Source: a virus (lineage: Duplodnaviria; Heunggongvirae; Uroviricota; Caudoviricetes). From it: DNA of 40,059 bases. The notes under the pieces were generated by a model. The model saw only the letters and a program-made list of their open reading frames with translations, made no database searches and had not been told where the DNA came from. The position numbers were made by a program, and so were the translations under genes. Shown piece by piece: positions 1 to 40,059 of this stretch. The stretch is from the IMG/VR virus record IMGVR_UViG_3300046491_000064, positions 1-40,059 of that record. One strand, 5' to 3'. How positions within the stretch are numbered: position 1 is the first letter of the stretch; the number at the start of each line of letters is the position of its first letter.

Positions 1-2
1 AA

Positions 3-296
3 ATTGAACGACTCGCTACCGCTGTAATATTGACCCATCCTTGGGCAAAGAGTTATTGTATGGGAATGGGTAGCGCCTCGTTTGGTTGCGAATGGGTAGA
101 GACCGACGAATATGACCCGGACGACAAATGGGAAAGGGAAGAAAACCTAAACCCTGATGAATTGTCAAGCTCTAACCAATTTGCAGCCGAACTGTTTATG
201 TTACTTGACAAATGGGATAACACGTTCAAGTTAACTGGTTATCCGATGATGATTAAATTCGTTAAAGGACACTTGACAACCTTGACAGATTGGTGA
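3..296 (+). CDS. hypothetical acidic protein, 5'-truncated by window edge
   Basis: Frame is open from base 3 to the TGA at 294-296 and is followed directly by a terminator. Confidence 0.6.
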   Translation: MERLATAVILTHPWAKSYCMGMGSASFGCEWVETDEYDPDDKWEREENLNPDELSSSNQFAAELFMLLDKWDNTFKLTGYPMMIKFVKGHLTTLTDW

Positions 297-300
297 TAGA

Positions 301-322
301 GACCCGCCTAGTGCGGGTTTTC
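301..322 (+). terminator. intrinsic terminator ACCCGC-CTAGT-GCGGGT + T tract
   Basis: GC stem followed by TTTT; a 24-nt identical copy lies at 33698-33721 and a near copy at 3213. Confidence 0.8.
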
Positions 323-361
323 TACTATCTGTAGAAAGATAAAATAATCTGAAAATAAGTG

Positions 362-389
362 TTGACGCCTTTTCTAAATGCTGTAGAAT
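362..389 (+). promoter_or_regulatory. sigma70-type early promoter TTGACG-16-TAGAAT with TTTTCTAAAT spacer box
   Basis: -35/-10 match with A-rich UP region, upstream of ORF 439. Confidence 0.8.
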
Positions 390-438
390 TGGTTTCAAGA
401 AAGGGGAAAAGCCCCAAACCACACAAAGGAAAAAGATC

Positions 439-732
439 ATGGCTCGTAAAATCACTGTCGAAGCTTGCAATGCATTCATGAACGGTCAGAAGTTCAACAA
501 AGATAACACTTCTGTTTTTGTTGGTGAGTCTGGAACTTCTAGCCTTCACTTGCACGACAACATCATCGCCCGTCGCTTTCCAGATGGTAAACTGGAAGTG
601 TCTAACGGCGGATGGTCAAGTAAAACCACTAAAGAACGTTTGAACGGCATCCCCGGTGTATCTGTATGCCAGAAGAAAGGCGTCTGGTTCCTGAACGGTA
701 AAGAGTGGGATGGTAGCTGGACTACTGTCTAA
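439..732 (+). CDS. early hypothetical protein (97 aa)
   Basis: AAGGA SD, directly downstream of promoter. Confidence 0.8.
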   Translation: MARKITVEACNAFMNGQKFNKDNTSVFVGESGTSSLHLHDNIIARRFPDGKLEVSNGGWSSKTTKERLNGIPGVSVCQKKGVWFLNGKEWDGSWTTV

Positions 733-742
733 GGGGTTGACA

Positions 743-979
743 ATGAAACATGAAATCGGTACAGTTCTAGTTCACTTGCCCGGTGGCAATCAATATGAGA
801 TTGTCAACCGTCAACCTACAAAGGACAGTGAATATAAAGGGTGTTATCTGTTACGCTGTATTGACTTTTGGTGCAACGAAGAAATGGGCGATGGAATCAT
901 GTGCTGGCGTGAAAATCAAGAAATATGGGTTGCTTCGTTTCACGTTGATTGTGGTATGAAAATTTACGGAAAAGATTGA
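743..979 (+). CDS. early hypothetical protein (MKHEIG..., 78 aa)
   Basis: Start moved to ATG 743 because of the AAGGGG SD. Confidence 0.7.
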   Translation: MKHEIGTVLVHLPGGNQYEIVNRQPTKDSEYKGCYLLRCIDFWCNEEMGDGIMCWRENQEIWVASFHVDCGMKIYGKD

Positions 980-988
980 AAATAAAGC

Positions 989-1016
989 TTGCAACCTTTT
1001 CTAATTGATATAGAAT
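989..1016 (+). promoter_or_regulatory. early promoter TTGCAA-16-TAGAAT with TTTTCTAATT box
   Basis: Same architecture as promoter 362. Confidence 0.75.
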
Positions 1017-1066
1017 AAACCACATAGAGAGGCAAGACAGCCTCTCAAGCCAAAGGGTAAAAGATC

Positions 1067-1390
1067 ATGAAAGCAGCACAATTCTGGACCGCCGAAAACG
1101 TTACTCGCTTCCAAGGTTGGGACGTTGATGGGGGTGAAGTCACTCTGTCCGATAGCGAGTACGAAGAAATCCTTAACGAGATTTACGGTGACGTTGAAGT
1201 GTGTGGCTACACTTTCGGTTCTGGTTCTTTGTTGGTTGACGCTGACCCTACGGCATTCCGTTGCGGCAAAAACGATTATGAATCGGGTATCCAAACCGAA
1301 CTGGAATCACAGTTGGAACGTGAAGACGATTCTGATATTGAGTTCGAAGAAGAGTTGGACGAAGATGAGGAAGAAGAGGACGAAGAATGA
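1067..1390 (+). CDS. very acidic early protein (36 D/E versus 5 K/R in 107 aa), DNA-mimic candidate
   Basis: SD and own promoter; composition counted from translation. Confidence 0.8.
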   Translation: MKAAQFWTAENVTRFQGWDVDGGEVTLSDSEYEEILNEIYGDVEVCGYTFGSGSLLVDADPTAFRCGKNDYESGIQTELESQLEREDDSDIEFEEELDEDEEEEDEE

Positions 1391-1579
1391 GCTTGTATTT
1401 CAGGTTATACCCAAACTCTGGATTAACAACAATATATGCAACAGACGTAGATATTGCATATCAAATTGATTGGGTGTTAGTTGCGATGGGTGGCTCTGAC
1501 GCTTGTGTAATCCTTTAGTTGCTTTATAGCAGCACTCTAGATTGGGTGCTGTTAGTAAATCAATTGATAAGGTGCGAAT

Positions 1580-1756
1580 ATGAAAGTAATAATAACGCTT
1601 GACCGATACAATGGCGAATCAAGTCAAATAAAGGCTTGCGACCTTGAAGACATTGATCTTAGACAACTAATGTACGCCATGCTTGAATCAGATGTTTGTG
1701 GTTTGACAATAACCAAGGACAAACCACTTATGAAAGCAATAGACAAAATGAAATAG
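1580..1756 (+). CDS. hypothetical protein (MKVIITLD..., 58 aa; not in ORF track)
   Basis: AAGGTG SD, ATG 1580, TAG 1754-1756. Confidence 0.6.
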   Translation: MKVIITLDRYNGESSQIKACDLEDIDLRQLMYAMLESDVCGLTITKDKPLMKAIDKMK

Positions 1757-1767
1757 GTGGGGTTAGT

Positions 1768-2067
1768 ATGTGCAGGCTAAGGAATCAACAAACGTCTTTT
1801 ATTCGACAGTGTGTCAAGCTTTGGATTGCTGGCAATCGACAGACATTTACGGTCATTGATGTTTGCAATGGTTTGCAAGCCGATCACCACACACTGTCAG
1901 AGCTTGACATTATCAAAGCTGTCAGTAACGAACTGATAAGGCTTGAGAGCGTCGGTATTGTCTCAAGTCGCAAGGGTACAAAGAACGATGGTTCGTTTAC
2001 TGGCAGACCGCCTAGAGTGTATTGGCGGGCATTCTGTAGCCATACGCTTAGTGTGTTAAGGGGTTGA
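1768..2067 (+). CDS. putative winged-helix DNA-binding protein
   Basis: AVSNELIRLESVGIV...GRPPRVY resembles wHTH recognition helix and wing. Confidence 0.55.
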   Translation: MCRLRNQQTSFIRQCVKLWIAGNRQTFTVIDVCNGLQADHHTLSELDIIKAVSNELIRLESVGIVSSRKGTKNDGSFTGRPPRVYWRAFCSHTLSVLRG

Positions 2068-2068
2068 C

Positions 2069-2236
2069 ATGGTAGAGTATCGCGGTTTTAAAATGAGCCT
2101 TGCCGGTGGCATTATCAGTTTTTATTTCTATCGTCAAGGCTGGATAAGTGTTTTTGATTCGTATACAATCAGGTGCTTTGAGGATGCAAGGCACCTGATT
2201 GACCACCATCTGGACAACGTAGGCGACGAACGGTAG
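2069..2236 (+). CDS. hypothetical protein (55 aa)
   Basis: Open frame directly after the previous stop, co-oriented. Confidence 0.4.
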   Translation: MVEYRGFKMSLAGGIISFYFYRQGWISVFDSYTIRCFEDARHLIDHHLDNVGDER

Positions 2237-2340
2237 TAGACAAAGACTCACAGTGTGTTAATCTATAAATGTAACGACAGCCGATAGAAAGTTGTTCGCA
2301 GTAGCTGCCGAATTTCTTAACCGAACTTAGGATGTGCAAA

Positions 2341-2565
2341 ATGAACGAACGTGAATACCGCAAACACAAGAAGGCACTGGTTGAACGTGCAAAAATGCTC
2401 TCTGTAGAAGCTCTGAAGGCGTCTATCAGCGATGAGTGGGAAGATTCTAAGCTACCATATCTTGTCTTTGATGCAATGACTACAGCGCTCCAGAAGAAGC
2501 TTGGAACACGTCAGTACACTGTCTGGGTTAACACACTTCCTGTTAAGTTGGAGTCAGCACAATGA
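2341..2565 (+). CDS. early hypothetical protein
   Basis: AGGA SD; ATGA overlap with next gene. Confidence 0.7.
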   Translation: MNEREYRKHKKALVERAKMLSVEALKASISDEWEDSKLPYLVFDAMTTALQKKLGTRQYTVWVNTLPVKLESAQ

Positions 2566-2804
2566 TTAAGCTTGTGACTTATTCAGCGAACGTGTTAAAC
2601 TACAAGGCACCTGTAGTGCGTCAAGCAACTGTTTATGAATCAGAAGACCCTGAATTTAAAGGCTGTCTTTATCAGGTCAGCACACATACGGGCGGGACCG
2701 GTGCAGAATGGCAGTTCAAACCATTCAAGCGGTTGAACGAGGCTCAAGAGTATGCCTTACAGTTCCTGCTTCCTCAGATGGAAGTGGCAGTGAAAATAGT
2801 TTGA
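2562..2804 (+). CDS. early hypothetical protein, paralog of 7094-7336
   Basis: Shared VSTH.GG...EW.F..F..L..AQ.YA.QF..PQ block. Confidence 0.8.
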   Translation: MIKLVTYSANVLNYKAPVVRQATVYESEDPEFKGCLYQVSTHTGGTGAEWQFKPFKRLNEAQEYALQFLLPQMEVAVKIV

Positions 2805-2811
2805 AAAAGAG

Positions 2812-2839
2812 TTGACACCATACCGGGATAGTGTAAAAT
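2812..2839 (+). promoter_or_regulatory. early promoter TTGACA-16-TAAAAT
   Basis: Consensus -35, intergenic. Confidence 0.75.
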
Positions 2840-2893
2840 TGGTATTAAGAGGAAGGGAAACACCTTCCTTAACCGATGATGAGGAATAACAAA

Positions 2894-2989
2894 ATGAAAT
2901 ACTTGCTCGCTTTGCCCGGTGGTGTTATACTGACAGCAATCGTAATGCTGATTATTCAATACGGTTCGATTCTTGCGGTTGGTCTTTAA
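2894..2989 (+). CDS. small membrane peptide MKYLLALPGGVILTAIVMLIIQYGSILAVGL (31 aa)
   Basis: GAGGA SD, first ORF after promoter 2812. Confidence 0.6.
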   Translation: MKYLLALPGGVILTAIVMLIIQYGSILAVGL

Positions 2990-3013
2990 TCCTTTTGACA
3001 TTTTGGTGATAGC

Positions 3014-3208
3014 ATGAAACATCCTGATTTTCTAAATGCAACAAACATCGCAATCGGTCAAGGTCTGTTGACTAACTGTCAAGACTACCATGTTATTGAC
3101 GATAACTACTTGATTGTGGTAGCGCCTGATTCTACAGTTTGGGCTTGCTATGATCAGGAAAAGAGTGTACACCTTGACAGTCTAAAGCTTGTACAACGTC
3201 TAGTTTGA
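3014..3208 (+). CDS. early hypothetical protein (64 aa)
   Basis: Co-oriented and ends just before a terminator. Confidence 0.65.
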   Translation: MKHPDFLNATNIAIGQGLLTNCQDYHVIDDNYLIVVAPDSTVWACYDQEKSVHLDSLKLVQRLV

Positions 3209-3212
3209 AAAT

Positions 3213-3237
3213 GCCCGCCTAGTGCGGGCTTTATTTT
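3213..3237 (+). terminator. intrinsic terminator GCCCGC-CTAGT-GCGGGC + T tract
   Basis: Variant of terminator 301 with a compensatory outer base pair. Confidence 0.8.
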
Positions 3238-3262
3238 GTCTGCAAAAAGCTGAAAATAGTTG

Positions 3263-3290
3263 TTGACAGGTTTTCTAATTGATGTAGAAT
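3263..3290 (+). promoter_or_regulatory. early promoter TTGACA-16-TAGAAT with TTTTCTAATT box
   Basis: Consensus elements. Confidence 0.85.
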
Positions 3291-3324
3291 GAACACATCA
3301 AAGCGAAACACTGAGGAAACAAAC

Positions 3325-3573
3325 ATGAAACTTCAAGACATTCTCCAGCAACAAGCCGACTACACTCGCAATTCTGACGTTACTGTCAACATTGATAAAC
3401 GTATGCCTTGGGTTGACATTCGTGCCGATGAAGAATCGTCGATCTTTCTTGATGGTGATTCTGCCGAAGAATTTCTAGCACAGTGTGAAGACTACAGCGA
3501 ACAAGTGCCAGATATGGACATGGAAACCATTGAACTTGCCGTCGCCTACAAATACCTTGACGTTTTGCTCTAA
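3325..3573 (+). CDS. acidic early hypothetical protein (MKLQD..., 82 aa)
   Basis: GAGGA SD upstream of ATG 3325. Confidence 0.75.
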   Translation: MKLQDILQQQADYTRNSDVTVNIDKRMPWVDIRADEESSIFLDGDSAEEFLAQCEDYSEQVPDMDMETIELAVAYKYLDVLL

Positions 3574-3654
3574 TAGATTATTGTTCTAGTCTATTGACCT
3601 TCACAGTAGACTAGTGCAAAATACCTATCAGTAACCAACTAGGAACAAAACAAA

Positions 3655-4020
3655 ATGAAAGCTTCTGAGATTATACGTGGTGCCTTATCGTCTCACTATG
3701 TCAATAAGGAAAAATACAACGGGGGCAATCAAAGCGAGTATATGTGCTTTGCTATAAAGGGTTTCATGCTGGACGTGCTAGGTTACCAGTTCCACACGGA
3801 CGAATACCACACGGCACATGATGCGGTTTGCGATACATTCATGCCAGAGCTTCACAACTGGGGCACCGGCTGTCTTATGGTGATGTTGAATCGTTCAAAC
3901 AAACGTTACGCCAGTTTGTGCAGACGTGCGAAGCTTGGGCATGACACGCCGGGCTGCTTTAAAATCCGTGTTCAATATTGGTTAGATCACATCGCTGAAC
4001 TTGAATCAAAAGGCTTGTAA
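3655..4020 (+). CDS. early hypothetical protein (121 aa)
   Basis: AGGA SD, long ORF. Confidence 0.8.
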   Translation: MKASEIIRGALSSHYVNKEKYNGGNQSEYMCFAIKGFMLDVLGYQFHTDEYHTAHDAVCDTFMPELHNWGTGCLMVMLNRSNKRYASLCRRAKLGHDTPGCFKIRVQYWLDHIAELESKGL

Positions 4021-4043
4021 CGCTAATCGTCCGATGTTAAACT
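4015..4043 (+). promoter_or_regulatory. possible promoter TTGTAA-17-TAAACT
   Basis: Weaker match at a gene junction. Confidence 0.45.
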
Positions 4044-4069
4044 AACCGTATCAACTTTGAGGTAGTGCC

Positions 4070-4330
4070 ATGATAACCATTACTAGTCTGATGAATCCGA
4101 CCATGATGCAAAAGATTCGTTATGGTCTTCGTTGTGCTGCCTTGAAACAAGGTCATTTGCTAGGCGGTCATGATAACCGGGTTTATATCGCTAATCGCAA
4201 AGGTCATAACATCTTGCGTATTGACTGGCGAGAAGGCAAGTGGGTTGCCTATGGCGGTGCTGACTGGGGGCAAACAGAAGTAACGGACATTATTAAACAG
4301 GCTGTTAAACGATTCTACGGGGTGATGTAA
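4070..4330 (+). CDS. early hypothetical protein (86 aa)
   Basis: GAGGT SD; TAATG overlap with next gene. Confidence 0.75.
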   Translation: MITITSLMNPTMMQKIRYGLRCAALKQGHLLGGHDNRVYIANRKGHNILRIDWREGKWVAYGGADWGQTEVTDIIKQAVKRFYGVM

Positions 4331-4599
4331 TGAATGGACCAACAGTGTTTGATGAACACGAACTAATCATGGCAACTAAAGTCGCCCGCGTTCGACTACT
4401 TGAACAAGGGTATATCACGACAGCGGTTGCAGAAGCTGGACGCGATAAGTTCGAAACAATGCGACGGCTTGACAAAAACAAGATTGAAGAATTTACTGTC
4501 ATACACTGGCGCTGGCATGATACACTCGGCTGGTTTCCTTTCTTGATTGATGGGAAACGTGTTGCAGGCGACGGGCTGCCATTCATCAAAGAAGATTGA
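4330..4599 (+). CDS. early hypothetical protein (89 aa)
   Basis: Translationally coupled to the previous gene. Confidence 0.75.
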   Translation: MNGPTVFDEHELIMATKVARVRLLEQGYITTAVAEAGRDKFETMRRLDKNKIEEFTVIHWRWHDTLGWFPFLIDGKRVAGDGLPFIKED

Positions 4600-4608
4600 A
4601 AATAAAGC

Positions 4609-4636
4609 TTGCATCAATGGTTGATTGGTGTAAAAT
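4609..4636 (+). promoter_or_regulatory. early promoter TTGCAT-16-TAAAAT
   Basis: AAAATAAAGC UP element shared with 989 and 8971. Confidence 0.75.
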
Positions 4637-4684
4637 GAACCACATGAAAGGGCATAAAGCCCAATCGACCAAGGAGTTTTCTAA

Positions 4685-5068
4685 ATGGGTATCTGGAAAC
4701 CAACTCAAGCGGAATGCGACATGATTAAAGGTGCTGCCGCTCGTGCTGCCGGGACCAAGGCTATCAAGCTTGAACCCGGTATCCGTGGCGGTGATTCTGC
4801 CGACAATGTGTCTATGAACATCGCTCGCGTCACTGTCTGCGAAGATTGGTCAGAAGACACTGAGCTAGAAGACTTCGGAACATGGTCTGAATTCCGTAAA
4901 GGTGTTGAACTGACAGAAGATGGTCGGGCAATTGTTGACTTTTATGTACATGACAGGGTAGAGCTTAACACCAATGTTGTCGTCTACTATCAAGGAGGTC
5001 AGATTGTTGAAGTGTGCAACACGTCAGGCACGAACCTTTTGCACAACGGTCTGAACTACATTTTCTAA
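4685..5068 (+). CDS. early hypothetical protein (127 aa)
   Basis: AAGGAG SD. Confidence 0.85.
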   Translation: MGIWKPTQAECDMIKGAAARAAGTKAIKLEPGIRGGDSADNVSMNIARVTVCEDWSEDTELEDFGTWSEFRKGVELTEDGRAIVDFYVHDRVELNTNVVVYYQGGQIVEVCNTSGTNLLHNGLNYIF

Positions 5069-5075
5069 ATAAAGC

Positions 5076-5104
5076 TTGCAGGGGCTGAAAAGCCCCTGTA
5101 CAAT
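5076..5104 (+). promoter_or_regulatory. early promoter TTGCAG-17-TACAAT with 8-bp inverted repeat spanning the spacer
   Basis: CAGGGGCT-GAAA-AGCCCCTG at 5079-5098; TTTTCTAAAT box at 5061-5070. Confidence 0.75.
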
Positions 5105-5135
5105 GCACAGACAGACAACGAAAGGAGTTATCTAA

Positions 5136-5225
5136 ATGAATCTTGTAGACTGGTTGGCTATCACTTGTACTGCTTTCATTTTCGTTTTGTTGTTTGTTCA
5201 ATGGCTTGACAAATCCAGCAAATAA
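5136..5225 (+). CDS. small membrane peptide MNLVDWLAITCTAFIFVLLFVQWLDKSSK (29 aa)
   Basis: AAGGAG SD, first ORF after promoter 5076. Confidence 0.6.
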   Translation: MNLVDWLAITCTAFIFVLLFVQWLDKSSK

Positions 5226-5234
5226 GGGTTTACC

Positions 5235-5486
5235 ATGATTCTTGCAACTGTTCTAACCTTGTGTGCTTCTGCACTTCCTTGTAACGATTATATCATTGAT
5301 ACTGCAACTAACAGCCGCGATGCATCTATTAACTTAGTTGCCCATAGTCAAGAGTTCAAACGTGTTTGGACTGATGGAAAGTTGCTTAGCGAAACACTGG
5401 CGTTATATAACATTGTTGAAGAAATTACAGAAGTTCAAACTTACGAACTTAACACGCGGTCAATCGATGAGGATGACATGCCATGA
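5235..5486 (+). CDS. hypothetical protein with hydrophobic N-terminus (weak YebW/DUF1482-like pattern)
   Basis: MILATVLTLCASALPC N-terminus; family link is weak. Confidence 0.65.
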   Translation: MILATVLTLCASALPCNDYIIDTATNSRDASINLVAHSQEFKRVWTDGKLLSETLALYNIVEEITEVQTYELNTRSIDEDDMP

Positions 5487-5671
5487 CATTTGTTATTTAC
5501 TATTACCGTGAACATCGTTGCTGGTATGGTTACTGGGCAACTAACGAAGGTGACCAACTTTGCGACTGTTTAACCGATATCAATAAGGAACAACTTCTTA
5601 TCCAACTAGGTCAGATAAAGGATGCAACTAAGGCAAAGTATCAAAGGATGCTAGATGAGGGTAACAAATGA
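5483..5671 (+). CDS. early hypothetical protein (62 aa)
   Basis: ATGA overlap. Confidence 0.65.
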   Translation: MTFVIYYYREHRCWYGYWATNEGDQLCDCLTDINKEQLLIQLGQIKDATKAKYQRMLDEGNK

Positions 5672-5733
5672 GCCACGGGGGAATGACAGACGAACAACGA
5701 GAAGAAATGAAAAAGCGGTATTTAGAAGACACG

Positions 5734-5760
5734 AAAGCCCCTTAAATGGGGCTTTCTTTT
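5734..5760 (+). terminator. intrinsic terminator AAAGCCCC-TTAAAT-GGGGCTTT + T tract
   Basis: Near-identical copies at 7045 and 8149. Confidence 0.8.
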
Positions 5761-5861
5761 GCCTGTCGTTTGTGCTACAATCAATCCATGATGTGGCGGG
5801 GTTGCGAACCCGGAGATAAACAGGGAGGGTGGACGTTAGTCTGTAAATGAGAAAGATTGTC

Positions 5862-5878
5862 GTCAAATTGCGTGCCAA
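5862..5878 (-). promoter_or_regulatory. sigma54-like -24/-12 box TTGGCACGCAATTTGAC (imperfect -12)
   Basis: Matches TGGCAC-N5-TTG with GC replaced by GA. Confidence 0.35.
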
Positions 5879-5907
5879 CTATTTCTTAAAATAATTGAAA
5901 ATAAGTG

Positions 5908-5935
5908 TTGACCGCTTTTCTAAATGGCGTAGAAT
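5908..5935 (+). promoter_or_regulatory. early promoter TTGACC-16-TAGAAT with TTTTCTAAAT box
   Basis: Near copy of promoter 362 including GAAAATAAGTG. Confidence 0.85.
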
Positions 5936-5980
5936 GAACACATCAGAAGGCAAACAGCCTTAACCAACGAGGAAATGAAC

Positions 5981-6289
5981 ATGAAAACTCTGAACATCAC
6001 TACCGGCAACTTTGACCAACTGAACACCTTTCAAGTGAATGCCGGTAAACGTGTGATGAAATGTTCTCTGATGCTTGACTATGAAAAAGTTGGTGATGGT
6101 GTTCTGTGGGCAATGTCCAGCGGTTCAACCCTTAAAGCGTCCTACACTGATGCAGACCGTGCCGAATCTGAACGCCTTGCATCTGAAACCCCGCTGGAAA
6201 ATGGCGAACTTGTTACTATCAATGGCGAGCAATACAAAGTTCGTGTACTTGGTGCTTTCAGTGATACTGCGATTTTCGATAAAGTTTAA
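5981..6289 (+). CDS. early hypothetical protein (102 aa)
   Basis: GAGGA SD spacing favours ATG 5981 over 5975. Confidence 0.8.
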   Translation: MKTLNITTGNFDQLNTFQVNAGKRVMKCSLMLDYEKVGDGVLWAMSSGSTLKASYTDADRAESERLASETPLENGELVTINGEQYKVRVLGAFSDTAIFDKV

Positions 6290-6308
6290 AACTTTTCTAA
6301 ATCAGGGG

Positions 6309-6337
6309 TTGCAAACAGTGTGACCCCTTGATAGAAT
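6309..6337 (+). promoter_or_regulatory. early promoter TTGCAA-17-TAGAAT
   Basis: TTTTCTAAAT box upstream at 6293-6302; AGGGGT/ACCCCT inverted repeat straddles -35. Confidence 0.7.
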
Positions 6338-6369
6338 ACTTCCACACACACTGAACAAGGTACAAAGTC

Positions 6370-6582
6370 ATGAAAGGTTTTAGCATCGCACTCGTAATTG
6401 TTTGTCTTGGATACATTGCTGGTGTTAGCGCAAGCCTTGTAACTGATCACCTCGACAACGTTGCACGCAAAGAAGCTCATGCTGCCTATGATCTGAAAAT
6501 GCATAACCTGAGCGTCAAGATGTGTGCAGAAGGCAAAGGCGGTGCTTTCATTTATGACGGCAAACGTTGCAAACAAAACTGA
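6370..6582 (+). CDS. membrane-anchored or secreted early protein (70 aa)
   Basis: Hydrophobic N-terminus, SD present. Confidence 0.7.
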   Translation: MKGFSIALVIVCLGYIAGVSASLVTDHLDNVARKEAHAAYDLKMHNLSVKMCAEGKGGAFIYDGKRCKQN

Positions 6583-6589
6583 GGTTGAC

Positions 6590-6745
6590 ATGTATAGATT
6601 GTTTCGGTTTGTAATGTTGGGTGTGTGGGACATGCCACCAAAGCATAAACACCACTGGATCGTTATTCGTGAAGGTCGGACAACTTATGGTCCTGTTGTT
6701 GTGCTTCAATGCGACGGGTGTGGAGACTGTAAAATAGTTGAATAA
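6590..6745 (+). CDS. early hypothetical protein (MYRLFRF..., 51 aa)
   Basis: GAGGT SD. Confidence 0.55.
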   Translation: MYRLFRFVMLGVWDMPPKHKHHWIVIREGRTTYGPVVVLQCDGCGDCKIVE

Positions 6746-6750
6746 AAAGC

Positions 6751-6778
6751 TTGCACCCTTCTCTAAATGCTGTAGAAT
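6751..6778 (+). promoter_or_regulatory. early promoter TTGCAC-16-TAGAAT with TTCTCTAAAT box
   Basis: Same register as the other box promoters. Confidence 0.8.
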
Positions 6779-6812
6779 GACCTTAACGAAACGAACAACG
6801 GAGCAAGACGAA

Positions 6813-7028
6813 ATGACTAACCAAGAATTCAACCAAGCAATCGAAGCGGTAATGGCTACCTACGCCAAACACGCCAACGTTGCAAAGGTTCTGGCTTCTG
6901 GCGTCCATAGCGCAAATTGCTTCGAAGACCTTTGCGAAATTGCTACCTACAACTGCGTTGAGTTTGGGGATACCGCCGAGTGCGTTGAATGCTTCGAAAA
7001 CACTCTTGAAGCAATGTTGACAGCCTAA
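6813..7028 (+). CDS. early hypothetical protein (MTNQEF..., 71 aa)
   Basis: GGAG SD. Confidence 0.75.
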   Translation: MTNQEFNQAIEAVMATYAKHANVAKVLASGVHSANCFEDLCEIATYNCVEFGDTAECVECFENTLEAMLTA

Positions 7029-7044
7029 CCAGCCCGCCCACCTC

Positions 7045-7065
7045 AAGCCCCTTAATTGGGGCTTT
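7045..7065 (+). terminator. terminator-like hairpin AAGCCCC-TTAATT-GGGGCTT
   Basis: Copy of 5734 and 8149 with a short T tract. Confidence 0.6.
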
Positions 7066-7093
7066 GCCAGTAAAACAAACAGGTTGACAAAAC

Positions 7094-7336
7094 ATGAAAA
7101 AGATACAGACATTCAGCAATGAAAACCTTGATCATAACCGGGTTGCCCGTATCTTCCAAACTATGCCACAAGCGGGCATGGAAGCCCTACACGTTCCGAC
7201 CTTTGAAGTTAGCACACATTCAGGCGGTGTTGCTGTAGAGTGGGAATTCCAAAGCTTTCAGCTGTTAGAAGATGCACAGCAATACGCAATTCAATTCATT
7301 ATGCCGCAAGGTATGATTGCGAAAATAGTTTCATAA
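7094..7336 (+). CDS. early hypothetical protein, paralog of 2562-2804
   Basis: Conserved motif block and identical length (80 aa). Confidence 0.8.
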   Translation: MKKIQTFSNENLDHNRVARIFQTMPQAGMEALHVPTFEVSTHSGGVAVEWEFQSFQLLEDAQQYAIQFIMPQGMIAKIVS

Positions 7337-7341
7337 ACAGG

Positions 7342-7370
7342 TTGCTTGGAGTGTTCTGCACTGGTAGAAT
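7342..7370 (+). promoter_or_regulatory. early promoter TTGCTT-17-TAGAAT
   Basis: Gene junction, -10 identical to the family. Confidence 0.6.
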
Positions 7371-7402
7371 GCTCCTACACCAACCTAATCAGGTATTGCA
7401 AA

Positions 7403-7540
7403 ATGTCCAAGGTCATGATCGTAAATCTCTTGCCTAAAAACTACAAACAAAAACCAATTGTCATGACTTGGGAAGAATATCTAGAATTCTGCAAGGTGAC
7501 GAAGGGTGAGGGTGTAACTTGGAAAGCTGTCTTGACCTAA
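7403..7540 (+). CDS. small early protein (MSKVMIV..., 45 aa)
   Basis: AGGT SD. Confidence 0.55.
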   Translation: MSKVMIVNLLPKNYKQKPIVMTWEEYLEFCKVTKGEGVTWKAVLT

Positions 7541-7548
7541 AATAGTTG

Positions 7549-7577
7549 TTGCATCAGGTGTTGATAGTTGATACAAT
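7549..7577 (+). promoter_or_regulatory. early promoter TTGCAT-17-TACAAT
   Basis: AAAATAGTTG UP element. Confidence 0.7.
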
Positions 7578-7610
7578 GCTGTCACACCCACACGATAACG
7601 AGTAAAGATC

Positions 7611-7805
7611 ATGACCAACACCACTCAGAAGCAAGCCAAACGTTCAATCAAAGTGAATGCCTATGGCAACTGGGTTGGCTATGTTGGTCGTGTACGCTCT
7701 GAAGAGTTTGGCGATGACGTTGACACTGCCGAGATATGGGTAAAGACTGACCTCAATTTCTTTGAATCTCGCGATGCAGCTTTGGCTGAAAAATGGTCTA
7801 AATAA
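7611..7805 (+). CDS. early hypothetical protein (64 aa)
   Basis: Own promoter. Confidence 0.7.
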   Translation: MTNTTQKQAKRSIKVNAYGNWVGYVGRVRSEEFGDDVDTAEIWVKTDLNFFESRDAALAEKWSK

Positions 7806-7809
7806 AAGC

Positions 7810-7838
7810 TTGCAGCGGGTGAAAGACCGCTGTACAAT
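7810..7838 (+). promoter_or_regulatory. early promoter TTGCAG-17-TACAAT with hairpin spacer
   Basis: CAGCGG-GTGAAAGA-CCGCTG at 7813-7832, sister of 5076. Confidence 0.75.
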
Positions 7839-7873
7839 ACCTGCATACCCCACCCGAACAAGGTAGCTAGAAA

Positions 7874-8134
7874 ATGCCAACTCTCTTTAAAGAAACCATC
7901 GCCAAAAACACCGTTGAAATGTCTGTCTGCGATTGTGAGATTTTCGTCTTTCATTACAAGGGCGAGAATGACTATAAGGTCTGGAAATACGAACAAACAT
8001 CAGATGGTATGCATCTGGCTTTGAATGCGTATGAAAGCGTTATCACTGAACTTCTTGCACTTGAGTCAGCAAAGGCAGACGAAGAAGAAGGTTTGTATGA
8101 TGATGGGTATGAATTCCCCGCCGAAGAAGAATAA
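7874..8134 (+). CDS. early hypothetical protein with acidic C-terminus (86 aa)
   Basis: AAGGT SD. Confidence 0.75.
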   Translation: MPTLFKETIAKNTVEMSVCDCEIFVFHYKGENDYKVWKYEQTSDGMHLALNAYESVITELLALESAKADEEEGLYDDGYEFPAEEE

Positions 8135-8148
8135 CCTAATGATTGAAT

Positions 8149-8174
8149 AAGCCCCTTAAATGGGGCTTTTCTTT
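8149..8174 (+). terminator. intrinsic terminator AAGCCCC-TTAAAT-GGGGCTT + T tract
   Basis: Copy of 5734. Confidence 0.8.
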
Positions 8175-8274
8175 GTCTGCGATTTGTGTATAATGCATCA
8201 ACACGGTAATGAACTGCCGTTCACGGTGTGAGGTCAGGCACGAGACAAACACGCAACCTGCCTGTTGTTTAGAG

Positions 8275-8327
8275 TTGGCATGATAATAGCATAGTAAAAT
8301 AGTTTTAAAGTTGGCACGCTTATTGGT
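8275..8327 (+). promoter_or_regulatory. two sigma54-like boxes (8275 TTGGCATGATAATAGCA; 8311 TTGGCACGCTTATTGGT)
   Basis: First keeps GG-N10-GC; second keeps TGGCACG and TTG. Confidence 0.35.
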
Positions 8328-8445
8328 ACGCTGTTTTAAGACAAAAGACATACCAGCATCAGGGGTGCGACTAAACGTTGCTGAAATCGCGTTATAGGAG
8401 CTTTGAGCGGGTCTTAAACTTTTCTAATAATTCTCTAAATAATTG

Positions 8446-8473
8446 TTGACTACTTTTCTAAATCAGGTAGAAT
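8446..8473 (+). promoter_or_regulatory. early promoter TTGACT-16-TAGAAT with TTTTCTAAAT box
   Basis: Extra box copy upstream at 8431-8440. Confidence 0.8.
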
Positions 8474-8513
8474 GAACCCATCGAAAGCAAACAAGCTTAA
8501 AGGAATCAGCAAA

Positions 8514-8732
8514 ATGGCAACTCAAAAAGAAATCTTCGAATACGCTTACAAAGCTGGTTCCTTGGGTGTCTACAAAGCAAACCCTTTCAACAAACAAACT
8601 CAACCTAAATCATTCGCTACCTTTGTGGCTGGTATCAAAGCTGGTACGGCTGAGAAAGTCACACTGAATGACAGTGTTGAAATCTGCACTGCACGCCGTG
8701 AAGCTGCTTTCGAATTGTTCATGAAAGCCTAA
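8514..8732 (+). CDS. early hypothetical protein (MATQKE..., 72 aa)
   Basis: AAGGA SD. Confidence 0.75.
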   Translation: MATQKEIFEYAYKAGSLGVYKANPFNKQTQPKSFATFVAGIKAGTAEKVTLNDSVEICTARREAAFELFMKA

Positions 8733-8740
8733 ATAAACAC

Positions 8741-8769
8741 TTGCAATGAGGGTATTGCTTTGATAGAAT
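8741..8769 (+). promoter_or_regulatory. early promoter TTGCAA-17-TAGAAT
   Basis: GCAAT-GAGGGT-ATTGC inverted repeat at 8743-8758. Confidence 0.7.
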
Positions 8770-8796
8770 ACCCACACACTCAAAGGAGTAAAGAAC

Positions 8797-8961
8797 ATGA
8801 TTAAACTTTGCCCATGCTGTAATACCCCTTTCACAAGCGGGACCGGTTATGAGGCTGATGTCTACAGCGACGGTCAAGCGCTTGAATATTGCTCTGCCGA
8901 ATGTGCAGAACACGCATCCGATGAACATCAAGAATACCTCGACAGCTATGATGTCGATTGA
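8797..8961 (+). CDS. small Cys-rich, probably zinc-binding protein (CPCC...YCSAEC, 54 aa; not in ORF track)
   Basis: AAGGAG SD and own promoter. Confidence 0.7.
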   Translation: MIKLCPCCNTPFTSGTGYEADVYSDGQALEYCSAECAEHASDEHQEYLDSYDVD

Positions 8962-8970
8962 AAATAAAGC

Positions 8971-8998
8971 TTGTAACCTTCTCTAAATGAGGTACAAT
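8971..8998 (+). promoter_or_regulatory. early promoter TTGTAA-16-TACAAT with TTCTCTAAAT box
   Basis: Same register as the family. Confidence 0.75.
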
Positions 8999-9052
8999 GC
9001 TAAACAAGGAAAGGGCGAATAGGTCGCCCAATCCACACAAAGGAACTTTGGA

Positions 9053-9277
9053 ATGATCGATATCACGACAGCAACAAAACTTGGCGAGATTCTGGAAACT
9101 GCCGCAAATGAATATCGAATCCGAATGGATTGCCAGTTTCAATACGATTCGTTTGCTGATGCTGTCGGTCGTGAATTCTGGTTAGCCTTTGGAAAGCATG
9201 AGCAATCATCGCTCATGCAAGAAGTGTATTCTTTGCTTTGTGACATGGGTTTCACTCCGCTTGAAACCTTGAAGTAA
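9053..9277 (+). CDS. last early hypothetical protein (74 aa)
   Basis: AAGGA SD. Confidence 0.75.
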   Translation: MIDITTATKLGEILETAANEYRIRMDCQFQYDSFADAVGREFWLAFGKHEQSSLMQEVYSLLCDMGFTPLETLK

Positions 9278-9283
9278 CCAAAC

Positions 9284-9311
9284 AAGCCCCTCACAGAAGA
9301 GGCTTTTCTTT
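9284..9311 (+). terminator. imperfect intrinsic terminator ending the early block
   Basis: AAGCC..CTC/GAG-GCTT stem followed by TTCTTT. Confidence 0.6.
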
Positions 9312-9368
9312 ATGTCGCAATTATGTACGAATGTCGCAATTCTATAAAATCAGTTGACAGCATGTCGC
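9312..9368 (+). repeat. ATGTCGC direct repeats (9312, 9331, 9362; also 9952) around a TTGACA-16-TATCTT promoter candidate at 9354
   Basis: ATGTCGCAATT occurs twice exactly, then ATGTCGCTATT. Confidence 0.6.
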
Positions 9369-9399
9369 TATTCTGTATCTTTATGTCCCAAAAGGGTAT

Positions 9400-10150
9400 A
9401 GTCAGAACTGACTGTTTCACGATAAAATGCTCTTATCTTCGGGGGCTGCCCCCGGACGTGATAGAGAGAGGTGGGACAAGCCCACCAAAGTATTAGAAAG
9501 AATGTATATTATGTACGTAGTACATAGTAATAAGGTGTTACTATGCTGTAGCATAGAATAACATAGGAAAGAGAGGGGAGTAAACCCCCCTCCTACTACC
9601 TTCTATAATGCACTGTCGTGAACGACAGAATAACAGACTCTACATCAGATCAATTACAGGGGAAGCATCCCCTGATCCTATCCTAGCTCTGTACAAGGTA
9701 CAGAATAGCTATCATGTCTGTCTTTGTATAAGACACCATCCTATAGGCATAGCCTATGTAATACCCTCATTTAATCAAACTCTTATATTACGTGGCTTTG
9801 AGCCACAAGGTATAACCATTTCACCTCATTTATGAGGTAATAAGCCTATTCTGGTATATGTGAATACTCGTCGAAGAATGAGACATTTCTGTCTATTGGC
9901 TAAGCATCCCTTTCTCATTATGTCAATAGTATCCTGTCGAACAGACAGTAAATGTCGCATTTATGTACATTTCATATGCATTATCGAATCCTATTGAGTG
10001 GATCATTCTAATAGGAAAGATATATTGTACAATCGTTGATCATCAGCGTATGCTGATCAGTGTGGTGTGTATGCCTGTGCAATGCAGGCGGTAAGCAATC
10101 AACGTGCCATGTTCAATCCCCAATCAAATGTAGTCTGACCCTAGTGAGGG
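9400..10150. repeat. array of about 19 short inverted repeats of unrelated sequence
   Basis: Mostly 5-7 bp Watson-Crick stems with 2-5 nt loops; listed in findings. Confidence 0.8.
10094..10110 (-). promoter_or_regulatory. sigma54 consensus box ATGGCACGTTGATTGCT
   Basis: Full TGGCAC-N5-TTGC match. Confidence 0.5.
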
Positions 10151-10212
10151 AGGGCATATTGCTCTACGCATAACTGTTATTATGTTAAATCGGCAGGTAT
10201 AGTAATTGCATT

Positions 10213-10229
10213 AGCAAAGAGTGTGCCAA
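10213..10229 (-). promoter_or_regulatory. sigma54 consensus box TTGGCACACTCTTTGCT
   Basis: Full TGGCAC-N5-TTGC match. Confidence 0.5.
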
Positions 10230-10486
10230 TTCAGCTATATGATGATAGTGGTTGACAGAATGACATGAGTATGATTTGAATCTGGACCGATAGCCTGTCT
10301 CTACGGATTTTGAGATTCTTATAGACCCCCTCTATTCGTCCAAGTCCGGGGCGTTAAACCCACTAGAAATACCGCTGGTAGATTCGGGAAGATAAGTGTT
10401 GCGGAGGGATTGTGTATCGGGGTAGAATATGTCATTGGTGGAAATTGGGCTTTCCAAAAATGGGGGTTTGGGATTTTGGGGAAAAT

Positions 10487-10511
10487 GAAAAAGCCCCTAC
10501 AGAGAGGGGCT
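10487..10511 (-). terminator. intrinsic terminator ending the minus-strand block
   Basis: AGCCCCT/AGGGGCT stem followed by TTTTT on the minus strand. Confidence 0.75.
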
Positions 10512-10649
10512 AGTTTGTGCATCTAGTTCTTTTAACTTCAGTCGAATCCAGTCAATTCGTTCTTGTCCTGTCATTCCTTTTCTTGGAAATGAAATGGTGC
10601 CACTGTTGATTGACTTAGTGATCTTGTCCATGTCGAAATTGAAAGTCAT
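10497..10649 (-). CDS. hypothetical protein (MTFNFDMD..., 50 aa; not in ORF track)
   Basis: ATGA overlap with upstream gene; stop lies inside the terminator. Confidence 0.5.
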   Translation of the reverse strand: MTFNFDMDKITKSINSGTISFPRKGMTGQERIDWIRLKLKELDAQTSPSL

Positions 10650-10888
10650 GATAGTGCTGATTTTGGAATGTCATTGAGTTGTTCGGGGAATGTTCCTCCT
10701 TGGTCTTCTAGCCATTCGTTGTCTACTTCGTATTGAGTTACTGATTCGATGTAATGATATGTGATTAGCTCTATCCAGTCTGAATTAGAAAGGCTATGTT
10801 TCTCTGTCCAGAGTTGACCATCGAGGTATAGGCCGATCCAGTCGCAATCGGTTGATGTACAGAGTGTAACATTCTTATGCACTACCAT
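10646..10888 (-). CDS. hypothetical protein (80 aa)
   Basis: AAGGAG SD, operon context. Confidence 0.7.
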   Translation of the reverse strand: MVVHKNVTLCTSTDCDWIGLYLDGQLWTEKHSLSNSDWIELITYHYIESVTQYEVDNEWLEDQGGTFPEQLNDIPKSALS

Positions 10889-11195
10889 TGTCTTCTCCTT
10901 TTGGTTTATCGATTGTTCCGTAGAGTCTCATGTTCTCAAGCATTTGATGAGCGTCATCGATAGCTGATTGATAGTCGTCGTAATCTTCTAGCGGTGTAAT
11001 CTCTGACCATTCGATGTAGAAGATGTCGTACATTTTGCTTGGGTATGCACGGTAATCTTTCACTCGTGTCCAGTCTACTTCATAGTCGTTATCTTTGAAG
11101 ACTGTTGGTAGTCCAAGCATTCGAAGGTGTGTCATTGGTGACAGGTTTGAGCCTACCATTTCTAATGCTGATATTGATATGCTACGTCTGGTCAT
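10875..11195 (-). CDS. hypothetical protein (MTRRS...)
   Basis: ATGA overlap with the CYTH stop. Confidence 0.65.
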   Translation of the reverse strand: MTRRSISISALEMVGSNLSPMTHLRMLGLPTVFKDNDYEVDWTRVKDYRAYPSKMYDIFYIEWSEITPLEDYDDYQSAIDDAHQMLENMRLYGTIDKPKGEDNGSA

Positions 11196-11662
11196 TCTTT
11201 CCATCCTTTGTACGGATTGTTGATCAGGTAGGAGTTGTAGTAACGGACATCGCCTGTCACTTCCTTGCCTACGAATGGTGGCTTACTCACCTTTTGGTCT
11301 TCATCTCTGAGTTCGATTTCAGCGAGTATCAATCCTTCGTTGTCACCATGGAATTCGTCTACTTCCCAATACTCTTCGTCGTACATGATAAGGTATCGGG
11401 TCTTTTCGATCACGCCTACGCAGAGTGCTAGTAATTCTTCGGCTTCATCAACCTCAATGTCTTTTTCCCATTCATACCGGGATAGTCCGTCATCAGATGA
11501 AATGCCTTTGACTGTGATGAAAGCTAAGTTGCCATGAATACGCACACGAACAGTTCGTTCGGGGTCAATGCTTAGATACCCTTGTTTAATCTCTTTCGCT
11601 TCAATGTATGGTGTTGACAGCGTGCTAGCATCAACTAGGTACTTTCTTTCAATTTCGATCAT
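11192..11662 (-). CDS. CYTH-domain protein (class IV adenylate cyclase / triphosphate tunnel metalloenzyme)
   Basis: EIERKY N-terminal ExExK motif, RTVRVR, RYEWE, IEKTR, EVDEF, LAEIE; start at ATG 11662 with GGAG SD. Confidence 0.9.
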   Translation of the reverse strand: MIEIERKYLVDASTLSTPYIEAKEIKQGYLSIDPERTVRVRIHGNLAFITVKGISSDDGLSRYEWEKDIEVDEAEELLALCVGVIEKTRYLIMYDEEYWEVDEFHGDNEGLILAEIELRDEDQKVSKPPFVGKEVTGDVRYYNSYLINNPYKGWKE

Positions 11663-11729
11663 AGTTTGTTCTCCAGTGCTTTGATTATCAGGTATGTGAA
11701 TACACAGACAGCGAACAGTATGGCCCAAA

Positions 11730-11975
11730 TCACTTCCATACATTTCTCCAAGGTTGCCGACAGATAATAAAGTCTGTCCAGTGTGAGTATCCGCCCACAC
11801 CGGTTCCGTTGTAATACTCTGCCCACATGTAAGCGTAGTTGAGGTCATCTTCTTCAATGCAGTGTACGCAGCTTACCATGTAGTTTGATGCATTCTCTAC
11901 AAAGCTTGTATTGCGGTGTCTGGATTTGATTGGACCTACACGTTTACGAAGGCAGCAAGGACATTGTTTTCTCAT
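11730..11975 (-). CDS. hypothetical Cys-rich protein (CPCC...CVHC)
   Basis: ATGA overlap. Confidence 0.65.
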   Translation of the reverse strand: MRKQCPCCLRKRVGPIKSRHRNTSFVENASNYMVSCVHCIEEDDLNYAYMWAEYYNGTGVGGYSHWTDFIICRQPWRNVWK

Positions 11976-12235
11976 CGTCTAACAACCTTGCCTGTGAATG
12001 TGTAATAGCGTTCTTCATCCTTTACGCTATCGATCATATAACGTTTAGTGCAGTCTAGGCATTTCACGTTGATCCAGAATTCACGATTAGTGAAACAGTC
12101 ACTGTCACTGCTTTCATATTCACCTTCAGTTTTATGGTGGGGGCATTTGCTTTGAAGGTGTTGCAGTTCAGATACGAGTCTGTTCTGCATGTCTGTGATT
12201 CTTTTTACTTTCTCACGAATAGTCATAGTGCTCAC
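11972..12235 (-). CDS. hypothetical protein (87 aa)
   Basis: Coupled overlaps on both sides. Confidence 0.7.
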   Translation of the reverse strand: MSTMTIREKVKRITDMQNRLVSELQHLQSKCPHHKTEGEYESSDSDCFTNREFWINVKCLDCTKRYMIDSVKDEERYYTFTGKVVRR

Positions 12236-12462
12236 CAGACAAACCTCGAACCGGGTAGAAGTACAAACCCGCTGTATTCAGGGTAATTGGTATCGATGTA
12301 TTCACGTAGTTCTTGCTCATCCCACATTGATGGAATGCTGAATGTTGTCTCGTATGCGTCTATGCGTCCTCCATAGATTTCAACATTCGATTCTGATTCG
12401 TGACAGCAGCCGTCGCCACATGCTTCGAATGTAAAGTATTCGTATCGGATTGAGTAGTTCAT
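12232..12462 (-). CDS. hypothetical protein (76 aa)
   Basis: AAGGAG SD, overlaps. Confidence 0.7.
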   Translation of the reverse strand: MNYSIRYEYFTFEACGDGCCHESESNVEIYGGRIDAYETTFSIPSMWDEQELREYIDTNYPEYSGFVLLPGSRFVW

Positions 12463-12647
12463 TTGTTCTCCTTGGCTTGCTGTAGTGCATGTTCTAGCAC
12501 TTCAATTGCATTAGGCCAACTACCATCAAGCACAGCCTGATTGTAACCAGCATCTATACTATCGTTCATGTACCTATCAATGAAGTCATGAGACACTTCA
12601 CGTTCACGCAAGTGACGTAGATCGTCACACATTTGACACTTACACAT
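12459..12647 (-). CDS. hypothetical protein (MCKCQMC..., 62 aa)
   Basis: AAGGAGG SD at corrected start. Confidence 0.7.
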   Translation of the reverse strand: MCKCQMCDDLRHLREREVSHDFIDRYMNDSIDAGYNQAVLDGSWPNAIEVLEHALQQAKENK

Positions 12648-12657
12648 TTTAGCCTCC

Positions 12658-13044
12658 TTATTCAAATTCGTCTTGAAGTGCGATATCGATCCACTCACGA
12701 AGTTCACCGACATCAGAACCCCAAATATTGCGAGTGTGAAAACCGATTGACATGAAGCAACCATTGTCAGCAAGCCAGATGCAGATACGATGACCAGTTG
12801 GTTCAAATGTTAACCCGTATGGTGAACGAATTCTTGTGATGAGGTACATACACTGATCAACTGTCAGTGGTTCGTTGCTTACAACAGACTGTGCTTCGAC
12901 ACCGCACATCCCAAAACTGCGATGGTATGGGCTACTTTCAGGAAATGGTGCTACATGCCATACTACAGTGTCAGCATATTCGAAACGAGGTGACCCCGGA
13001 AGGGATTTGTTGTCTTTGCTGATGTTGATTTGTGTCCGTTTCAT
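12658..13044 (-). CDS. hypothetical protein (128 aa)
   Basis: GGAGGGG SD. Confidence 0.75.
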   Translation of the reverse strand: MKRTQINISKDNKSLPGSPRFEYADTVVWHVAPFPESSPYHRSFGMCGVEAQSVVSNEPLTVDQCMYLITRIRSPYGLTFEPTGHRICIWLADNGCFMSIGFHTRNIWGSDVGELREWIDIALQDEFE

Positions 13045-13205
13045 TTCCCCTCCGCGATGAGTTTACGTTCGACTTGTTTAATCAATTGCCAACTGGTATT
13101 TAGGTAAGCTTCTCTGCTTTCGATTGTCCACAGATAGTTCCGTGAGTTAGCCGTTGATAATAGCAGGTCGGTCAGCATTGTCAAGTATTCGCGATGAACG
13201 ATCAT
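13041..13205 (-). CDS. hypothetical protein (MIVHREY..., 54 aa; not in ORF track)
   Basis: AAGGAG SD, ATGA overlap. Confidence 0.6.
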   Translation of the reverse strand: MIVHREYLTMLTDLLLSTANSRNYLWTIESREAYLNTSWQLIKQVERKLIAEGK

Positions 13206-13215
13206 TTTGTTCTCC

Positions 13216-13401
13216 TTATGCTAATTGAATTGCGATACCCCAAAGGGTAAGGCTACCGATGCTAAACAGAAGTGCGATCAATTCCCACCTGTCTCTCCAA
13301 AGGTTTGTATATCGATGGTCGGCTACATTCATTGCAATCAGTGAGACGGCAAAGAATAAAAAGCCAATCAACCACAGCATGTCTGCCAGCGTTCCATTCA
13401 T
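13216..13401 (-). CDS. small two-helix membrane protein (61 aa)
   Basis: Two hydrophobic segments, AAGGA SD. Confidence 0.7.
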   Translation of the reverse strand: MNGTLADMLWLIGFLFFAVSLIAMNVADHRYTNLWRDRWELIALLFSIGSLTLWGIAIQLA

Positions 13402-13412
13402 TTTTGTTTTCC

Positions 13413-13628
13413 TTATGTGTAAAATAGTATTTTTGGTTTAGGTGTTTGTTCTTTCTCTTCCCGTATACGAGCTTCTTCAGCTAGAAGATTCCGAAAGTAG
13501 GAATCACAGTCATCAAGACTGTATCGTTCTGCAAGGTGTTCCCAAAATAGAAATGCACGTCTTTGATAAATGCGATATACCTTGTCATTTGGTGAATAAT
13601 GGTATTCTACAACCTTAAATCGATTCAT
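13413..13628 (-). CDS. hypothetical protein (MNRFKVV...)
   Basis: AGGAG SD at ATG 13628. Confidence 0.7.
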   Translation of the reverse strand: MNRFKVVEYHYSPNDKVYRIYQRRAFLFWEHLAERYSLDDCDSYFRNLLAEEARIREEKEQTPKPKILFYT

Positions 13629-13935
13629 ATCGTCTCCTAATTGATCCATCGTTGTTGCATTGTGTCAGTTCATAGCCCGCATACTCAATATCGGGTATTG
13701 AGATGTGTGTAAACCATTCACCTTGTACTCTACGCCTACTGAACAGAGAATGCAAGCCTTTTTCTACATCAATTGCACGGGCGTCTGTCGTTTGCCAGCA
13801 ACGAATGATCTTAATGTGCGTACCAGATGCCAATTCGAGTTGACGCTGGCGTTTTACTGGGTTGATAGCGATTCCAATCTTGTTCAGCTGGTGGTCATTC
13901 TCCATCAGGTATAGTCTTTGATTTTCTCTTACCAT
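13615..13935 (-). CDS. T5orf172 / MUG113-like (GIY-YIG superfamily) protein
   Basis: YLM...KIG...P..R...L ... E..LH..F...RVQGEWF pattern. Confidence 0.8.
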   Translation of the reverse strand: MVRENQRLYLMENDHQLNKIGIAINPVKRQRQLELASGTHIKIIRCWQTTDARAIDVEKGLHSLFSRRRVQGEWFTHISIPDIEYAGYELTQCNNDGSIRRRYESI

Positions 13936-14186
13936 CTGTACGCCTTATTGCTCTGACCATCCATATAACCATCGTGATAGGCTTGCAGAATTTCCATTCT
14001 CGATTTATCAATGGCTTCGAAATGTTTCTGAATTAGCTGGTTGACTTGAGTCTGAGTGTATTTCTTCTCTCCCCTGACTAGGTGGTTATCCCGAACAGTT
14101 GGTGTATAATAATCGTCATCTCGTTGCCCTCCCATACCGCCGTATAGGTCAGGTTCTGAGTCATCCATTGAATATGGTACGTGCAT
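13929..14186 (-). CDS. hypothetical protein (85 aa)
   Basis: AGGAG SD. Confidence 0.7.
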   Translation of the reverse strand: MHVPYSMDDSEPDLYGGMGGQRDDDYYTPTVRDNHLVRGEKKYTQTQVNQLIQKHFEAIDKSRMEILQAYHDGYMDGQSNKAYRW

Positions 14187-14213
14187 TTCATTCTCCTAGA
14201 ATTGGTAAAACCC

Positions 14214-14408
14214 TCAATTAAGAGGGTTCTTTAGTAGTGCGGTCAGGGTATCGATTGTTGACTGATACAGCTTTCGCTCACGATCAAATGCATCTTCAAT
14301 CTGTGTGATCGTGCTCTCATGCGATTGCCAATGTACGTAATCACCAGTGAGTGACTTGTAACCATAAAGGTTTTCAAGCGTACCACTTGTGCAATAGAAC
14401 TTACTCAT
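14214..14408 (-). CDS. hypothetical protein (MSKFYC..., 64 aa)
   Basis: Start reassigned because another ORF occupies 14401-14580. Confidence 0.6.
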   Translation of the reverse strand: MSKFYCTSGTLENLYGYKSLTGDYVHWQSHESTITQIEDAFDRERKLYQSTIDTLTALLKNPLN

Positions 14409-14580
14409 CATCAATGTCCTCATCGTTGTAAAGTCGAACGACATCATCACCGCCACCATATGTCATGCTTGATACGCCGAACCAACCAATGGCATCGGGG
14501 CAAAAGATTTGCACACATTGGTCTTCGCCACACATGATAGCGATTGATTCCAGTTTGTTGATCAGTTTACGAATGTTCAT
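14401..14580 (-). CDS. hypothetical protein (MNIRKLINK..., 59 aa; not in ORF track)
   Basis: ATGA overlap with upstream gene. Confidence 0.65.
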   Translation of the reverse strand: MNIRKLINKLESIAIMCGEDQCVQIFCPDAIGWFGVSSMTYGGGDDVVRLYNDEDIDDE

Positions 14581-15056
14581 TTGGGCATTCCCTCATATAC
14601 TTGGTCAAGATGACCTCTGATTTCCATCCTGCGTAGTGCAGAATACATGTAAGCAGTTTCATTCACCTTACTTCCACTAAATGGAGCATCGAATACCCAC
14701 TGAGTGTTTCTAGGCCAACCCGTTGTTTTGTTCACTCTTCCCTTTTCACTGACTTCGAGTAAACCCCAACCGGTTGGAAGTTCGCTTACAGTGATTAATC
14801 CACGAGGAACCATCATAAATCGCCAGTCACCCATACCCATTGTTGGGTCTTTCCTGAATCGCTTCTTACGATCAGCTAGGAAGTCTGCACGGCTTGTCTT
14901 ACATTCAATCAAACAAGATGTACCATTCCTGAATCCCATTGCGTCAGGCTGTTCACCAGATGGTGTAAGAGCACGAAACTTATCATGAAAGGCAACACCG
15001 AAGCCATTCCGCTTCAAGAAACGATAGCCGATATCACAAAGTTCATCGTGCGTCAT
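14577..15056 (-). CDS. PD-(D/E)xK nuclease-fold protein (MmcB-like)
   Basis: EQPDAMG ... LIECKTSRADF..D..K motif. Confidence 0.75.
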   Translation of the reverse strand: MTHDELCDIGYRFLKRNGFGVAFHDKFRALTPSGEQPDAMGFRNGTSCLIECKTSRADFLADRKKRFRKDPTMGMGDWRFMMVPRGLITVSELPTGWGLLEVSEKGRVNKTTGWPRNTQWVFDAPFSGSKVNETAYMYSALRRMEIRGHLDQVYEGMPK

Positions 15057-15340
15057 GGGCAACAGAACTCATTCTTACCACAGTATGAATAATCCCGATT
15101 AAACTCAGACAAGTCACATGGTAGATCATAGTATTCTTGGCAGCTTCGGCATTTTACGTACACAGAACCTCTACTATCCGAAACTACCTGATCCATTTCT
15201 TCAATCTTTTGCTGTAGGTCTCTCACTTGCTTGCTCTCTTGGAACAAAGATGATGCCAAACCTGACACCAACATCTCTACATCGCCATTCGATAACCGAA
15301 AGCCTTCGAATAGTGCGTTAATATACTGTTGCTCGTTCAT
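15053..15340 (-). CDS. hypothetical protein with C-terminal Zn-ribbon-like Cys pattern (95 aa)
   Basis: CRSC ... YCGKNEFCC; coupled overlaps. Confidence 0.7.
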   Translation of the reverse strand: MNEQQYINALFEGFRLSNGDVEMLVSGLASSLFQESKQVRDLQQKIEEMDQVVSDSRGSVYVKCRSCQEYYDLPCDLSEFNRDYSYCGKNEFCCP

Positions 15341-15852
15341 CTTTTCTCCCTCAATAGTAATTCAAGCTCTTCTAGACTGTATTCATCCAAGTCAAGCTCT
15401 GACTGAAAGCCTTTACGTACAATGTTCACCATTCCCTTACCTGCTTTGTCGTTATCACCGATTCCAATCAGATTGAATGGCAGTGTATGCAACCAACTTC
15501 GCATTGGTTTTGGATTTGATGTCAGCAAGGCTAATGCATTATTGCCCAACATGTGTAAGGCGCTTGCCTTAAAGATTCCCTCGACAATGTACAGGTCTTT
15601 ATTACGGTAGTCAAGCGTTTCCAATCCCCAACAGGCATTCACACCTCGTGCTGAGTGTGTGAAGTACCTTCCATCTTTGGCATTGTTCGTCTTTTTACAG
15701 GTGACTGTTGATCGATATTGTTGGAAGCCAACAAATTGACCGGCAAGATTGCTCAAGTACACGGTCAGAACTTCATTCTCAAGATCAAGCACCTGATTGA
15801 CATAACGAGTTGGATCATACTTACGTGTAAGTAAGTGCTTAATCAAATCCAT
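15337..15852 (-). CDS. stand-alone primase-like Toprim protein (candidate Rad-type anti-retron)
   Basis: YIVEGIFKA and GIGDND Toprim motifs; no Zn finger or helicase domain. Confidence 0.75.
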   Translation of the reverse strand: MDLIKHLLTRKYDPTRYVNQVLDLENEVLTVYLSNLAGQFVGFQQYRSTVTCKKTNNAKDGRYFTHSARGVNACWGLETLDYRNKDLYIVEGIFKASALHMLGNNALALLTSNPKPMRSWLHTLPFNLIGIGDNDKAGKGMVNIVRKGFQSELDLDEYSLEELELLLREKR

Positions 15853-16131
15853 CTATCTCCCCTTTGGTGGTTGTGCTTTGTTATACTCATCCATATCTTT
15901 ATGCCACTTTTCCATGTTAATGGCATGGTGAACATATTCCTCATTGCAGCAACATTCTGTACAGACATATGTTGGTGGCACATCATGACCCGTGAGTGTG
16001 ATCTTCCAGACACTTACAAGCTTGAATTCGTAATGGCAGAATCGACATTGTACCCAGTTGAATACTGGCGTTACCTTTTTGATGATTAGTGGCGTACTAG
16101 CCACATTATTTTTGTCGCTTGCGCGTTTCAT
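15853..16131 (-). CDS. hypothetical Zn-finger protein (CRFC...CTEC)
   Basis: ATGA overlap, two CxxC pairs. Confidence 0.7.
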   Translation of the reverse strand: MKRASDKNNVASTPLIIKKVTPVFNWVQCRFCHYEFKLVSVWKITLTGHDVPPTYVCTECCCNEEYVHHAINMEKWHKDMDEYNKAQPPKGR

Positions 16132-16358
16132 CGGCGGTTACCCTTCTCACGCTTTGCCAATCCTTTCATTACCATCCCATGAATGGTACGAACACAGTAA
16201 TATGCAATACCTGCAAGGATGTAGAGTGGGGTAAGTTTAGGATCGAGCAAGCAAAGTACAATGATAACAAAAGTCACAATTAAGATTAGTGCTGTCACTA
16301 CCCAAGCTTGTTTGCGAATAGACAGGTTCTTGTAAGCATCTTTAATACGGTTAAACAT
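16128..16358 (-). CDS. small two-TM membrane protein
   Basis: Hydrophobic segments; TGATG overlap. Confidence 0.7.
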   Translation of the reverse strand: MFNRIKDAYKNLSIRKQAWVVTALILIVTFVIIVLCLLDPKLTPLYILAGIAYYCVRTIHGMVMKGLAKREKGNRR

Positions 16359-16741
16359 CAGTGCCAACTCCTAGTTTTGAAATGGGTTTGAAGAATATCA
16401 CACATGTCACGATAGATCAATGGGCTTTTCTCTTTCATCTTGGCTAGACCAGTACCTAGACCATCTGCCGGGAATACGAGTGTACGCATTTTACCTTGCG
16501 TATACAAGTCCCTGAGTGCATTTAATACGTGATTCCTCTCACAATCTTTATCATGGAAGAATGCACCCTCATGCATTGTCGGGAATCGCTTTGTTGGAAT
16601 TCCGAAAGCATTATTCTGATATCGGATGATAGCCTGACCACCAGTACCTGTACCTGCCAGATTGTCTCCGAAAATAAACAGCTTGTCAGGGTTGTCCGTA
16701 CAATCTTTTACACAATACCTGCTCATGTATTCAATATTCAT
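16358..16741 (-). CDS. conserved phage protein, possibly macrodomain-like (FIFGDNLAGTGTGGQA...AFGIPTK)
   Basis: Recognised FxFGxNxxGxxxxGxA family motif; fold assignment inferred. Confidence 0.6.
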   Translation of the reverse strand: MNIEYMSRYCVKDCTDNPDKLFIFGDNLAGTGTGGQAIIRYQNNAFGIPTKRFPTMHEGAFFHDKDCERNHVLNALRDLYTQGKMRTLVFPADGLGTGLAKMKEKSPLIYRDMCDILQTHFKTRSWH

Positions 16742-16755
16742 TAATTCTCCAGATA

Positions 16756-16781
16756 CAATAATGCCCCGACAGAGCGGGGCA
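16756..16781 (-). terminator. hairpin TGCCCCG/CGGGGCA, weak terminator
   Basis: Reverse complement nearly identical to terminator 34052. Confidence 0.5.
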
Positions 16782-16785
16782 GTTG

Positions 16786-16962
16786 TTATTCTTGAATGTC
16801 AGCTGCTCGTTGCCGTGCCTCGTGCCATGTTTCAAAGTGAGCCAGTGCGATTTGCTCATTGGTCAACTTGCTTACATCACGAATGAATCGTTTGAAGTTG
16901 TTGAACACGTTACGGTCTTGACCTTCCCCCTGTGTGATCTTGCTGATGTCTGGTGCTGCCAT
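16786..16962 (-). CDS. hypothetical protein (MAAPDISK..., 58 aa; not in ORF track)
   Basis: TAATG overlap, GAGGGA SD. Confidence 0.6.
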   Translation of the reverse strand: MAAPDISKITQGEGQDRNVFNNFKRFIRDVSKLTNEQIALAHFETWHEARQRAADIQE

Positions 16963-17156
16963 TATTGAAGTCCCTCACTTTGGTGGTATTCGATTGTGTA
17001 TGTCCCGTCTGACATCTTTGAAATGCCTACCATCTCTGGTTCACAGAACCGGATGAAATCAAGAGCTTGGTCGAGTGTATTGAAATCTCTCACCATCGCA
17101 TCTGGTCGGAAAACTTCAGTTACCTCGATTGTACCTTCAATTGATTCCACGACCAT
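16962..17156 (-). CDS. hypothetical protein (64 aa)
   Basis: GAGGGGAG SD. Confidence 0.65.
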   Translation of the reverse strand: MVVESIEGTIEVTEVFRPDAMVRDFNTLDQALDFIRFCEPEMVGISKMSDGTYTIEYHQSEGLQ

Positions 17157-17892
17157 TACTTACTCCCCTCATAAATTCAGAATTGATTTCGAATACGTTC
17201 AGCTTATCACGGAAAAAGCTACCAGCATCAGCAAATACCATGTTCCCCAGTTGTTCAACATCGCCACTATCTGTAGGCGTATGTCCAGCAAGAACGAAGT
17301 CAACGCCTGCCACTTGCTCTTTGAGTTGGTAATCATACCATGTCCGACTCCACTGTGCAACTGCCTGACCATTCCATTCAAGCTCCATAGGATCGATGTT
17401 TACGAACTTATCCCAATCCTTGTATGGAACTTCAGCGTGCACGATACCAGCTTTGCGTCCGTGTGGCAACAACAATTCGATACCGAGGGGCATACTTTTG
17501 AACATTTCACAGATTGCCTTGCTTTTTGCCTTATCCAGTGATAGTGCCCATGTTCCACCATTTGCAAGAAGACAGCGGACAGATCGGTTCTGTTGGAACC
17601 AACCACTCATTTCTGCATCAATGAACATTTGTTCGTGATTACCACGAGCGCTGAAAATCCAATCTGATTCAAGGAAGTCTAGCACATGCTTGCTGTCTGG
17701 TCCACGGTCAGTCCAATCACCAGCCGACAACAGAATGTCTGTCTTCGAGTTAAATGCTAGGTCTGACAACCCTTCCATCAAAAGGTCATAATAACCATGT
17801 GTGTCGGTAGCGAAAAACACGCGACCTTTGAATTCTCGTAAATCGAGTTGCTGAATGTGATTGCAGCTACCGATCCTTACCTGCTTGAGCAT
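17137..17892 (-). CDS. serine/threonine protein phosphatase (calcineurin-like metallophosphoesterase, lambda NinI/PphA type)
   Basis: DTHG, GDWTDRGP, RGNHE, VHAE and GHTP motifs. Confidence 0.92.
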   Translation of the reverse strand: MLKQVRIGSCNHIQQLDLREFKGRVFFATDTHGYYDLLMEGLSDLAFNSKTDILLSAGDWTDRGPDSKHVLDFLESDWIFSARGNHEQMFIDAEMSGWFQQNRSVRCLLANGGTWALSLDKAKSKAICEMFKSMPLGIELLLPHGRKAGIVHAEVPYKDWDKFVNIDPMELEWNGQAVAQWSRTWYDYQLKEQVAGVDFVLAGHTPTDSGDVEQLGNMVFADAGSFFRDKLNVFEINSEFMRGVSNGRGIN

Positions 17893-18029
17893 TTCATATC
17901 CTCTGCTAATTTGGGAAACTCAAGTTTGAACTTTTCCCATGATTGAATCCACTCATGTGTACGAATGGCGTTTTGACGCATCTCTTCGATTGTTGGTGTA
18001 GGTGGTATAAGCTTAATCTGCGTAAGCAT
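17877..18029 (-). CDS. hypothetical protein (MLTQIKL..., 50 aa)
   Basis: Fills the gap between SLOG and phosphatase genes. Confidence 0.45.
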   Translation of the reverse strand: MLTQIKLIPPTPTIEEMRQNAIRTHEWIQSWEKFKLEFPKLAEDMKCSSR

Positions 18030-18543
18030 TTACAATCTCCATAATTTGTTCTGGTGTATGGTTACGATCAACACCATCTTCGAACCGCATTTTGTAGCCA
18101 GCGGGCCACATACCTTCGCATTCGATACCAATCTTAGCCGCTGCAATAAGTCCAGCAAGATCAGCACCTGTCTGACCTCCTGAAACTACTTTATCCAGCT
18201 TCCAGTGCTGGTCTACCTGATGCAACACTCGTCGCACATAGTCATTCATCATAACCTGAGTGATTTCGTATTTAGTAAGTGTGTAAATACCATTACCTGC
18301 AACGTTAACCACACGACTGTCATGTTTACGAAGCATGGCGAATAACTGTCGAGCACCTGCGAGCCATTCTTCAGCGAAGTTCTTTGCATCAATGTGAACG
18401 ATCTTACCAGCGGCAGCTTTGGTTGTCAACTTTTCACCAGCAGTGGTGAAGTCGGCTGCAATAGCCAACGTTACACCCTGCGAAGCATTATGGTAAGTCC
18501 GTGGTGCATAACTACTGCTCTTATGTTCACGGATTTTAATCAT
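18013..18543 (-). CDS. SLOG-superfamily protein (cpYpsA / MoCo-carrier-like), halves swapped
   Basis: YAPRTYHN...TLAIA..F...GEKLT at N-terminus, VVNVAGN, and KVVSGGQTGAD near C-terminus. Confidence 0.8.
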   Translation of the reverse strand: MIKIREHKSSSYAPRTYHNASQGVTLAIAADFTTAGEKLTTKAAAGKIVHIDAKNFAEEWLAGARQLFAMLRKHDSRVVNVAGNGIYTLTKYEITQVMMNDYVRRVLHQVDQHWKLDKVVSGGQTGADLAGLIAAAKIGIECEGMWPAGYKMRFEDGVDRNHTPEQIMEIVNAYAD

Positions 18544-19766
18544 TCCAATGGTTTCCCATCAGCATCACATTCACGAATCAGCTTTCCTGCCGGAAATTGG
18601 GGTTTCAAGGTCTTCTTGTATCGAGACTGGAATGAAACAGTCATGTACTGACCGGCAAAGTCGTCATCGGCAACAGCTAACCGCCAGCTATAATCACCAA
18701 GTACACAGTTGAACTCGTTGTCTGTGATGTTGTTCTGCATGGTGAATACGACATAACCTTGTTTGTCTTTGGTTGTACCGTTGATGCGGAATTCCTCATC
18801 GATCATCTCTTTGTACTTCCACAGTTCAGTCGAGCGTTTACCGCTTTCATACTCACCGTGTGAAGTGCGATACATGATGCCTTCATAGCCACGACTTACT
18901 GCGTCTTTGTGCAGCTTACGCAGACTGTCCATGCAGTTTGCAAAACCGTAAGGTACAAGAACAACCTTGCCACCTTGTTTGAACTTTGCACTGTAGGCAG
19001 TCAGGTTATTCAACCGCTGTGCAAATGGTACATCAAATTCGATGATATCGAATACTCGGAACTCAAGCTTTGGTCGAATCTCAAGGATCAATTGAGCCTG
19101 TTCAACTTCAGCTGCTTTCTTTTCTTCTTTGTCTGTACCGATTGCCTTCTTGTGAGCCTTGATTGCTGCTTCAAGTTTCTTTTCAGGGTCAGTACGCTTT
19201 ACTGCCGAATTGATATCTTGCAACACTGGACCATGAACATACAGTTCACCGTCAAGAATGTCACCAACTTCCATGATTGTAAGAAGCTCAGCCTCGATAT
19301 GAGGCACGCTGTGATCCTGCCCGGTACGTGTCTTCAAAAGAACTTGTTTAACGCCTTGTACGAGCTTACAGAAGGCGAGACAGCGTATCCCATCGAGCTT
19401 GTCACTTACATATACACCTTCTTCGACAAGTTCTTCTTTTCCGTCTTTCTGGTGGTTACTTGCAAGCATAGCCAGAATAGGAAGATCATCAAGCTCTTCC
19501 TTAGTTGTGCGATAGTTCTTGTCAAGTTGAGTTTTCACCCGACTCTCACACTGAAACACCGCTTGTTCATAAGGTGTGCGGCCTTGCTTACCTTCATTCA
19601 CGTATTCAGTCTTTGATGTAAGCTTGCCACCTTCCTGACCGTGAGTGATAGTGAACCCTGCACCGTCTTTATCAAGGTCACCGCCGTGTACATGGAATGC
19701 TCCAATGTTCCACACTTTGTATGTGCCGTTCTTGTTAAGACCGAACAGTTTTACTTCATAGTTCAT
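18540..19766 (-). CDS. lig: ATP-dependent DNA ligase with WGR-like N-terminus
   Basis: KLDGIR (I), LDGELY (III), FRVFDI (IIIa), EGIMYR (IV), WKYK (V); start at ATG 19766 with GGAG SD. Confidence 0.93.
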   Translation of the reverse strand: MNYEVKLFGLNKNGTYKVWNIGAFHVHGGDLDKDGAGFTITHGQEGGKLTSKTEYVNEGKQGRTPYEQAVFQCESRVKTQLDKNYRTTKEELDDLPILAMLASNHQKDGKEELVEEGVYVSDKLDGIRCLAFCKLVQGVKQVLLKTRTGQDHSVPHIEAELLTIMEVGDILDGELYVHGPVLQDINSAVKRTDPEKKLEAAIKAHKKAIGTDKEEKKAAEVEQAQLILEIRPKLEFRVFDIIEFDVPFAQRLNNLTAYSAKFKQGGKVVLVPYGFANCMDSLRKLHKDAVSRGYEGIMYRTSHGEYESGKRSTELWKYKEMIDEEFRINGTTKDKQGYVVFTMQNNITDNEFNCVLGDYSWRLAVADDDFAGQYMTVSFQSRYKKTLKPQFPAGKLIRECDADGKPLE

Positions 19767-20016
19767 TGATTTTCTCCATTTCGACGGTGTACATAGTATG
19801 TGATGTGTCACTATACACAAACTTCAGACGATAGTCACTAATTTTCAGAAAAGGATTTTGCAGAATCCACTGACAGACGTATGCTTCCTGATTGGTTACA
19901 AGGAAATTGCGTGCCTGCTCCTGAATCTGCACACGCATGTCATTAATCTGCTCTTCTGTCAATTCATCAATGAGTTTTTGCTTTGTGTCATTGATTACAG
20001 CATCCACATTAATCAT
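19756..20016 (-). CDS. hypothetical protein (86 aa)
   Basis: Operon context. Confidence 0.7.
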   Translation of the reverse strand: MINVDAVINDTKQKLIDELTEEQINDMRVQIQEQARNFLVTNQEAYVCQWILQNPFLKISDYRLKFVYSDTSHTMYTVEMEKINEL

Positions 20017-20227
20017 GAGTCACCAAGTATTCGAAGTCTTTGTCGAAGAGTGCTGTCGTATACGAATACTCGCATTCTGCAACAGGTACTTTACGAATAT
20101 AGCCATTGTCAGGACCATGCTTACCTGAGATGTAACCTGAGAAACCTTCAACGTGAATGATGTCACCTTGTTTGTTGTGGAATGTCAGTGACGCATCACC
20201 ATAAATCTTAGTTACAATTACCCGCAT
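20009..20227 (-). CDS. hypothetical protein (72 aa)
   Basis: GAGGTG SD. Confidence 0.7.
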   Translation of the reverse strand: MRVIVTKIYGDASLTFHNKQGDIIHVEGFSGYISGKHGPDNGYIRKVPVAECEYSYTTALFDKDFEYLVTHD

Positions 20228-20651
20228 TGTTCACCTCGTATTGTTCAACGTGAATGCCTTTTCGGCGTAGGAAATCAATACCATCAGTCATTCGGTATTG
20301 TTCGTCATAGAATACAGCACTTACACCTGCTTGGTAAAGCAATTTCGCACAAGGGAGACAAGGACTTAGTGTCAATACAACATTGCTGCATTTAAGGCTT
20401 ACACCTTCTCGTGCTGCCTTTGCTACCAAGTTGCTTTCACAGTGAAGCACTTCTGGATGAGTGATAAGCTCACCATTGATTTCGATTTCACATTCGTTAT
20501 CGTCTTGTGCTGGTCTGCCGTTCCATGAATACACCATTACATCTTGAGGGGTAATTGCTACCCCTCCCACTTTCTTGCGAACTGCACGAGAAAGCTTTGA
20601 GAATGCATATGCCGATTCCATGTACGGTTTCAACATCTTATGTCTGATCAT
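20208..20651 (-). CDS. dCMP deaminase (CMP/dCMP deaminase family)
   Basis: HCE...N and SPCLPC zinc-binding motifs. Confidence 0.9.
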   Translation of the reverse strand: MIRHKMLKPYMESAYAFSKLSRAVRKKVGGVAITPQDVMVYSWNGRPAQDDNECEIEINGELITHPEVLHCESNLVAKAAREGVSLKCSNVVLTLSPCLPCAKLLYQAGVSAVFYDEQYRMTDGIDFLRRKGIHVEQYEVNNAGNCN

Positions 20652-21091
20652 TAGACACCAATAAAGAAGCGATAGTGTTGGAAGTCACGCTTACTCATGA
20701 ATTCAACCTTATCGGATTGAACTTGTACACCGAGTTTCTTGCTGAACGACAGCTTCACACGTTTGACAATCTTGGTAGTGCCTGCAAACAGATCAATAAT
20801 CGCATCTTCGTTCTTGATCACATATTCTTGGAACGATGTGTTTGGTTCTACACGAATGTTCTCGAAAGTGGTTTCAGCAAGTTCGTTGTGCATCTTGATT
20901 GCTGAAAGTACGGACACTCGACGTTTACCTGTGCTTGCAAATCGAGGTTGAACAAAAGCAGCCAACCCGATATTGAAATCGTACAGTGGTTCATACCCGC
21001 GTGCAGCCATGAAGTTGACTACCGACAGTTCTTGCAGTTCTTGAGTACCAGATACCTTATCGAAAGTATCAACACCAGCTTTGTAAGTCAT
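20651..21091 (-). CDS. conserved hypothetical protein (146 aa)
   Basis: AAGGAG SD, TAATG overlap. Confidence 0.8.
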   Translation of the reverse strand: MTYKAGVDTFDKVSGTQELQELSVVNFMAARGYEPLYDFNIGLAAFVQPRFASTGKRRVSVLSAIKMHNELAETTFENIRVEPNTSFQEYVIKNEDAIIDLFAGTTKIVKRVKLSFSKKLGVQVQSDKVEFMSKRDFQHYRFFIGV

Positions 21092-21105
21092 TTATTTCTC
21101 CTTTA

Positions 21106-21393
21106 TTAACGTTTCTGTTGTCCGCGTCTGGTAGCAGTACCAGTGCAGCTAAGACCGCCTGACTCCAAACGACTTTTGGTCTTTTCTGTCTTGGAAGGGA
21201 TAACTGTATACTTCCCTTTCCCGTATTGCTCATTTACATATGCTTGTGCAGAGAGCCTGTCGGATGTCTTCATAAAGATGTAGTTACCTTTAGCATCTCG
21301 AATGTAGTAACTACCGTATGGGATAAAGTCTGGACTTGTGAATTCTTTGAACTCTACCACAACTGTTTTCATTTCTTTCTTCTTTTCAGCCAT
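21106..21393 (-). CDS. basic hypothetical protein (95 aa)
   Basis: Operon context. Confidence 0.75.
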   Translation of the reverse strand: MAEKKKEMKTVVVEFKEFTSPDFIPYGSYYIRDAKGNYIFMKTSDRLSAQAYVNEQYGKGKYTVIPSKTEKTKSRLESGGLSCTGTATRRGQQKR

Positions 21394-21396
21394 ACT

Positions 21397-21600
21397 TTAC
21401 ACAAACTCCTTACGCATTGTTTGCAGCATATCAATCGTTTTGTCAATATCATCTTTCTTCAGAGTAAGATGAGCACAGCGACCTTCGGCGTCCTCCCAAC
21501 AAGTAAGAACAATGAAGGAATTTCTCTCTGGTGATTTGGTTGGGTAATACCTTGCGGTGATATCGTCATCATTCGACAGGTCTACTTCAATAGTAATCAT
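21397..21600 (-). CDS. hypothetical protein (MITIEVD..., 67 aa)
   Basis: GGAGG SD at ATG 21600. Confidence 0.65.
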   Translation of the reverse strand: MITIEVDLSNDDDITARYYPTKSPERNSFIVLTCWEDAEGRCAHLTLKKDDIDKTIDMLQTMRKEFV

Positions 21601-21721
21601 ATTCGATATCCTCCGGGTAATATGGTGGCTCATCATCCCAATCGGTAAATCCATCATCTTCATGTTCTTCGCTGTAGAACTCTTGGTAAGGCTCTTCAAG
21701 CCAGCGATCATAATCACTCAT
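21587..21721 (-). CDS. acidic and aromatic peptide (44 aa, 18 D/E; not in ORF track)
   Basis: TAATG overlap with upstream ORF. Confidence 0.55.
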   Translation of the reverse strand: MSDYDRWLEEPYQEFYSEEHEDDGFTDWDDEPPYYPEDIEYDYY

Positions 21722-21885
21722 TACAGCACTTCCAGAATAAGCTTGTCCAGATCATCCTTATCGGTATTAGGAAGATTGTACAGCATCTCACGGATATCAG
21801 GCTTCAGCATTTCAAGTTCGTGATGAGCATAACCTAGACGTTTTGCTTGGTCAGTGATGTACTCAATTGCTTCGTTCATTTTCAT
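21721..21885 (-). CDS. hypothetical protein (MKMNEAIE..., 54 aa; not in ORF track)
   Basis: GAGGA SD. Confidence 0.6.
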   Translation of the reverse strand: MKMNEAIEYITDQAKRLGYAHHELEMLKPDIREMLYNLPNTDKDDLDKLILEVL

Positions 21886-21887
21886 AC

Positions 21888-22124
21888 TTATTCCTCTTCC
21901 CGTGCAGAGTCGATAGCTGCATTAATCTTGTATCGAATATTATCCTCATCAATCATTACACCTGATGCACAGAATGTTTCAATATCGTTCACATACAAAT
22001 ATGCGAAGTCTTCCACGTCTGAAATCTCTGAGAGCATGTGTTCGAATGTACCGTGACCAAGATAGAGATACGTGTCACAAGATTCAGAGTTGAATGAAAC
22101 AGCCATCGTGAATTGGAAGTCCAT
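21888..22124 (-). CDS. acidic hypothetical protein (78 aa)
   Basis: TAATG overlap. Confidence 0.7.
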   Translation of the reverse strand: MDFQFTMAVSFNSESCDTYLYLGHGTFEHMLSEISDVEDFAYLYVNDIETFCASGVMIDEDNIRYKINAAIDSAREEE

Positions 22125-22375
22125 TACTCGTCACCAACATTTACAACATAGTTAGCGTTAAGAATAGCTTCGAGTCGTTCGCTAACTTCAAAACCGGTTT
22201 CTTCAGTTTCACCATCAACAAAGACAAAGATGTCGAGGATTGTACCGTCTTCAGGTTTAAAATCTGTAGCCATCTGTCTAACGATGTCTTCGTACACGGC
22301 AATTTCGTTATCACCATTTGCAACGCCAAGGTATGTGTTATTGGTAAGAGTTACGTGGTATGCAGCAATCATCAT
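22124..22375 (-). CDS. acidic hypothetical protein (MMIAAY..., 83 aa)
   Basis: AAGGAG SD at ATG 22375. Confidence 0.7.
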   Translation of the reverse strand: MMIAAYHVTLTNNTYLGVANGDNEIAVYEDIVRQMATDFKPEDGTILDIFVFVDGETEETGFEVSERLEAILNANYVVNVGDE

Positions 22376-22385
22376 ATTGTTCTCC

Positions 22386-22496
22386 TTAGTGGATTGTTTT
22401 ACTTGGTGCTTCTTGTTTAACCACAACGTCATCGAAGTGAGGGAACTTGAAAGCAGGAGTGTATTGTACAGGGTGTTTGCTGGTTTGCATAGTCAT
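22386..22496 (-). CDS. small ORF (MTMQTSKH..., 36 aa)
   Basis: AGGAG SD, ATGA overlap. Confidence 0.45.
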   Translation of the reverse strand: MTMQTSKHPVQYTPAFKFPHFDDVVVKQEAPSKTIH

Positions 22497-22780
22497 TTTA
22501 AGTCTCCTAGTGCAGATTCAACACATTCAGTCCAGTGACCGCCACCATTATAGTGATAGGTCTCGAAGTCAATGCTTCCATCGTCATTCAGTTTTACACG
22601 CTGGAAACCGTAAAGCTGTTCTCTTTTGTTCTGCCATTCAACTTGATAGATTTCACCGTCAATAGATACGAGTCCGTTATCATGCAGAAGATCATCTAGT
22701 TCATCCGGGTTCTCACTGTAAATCTCTGGATCGATACCTGTAGGGATAAGACGACCTCGATTGTATTCCATATCACTCAC
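22493..22780 (-). CDS. hypothetical protein (95 aa)
   Basis: GTGA overlap. Confidence 0.75.
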   Translation of the reverse strand: MSDMEYNRGRLIPTGIDPEIYSENPDELDDLLHDNGLVSIDGEIYQVEWQNKREQLYGFQRVKLNDDGSIDFETYHYNGGGHWTECVESALGDLK

Positions 22781-23253
22781 TTCTTGAACCCTCCGAGTAA
22801 TTGAATTTGTTTGGTGTATTTATTGATACGCTTGATGTTCATATCTTTCAGACTATTCGAAAGATTGGCGGCAGTATCGCAAAGCTTAACCTTCAAGGCA
22901 AGAGGATTAGCCTTAACCGCTTCGATGTAATCTTTGTAACTCTGACCTTCGTGTTTTGTGATTGCCTTGACAGCATCAACAACATCGACACAAATACCGA
23001 GTTCAGTAAGTGTATCACAGGTGCAGTCTGTATCTTCAATGATATCATGCAGGAAAGCGATAGCACGAAGGCAGTCAACCTCGTCACCGGGTTCTTTGCT
23101 GAACTGCTCAGATGGTAATTTAACATTGGCATACATATGTACAACATTGCGGTCAACTTCAATCAGATGGACCAAATATGAAACATCACCGTACATTTGG
23201 CCTTCATGATAGACAATGGCAAGCTCAAGAGCGATTGGTAGTTGTTCATTCAT
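22777..23253 (-). CDS. HD-domain phosphohydrolase, RelA/SpoT hydrolase (Mesh1/HDDC3)-like
   Basis: HEGQ..G..SY..HL..V, AFLHDIIEDT, VKLCD...NL. Confidence 0.88.
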   Translation of the reverse strand: MNEQLPIALELAIVYHEGQMYGDVSYLVHLIEVDRNVVHMYANVKLPSEQFSKEPGDEVDCLRAIAFLHDIIEDTDCTCDTLTELGICVDVVDAVKAITKHEGQSYKDYIEAVKANPLALKVKLCDTAANLSNSLKDMNIKRINKYTKQIQLLGGFKK

Positions 23254-23408
23254 TGTAATACTCCTTGTACTTTAATGGCTTCTTCAGGTGTCTTTCCTGT
23301 ATTGTACTGTTTCATAAGCTCTTTGTAAACAACTTGTTTGCCTGACAGTTGCTTAACTGTTTCCACATACCACATCCATCCACCTACAATACTCTTTGCC
23401 TTTGTCAT
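23250..23408 (-). CDS. hypothetical protein (MTKAKSIV..., 52 aa; not in ORF track)
   Basis: TGATG and ATGA overlaps on both sides. Confidence 0.6.
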   Translation of the reverse strand: MTKAKSIVGGWMWYVETVKQLSGKQVVYKELMKQYNTGKTPEEAIKVQGVLQ

Positions 23409-23695
23409 CACCAAACCCTCTGAGCTTCAAGCTCTTTAATTCGAGTACGCAACTCTGTTGTCAACCAGTTGAACTCAGTTCTCAGGTCTCGTACAGGGGT
23501 GTCGTCAACAACTTCAAACCGACATTGACTATACCGTGCGATTCTGAAGTCATCGTTGATGATAGAATACTGATCGGTTTTACCACCATTGAGAACTTCA
23601 CCAACCTTGTACACTTTACCGATTGTAAGTCCTGTAGGCATTCCGGGTTGACCATCGCTACGCGGAGTGCTCTTATCGACGCATTTTACTTTCAT
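23408..23695 (-). CDS. hypothetical protein (95 aa)
   Basis: First gene after promoter 23726-23753. Confidence 0.75.
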   Translation of the reverse strand: MKVKCVDKSTPRSDGQPGMPTGLTIGKVYKVGEVLNGGKTDQYSIINDDFRIARYSQCRFEVVDDTPVRDLRTEFNWLTTELRTRIKELEAQRVW

Positions 23696-23725
23696 TTGAT
23701 GACCCTGTGTTTGTTTGATGTGCCT

Positions 23726-23753
23726 ATTCTATCAGAAGTGGTTGATACGTCAA
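23726..23753 (-). promoter_or_regulatory. promoter TTGACG-16-TAGAAT (early-type)
   Basis: ATAAAGC UP element as in early promoters; TATCA/TGATA inverted repeat in spacer. Confidence 0.8.
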
Positions 23754-23770
23754 GCTTTATTTTAGACAAT

Positions 23771-23793
23771 AGAAAACCCCGCCGAAGCGGGGT
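23771..23793 (-). terminator. intrinsic terminator ACCCCGC-TTCG-GCGGGGT + TTTCT
   Basis: UUCG tetraloop directly after the NAMPT-like gene. Confidence 0.85.
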
Positions 23794-23798
23794 CATGT

Positions 23799-25607
23799 TC
23801 ACAGTCGAGAACGAATCTCATCCATCGTAGTCAAGTTGTAGAACACACCGTCTTTGAAACGTGTTTTCAACTCTCCAAGCTTTTCAGCTTGATAAGCTAC
23901 ATCGTCTCCTAGAATATACTCGCCAGTTGTGGCCGAGCGGCTTACTTGCAACAGACCTTTAGCAGATTTCTTCTTGCTGTCAGTCTTCGGGTCTTTGAAG
24001 ATTGCAATCCCAACACCATTTACTTCAGTGTAAGTTGCTTTAACCGCAAAGCCAAATGAGTCGCGTGTCACACACTGGTAAGTGTAGGAGCCGACGCCGA
24101 ACACTACGTTACCAGATGCAAACCCTTGCTCTTCCAGACGCTTCAGGATCGACAGGCATCGACGTGTGGTAATCGAGTCACCATAGATCAACCCAATGTG
24201 CGAATCAAGCAGTCTGTGACCAGTTTCGGTAACAGTGCCGCCGAACTCTTCCCACAATACTTGCACAGCACCTTTCTGTTCAGCTGTAAGATCAGCTTCT
24301 TCAAAGACGGTAATTTTACGACCATCAATATAGTAGAACTGTTTGTCGTGACGATTCCACTCTACAGAACAAACTGCACGATACACTTTACCTTCAACAC
24401 GGAAATATGCTTCATACTCGCTGTCACCCATTTCACCATGTTCATTCTGTTGCTCAATTATGTCATAGAATGAATCTTCTACCCAGTCACGCGCCTGATC
24501 AATAGTGCAATCAAGGTTGATAATGTCAACAGTGCCACAGATCACTTGCAGTGGATCACCAGAGTCAGGACGAATAACCAATTTACCCGGTACAACACCA
24601 TTGCTTTCACGACGCATGATAACGTCTTTCATGTATGGCAGGCCACGGCTAATCATTCCGTAGAAGTCAAAGCTGTCAGTTACATACGAAAGAATACCTG
24701 TTGGAAACTTGGAGTTCAATTCGTACAGAAACATCACTTCTGCGATCAGTCGAACATCTTCATCAGCTTTCGCCATCTTGGTGTATATTGCACGCTGCTC
24801 TTCATTCTGGAAGACGTATTCTTGAAACATAAGTTCACGTTCAATACGAAGAATGTTACTTGTTGCAACGGCGTGCTCTGTTGCTGGAACCGAACAGGCT
24901 ACAAAGTCAGGAGCACCATAGTATTCCTGTGCGTACAGAATTGCACCAAGACTATCCGTACCCAAGTGACCAGCTGCAATGTGACCGAAACCAGTCCGTG
25001 CAGCATCTTCAGGACCGGACATACCACGAGCACTAAAGTCGTGAACTTGGAATGCAGTTCCTTCAATTGGGCTACCGGTTTTAACCGCATAGTCATTGAT
25101 CATCGCTTTGTATTCGGTAGCGATAGTTGCGGCAGTGCTTGTTTTCCAAGTCAAGTTGCTGATGGTTGTTTCAAGGAAGTTCACCAGCCAGTAAGCGTGC
25201 TTCACAGTGTTCTTGATAGTCAGTACCGGAACACCCATTGGAACTTTGCTACCTTCGTCAAGGGTTTTAATCTCAAGCGGCAGGTAACCAAGATCGTGCA
25301 ATGCTGCAAGATTGTCAGTGCTGATTGCATCACGACCAAGATAGTTATCACAAAGCATCTTGAATCGAGCGATAGCAATGAACTTCTCGGTATCAAAGAA
25401 CTTTTTCCAGTTCTCTACCATTTCGATCAATGCACCTTGGACACCAACCAATACCAGCTTACCGTCATAGTAAGAAGTTGCAGAACCACGATAGATACGA
25501 TCAGAACGTGGTGTAAGGTTGCTATAGACCAGATCAGTGCCTTCAGCATACATTGCTGCGTGGGCCAGCTTATAACCGTCGCTGTTAAACGGGGCAAAAA
25601 GATTCAT
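23799..25607 (-). CDS. nadV: nicotinamide phosphoribosyltransferase-like protein (NadV/Nampt; probable Namat of NARP1)
   Basis: DGYKLAH, LTPR, HDFSARG, GSD-like GTDS, VPATEH, VTDSFD, RPDSGD, IYGDSIT, FGVGS, SAKG motifs. Confidence 0.92.
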   Translation of the reverse strand: MNLFAPFNSDGYKLAHAAMYAEGTDLVYSNLTPRSDRIYRGSATSYYDGKLVLVGVQGALIEMVENWKKFFDTEKFIAIARFKMLCDNYLGRDAISTDNLAALHDLGYLPLEIKTLDEGSKVPMGVPVLTIKNTVKHAYWLVNFLETTISNLTWKTSTAATIATEYKAMINDYAVKTGSPIEGTAFQVHDFSARGMSGPEDAARTGFGHIAAGHLGTDSLGAILYAQEYYGAPDFVACSVPATEHAVATSNILRIERELMFQEYVFQNEEQRAIYTKMAKADEDVRLIAEVMFLYELNSKFPTGILSYVTDSFDFYGMISRGLPYMKDVIMRRESNGVVPGKLVIRPDSGDPLQVICGTVDIINLDCTIDQARDWVEDSFYDIIEQQNEHGEMGDSEYEAYFRVEGKVYRAVCSVEWNRHDKQFYYIDGRKITVFEEADLTAEQKGAVQVLWEEFGGTVTETGHRLLDSHIGLIYGDSITTRRCLSILKRLEEQGFASGNVVFGVGSYTYQCVTRDSFGFAVKATYTEVNGVGIAIFKDPKTDSKKKSAKGLLQVSRSATTGEYILGDDVAYQAEKLGELKTRFKDGVFYNLTTMDEIRSRL

Positions 25608-25783
25608 TAAGTATTCTCCCTTACAATATCCAAAAGTGTGATAGCCAGTTCTGATGCATCTTCAAGGCAAACTGTGATCTTACGAACATTATCACCATAA
25701 CCCTCTTTGATTACAAGAACATTCACTGCTCCACCGATGAATCCTACACTGATAGATTCATCACCAGCAAGTTGTTTAATCAT
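25607..25783 (-). CDS. small protein between the PRS-like and NAMPT-like genes (MIKQLAG..., 58 aa; not in ORF track)
   Basis: ATGA and TAATG coupling on both sides. Confidence 0.65.
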   Translation of the reverse strand: MIKQLAGDESISVGFIGGAVNVLVIKEGYGDNVRKITVCLEDASELAITLLDIVRENT

Positions 25784-26628
25784 CGTTTAATCACCACCAC
25801 CTTACTGTTGTTTTTGTCGCTATTAAAGAAGTCCGTAGTATACACGGTATCAAAGGGTTTTGCAACAACATCAACACCTTGTGTGAACAGACCGTGAGTC
25901 ACAGCCAAATCAAGTTGAGCAACCACAGTGTTTTCTTCAATCACTTTGGCAACTTCAATAAATGTGCGTCCACCATCACAAATGTCATCCAGCACCAACA
26001 GTTTGCAAAAGCTTGTTGGAATCTCATCGAGCAACCGAAGTTGAACTGTATCACCAACGCGGTGTTTCATGCAAGTAATAACACCAGCGGCACCAGTACG
26101 TTCTGCAAATGCTTCACACTTCTTTGTTGCTCCTTGGTCTGGTGCAACAATGTATACATCGTGGAAGCTCGTATAAATCTGACCAAAGATAGCATACTGA
26201 TCTACTACATGCAGATTGTTAATGCAAGCGTCAGCAACACTGCTATGTGGATCGAATACAACAACAGAATCGAAACCCATGCTGTTAATCAGGTTACCGA
26301 ATACTTTCAGGCTGTGACCCTCACCAACCTTACAAATCCGATCCTGACGTGCATATGGCAGGTAAGGAATGTTCAGAGTGAAGTTTGCATATACAAAGTG
26401 GCGACGAAGTGCGTCCATAGTTTGCATGAGAGCAATAATCTGATCACTCATGTTCACATCTTTACCACGTTGATCTTTCATCTCACCGAAGTGAATGTTG
26501 ACCTCAACTTCTTGTCGGCAAAAGTCAAGTCGAGCATCACCAGTGTTAATATTCACACCAACCCCACCGTCTGGAAACTTCCAGACGTTAACATGAGTGG
26601 TTTTAAAACCAAGTGTGTAACTGATCAT
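25780..26628 (-). CDS. prs: ribose-phosphate pyrophosphokinase-like protein (probable Adps of NARP1)
   Basis: FPDG, PYLPYARQDR, DPHS, APDQGA, LDDICDGGRTF, THGLF; start at ATG 26628. Confidence 0.92.
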   Translation of the reverse strand: MISYTLGFKTTHVNVWKFPDGGVGVNINTGDARLDFCRQEVEVNIHFGEMKDQRGKDVNMSDQIIALMQTMDALRRHFVYANFTLNIPYLPYARQDRICKVGEGHSLKVFGNLINSMGFDSVVVFDPHSSVADACINNLHVVDQYAIFGQIYTSFHDVYIVAPDQGATKKCEAFAERTGAAGVITCMKHRVGDTVQLRLLDEIPTSFCKLLVLDDICDGGRTFIEVAKVIEENTVVAQLDLAVTHGLFTQGVDVVAKPFDTVYTTDFFNSDKNNSKVVVIKR

Positions 26629-26819
26629 TGAAGTTCTCCTTTCCATGGTGCGATATCATCTTCATCGAGATACCAGAAATCAGTCTTATCAAGATTCCAA
26701 GCAGCCTCTACTTTGTTATCATCGTCAAACTTTTTGATGATAACTTTCTGACCGATATAGAAGCTATGCCCGCACGTATTATCAACAACTTCAACAATTT
26801 GACCTAATTCGTATTGCAT
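26625..26819 (-). CDS. small SH3-like beta protein (MQYELGQIVEVV...)
   Basis: AAGGAG SD; fold inferred from pattern. Confidence 0.6.
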   Translation of the reverse strand: MQYELGQIVEVVDNTCGHSFYIGQKVIIKKFDDDNKVEAAWNLDKTDFWYLDEDDIAPWKGELQ

Positions 26820-26829
26820 TCTATTCTCC

Positions 26830-27708
26830 TTAGAATTCGATATATGGATCAGCAACAGCGATGACGTTTGGAATCTTCAGTTCATGCCAAAGGCGAATCA
26901 TCTGAGGACGGTCATCTACAGCTGCGACTACGTTATACTCATTTGCGATGTTTGTCCAGAAGATTTCTTCTTTAACTTCATTATCTTTCCTGAAGTCACC
27001 AGCCTGACGCATGTACAGGTGCTTGTAAAACCACCCACCAACATGCTCATCAAGCCATTCTTTTGTTTCGCCACAGCAAGCATCAGAGCGACCAGAGCAT
27101 ACGATGATAGTGTAACCTGACATCGCATAGTTTTGCAACATCTGGATAATCACTTTGCGTGGTTTATCTTCACCTACACGCGCCCAATCGAACGGACCAC
27201 GATCACCCATTTCAGCGATAGTACCATCAACATCAAAGATGATAGCCTTCGGCTTGCTTTCGTCACCAATATAAGTGCGACGACCAAGGAAGTCAAGCAT
27301 TTTCAGGTTCTGACGATAAATAACTGATTCACCGACACCATTTTCACGCAGGTTGTCACGCTTAATTGCAAGTTCACGAGTGATGTTAAACACTTCGACA
27401 CTTACTTCATAACCAAGTGCTTCCAGATGACGAATGAGACCAGCACGAGTGCTAGTGTTCAAGTTGGTATCAGAGATAACAATGTTTTCGCTTTTGAAGC
27501 ATGATTCCATGATCATCTGACCTTGGATGCCGGTTACTTCTTTTTCGTTTGCTTTGCTGAACTTGTATGTAGACCAGTTTGCACCGGGTTTAACGATATT
27601 AAAGCGAATCCAATCACGGTTGATATCACGATACCCTTGTGCTACAAGCTCTTTTGCATATGAAGTTTTGCCGCTGGCACTGATGCCGACTGTAATTACT
27701 GCACGCAT
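26830..27708 (-). CDS. pseT: polynucleotide 5'-kinase/3'-phosphatase (T4 PseT-like)
   Basis: P-loop GISASGKT, ISDTN, HAD DVDGT, SGR, DDR. Confidence 0.93.
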   Translation of the reverse strand: MRAVITVGISASGKTSYAKELVAQGYRDINRDWIRFNIVKPGANWSTYKFSKANEKEVTGIQGQMIMESCFKSENIVISDTNLNTSTRAGLIRHLEALGYEVSVEVFNITRELAIKRDNLRENGVGESVIYRQNLKMLDFLGRRTYIGDESKPKAIIFDVDGTIAEMGDRGPFDWARVGEDKPRKVIIQMLQNYAMSGYTIIVCSGRSDACCGETKEWLDEHVGGWFYKHLYMRQAGDFRKDNEVKEEIFWTNIANEYNVVAAVDDRPQMIRLWHELKIPNVIAVADPYIEF

Positions 27709-28118
27709 TATTTTACTCCCTCTAAGTAGTCTTTGTATTTTGTAATCATTGCTGCCATTTCATTGTCAACAAGAACGGTTTCATCAATCTCACAGCGATC
27801 ATACAATGCTTTGATTGGTTTGATCTTACTTTCCCATGTACATGACCACCAATCAATTTCGTCACATTCCTCAGTTGTCAATACTTCATGAAGAATATCG
27901 GTCCAGTGCCCGAATGTTGACAAACGTGAACGTGCAAATTGGGTAACTGTCTTTTTGCGATGCCACCACTTTGTGAAAGCACTACCATTCAGATAATGCT
28001 TTTCATAATACAGTTTGATACCTTTGTCACGAAGCTCTTTTGCCACATCGTATCTGACTTCAAACCCGATAATCGCAGCAAGAAGATCAGATCGACTTAC
28101 ATTTACATAGCCTTTCAA
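27708..28118 (-). CDS. hypothetical protein between rnl and pnk (136 aa)
   Basis: Coupled overlaps. Confidence 0.75.
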   Translation of the reverse strand: MKGYVNVSRSDLLAAIIGFEVRYDVAKELRDKGIKLYYEKHYLNGSAFTKWWHRKKTVTQFARSRLSTFGHWTDILHEVLTTEECDEIDWWSCTWESKIKPIKALYDRCEIDETVLVDNEMAAMITKYKDYLEGVK

Positions 28119-29269
28119 AGAAAGTTCTCCATTTGTTCTAGTCGATAAGCAAGACGTTGACCGTCAAATGCTTTGAGTGGGTCCATTTTACCAGCACGAG
28201 CTTTGAACAAGCAAGCACTGAAATGATGTTTTGTAGCTTCTGCTGCAAATGATTTCTGATCTTCAATACGATAAATTCGGTTGTATACATTAACGATATC
28301 ATTAATCAAGCTTACATATGCATCTAGAAACGGCTGAAGAATCCTTTCGTCTTCAGGGAAATAGGTCAGGTATTCTGACACCTCACCTGAAAGAACCAGT
28401 TCACAACTACGCTTATGATTCAAGCCTTCACCACGAATATGATGAACTGCCACGTAAGCTGGACTCTTAACTTTGCATATAGGAATGCCATTTTGGTATA
28501 CAACATAACCTTCGTCAAGGTCTTTCAGCGAACGAGATGCTTCCTGACATGCTTCTGGTGTATCAAACTTGTATACTTTAGGATTAGAAATACGGTCTTT
28601 CATGCCGGATACTTCACCAAACAACCATTCACGTTCAAGTTCAGAATGATACTCGTAAGTACGGTTATCACGAGCGGCAAGGAAATGAAGTTTGTAACCA
28701 TCATAATGCTTGACAACACGGTTTTCAACAGATGTCAGTTCGAAGATGTAAGTCATATGGTGCATCATCAAAGAGCGAGTCATCAGCGATTGGAAATCAC
28801 CATCGTTTTCTACACCAAGTGCATTGTATACAAGTTCACGGAAAGTGATACCCCAGTCACCACAAGGCACGTCAGCAAAAGCTGTACCGCGCGTTGCAAT
28901 CTCCCAACGATTGTTGTAGTTGTAAATCTTAATCAGGCTACCATCAACCTTATCGAAAACCTCTGCTTTGCTCCAATCGATTGCTGGCATTGTATCCAGT
29001 GCTTCACCGAGATTGAAGAATCGGTCAAATGAACGAGAAACAACACGAAGAGTTTCTTGCTCAAGAATAAGACCACGACATTCCATAACAATTGGATGTG
29101 TCTTTGGGCTTTCAATCTGGCAATAGTTAAGAACCATCAATCGCCCTTCCAAACGAACTTTGATGCCGAACTCTTCTTTCAGTGCTTCGATACCGTTGCT
29201 GCGAATATAATCAACTACTAGCATTTTGTTTTCCTCAGAATATTGGATTGACATGTGTTTCGTTGCCAC
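28115..29269 (-). CDS. rnlA: RNA ligase 1 (T4 RnlA-like)
   Basis: ECRGLI, FDRFFNLGE, DKVDGS (KxDG), FEL, EGYV, KVKSPAY. Confidence 0.9.
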   Translation of the reverse strand: MATKHMSIQYSEENKMLVVDYIRSNGIEALKEEFGIKVRLEGRLMVLNYCQIESPKTHPIVMECRGLILEQETLRVVSRSFDRFFNLGEALDTMPAIDWSKAEVFDKVDGSLIKIYNYNNRWEIATRGTAFADVPCGDWGITFRELVYNALGVENDGDFQSLMTRSLMMHHMTYIFELTSVENRVVKHYDGYKLHFLAARDNRTYEYHSELEREWLFGEVSGMKDRISNPKVYKFDTPEACQEASRSLKDLDEGYVVYQNGIPICKVKSPAYVAVHHIRGEGLNHKRSCELVLSGEVSEYLTYFPEDERILQPFLDAYVSLINDIVNVYNRIYRIEDQKSFAAEATKHHFSACLFKARAGKMDPLKAFDGQRLAYRLEQMENFL

Positions 29270-29423
29270 AACTTGGGCACTTTATAGTAGCTGACAAGTC
29301 GCGATCACCTGTGTAATCGCTTGCGAATTCAATCTTCATGTCGTTGAACTCGTATTCAAGCACACATCGACATTTGTTGCAAGTGCATTGTTTTGTTTCT
29401 GGTGCAGATACTACGCGAACCAT
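29235..29423 (-). CDS. zinc-ribbon protein (62 aa)
   Basis: CNKC ... CPSC; AAGGAG SD. Confidence 0.75.
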   Translation of the reverse strand: MVRVVSAPETKQCTCNKCRCVLEYEFNDMKIEFASDYTGDRDLSATIKCPSCGNETHVNPIF

Positions 29424-29432
29424 TTCTTCTCC

Positions 29433-29828
29433 TTAAATGTAAATTCGTAATGCCCATGTAACCTGTCGTCTTGGGCTGTCCCGATGATCATACACGGTTC
29501 CATCAACGACTGCAATGGCATGACCTTTGACTCTGACATAATACCTACCCTCTGGATGAGCCTTACAGAACGCTCCTAGCGTGATTCGGTTGGAGTTGGT
29601 GTACGGCCCTACCTTTGTCTTTGTGTGCCTTAGAGAAGGCTGTAGGACGATTCTAGATACTATCCCTTGTCTTGGTCGTCTACCACAATGTTTAGCAAGG
29701 TGGTTGTGAGCTTTATCATACGTGGTGTTGAATGCTATTGCAAATGCTTTCACTGTGCAGTCATTCGTCTCCCGGTAAGCGTCTGATTTCTCTACCAATG
29801 AAGTTGGCAGAGATGCATATTTATACAT
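29433..29828 (-). CDS. conserved phage protein with papain-like Cys-His-Asp pattern
   Basis: NDCTVKAFAIA ... GHAIAV.DG.VYD; start at ATG 29828. Confidence 0.65.
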   Translation of the reverse strand: MYKYASLPTSLVEKSDAYRETNDCTVKAFAIAFNTTYDKAHNHLAKHCGRRPRQGIVSRIVLQPSLRHTKTKVGPYTNSNRITLGAFCKAHPEGRYYVRVKGHAIAVVDGTVYDHRDSPRRQVTWALRIYI

Positions 29829-29838
29829 CCTTTCCCCT

Positions 29839-29925
29839 TTAGAATAATTTGATGATAGCGACGAACACCGCACCTGCTGTTAGGGCAATAACGAGGACGG
29901 CAATTGCGAATTCCTGCTCTTCCAT
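29839..29925 (-). CDS. small membrane peptide MEEQEFAIAVLVIALTAGAVFVAIIKLF (28 aa)
   Basis: AGGTG SD, first ORF after promoter 29955-29982. Confidence 0.55.
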   Translation of the reverse strand: MEEQEFAIAVLVIALTAGAVFVAIIKLF

Positions 29926-29954
29926 TCTTTCACCTATGTGTCTGTGTGGGAGTG

Positions 29955-29982
29955 ATTCTACACGACTGGTCGTGGGTGTCAA
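29955..29982 (-). promoter_or_regulatory. promoter TTGACA-16-TAGAAT driving the minus-strand block
   Basis: Consensus; CACGA-CCAG-TCGTG inverted repeat in spacer. Confidence 0.85.
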
Positions 29983-30007
29983 CCATTTATTTTCAGTAAA
30001 TTATCTG

Positions 30008-30035
30008 TTGACGATTGCTGTCACTGGTGTATATT
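30008..30035 (+). promoter_or_regulatory. divergent promoter TTGACG-16-TATATT
   Basis: Back-to-back with 29955-29982, upstream of the repeats and wHTH gene. Confidence 0.6.
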
Positions 30036-30052
30036 GGGTGCCATTCAGAAGC

Positions 30053-30110
30053 GACAAAATGTCCTGTGCAGAAAGGACAAAATGTCCGTTGACCACACGA
30101 CAAAATGTCC
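30053..30110 (+). repeat. three exact 12-bp repeats GACAAAATGTCC with 23-bp period (30053, 30076, 30099)
   Basis: Read directly; the unit is a GACA-N3-TGTC pseudo-palindrome. Confidence 0.9.
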
Positions 30111-30169
30111 TCCGATATAGATAGAGTGAGTAAGAGAGAGGAAATAGATAGAATAAATAGGAGTAGGTA

Positions 30170-30592
30170 GTGAGTTTTTATAGGTTTCCAGTAGGATTAT
30201 ATAGAGCTTCAGGATTTGTGAATGCTATCACTGGTGAGGTGGTAAGCCTGACACCTGCTATGAAGATGATCTACGTACATTTGCTAACACGCTTTCACTT
30301 CTTTACTCAGAAGCTAAAGGGTGAGATGTATGAAAGTCAGAAGGCGATAGCGAATGCCTGTGACGTTGACGTCAAGACGGTACAGCGGGCTATCACTACC
30401 TTTACCAAGGCTGGTGTAGTGTCAGTCAAGGTAACCAGAGTGGGCAGTAAATCTAGATCAGTTTACAAACAGGTTAACACCCTGTCGTTAGTGACAGCAA
30501 AGAAAGTGGTTGACGTTGATGATCAACCTGATATCATGGATCAACCGGAATACGATGATGAATTCCTATCCTCAATCAACTTTGGAGAATGA
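30170..30592 (+). CDS. winged-helix DNA-binding protein (HTH_36 / replication-initiator-like N-terminus)
   Basis: YESQKAIANACDVDVKTVQRAITTFTKAGVV HTH; GTG start with AGGAG SD (alternative ATG 30260). Confidence 0.75.
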   Translation: MSFYRFPVGLYRASGFVNAITGEVVSLTPAMKMIYVHLLTRFHFFTQKLKGEMYESQKAIANACDVDVKTVQRAITTFTKAGVVSVKVTRVGSKSRSVYKQVNTLSLVTAKKVVDVDDQPDIMDQPEYDDEFLSSINFGE

Positions 30593-30593
30593 A

Positions 30594-30851
30594 ATGAATG
30601 ATGGTGTAATGAACACTTGGTCTGTCGTTGAGTCAAATGCAGATTCATCTGACACAGTTCATATCTGTGCTAGACAAGAGACAGCTGAATACCTTCGTGA
30701 TTGGTGTGAGGCAATTGAATATAATTCCATGATCAACACTGTGGCAACACTGGGTTTAACCACCAACTCACACCTTAATCGTAACTATCGTCAAACCTTC
30801 ATAGATCGACTGGCTCATTACCATGTCGAAGAAAGTGAGGTGATTCTGTGA
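30594..30851 (+). CDS. hypothetical protein (MNDGVM..., 85 aa)
   Basis: GGAG SD. Confidence 0.7.
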   Translation: MNDGVMNTWSVVESNADSSDTVHICARQETAEYLRDWCEAIEYNSMINTVATLGLTTNSHLNRNYRQTFIDRLAHYHVEESEVIL

Positions 30852-31030
30852 CCGCTAAATTCAATGATAACTGTGATTACTTTGGTGGTGCAGTGCTAGC
30901 AGATAGTACATGTGGCATTGTAACGCTCTCTACTGCGTCAGGAGCAACGTTCACATTCAAGCTGAATGATGACCCGGAATTCGTAATGTCAGGTCTTAGC
31001 GAACCTTGTATGCTGTCTGAGCGGTGGTGA
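30848..31030 (+). CDS. hypothetical protein (60 aa)
   Basis: GTGA overlap, GAGGT SD. Confidence 0.6.
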   Translation: MTAKFNDNCDYFGGAVLADSTCGIVTLSTASGATFTFKLNDDPEFVMSGLSEPCMLSERW

Positions 31031-31032
31031 GT

Positions 31033-31221
31033 ATGAAACTGTTCGCTCAATCTGAGTTGATCGTTGATCAATACGGTTCTGTAGACATGCACATGCGTAA
31101 AGAACCCGAGTTCGCTCCTAACCCATACAGCAACTACACAGGAGGTAATCTGAAGTACCTTATGCTACCCCAAGGTACAAGGGTCCGAATCACTGTCGAG
31201 GTCATAGAGGAAAATGTGTGA
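31033..31221 (+). CDS. hypothetical protein (MKLFAQ..., 62 aa)
   Basis: Operon context. Confidence 0.65.
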   Translation: MKLFAQSELIVDQYGSVDMHMRKEPEFAPNPYSNYTGGNLKYLMLPQGTRVRITVEVIEENV

Positions 31222-31516
31222 TGTTGTCAATCGACACTATCAGGAATTTGATGTCTACATTGGACGTGGTAGCAAGTGGGGTAATCCCTACTCCCACAAG
31301 CCGGGAACAAAAGCTTTATACCGAGTTGAAACAGTTGAGCAAGCAATATCCGAATATCGAAATCACCTTTGGCGACTCATCCGTCAAGGGGAGATTACAA
31401 TCGATGAGCTTAGATCACTTAACGGTAAACGTCTCGGATGCTATTGCAAACCCCGCCCCTGTCACGGTGAAGTTATTAAAGCAGCGGTCGAGTGGGCAAT
31501 GTCACTACCTCATTGA
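31214..31516 (+). CDS. DUF4326-family protein
   Basis: DVYIGRGSKWGNPY ... L.GKRLGCYCKP..CHGEV. Confidence 0.88.
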   Translation: MCDVVNRHYQEFDVYIGRGSKWGNPYSHKPGTKALYRVETVEQAISEYRNHLWRLIRQGEITIDELRSLNGKRLGCYCKPRPCHGEVIKAAVEWAMSLPH

Positions 31517-31521
31517 CCGTA

Positions 31522-31550
31522 TTGACATATTGTGAATCCTGATGTAGAGT
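31522..31550 (+). promoter_or_regulatory. promoter TTGACA-17-TAGAGT
   Basis: Consensus -35, intergenic. Confidence 0.65.
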
Positions 31551-31594
31551 GATTGGATAAACAATCCGATTAACTAACGAAAGGAACAAACATT

Positions 31595-31768
31595 GTGGAT
31601 ATCAAAGAATACAATAGCATCGTGGAGGCGCTGTATGAATTAGAGGTTGAGCTTGATAAAAAGAATGACAAGCCGGAACAGATCGAACCTGACTTCAGAT
31701 TCGAATACGCATTTGAATCGCTGACTGAGAATTCAAGTCTTTACAAGCGGAGGGTATCACATGCTTAA
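31595..31768 (+). CDS. small hypothetical protein (GTG start, 57 aa)
   Basis: AAGGA SD and own promoter. Confidence 0.55.
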   Translation: MDIKEYNSIVEALYELEVELDKKNDKPEQIEPDFRFEYAFESLTENSSLYKRRVSHA

Positions 31769-31830
31769 AGAAATTGATTTGGGATTCATGGAAGAGTATG
31801 ATGGTCTCTGAAGAAGATTGGATATAGGTA

Positions 31831-31859
31831 TTGACAACATGAGAGGGTTCATGTATAAT
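31831..31859 (+). promoter_or_regulatory. perfect sigma70 promoter TTGACA-17-TATAAT for the tRNA cluster
   Basis: Exact consensus; CATGA/TCATG inverted repeat in spacer. Confidence 0.9.
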
Positions 31860-31883
31860 TGGCAACATGTTAAAGAATAAAGA

Positions 31884-31999
31884 GGCAACTCTTACTATGA
31901 CGTGTTGGTACGCGGCCCTCTCCTTCCGTGGAATCAGACGATTAGTAAGATTGCCGTTGCACTGTGTGATTAGTGAACATTGGCCTTCCTCAGTGTAAC
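31884..31999 (+). ncRNA. candidate two-hairpin ncRNA at the 5' end of the tRNA transcript
   Basis: GGCAA-C-TCTTACT/AGTAAGA-TTGCC and GTTGCACTG/CAGTGTAAC stems with G-U pairs; no ORF. Confidence 0.55.
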
Positions 32000-32009
32000 G
32001 TCAAATTAT

Positions 32010-32087
32010 ATCTCGTGGTTGTTATGGCAAATGCATGTGGGTCTCCAAAACCTTACGGACGTGGTTCGATTCCACGGCGGGATGCCA
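32010..32087 (+). tRNA. trnW: tRNA-Trp(CCA), weak D and anticodon stems
   Basis: GGTCTCCAAAACC loop, CGTGG-TTCGATT-CCACG T arm, G73, encoded CCA. Confidence 0.7.
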
Positions 32088-32128
32088 AATTCCAGACGCT
32101 GACTGGTTTAACAACAGTGGCCTATTCA

Positions 32129-32205
32129 GTTCTTATAGCTCAATTGGACAGAGCACCAGCCTTCTAAGTTGGTGGTTGCTGGTTCGAGTCCAGCTAGGAA
32201 CACCA
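32129..32205 (+). tRNA. trnR: tRNA-Arg(TCT)
   Basis: Full cloverleaf, loop CT-TCT-AA, CCA. Confidence 0.93.
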
Positions 32206-32213
32206 AACAAAAT

Positions 32214-32289
32214 ACCCGTGTAACTCAGTTGGTAGAGTAGCTGGCTGTTAACCAGTTTGTCGGAGGTTCGAGTCCTCCCGTGGGTGCCA
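32214..32289 (+). tRNA. trnN: tRNA-Asn(GTT)
   Basis: Full cloverleaf, G73, CCA. Confidence 0.93.
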
Positions 32290-32319
32290 ATTTAATAGTG
32301 AGAGAAAGGAGCAAGAAAG

Positions 32320-32454
32320 ATGTCTAAGTTTTATGATGCAACTAAGGAACACAAACCATTTGATCGTACTGCACAAGGTGCTGCTGTTAAAGGTCGTCAC
32401 CCTAACAAGAACGTTCGTGGTAAGAATCCTTACTCTGGTAAGGTTGTTTCCTAA
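32320..32454 (+). CDS. small basic protein inside the tRNA cluster (MSKFYDAT..., 44 aa; not in ORF track)
   Basis: AAAGGAG SD; codon choice like the highly expressed structural genes. Confidence 0.65.
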   Translation: MSKFYDATKEHKPFDRTAQGAAVKGRHPNKNVRGKNPYSGKVVS

Positions 32455-32461
32455 ATAATAT

Positions 32462-32536
32462 AGTTCTGTAGTATAGTGGTTATTACGCTGGCTTGTCACG
32501 CCAGTAACGAGGGTTCAATTCCCTTCAGGACTGCCA
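32462..32536 (+). tRNA. trnD: tRNA-Asp(GTC)
   Basis: CTGGC-TTGTCAC-GCCAG arm, G73, CCA. Confidence 0.92.
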
Positions 32537-32575
32537 AATGATGTCTGTCCCGGACGTTAAACGGGTAAGAATTAA

Positions 32576-32661
32576 GGATGTAGTAGAGATACCGGGTAAG
32601 TATCAGGGCGCTGTAAACGCTCCGCCTTTGGCTAGTGGTTCGATTCCATCTACATCCACCA
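32576..32661 (+). tRNA. trnY: tRNA-Tyr(GTA)
   Basis: CTGTAAA loop, long variable arm, GGATGTA/TACATCC acceptor, CCA. Confidence 0.88.
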
Positions 32662-32773
32662 ATTATAGGATGGTAGTGAAGTGATGTTGCTAGGAATACT
32701 GCACTTTATAGTTCTACCTCTTTTGATAGGTATCACAATAGCTATATCCTCAAGAGATTAATATTACAATTAT

Positions 32774-32851
32774 CTAAGCGTAGCGAAAGTCAGGTTATCG
32801 TCCCGGTTTGGAACTGGGTACACGCAGGTTCGAATCCTGCCGCTTAGACCA
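32774..32851 (+). tRNA. trnP: tRNA-Pro(TGG)
   Basis: C1-G72, loop TT-TGG-AA, CCA. Confidence 0.9.
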
Positions 32852-32985
32852 ATTTTACTGAAAAGGTGTGTTGCCTCTGTATGAGATACATATCGTACCA
32901 GCCACGACACACTGAAATGAGAAGAGTAGGTTCATTAGTGGAACAAGGGCTTGACCTGAACTGGCAGTAAACGCGATTTAAAATT

Positions 32986-33061
32986 GCCCTCATAGCTCAG
33001 TTGGTAGAGCGCTTGCCTTGTAAGCAAGATGTCGCGGGTTCGATTCCTGCTGATGGCACCA
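32986..33061 (+). tRNA. trnT: tRNA-Thr(TGT)
   Basis: Cloverleaf with one acceptor mismatch (C4:U69), CCA. Confidence 0.92.
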
Positions 33062-33064
33062 AAT

Positions 33065-33177
33065 TCAGGTAGAAATGGAGTGTCATTTGCCTCAACCTGA
33101 CCTATGGTCGAAGTAGGAAACCCCCACGGTGTGACTAGCGTGGACTGGGGTAGAACAGGATAAACGTACAGCCTGTT
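33065..33177 (+). ncRNA. candidate four-hairpin ncRNA between tRNA-Thr and tRNA-Arg
   Basis: TCAGGT/ACCTGA, CCTAT/GTAGG, CCACG/CGTGG and AACAGG/CCTGTT consecutive stems. Confidence 0.45.
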
Positions 33178-33195
33178 ACTAGAATCCAAATTAAT

Positions 33196-33271
33196 ACATG
33201 TGTGGCTCGATTGGATAGGCACTCCCCTACGAAGGGAGTTCAGGCAGGTTCGACCCCTGTCACATGTTCCA
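33196..33271 (+). tRNA. trnR: tRNA-Arg(ACG)
   Basis: ACATGTG/CACATGT acceptor, CTCCC-CTACGAA-GGGAG arm, CCA; U73. Confidence 0.85.
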
Positions 33272-33329
33272 ACGCTGACTGTAACCTTTTTAGGTTACTT
33301 TCTCAAATGTAACGTATTTAGGTTACATG

Positions 33330-33404
33330 TCCTTCTTGCCTGAGCGGCTAGGGTGCTGATTGCAAACCAGTAATAGATCGGTTCAACTCCGATAGAAGGC
33401 TCCA
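33330..33404 (+). tRNA. trnC: tRNA-Cys(GCA)
   Basis: Loop TT-GCA-AA, U73, CCA; mismatches at 1:72 and 31:39. Confidence 0.8.
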
Positions 33405-33409
33405 AACAT

Positions 33410-33485
33410 TGGACGTTAGCTAAATGGTTAAAGCATCGGCCTTTTAAGCCGACTACTCTGAGTTCGAATCTCAGGCGTCCGACCA
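33410..33485 (+). tRNA. trnK: tRNA-Lys(TTT)
   Basis: TCGGC-CTTTTAA-GCCGA arm, CCA. Confidence 0.92.
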
Positions 33486-33491
33486 AACAAT

Positions 33492-33565
33492 GCGTGTGTA
33501 GTGTAACGGCAACACCTCTGGCTTCCAACCAGATATTGCAGGTTCGAAACCTGTCACCCGCACCA
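33492..33565 (+). tRNA. trnG: tRNA-Gly(TCC)
   Basis: TCTGG-CTTCCAA-CCAGA arm, CCA; A73. Confidence 0.88.
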
Positions 33566-33570
33566 AATAT

Positions 33571-33657
33571 AGCAGATTGGCAGAGCGGATAATGCAGCTG
33601 TCTTGAAAACAGCCGGACCCTCGGGTTCCATCCGTTCAAATCGGATATCTGCTACCA
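33571..33657 (+). tRNA. trnS: tRNA-Ser(TGA)
   Basis: GCTGT-CTTGAAA-ACAGC arm, long variable arm, CCA. Confidence 0.9.
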
Positions 33658-33700
33658 GACAATTACCCGACAAGGAATTGTAGCCGAAAGGCAATAAAGA

Positions 33701-33727
33701 GACCCGCCTAGTGCGGGTTTTTTGTTT
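33701..33727 (+). terminator. intrinsic terminator of the tRNA cluster (identical to terminator 301)
   Basis: ACCCGC-CTAGT-GCGGGT followed by a T tract. Confidence 0.88.
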
Positions 33728-33759
33728 TCTGTAAACTACTTGATAGAAGGAAATGAAAC

Positions 33760-34044
33760 ATGGCAATTGCAAATCGTGATGAACTCATTGAAGTATTGGC
33801 AACCAATGGCGTGATGGGTGCTGCCCGTAATGGTGACCTAGATGCATTGTTTGCTGCACCTTCAACCATTATTCCAGCTGCAACAACTACAGTAGTTGGT
33901 GGTGTAAGGAAAGCTACGGCTGTTGCTGACCTTGCTGCTCAGACAGTGACAGATATCGCTGGTGCTCAAACAGCTGTTAATGCAATCGTTACTAAGCTCA
34001 ATGCTTTGCTGGCTGCACAACGTGTTGCTGGTCAACTAACTTAA
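33760..34044 (+). CDS. head fiber / capsid decoration-like protein
   Basis: IPAATTTVVGGVRKA..VADL...D...AVN...KLNALL motif. Confidence 0.7.
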   Translation: MAIANRDELIEVLATNGVMGAARNGDLDALFAAPSTIIPAATTTVVGGVRKATAVADLAAQTVTDIAGAQTAVNAIVTKLNALLAAQRVAGQLT

Positions 34045-34051
34045 ACTAAAT

Positions 34052-34077
34052 GCCCCGCTTTGTCGGGGCTTTCTTTT
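34052..34077 (+). terminator. intrinsic terminator GCCCCG-CTTTGT-CGGGGC + TTTCTTTT
   Basis: Directly after the head fiber stop. Confidence 0.85.
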
Positions 34078-34086
34078 GTCTACGTA

Positions 34087-34116
34087 TTGACAAAAGTTAC
34101 ATTACTACTATAGAAT
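34087..34116 (+). promoter_or_regulatory. promoter TTGACA-18-TAGAAT
   Basis: Upstream of the TerS candidate. Confidence 0.6.
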
Positions 34117-34148
34117 CAGTTCTATGTCAACATTATTGGAGCAATAAT

Positions 34149-34598
34149 ATGGAAGATTTTGAAGAGATTGAAGAAAGTGTTGACGAAAGCCCACTTCATT
34201 CAACTAGATTTCAACCGGGACAATCAGGTAATCCAGCTGGACGCCCTAAAGGTTCTGGTAAAGCAAAGAGTCGTATGCGTACTACGTTAAAGAAGCTTTA
34301 TGATATTGAAGGTGATGCTGTTGAGCTACTTCGTCAAAGTATGACAGGTAAGGATAAGAACGGTAATCCTGTTTCTGCACCGCCTAAAGATAAAGTGGAT
34401 ATGGCTAAGTTCGTCGTAAAGGCGATTGAGAGCTACAACAACACATGTCTACGTGAAGAGATGGCTATCATCGGAATCCGGGACAAAGGTAATGAGAGTG
34501 GGGCTGATGAGCTTGCACGTAATCAATCAACTGAACCTGCGAATGCCTCTGGCACATTCAGCATGGATTTGGAAACTAACGAGGGAGACAACAAATGA
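34149..34598 (+). CDS. putative terminase small subunit
   Basis: RFQPGQSGNPAGRPKGS motif, two genes upstream of TerL; GGAG SD at ATG 34149. Confidence 0.7.
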   Translation: MEDFEEIEESVDESPLHSTRFQPGQSGNPAGRPKGSGKAKSRMRTTLKKLYDIEGDAVELLRQSMTGKDKNGNPVSAPPKDKVDMAKFVVKAIESYNNTCLREEMAIIGIRDKGNESGADELARNQSTEPANASGTFSMDLETNEGDNK

Positions 34599-35041
34599 GT
34601 AATAAGTATCACCTGCACGTAACTGGTAAAGACAGTCTTGGTCTGAACTTTATCGAGAACCTGATTGAAATGGCAAACTTGGGTGCAACGCTCAAGGAAG
34701 GTACGATTCCTAATATGCGATTCCCGCACAGTGTATCTCTGGTCCTTGAGGCAGAGCAACCGCCTGTACCAAATGCATGTATCCGCGTATTCGAATACGA
34801 TAGCTGTAAGGAAGTGTTCGCTGCATTTGTAGAACCTGTAGCCTCTGGCTTCTCGCTGGACACCGATACTCCAGTAGTTGATACAAGCACTAACGCTGGT
34901 GTTCCTTGGACTAAGGATCAGCTGGAAGCAATGGAGTGGGAAACAGAGTTTAAGAAGGTAATGACTGACGCCGGAATCGGTGGTCGTAAACGCGATACTA
35001 TGACAAATGCTTATCTTGCAAAATTTAAGCAAGTTGAATAA
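34595..35041 (+). CDS. conserved hypothetical protein (148 aa)
   Basis: GAGGGAG SD, ATGA overlap. Confidence 0.8.
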   Translation: MSNKYHLHVTGKDSLGLNFIENLIEMANLGATLKEGTIPNMRFPHSVSLVLEAEQPPVPNACIRVFEYDSCKEVFAAFVEPVASGFSLDTDTPVVDTSTNAGVPWTKDQLEAMEWETEFKKVMTDAGIGGRKRDTMTNAYLAKFKQVE

Positions 35042-35049
35042 GTAAGGTA

Positions 35050-35078
35050 TTGACAATTCAGTTTAATTACTATATTAT
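35050..35078 (+). promoter_or_regulatory. promoter TTGACA-17-TATTAT for terminase and head genes
   Basis: Near consensus. Confidence 0.75.
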
Positions 35079-35125
35079 GGACACTTATACGGGGATGAGA
35101 AATCATCTCCACTGGGAGGTTAACA

Positions 35126-36637
35126 ATGTCAGACATTGTACGCCCTCAATCTCCTTTTCAAGAAAAATATCTCAAGAGTAATGCAAAGATTCTAATCGTT
35201 GGTGGTGCAGCCGGTAGTTCAAAAAGCTACGTTGGTTTGATGCGACATCTGCGATGGGTTCACGATCCTAACTATCGTGGTTTCTGCATTCGTAAAAACT
35301 CTACTGCAATTATGAAGCCGGGTGGTTTGTTTGAACAAGCCTTCCGACTTTACTCAAAGGTATTTCCCGGTAAGATTGAGCGAAAGTTAAAAGATCAAAA
35401 GTTGGTGTTCCCAAGTGGAGCATCAGTAAGCTTCTCACATTACGAAAACGATTCTGCTGAAAACCTTTACCAAGGTTTGGAATTGTCATCTGTATTTTAC
35501 GACGAAGGTACACACGCTGCTGAACATCATCTCTGGTGGTTGTTCTCACGTCTACGTACTGAGGCTGATATGGGTGATGCAGAGCCATGTATGTGGGTAA
35601 GTTGCAACCCTGACCCCGATAGTTTCTTATTTGAATGGGTGAGTTGGTGGTTGTATCCAGAAGGTCATCCGCAACATGGTTTGCCTGACCCTGAAAAGAA
35701 TGGTGTAACACGTTATCTACTTCGTTATGGTGGTGAAATCGTTTGGGGTGACTCATACGACGAAATGCTCCAGAAGTATAAACGACACGATTTACCGGAT
35801 GATGATGAGAATCAACCAATGCCTATTTCCTTTCAGGTATTGCTTGGGACCATCTATGACAATCCAACTCTGATGAAAACAAACCCCGGCTATAAAGCAT
35901 CGCTTGAGGCTCTGCCTGATGTTGAGCGTCGTCGTTTGTTGCTTGGTGACTGGACCGCTCGTGAAGAGGGTAGTACATACTATCAACGATCATGGTGTGA
36001 GGAAGTTGCTGAAGAGCCACCTAAGAGTGAGATTGTTCGAACTGTAAGAGCCTATGACTTCGCTGGTACATTGAAGTCTGAAGGTAACCCAAGTCCTGAC
36101 TATACAGCATGTGTGAAAATGAGCAAGCTAAAGAATGGAGACTATTTCATTCATGAGGTGAGACGTACACGTATCCTGTTCGGTGATTGGGAAAAGTTCA
36201 TCATCAAAAATGGAGAACAAGACGGAAAAGATTGTGAGATTATCATCCCACTCGATCCCGGTGCATCTGCAAAGCTTGCCACTGGATTGATTACTAGAGC
36301 ATTGAGCGAGAAAGGGTATCGTGTAAAAACGATGAAAGCAACCCAATCAAAGCTTGATCGATTTAGACCCTTCTCTTCACTTGCAATGAACGGGCATGTA
36401 AAGATTCTCAAAGGTTGTGGTTTTGACGAAGAGAATAACATTCAAGCCAATAACAACTTCATGCATAAAGAGCTTGAGGCGTTTAATGGTAAGAGACGTG
36501 GTGGTGAATCCGGGCATGATGACATCTGTGACTGTATCAGTGACGGTGTATCGATTCTTGCTCAACGTCGCAACATTCCAAACATGGGATCGATCCTAGC
36601 ATCGGTTAAATTAGATTATATCACACCCTTTGGATAA
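35126..36637 (+). CDS. terL: terminase large subunit
   Basis: GGAAGSSKS Walker A, FYDEG Walker B, SCNP motif, RAYD, HDDICD nuclease end. Confidence 0.95.
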   Translation: MSDIVRPQSPFQEKYLKSNAKILIVGGAAGSSKSYVGLMRHLRWVHDPNYRGFCIRKNSTAIMKPGGLFEQAFRLYSKVFPGKIERKLKDQKLVFPSGASVSFSHYENDSAENLYQGLELSSVFYDEGTHAAEHHLWWLFSRLRTEADMGDAEPCMWVSCNPDPDSFLFEWVSWWLYPEGHPQHGLPDPEKNGVTRYLLRYGGEIVWGDSYDEMLQKYKRHDLPDDDENQPMPISFQVLLGTIYDNPTLMKTNPGYKASLEALPDVERRRLLLGDWTAREEGSTYYQRSWCEEVAEEPPKSEIVRTVRAYDFAGTLKSEGNPSPDYTACVKMSKLKNGDYFIHEVRRTRILFGDWEKFIIKNGEQDGKDCEIIIPLDPGASAKLATGLITRALSEKGYRVKTMKATQSKLDRFRPFSSLAMNGHVKILKGCGFDEENNIQANNNFMHKELEAFNGKRRGGESGHDDICDCISDGVSILAQRRNIPNMGSILASVKLDYITPFG

Positions 36638-36646
36638 GGAGTCAAC

Positions 36647-38173
36647 ATGGCTGATGAAGCTGATAACACAAGCTCCTTGGAGAAAGGGGACAACAAAGCT
36701 CCTGCGATTGTCTATGGTGAGACTGGTTATTCTGGTCTCATTACACTAGGTGGTCAAGTATGGGATGAGTGTCAGCACGAGATTCGCTGGCCCCATGCAT
36801 TCAAAACATTTAAGAAGATGGCTTTGGATGGCACTGTATCCCCTGCATTGGAGTTTGTTGAAGGCAAGGTAGCAGAAGCTACTTGGTCTGTCAAGATTCC
36901 TAAAGGTGTACCAAAGAGTGCAGAAGCACAGTTGAAGGCACAGCAACAATACCTTACTGAAGTGATGCACGATATGCGTCATAGCTGGACAGCTGGTATT
37001 AAGAATGCTATTTCGTTCAACCGTTATGGTTTCAGCGTTTTGGAGATGGTACTTCGTTTCAGAAACAAGAAGTATGGCAGCAAGTATGATGACGGATATG
37101 TCGGGCTTGAAGCTCTGGCACCACGAAGTCAAGGTACTGTTGTTGAATGGCTTTGGGATGCAAATGGTCGTGAGCTTAAAGGTTTCAATCAGCGAATCAT
37201 CAAACCCGGTAACAGCGGCAACGTAATCCTGAATGATGGATGGGAAGTCGCACGGACGATCACTGATACAAGTCAGACGGGTGTTAAGTTTATCCCGATG
37301 AAGAAATGCTTGCACTTCCGACACAACGCTCAAAACGATAGCCCATCTGGTACATCGCCACTTGTTGCTGCATGGCAACCTTGGAAGCTGAAAGAAGCTT
37401 ATCAAGAATCAGAAATGATTGGTGTAGCACAAGATAACAACGCATTTAAAATTCTGTACCTTCCTCCTGAGTATCTGACAGAAGATCGTGACGCTGACCG
37501 CGAAGCATCATTTAATATGTATGCCCGCATGATGGAACGAGCACACCAAGCTAAACAGAGTGGTTTCATTCTGCCAATGTTGGTTGACGAAGCTGGTCAA
37601 AGAATGTTTGACTTTGAGATTAAGAACATCTCTGGTCAGAAGTCCTATGACGTAAACGCCATTATCGCTCGTTATGTAAGAGAGATTCAAGTAGCACTCT
37701 TTGCAGACGTTCTTTCTCTTGGTGGTGGTTCTGGTGGTAGTTACTCTCTTTCTGAATCTAAGGTTGGTATTATCAACCTAGCGGTTAATAGTCGCTTGAC
37801 TGAAATCAAAGATCAGCTGAATCACAAACTGATTCCTACGCTGTTCGGACAAAATGGTTGGGACACTGCTCTCACTCCTTACTTTGATTTTGAATTGCCT
37901 AACTCTGAGACGCTGGAAAACATTGGTAGCTACCTGCAAAAGACAGCTGCTACTGGTTTGATTCCTCTTGTTCCTGAGGTTGTTAACTTCGTACTTGAAC
38001 GTGCTGGTATTGACTATCGAGTTCCTGATGATATGCCTACCGAAGAACTGAGAAAGCTTATGACTAACTTCACTTCTGAATCTGGTGGTGGACTAGAGTC
38101 TGGTTTACCGGGAAGCAACGGAAAGGGTACAGGAGCTAACGGTGATCCTAACACAGCAAACAAAGGGAGTTAA
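36647..38173 (+). CDS. portal protein (DUF935-like)
   Basis: Follows TerL, 508 aa, YGFSVLEMV and GTSPL motifs, GS.SLSE before KVG. Confidence 0.88.
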   Translation: MADEADNTSSLEKGDNKAPAIVYGETGYSGLITLGGQVWDECQHEIRWPHAFKTFKKMALDGTVSPALEFVEGKVAEATWSVKIPKGVPKSAEAQLKAQQQYLTEVMHDMRHSWTAGIKNAISFNRYGFSVLEMVLRFRNKKYGSKYDDGYVGLEALAPRSQGTVVEWLWDANGRELKGFNQRIIKPGNSGNVILNDGWEVARTITDTSQTGVKFIPMKKCLHFRHNAQNDSPSGTSPLVAAWQPWKLKEAYQESEMIGVAQDNNAFKILYLPPEYLTEDRDADREASFNMYARMMERAHQAKQSGFILPMLVDEAGQRMFDFEIKNISGQKSYDVNAIIARYVREIQVALFADVLSLGGGSGGSYSLSESKVGIINLAVNSRLTEIKDQLNHKLIPTLFGQNGWDTALTPYFDFELPNSETLENIGSYLQKTAATGLIPLVPEVVNFVLERAGIDYRVPDDMPTEELRKLMTNFTSESGGGLESGLPGSNGKGTGANGDPNTANKGS

Positions 38174-39540
38174 TGATGAAACAACCACACTCACTGATTA
38201 GACTTAAAAGTTCGCTGGTGAATACACCACATCTTATTGATGAGAACAGCTTTAAAAGCATCATGGCTTATGTAAACAGTCGAATCGAGGGTAACGCTGA
38301 CCTGACACCTGTTGGTGCTGATATGAGTTATGGTGACCCTGCTGATCGATATGTACAAGACACAAAGACCGGCGTAATGCATGTATCTGGTCCTTTGACC
38401 TACAAGACAACTGGATGGGAAGCACTCTGTGGTGGTACATCATATGAGATGCTGAAAGATCAGATGGAATACTTTGTAGCCAAAGGTGCTAAGACAGTCG
38501 CAATGATTGTCGATTCTGGTGGTGGTCAAGCTCACGGCATGATCGATAGTGCAAACTACATCAGAAAGCTTGCAGATGACAATGGTATCAAAATCATTGC
38601 ATATGTTGACGGATACTCTTGCTCTGCTGCTTACGGTATTAGCTGTATTGCTGATGAGATTGTAGCATCGTCTGGTAGTGTCATTGGTTCTATTGGTGTT
38701 CTGATTGAGCTTTACAATGATACTAAAGCACTTGAGAAAGCTGGCTATGAACGTACTTTTGTAACGGCAGGTAAAGACAAAGTTCCTTATGCTGAAGATG
38801 GTTCTTTCACGAAAGAGTTTATCGATGGTTTGCAGGACATGGTTGATACCCTGTACGAAGGTTTCACAAGTCATGTTGCTGAAGCTCGTGGAATGCAGCT
38901 ACAAGCTGTTAAAGACACTGAAGCTAATGTGTTCATGACCAGTGATGCAACTGAACTTGGGCTTATCGATAAGGTAATGACTGTCGAAGAGTTTTATGAC
39001 TATCTGGCTACTGAGGCTCAGAGTAATTTAGAGGGAAATGACATGGGCATTAAAGATGCTATCAAACTAACATTTACGGGGGATAAAGCTGAAATGGCTA
39101 AGCTCGAAGAACTTACCGCAGAACTGTCTGCATCGCAAGCAGCACGCACTGCCGCTGAAACCCAACTGACTGCATTGGCTGGTCAACTGACTGCTCAAGC
39201 TGATCAAATCACACAACTTACAACTGCACTTGAAGGTTTTAAAGCTGAACGTGCTGCTGCTGAACAAGCTGCTGCCGCTGCTAAATTGGAAAGTCGTAAA
39301 GCTTCATTGTCTCAGGTTCTGCCTGTTGAACAACTCGAAGATAAGCTTGCTGCTTACGCTAGCCTTGATGACGGTACATTCTCATTCGTAGTTAGTGAGC
39401 TTGCTGCAATCAAAGAAGCTCGTGCTGAAAGCTTTAAACCAGTAGGCGAAGAGGGTGTTGAGGAATCTACGGAAGAAACAACTCCAGAAGCAAATCTTTT
39501 GGCCGCTGGTATTGCAGCTGCTAAAGCTCTGCGTCGTTAA
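38173..39540 (+). CDS. S49 (SppA/ClpP-fold) prohead protease fused to a C-terminal coiled-coil scaffold
   Basis: DSGGG, CSAAY (catalytic Ser), GSIGV, GKDK; Ala/Glu-rich C-terminal 165 aa. Confidence 0.9.
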   Translation: MMKQPHSLIRLKSSLVNTPHLIDENSFKSIMAYVNSRIEGNADLTPVGADMSYGDPADRYVQDTKTGVMHVSGPLTYKTTGWEALCGGTSYEMLKDQMEYFVAKGAKTVAMIVDSGGGQAHGMIDSANYIRKLADDNGIKIIAYVDGYSCSAAYGISCIADEIVASSGSVIGSIGVLIELYNDTKALEKAGYERTFVTAGKDKVPYAEDGSFTKEFIDGLQDMVDTLYEGFTSHVAEARGMQLQAVKDTEANVFMTSDATELGLIDKVMTVEEFYDYLATEAQSNLEGNDMGIKDAIKLTFTGDKAEMAKLEELTAELSASQAARTAAETQLTALAGQLTAQADQITQLTTALEGFKAERAAAEQAAAAAKLESRKASLSQVLPVEQLEDKLAAYASLDDGTFSFVVSELAAIKEARAESFKPVGEEGVEESTEETTPEANLLAAGIAAAKALRR

Positions 39541-39570
39541 TTAAACATTCCAATTTAGAGGATAATAAAC

Positions 39571-40017
39571 ATGGCTTTCACTGAATTCAAATTTGCTAAA
39601 AAGGCTTCTGACCTTCTGATTGGTCATCTGACCCTGAACTTCAGCAACGATAACGCAAACATTACCCCGCCAGCTGCTGGTGCTGCCCTTGCCTTTGGTA
39701 CGGTAGTTGCTCGCGATAAAGGACTGGGTGTCGCTTCTCCTTGGGCTGCTGTCGTTGCTGGTGACCTGACCACTGATAATGAGTTCGCTGTAGTTTGGGG
39801 CAACCATTACGCATTCGCTTCCGACTTCGTGCCTCGTGCAATTGTATCTGGTAAGTATAACGCACTGGTAATTAAGCGTGATGCTCAGTTCAAAGAGTTC
39901 TACATTAAGCAGGCTCAGAGTGCTCTGTCCGCTACCAACTTCGACATTCTGAAACAGCTGATGGCTGATCAAGGTCTGCTGGTTCTGGATGACGTAACTA
40001 AGCTGAAAGCAGCTTAA
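39571..40017 (+). CDS. head decoration / cement-type structural protein (148 aa)
   Basis: Sits between protease and expected major capsid gene; LAFGTVVAR motif; GAGG SD. Confidence 0.7.
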   Translation: MAFTEFKFAKKASDLLIGHLTLNFSNDNANITPPAAGAALAFGTVVARDKGLGVASPWAAVVAGDLTTDNEFAVVWGNHYAFASDFVPRAIVSGKYNALVIKRDAQFKEFYIKQAQSALSATNFDILKQLMADQGLLVLDDVTKLKAA

Positions 40018-40059
40018 TTCGAATTAACAACTTTTGGGGTTTGAAAGAACCCCTTCACT

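Follow-up and report, generated by a model that had tools for sequence, protein, structure and literature searches.

The window analysed here is a stretch of 40,059 nucleotides from a phage genome of 105,735 bp (IMG/VR record IMGVR_UViG_3300046491_000064). The phage is a Pseudomonas-type member of the phiPMW/vB_PpS_SYP clade (SYP below), a myovirus related to Pakpunavirus and to the Ounavirinae. Two convergent gene blocks meet in the window, one of small genes on the + strand, whose last member is the ORF at 9053-9277, and one on the - strand. In the gap between them, a chain of about 15 short, mutually different stem-loops, free of genes, is flanked by a strong promoter on one side and by the predicted edge of a terminal repeat on the other. 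The features of the gap are collected in Table 1. The hairpin that closes the + strand block has an equivalent in the relatives (AGCCCC..GGGGCT), where it also precedes the array.

Table 1. Features of the gap between the two gene blocks (window coordinates; a slash marks a predicted cut)
Feature	Position	Strand	Basis or remark
Terminator-like G+C hairpin, then T-run	9284..9310	+	Sequence; same hairpin flagged by the scan
Three direct 16-nt repeats, ATGTCGCWATTMTRTA	9312..9377 (starts 9312, 9331, 9362)	+	Repeat search
Promoter P1, TTGACA-16-TATCTT	9354..9381	+	Sequence scan; reads into the array
Dense hairpin array	9400..9894		15-16 perfect stems of 5-8 bp, loops of 2-8 nt
L-site, GGCTAA/GCATCCC	9898..9910		Predicted inner (left) repeat edge, predicted cut after 9903
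Predicted direct terminal repeat, 453 bp	9904..10356		Inferred from the SYP end repeat
Second promoter-like element, TGTACA-17-TATGCT	10026..10054	+	Read from sequence; within the predicted repeat
Sigma-54-type -24/-12 element, TGGCAC-N5-TTGC	10095..10109	-	Would read leftward into the array
Second sigma-54-type -24/-12 element, TGGCAC-N5-TTGC	10214..10228	-	Motif match
Conserved block, GGGATTT-type repeats on both sides of the R-site	10300..10480		11-genome alignment, SYP and phiPMW nucleotide matches
R-site, AAGTCCGGGGCGTTA/AACCCA	10342..10362		Predicted outer repeat edge, predicted cut after 10356
Intrinsic terminator	10492..10511	-	Closes the - strand gene block, ~10497 to 29873

The initial annotation of this gap had listed 20 inverted repeats. 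A script recovered 19 of them as perfect Watson-Crick stems in the same positions; the twentieth, CCTATT/AATAGG at 9990-10015, has a loop of 14 nt that exceeds the limit of the scan and is present by eye in the sequence. Two further stems were detected at 9523-9545 (8 bp) and 9847-9866. We compared the stem density of the region 9380-10160 (loops of 2-8 nt) with 1000 dinucleotide shuffles. Stems of at least 6 bp numbered 14, against 1.41 ± 1.12 in the shuffles, where the maximum was 5. For stems of at least 5 bp the values were 18 against 4.95 ± 1.97, and for at least 7 bp they were 5 against 0.39. None of the 1000 shuffles equalled any observed count, and the density noted initially is thus well above background. 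The folding energy corresponded to z values of -7.5 (+ strand) and -5.1 (- strand) relative to shuffled sequence. When the complete genome was covered with sliding 781-nt windows, the array was the peak for stems of at least 6 bp; the mean was 1.46 per window and the runner-up, the tRNA cluster, reached 7.

The stems of the array are mostly separated by 28-32 or 40-50 nt from centre to centre, with A-rich sequence coming after the stems and spacers that are poor in G on the + strand. Neither a direct-repeat family inside the array nor long repeats within the gap were found, and the stems differ from one another and are not copies of one repeat as in CRISPR, REP or type III antitoxin arrays. 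Nor is this a cluster of intrinsic terminators with G+C stem and U-run, since terminator-like hairpins were located only at 9284-9310, 10492-10511 and 9572-9593 (- strand). Pooling the 139 distinct hairpins of 14 genomes, the loops have 2-3 nt in 92 of them and C-G closing pairs predominate. The base of the 5' arm adjacent to the loop is a pyrimidine (C or T) in 70%, with a G one position outward in 53%. The stems had been described as unrelated in sequence; they do differ mutually, but they share a loose consensus, approximately ATGTGC-ATA-GCACAT.

Relatives were found through the terminase, and the neighbouring 221-aa gene used as query gave no close ones. Thirteen relatives carry an array; each genome has only one such hot spot, again in the gap where the two gene blocks converge. 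The hot spots of vB_PsaM_M1, contig G011 and Rheinheimera Barba5S were weak or absent, and the linear contig G016 (94% complete) has no array, its sole match being an unrelated terminator, so that it carries no weight either way. A search of 50,697 phage records gave no near nucleotide match to the gap and one distant match, a 100-nt piece in SYP. The arrays of the window phage, SYP and phiPMW have no alignable sequence in common, and the flanking genes gave one weak ORF match in SYP and none conserved in phiPMW. No conserved ORF was found within the array among the relatives. Small ORFs (gp59-61) have been annotated in the phiPMW gap and fall within this non-coding control region.

In the seven genomes that could be aligned, double compensatory changes affected 27 of 87 stem column pairs, whereas shifted controls gave 3-9, and RNAalifold gave compensatory changes in 18 of 60. 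The proposal that structure and not sequence is under selection is therefore borne out: mostly unalignable arrays have been kept in the 13 relatives, and Watson-Crick compensation appears wherever alignment is possible. In a clade of 14 phages or more, compensatory change maintains a dense and unique chain of perfect 6-8 bp hairpins. The papers describing phiPMW, SYP, PAK_P4 and PaP1 do not mention the array, and a search of the literature on hairpin arrays adjoining terminal repeats gave nothing relevant.

The TTGACA-16-TATCTT promoter pointed out in the initial annotation is present (P1, of the sigma-70 type), and its counterparts are near consensus, with 10-12 of 12 positions in 11 of the 14 genomes and a conserved start region, TATAATGCYC. 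That of the window phage is weaker (TATCTT), and no clear P1 was seen in G002, G003 and G009 when the 14 genomes were scanned. The first stem begins 10-13 nt past the -10 in 8 of the 11 genomes with P1. The 16-nt repeats look like an operator because the third of them occupies the P1 spacer. A fourth copy is found at 9952-9967, and TGTCGCNATT occurs only in this region and once more, at 25815, in the whole genome. As judged from their sequence, the three operator-like repeats overlapping P1 suggest that transcription is regulated in the window phage. No terminator ending the array was found. The second promoter-like element has counterparts in the matching place, TGTACA-17-TATAGT, TATTAT or TATATT in G006, G015, G012 and G010, and the variants TATACA-17-TATTAT (G004) and TAGACA-17-TAGTAT (G007). 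On the other strand, two of the three perfect sigma-54-type matches of the genome lie in this gap, and in phiPMW, G004, G006, G007 and G015 the - strand likewise has such an element, placed between array and R-site.

The dense array stops at a conserved site, the L-site, with TAAGC found in this context in 11 genomes. Its homologue in SYP, GGCTAA/GCC, is the exact start of a 351-bp end repeat and is located 5 nt past the last array hairpin. The same repeat terminates within the SYP version of the R-site, GGGGCTATTA/AGCC. The R-site is 93-100% conserved in G005, G006, G007, G012, G015 and phiPMW, with diverged DNA around it, and the distance from L-site to R-site is 351-447 bp in 11 genomes. 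We infer that these two motifs, some 350-450 bp apart, are the edges of a short direct terminal repeat, the edges being taken from a single GenBank record, that of SYP, whose paper gives no end mapping. In this circularised assembly the repeat would be collapsed to a single copy, and the 127-bp overlap of the record's own ends is an assembly overlap. The last five hairpins of the original list, more sparsely set (9934-10089), fall inside the predicted repeat. The suggested link with a terminal repeat thus gains indirect support, as the array ends at the predicted inner edge of one. The other genome end has no array in the 11-genome alignment. Around the outer edge, the conserved block at 10300-10480 is a candidate terminase recognition region. 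A scan of viral contigs with a 16-mer of the R-site gave 19 loci, with arrays in known relatives only. The 12 unrelated matches, used as control, had 0-4 hairpins each, and a thirteenth row without array was phiPMW's own record, which is cut 205 nt upstream of the motif. The phiPMW and SYP papers report neither physical genome ends nor cut-site motifs.

The stems had also been described as Watson-Crick and alike on both strands, and this holds. Tolerance of G-T pairs on one strand only was not apparent in the alignment cells (13 G-T against 13 A-C), nor among mismatches internal to the stems (5 against 5); the mismatch types in the flanking pairs, pooled from the 14 genomes, were 33 against 53. 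When G-U pairs were counted, the local folding energy of the - strand was equal or better in 12 of 13 arrays. Mean pair probability of the hairpins was 0.80 for the + RNA and 0.73 for the - strand (p = 0.2). None of these five comparisons distinguished one strand from the other. Over all 14 arrays, the spacers on the strand of the promoter contained a fraction of 0.155 G against 0.224 C. The selection on structure had been taken to point to an element acting at the level of DNA. That step does not follow. In 11 of the 14 genomes a strong sigma-70 promoter is retained that reads into the array, and for this reason an RNA, initially given as the alternative, is at least as likely.

The reading that we put first, tentatively and with less than even confidence, is that the array serves as template for a non-coding RNA with many hairpins, driven by P1 and extending outward into the predicted terminal repeat. 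The array would be an untranslated module between early-type genes and the repeat at one genome end. If the L-site and R-site are the repeat edges, P1 would therefore lead host RNA polymerase across the array and out into the repeat. The predicted RNA would measure about 0.5 kb up to the repeat edge, or about 1 kb if transcription runs off at the genome end. The hairpins would act in this RNA: a stem near the 5' end, followed by close-set stems with G-poor linkers, could keep a long untranslated transcript folded and, by reasoning, resistant to 5'-end-dependent decay, 3' exonucleases and Rho. The output may be either polymerase traffic that arrives at the repeat or at the concatemer junction, or early accumulation of a stable RNA with many hairpins. 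In T7, end processing requires transcription from phiOR into the concatemer junction and pausing there.

Several observations speak for such an RNA. These are the dense and unique hairpins, a single hot spot at the shared convergent junction in each of the 13 relatives, and the compensatory changes, well above the shifted controls and seen also by RNAalifold. To them are added the near-consensus P1 with its fixed short distance to the first stem, the G-poor spacers on the promoter strand, the predicted pairing of the + RNA, the lack of a conserved ORF, the operator-like repeats overlapping P1 and the position at the repeat edge. The corresponding junction of PaP1 and PAK_P4, to which the terminal repeat has been mapped by experiment, is also dense in hairpins, and a non-coding RNA is annotated there. 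Against it, no tolerance of G-U is seen in the stems, which is unusual for selected RNA helices, loops of 2-3 nt suit DNA hairpins at least equally and the - strand folds as well or better in nearly all arrays. Besides, the array has no terminator, P1 is weaker here and unclear in three genomes, the PAK_P4 RNA lies on the opposite strand and the terminal repeat was deduced from one GenBank record. A bolder version, which we regard as doubtful, is that the array encodes a phage non-coding RNA of a new kind, in which about 15 mini-hairpins, each evolving independently, are strung together as modules and are transcribed from the DNA that probably enters the cell first. Its function would be either that of a cofactor in packaging or end processing, linked to the terminal repeat, or that of a decoy, drawing off a host factor that binds RNA or senses it in defence.

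The main rival, possible rather than probable in our view, is an end-processing role in single-stranded DNA, with the hairpins folding in the exposed + strand beside the terminal repeat. The strand could be exposed as an unreplicated 3' tail of the lagging-strand template, by 5'-3' resection, or by strand-displacement synthesis duplicating the repeat at the concatemer junction. The hairpins would then prime, limit or mark the repeat edge, and transcription from P1 would be a side effect or would serve only to help open the duplex. Strictly Watson-Crick stems with symmetric mismatch spectra speak for this role, and so do the dominant 2-3 nt loops with C-G closing pairs and an array that ends just short of the repeat edge in SYP and at the L-site in 11 genomes. 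By geometry, the strand with G-poor spacers is also the one that would stay single-stranded there. In T7, hairpin-primed duplication of the terminal repeat has been linked to an inverted repeat next to it. For priming, however, a single hairpin would suffice and 15 are kept, the other genome end has none, and this role does not explain why a strong promoter is conserved at a constant distance before the first stem.

A decoy or sponge acting in trans, an early RNA that titrates a host RNA-binding protein, nuclease or RNA-sensing defence protein, would be supported equally by the promoter and the structure, and its place beside the genome end would matter only as first-entering DNA. If the early-gene end is the first to enter, the array would be the earliest unit that the cell transcribes. 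The corresponding gene block of PAK_P4 is early, and the + strand has a mild excess of triplet A-R-N runs (48 against 27.8 ± 6.3). We nevertheless consider this role improbable, since no common loop motif for one protein to recognise was found in the 139 hairpins, the array lacks its own terminator, and its end coincides exactly with the L-site, which favours a role in cis. GGA loops as in RsmY/RsmZ (CsrB-type) sponges were found in 2 of the 139 hairpins. The arrays, 7.5 kb in total, showed no enrichment of motifs of the CrcZ-type Hfq/Crc sponge (AANAANAA), with 9 copies where 7.0 ± 2.8 were expected, and this window had none. Rfam gave nothing at the gathering threshold; the best match had 20.3 bits against a gathering score of 47, and one to PrrB/RsmZ had 18.4 bits against 44.

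Far less credible is an element of duplex DNA, in which cruciforms or protein-bound palindromes near the genome end would pause ejection, as in T5, or the packaging motor. If packaging ends here, the array would be reached by the motor immediately ahead of the final cut. Cruciform extrusion from duplex DNA generally takes longer stems than the 6-7 bp seen here. Fifteen different palindromes cannot serve one dimeric protein, and compensatory changes at variable positions indicate pairing and not protein recognition. The model for such a stop is the untranslated Repeat Region 3 of T5, the presumed injection stop signal (Davison, bioRxiv 10.1101/866236). Like that region of about 1.2 kb, the hairpin region is untranslated, rich in palindromes and shared by a whole phage group, and it straddles the predicted inner edge of its terminal repeat. 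However, the T5 region is conserved in sequence, with long inverted and direct repeats in a fixed order and eight paired DnaA boxes, whereas here the sequence is not conserved, the gap holds no long conserved inverted or direct repeats, and DnaA boxes (TTWTNCACA) are absent from 9278-10496 (5 in the window against 6.2 expected). The T5 repeat has about 10 kb, against the 0.35-0.45 kb predicted here. T5 Repeat Region 3 follows the pre-early genes, while on the geometry deduced for entry the array precedes the early genes, so that an ejection halt at this point would keep every early gene out of the cell. The analogy with T5 drawn initially thus fails on content and, if the early-gene end enters first, on position. 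A replication origin or priming region, for which one could point to a structured non-coding gap with promoters on both strands, is the least plausible role of all, with no positive evidence, no iterons, AT-rich unwinding tract or DnaA boxes, and G-poor non-template spacers that disfavour R-loops.

The promoter-driven RNA has partial parallels in other systems. The concatemer-junction region of T7 and T3 reportedly consists of the phiOR promoter, pacB, the short-repeat arrays SRR and SRL and a 160-bp terminal repeat. Both are gene-free modules between the last genes and a short direct terminal repeat, here a predicted one, with a promoter directed outward to the repeat, an array of short elements abutting its edge and conserved sequences at both cut sites. 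In T7 and T3 the promoter is that of the phage polymerase and the arrays are direct heptamer repeats, whereas here P1, conserved and aimed at the repeat predicted from SYP, is of the host sigma-70 type, about 15 dissimilar hairpins are selected for pairing, and the predicted repeat is longer (350-450 bp). T7-type direct-repeat arrays flanking the repeat were not found, the only direct repeats of this sort being those of GGGATTT type around the R-site. The early promoters of N4 are DNA hairpins with a 5-7 bp stem and a 3-nt loop, read by the virion RNA polymerase. They resemble our stems in size and in their location near the genome end; the 15 hairpins here differ in having no genes behind them, no shared promoter sequence and a sigma-70 promoter instead. 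No giant polymerase gene of the N4 type was found in the 105.7-kb genome, in which the largest ORF has 1512 aa. REP/BIME elements and ompA-like 5' stem-loops are hairpins that stabilise or shield bacterial RNAs and, as here, are short stable stem-loops in untranslated RNA with pairing prevailing over sequence. REP elements are copies of one sequence family scattered between genes, unlike the 15 different stems in one array with its own promoter.

Among distant relatives (terminase ~40% identical), the Pakpunavirus PaP1 has a terminal redundancy of 1190 bp mapped by run-off sequencing (PMC3652863), and a 1.2-kb non-coding RNA of PAK_P4, PAK_P4as17, has been annotated from RNA-seq (KC862300; PMC5563952). 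In these phages the ends are at the same convergent junction after the early genes, and the region is transcribed. The junction stretch is the most hairpin-dense of the genome, with a GTTAAG-type motif near both repeat edges. The hairpins go unmentioned in both papers, and the PaP1 genome was said to lack complicated secondary structures (PMC3652863). Their hairpins differ in lying inside the repeat, overlapping an HNH endonuclease gene, and in reusing stems (GATAGC three times, GAAAGC twice), and the annotated RNA is on the strand opposite to the direction driven by P1 here.

The non-coding regions at phage ends govern entry, first transcription, concatemer cutting and packaging, and few of them have been dissected (T7, T5, lambda, SPP1). 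An entire clade of Pseudomonas phages has kept about 0.5 kb in which nothing is conserved except the folding into a chain of short hairpins, fixed between a strong promoter and the predicted edge of a repeat. The analysis also predicts concretely where the genomes of this clade physically end and which motifs mark the cut sites. Since phiPMW and SYP are cultured, mutants that break and restore stems are feasible, making this a clean and genetically testable case of selection acting on structure only.

The inverted repeats that the initial annotation had listed between 9400 and 10150 are real: a script found 19 of the 20 as perfect Watson-Crick stems, and the remaining one, whose loop has 14 nt, can be read directly in the sequence. 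We compared the stem counts of the interval 9380-10160 with those of 1000 dinucleotide shuffles. There were 18 stems of at least 5 bp (4.95 +/- 1.97 in the shuffles), 14 of at least 6 bp (1.41 +/- 1.12, shuffle maximum 5) and 5 of at least 7 bp (0.39), and the observed value was matched by 0 of 1000 shuffles. This interval is the hairpin-density maximum of the entire 105,735-bp genome, with the tRNA cluster ranking below it, and both strands folded much better than the shuffles (z = -7.5 and -5.1).

The window takes up bases 1-40059 of the record. The exact 127-bp overlap of the record ends, labelled 'direct terminal repeat', reflects circular assembly rather than a physical genome end. Among the large genes are those for DNA ligase, NAMPT, PRPP synthetase, polynucleotide kinase, RNA ligase, terminase, portal and protease; the genome also carries 12 tRNA genes. 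On terminase identity, the nearest relatives in culture are Pseudomonas phage vB_PpS_SYP (SYP, 82%) and phiPMW (Plaisancevirus, 71%), followed by vB_PsaM_M1 (66%) and Pakpunavirus (~40%). The array lies in a gap between a + strand block of small genes and a long - strand block, which converge and are each closed by a terminator. On the - strand, 11192-11857 encodes a 221-aa protein whose closest homologues come from jumbo phages of Pseudomonas, Vibrio and Aeromonas. Some of these homologues carry a CYTH-domain annotation, and the protein is absent at the corresponding position in SYP and phiPMW.

Features of the gap and related elements (window coordinates unless another record is named)
Feature	Position	Strand	Remarks
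Gene-free gap	9278-10496		1.2 kb; site of the hairpin array
16-nt direct repeat ATGTCGCWATTMTRTA	9312-9377 (three copies); 9952-9967 (fourth)		Overlap promoter P1; inside predicted repeat
P1, sigma-70-type promoter	9354-9381	+	TTGACA-16-TATCTT
L-site GGCTAAGCATCCC	9898-9910		Window version of GGYTAAGC(A/C)TC
Sigma-54-type -24/-12 element	10095-10109	-	TGGCAC-N5-TTGC, perfect match
Sigma-54-type -24/-12 element	10214-10228	-	TGGCAC-N5-TTGC, perfect match
Conserved G/T-rich block	10300-10480		GGGATTT-type repeats around R-site; inverted GGAAA..TTTCC
R-site AAGTCCGGGGCGTTAAACCCA	10342-10362		Counterpart of SYP repeat end
TGTTCCA-NN-TGGAACA	SYP record 294-309, 107116-107131		
TGTTCCA-NN-TGGAACA	phiPMW 20515-20530, 20735-20750		

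The hairpin scan covered the first 50 kb of phiPMW, SYP near its record ends, seven IMG/VR genomes over their full length and, for six others, 3-kb stretches around the conserved motif. One hot spot apiece was found in 13 relatives (SYP, phiPMW, G002-G007, G009, G010, G012, G014 and G015, the G handles being related IMG/VR genomes), with 9-17 stems of at least 6 bp per 800 bp versus a genome mean of ~1.4. Where the gene context was examined (phiPMW and SYP) it was located in the same convergent gap. The arrays of the window, SYP and phiPMW have no alignable sequence in common, despite terminases 71-82% identical. Seven genomes were near enough for alignment, and in these 27 of 87 stem column pairs showed paired two-sided changes preserving the base pair, versus only 3-9 two-sided changes when the partners were moved by 1-2 columns; RNAalifold found double changes in 18 of 60 pairs of the same alignment. 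Pairing is therefore under selection, as the initial annotation had proposed, and selection on pairing alone is the unusual and well-supported property of the array. In the alignment of relatives' arrays (A1, columns 125-131 x 343-350) RNAalifold also pairs a purine run, GGAAAGAG, that precedes a G-rich hairpin with CTCTTCC ~220 nt downstream. Three of these pairs covary and several are G-U, and the pairing may be a long-range helix or mere purine/pyrimidine complementarity.

Pooling 139 distinct hairpins, we found stems of 6 bp (72), 7 bp (48) and 8-11 bp (19), and A/T-rich loops of which 60 had 3 nt, 32 had 2 nt and 20 had 4 nt. The closing pair was C-G or T-A in most of them. A loose consensus, ~ATGTGC-ATA-GCACAT, runs across the hairpins, so the stems, though mutually dissimilar, are not entirely unrelated, in contrast to the first description. 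Some recur in distant members: the G-rich stem behind GGAAAGAG, AACAGGG/CCCTGTT, ATGGCT/AGCCAT and ATGTCGT/ACGACAT. Hairpin centres are most often 28-32 nt apart, with a second peak at 40-50 nt. The + strand spacers are poor in G in all 14 arrays (G 0.155, C 0.224), pyrimidine-rich ahead of the stem and A-rich behind it.

The GenBank record of SYP has an exact 351-bp repeat at both ends, which exceeds any assembler k-mer overlap. In window orientation it starts 5 nt past the last array hairpin, within GGCTAA/GCC, and ends inside GGGGCTATTA/AGCC (slashes mark the edges). The R-site is 93-100% identical in G005, G006, G007, G012, G015 and phiPMW, amid otherwise diverged DNA, and the L-site motif is found in 11 genomes, 351-447 bp ahead of it; the two are alike in TAA[A/G]C. 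GGGATTT-type repeats lie on both sides of the R-site, flanks of a kind frequent in terminase recognition regions, and the G/T-rich block is a candidate for such a region. What looks like an ORF at 10319-10522 has matches in relatives on either strand, which places the conservation at the DNA and not the protein level. In phiPMW (KU862660), the annotated gp59, gp60 and gp61 (20814-21352; 52-72 aa) fall in non-coding DNA that contains the R-site motif (21096-21117) and the predicted repeat; these three are probably not true genes.

Independent support for this placement comes from a distant relative, Pakpunavirus PaP1, whose terminal redundancy of 1190 bp was mapped via run-off sequencing (PMC3652863). 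It sits at the same junction past the early genes, with GTTAAG only a few bases from either edge. From the SYP end repeat, the conserved L- and R-sites and the PaP1 parallel we therefore predict a direct terminal repeat of 453 bp (9904-10356), a single collapsed copy in the assembly; as no mapping of the ends is given in the paper on SYP, this repeat is one that we infer. On this reading the interval first described takes in a dense array (9400-9894, 15-16 stems) and the first 250 bp of the predicted repeat, with five sparser stems, and the link to a terminal repeat that had been suggested gains support from an array ending at its predicted edge.

The PaP1 genome has been described as being without complicated secondary structures (PMC3652863). 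In Pakpunavirus, hairpins are nonetheless densest in the experimentally mapped 1190-bp terminal redundancy (PaP1 HQ832595 90526-91715; PAK_P4 KC862300 67400-68800). It overlaps a gene for an HNH endonuclease and occupies the same place as the RNA PAK_P4as17. The homologous PAK_P4 stretch is transcribed, and its authors annotated from RNA-seq a 1.2-kb RNA that runs opposite to the early genes, the upstream gene block being early.

The promoter noted initially, P1, has counterparts directed into the array from immediately upstream, making 11 of 14 genomes in all. It reads TTGACA-18-TATAAT in SYP, G006 and G015, and scores 10-11/12 in G004, G005, G007, G010, G012, G014 and phiPMW. A conserved GCYC directly follows the -10, and in 8 genomes the first stem starts 10-13 nt past the -10, a few nt from the likely start site. 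Three of the four ATGTCGCWATTMTRTA copies in the gap, the only ones within the window, overlap P1 like an operator. Perfect TGGCAC-N5-TTGC matches number just three genome-wide, two of them inside the predicted repeat, and similar - strand elements lie between array and R-site in phiPMW, G004, G006, G007 and G015, so leftward transcription into the array, which the two window elements would drive, is also possible. The palindrome TGTTCCA-NN-TGGAACA (TGT-N10-ACA, the NifA-type enhancer form) is found again in relatives, within or close to their predicted terminal repeats, also in G002, G004, G007, G012 and G014, and is absent from this window.

Every strand comparison that we devised came out neutral. 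G-T and A-C mismatches were equal within otherwise good stems (5 vs 5) and in alignment cells (13 vs 13). Selection on structure does not by itself imply the DNA-level element proposed initially. The first pair beyond the stem was of G-T type 33 times on the + strand and 53 on the -, local folding energy with G-U included was lower on the - strand in 12 of 13 arrays, and predicted hairpin pair probability was 0.80 on the + and 0.73 on the - strand (p = 0.2). Three features argue for RNA: the promoter is conserved at a fixed distance, a stem lies near the 5' end, and the linkers are poor in G on the promoter strand. We tentatively favour a multi-hairpin non-coding RNA that is transcribed from the promoter and runs outward into the terminal repeat. 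Purely Watson-Crick stems, very small loops and an array that exactly abuts the repeat edge argue for DNA, where the main rival, a single-stranded element that helps to duplicate or delimit the repeat, seems to us possible but rather unlikely; with 6-7 bp stems, duplex cruciforms seem unlikely. A purely trans-acting decoy RNA is more doubtful, the tests for RsmA and Hfq sponge motifs being negative. The suggested analogy with the T5 injection stop, a duplex signal, is very improbable because it fails on DnaA boxes, sequence conservation and position, and a replication origin is hardly credible.

Searches of the array against Rfam and for coding potential were negative, and an N4-type polymerase was looked for and not found. 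The array goes unmentioned in the publications on phiPMW, SYP, PAK_P4 and PaP1, and a literature search directed at such arrays found nothing. We class it as a putative non-coding control module at a terminal-repeat edge. If it is a promoter-driven RNA, the dense stems and clean linkers would help a long untranslated transcript to stay folded, out of reach of Rho and RNases. What matters would then be either the stable RNA itself or polymerase traffic entering the repeat or concatemer junction, for which the nearest parallel is T7, where end processing needs transcription from phiOR into the junction.
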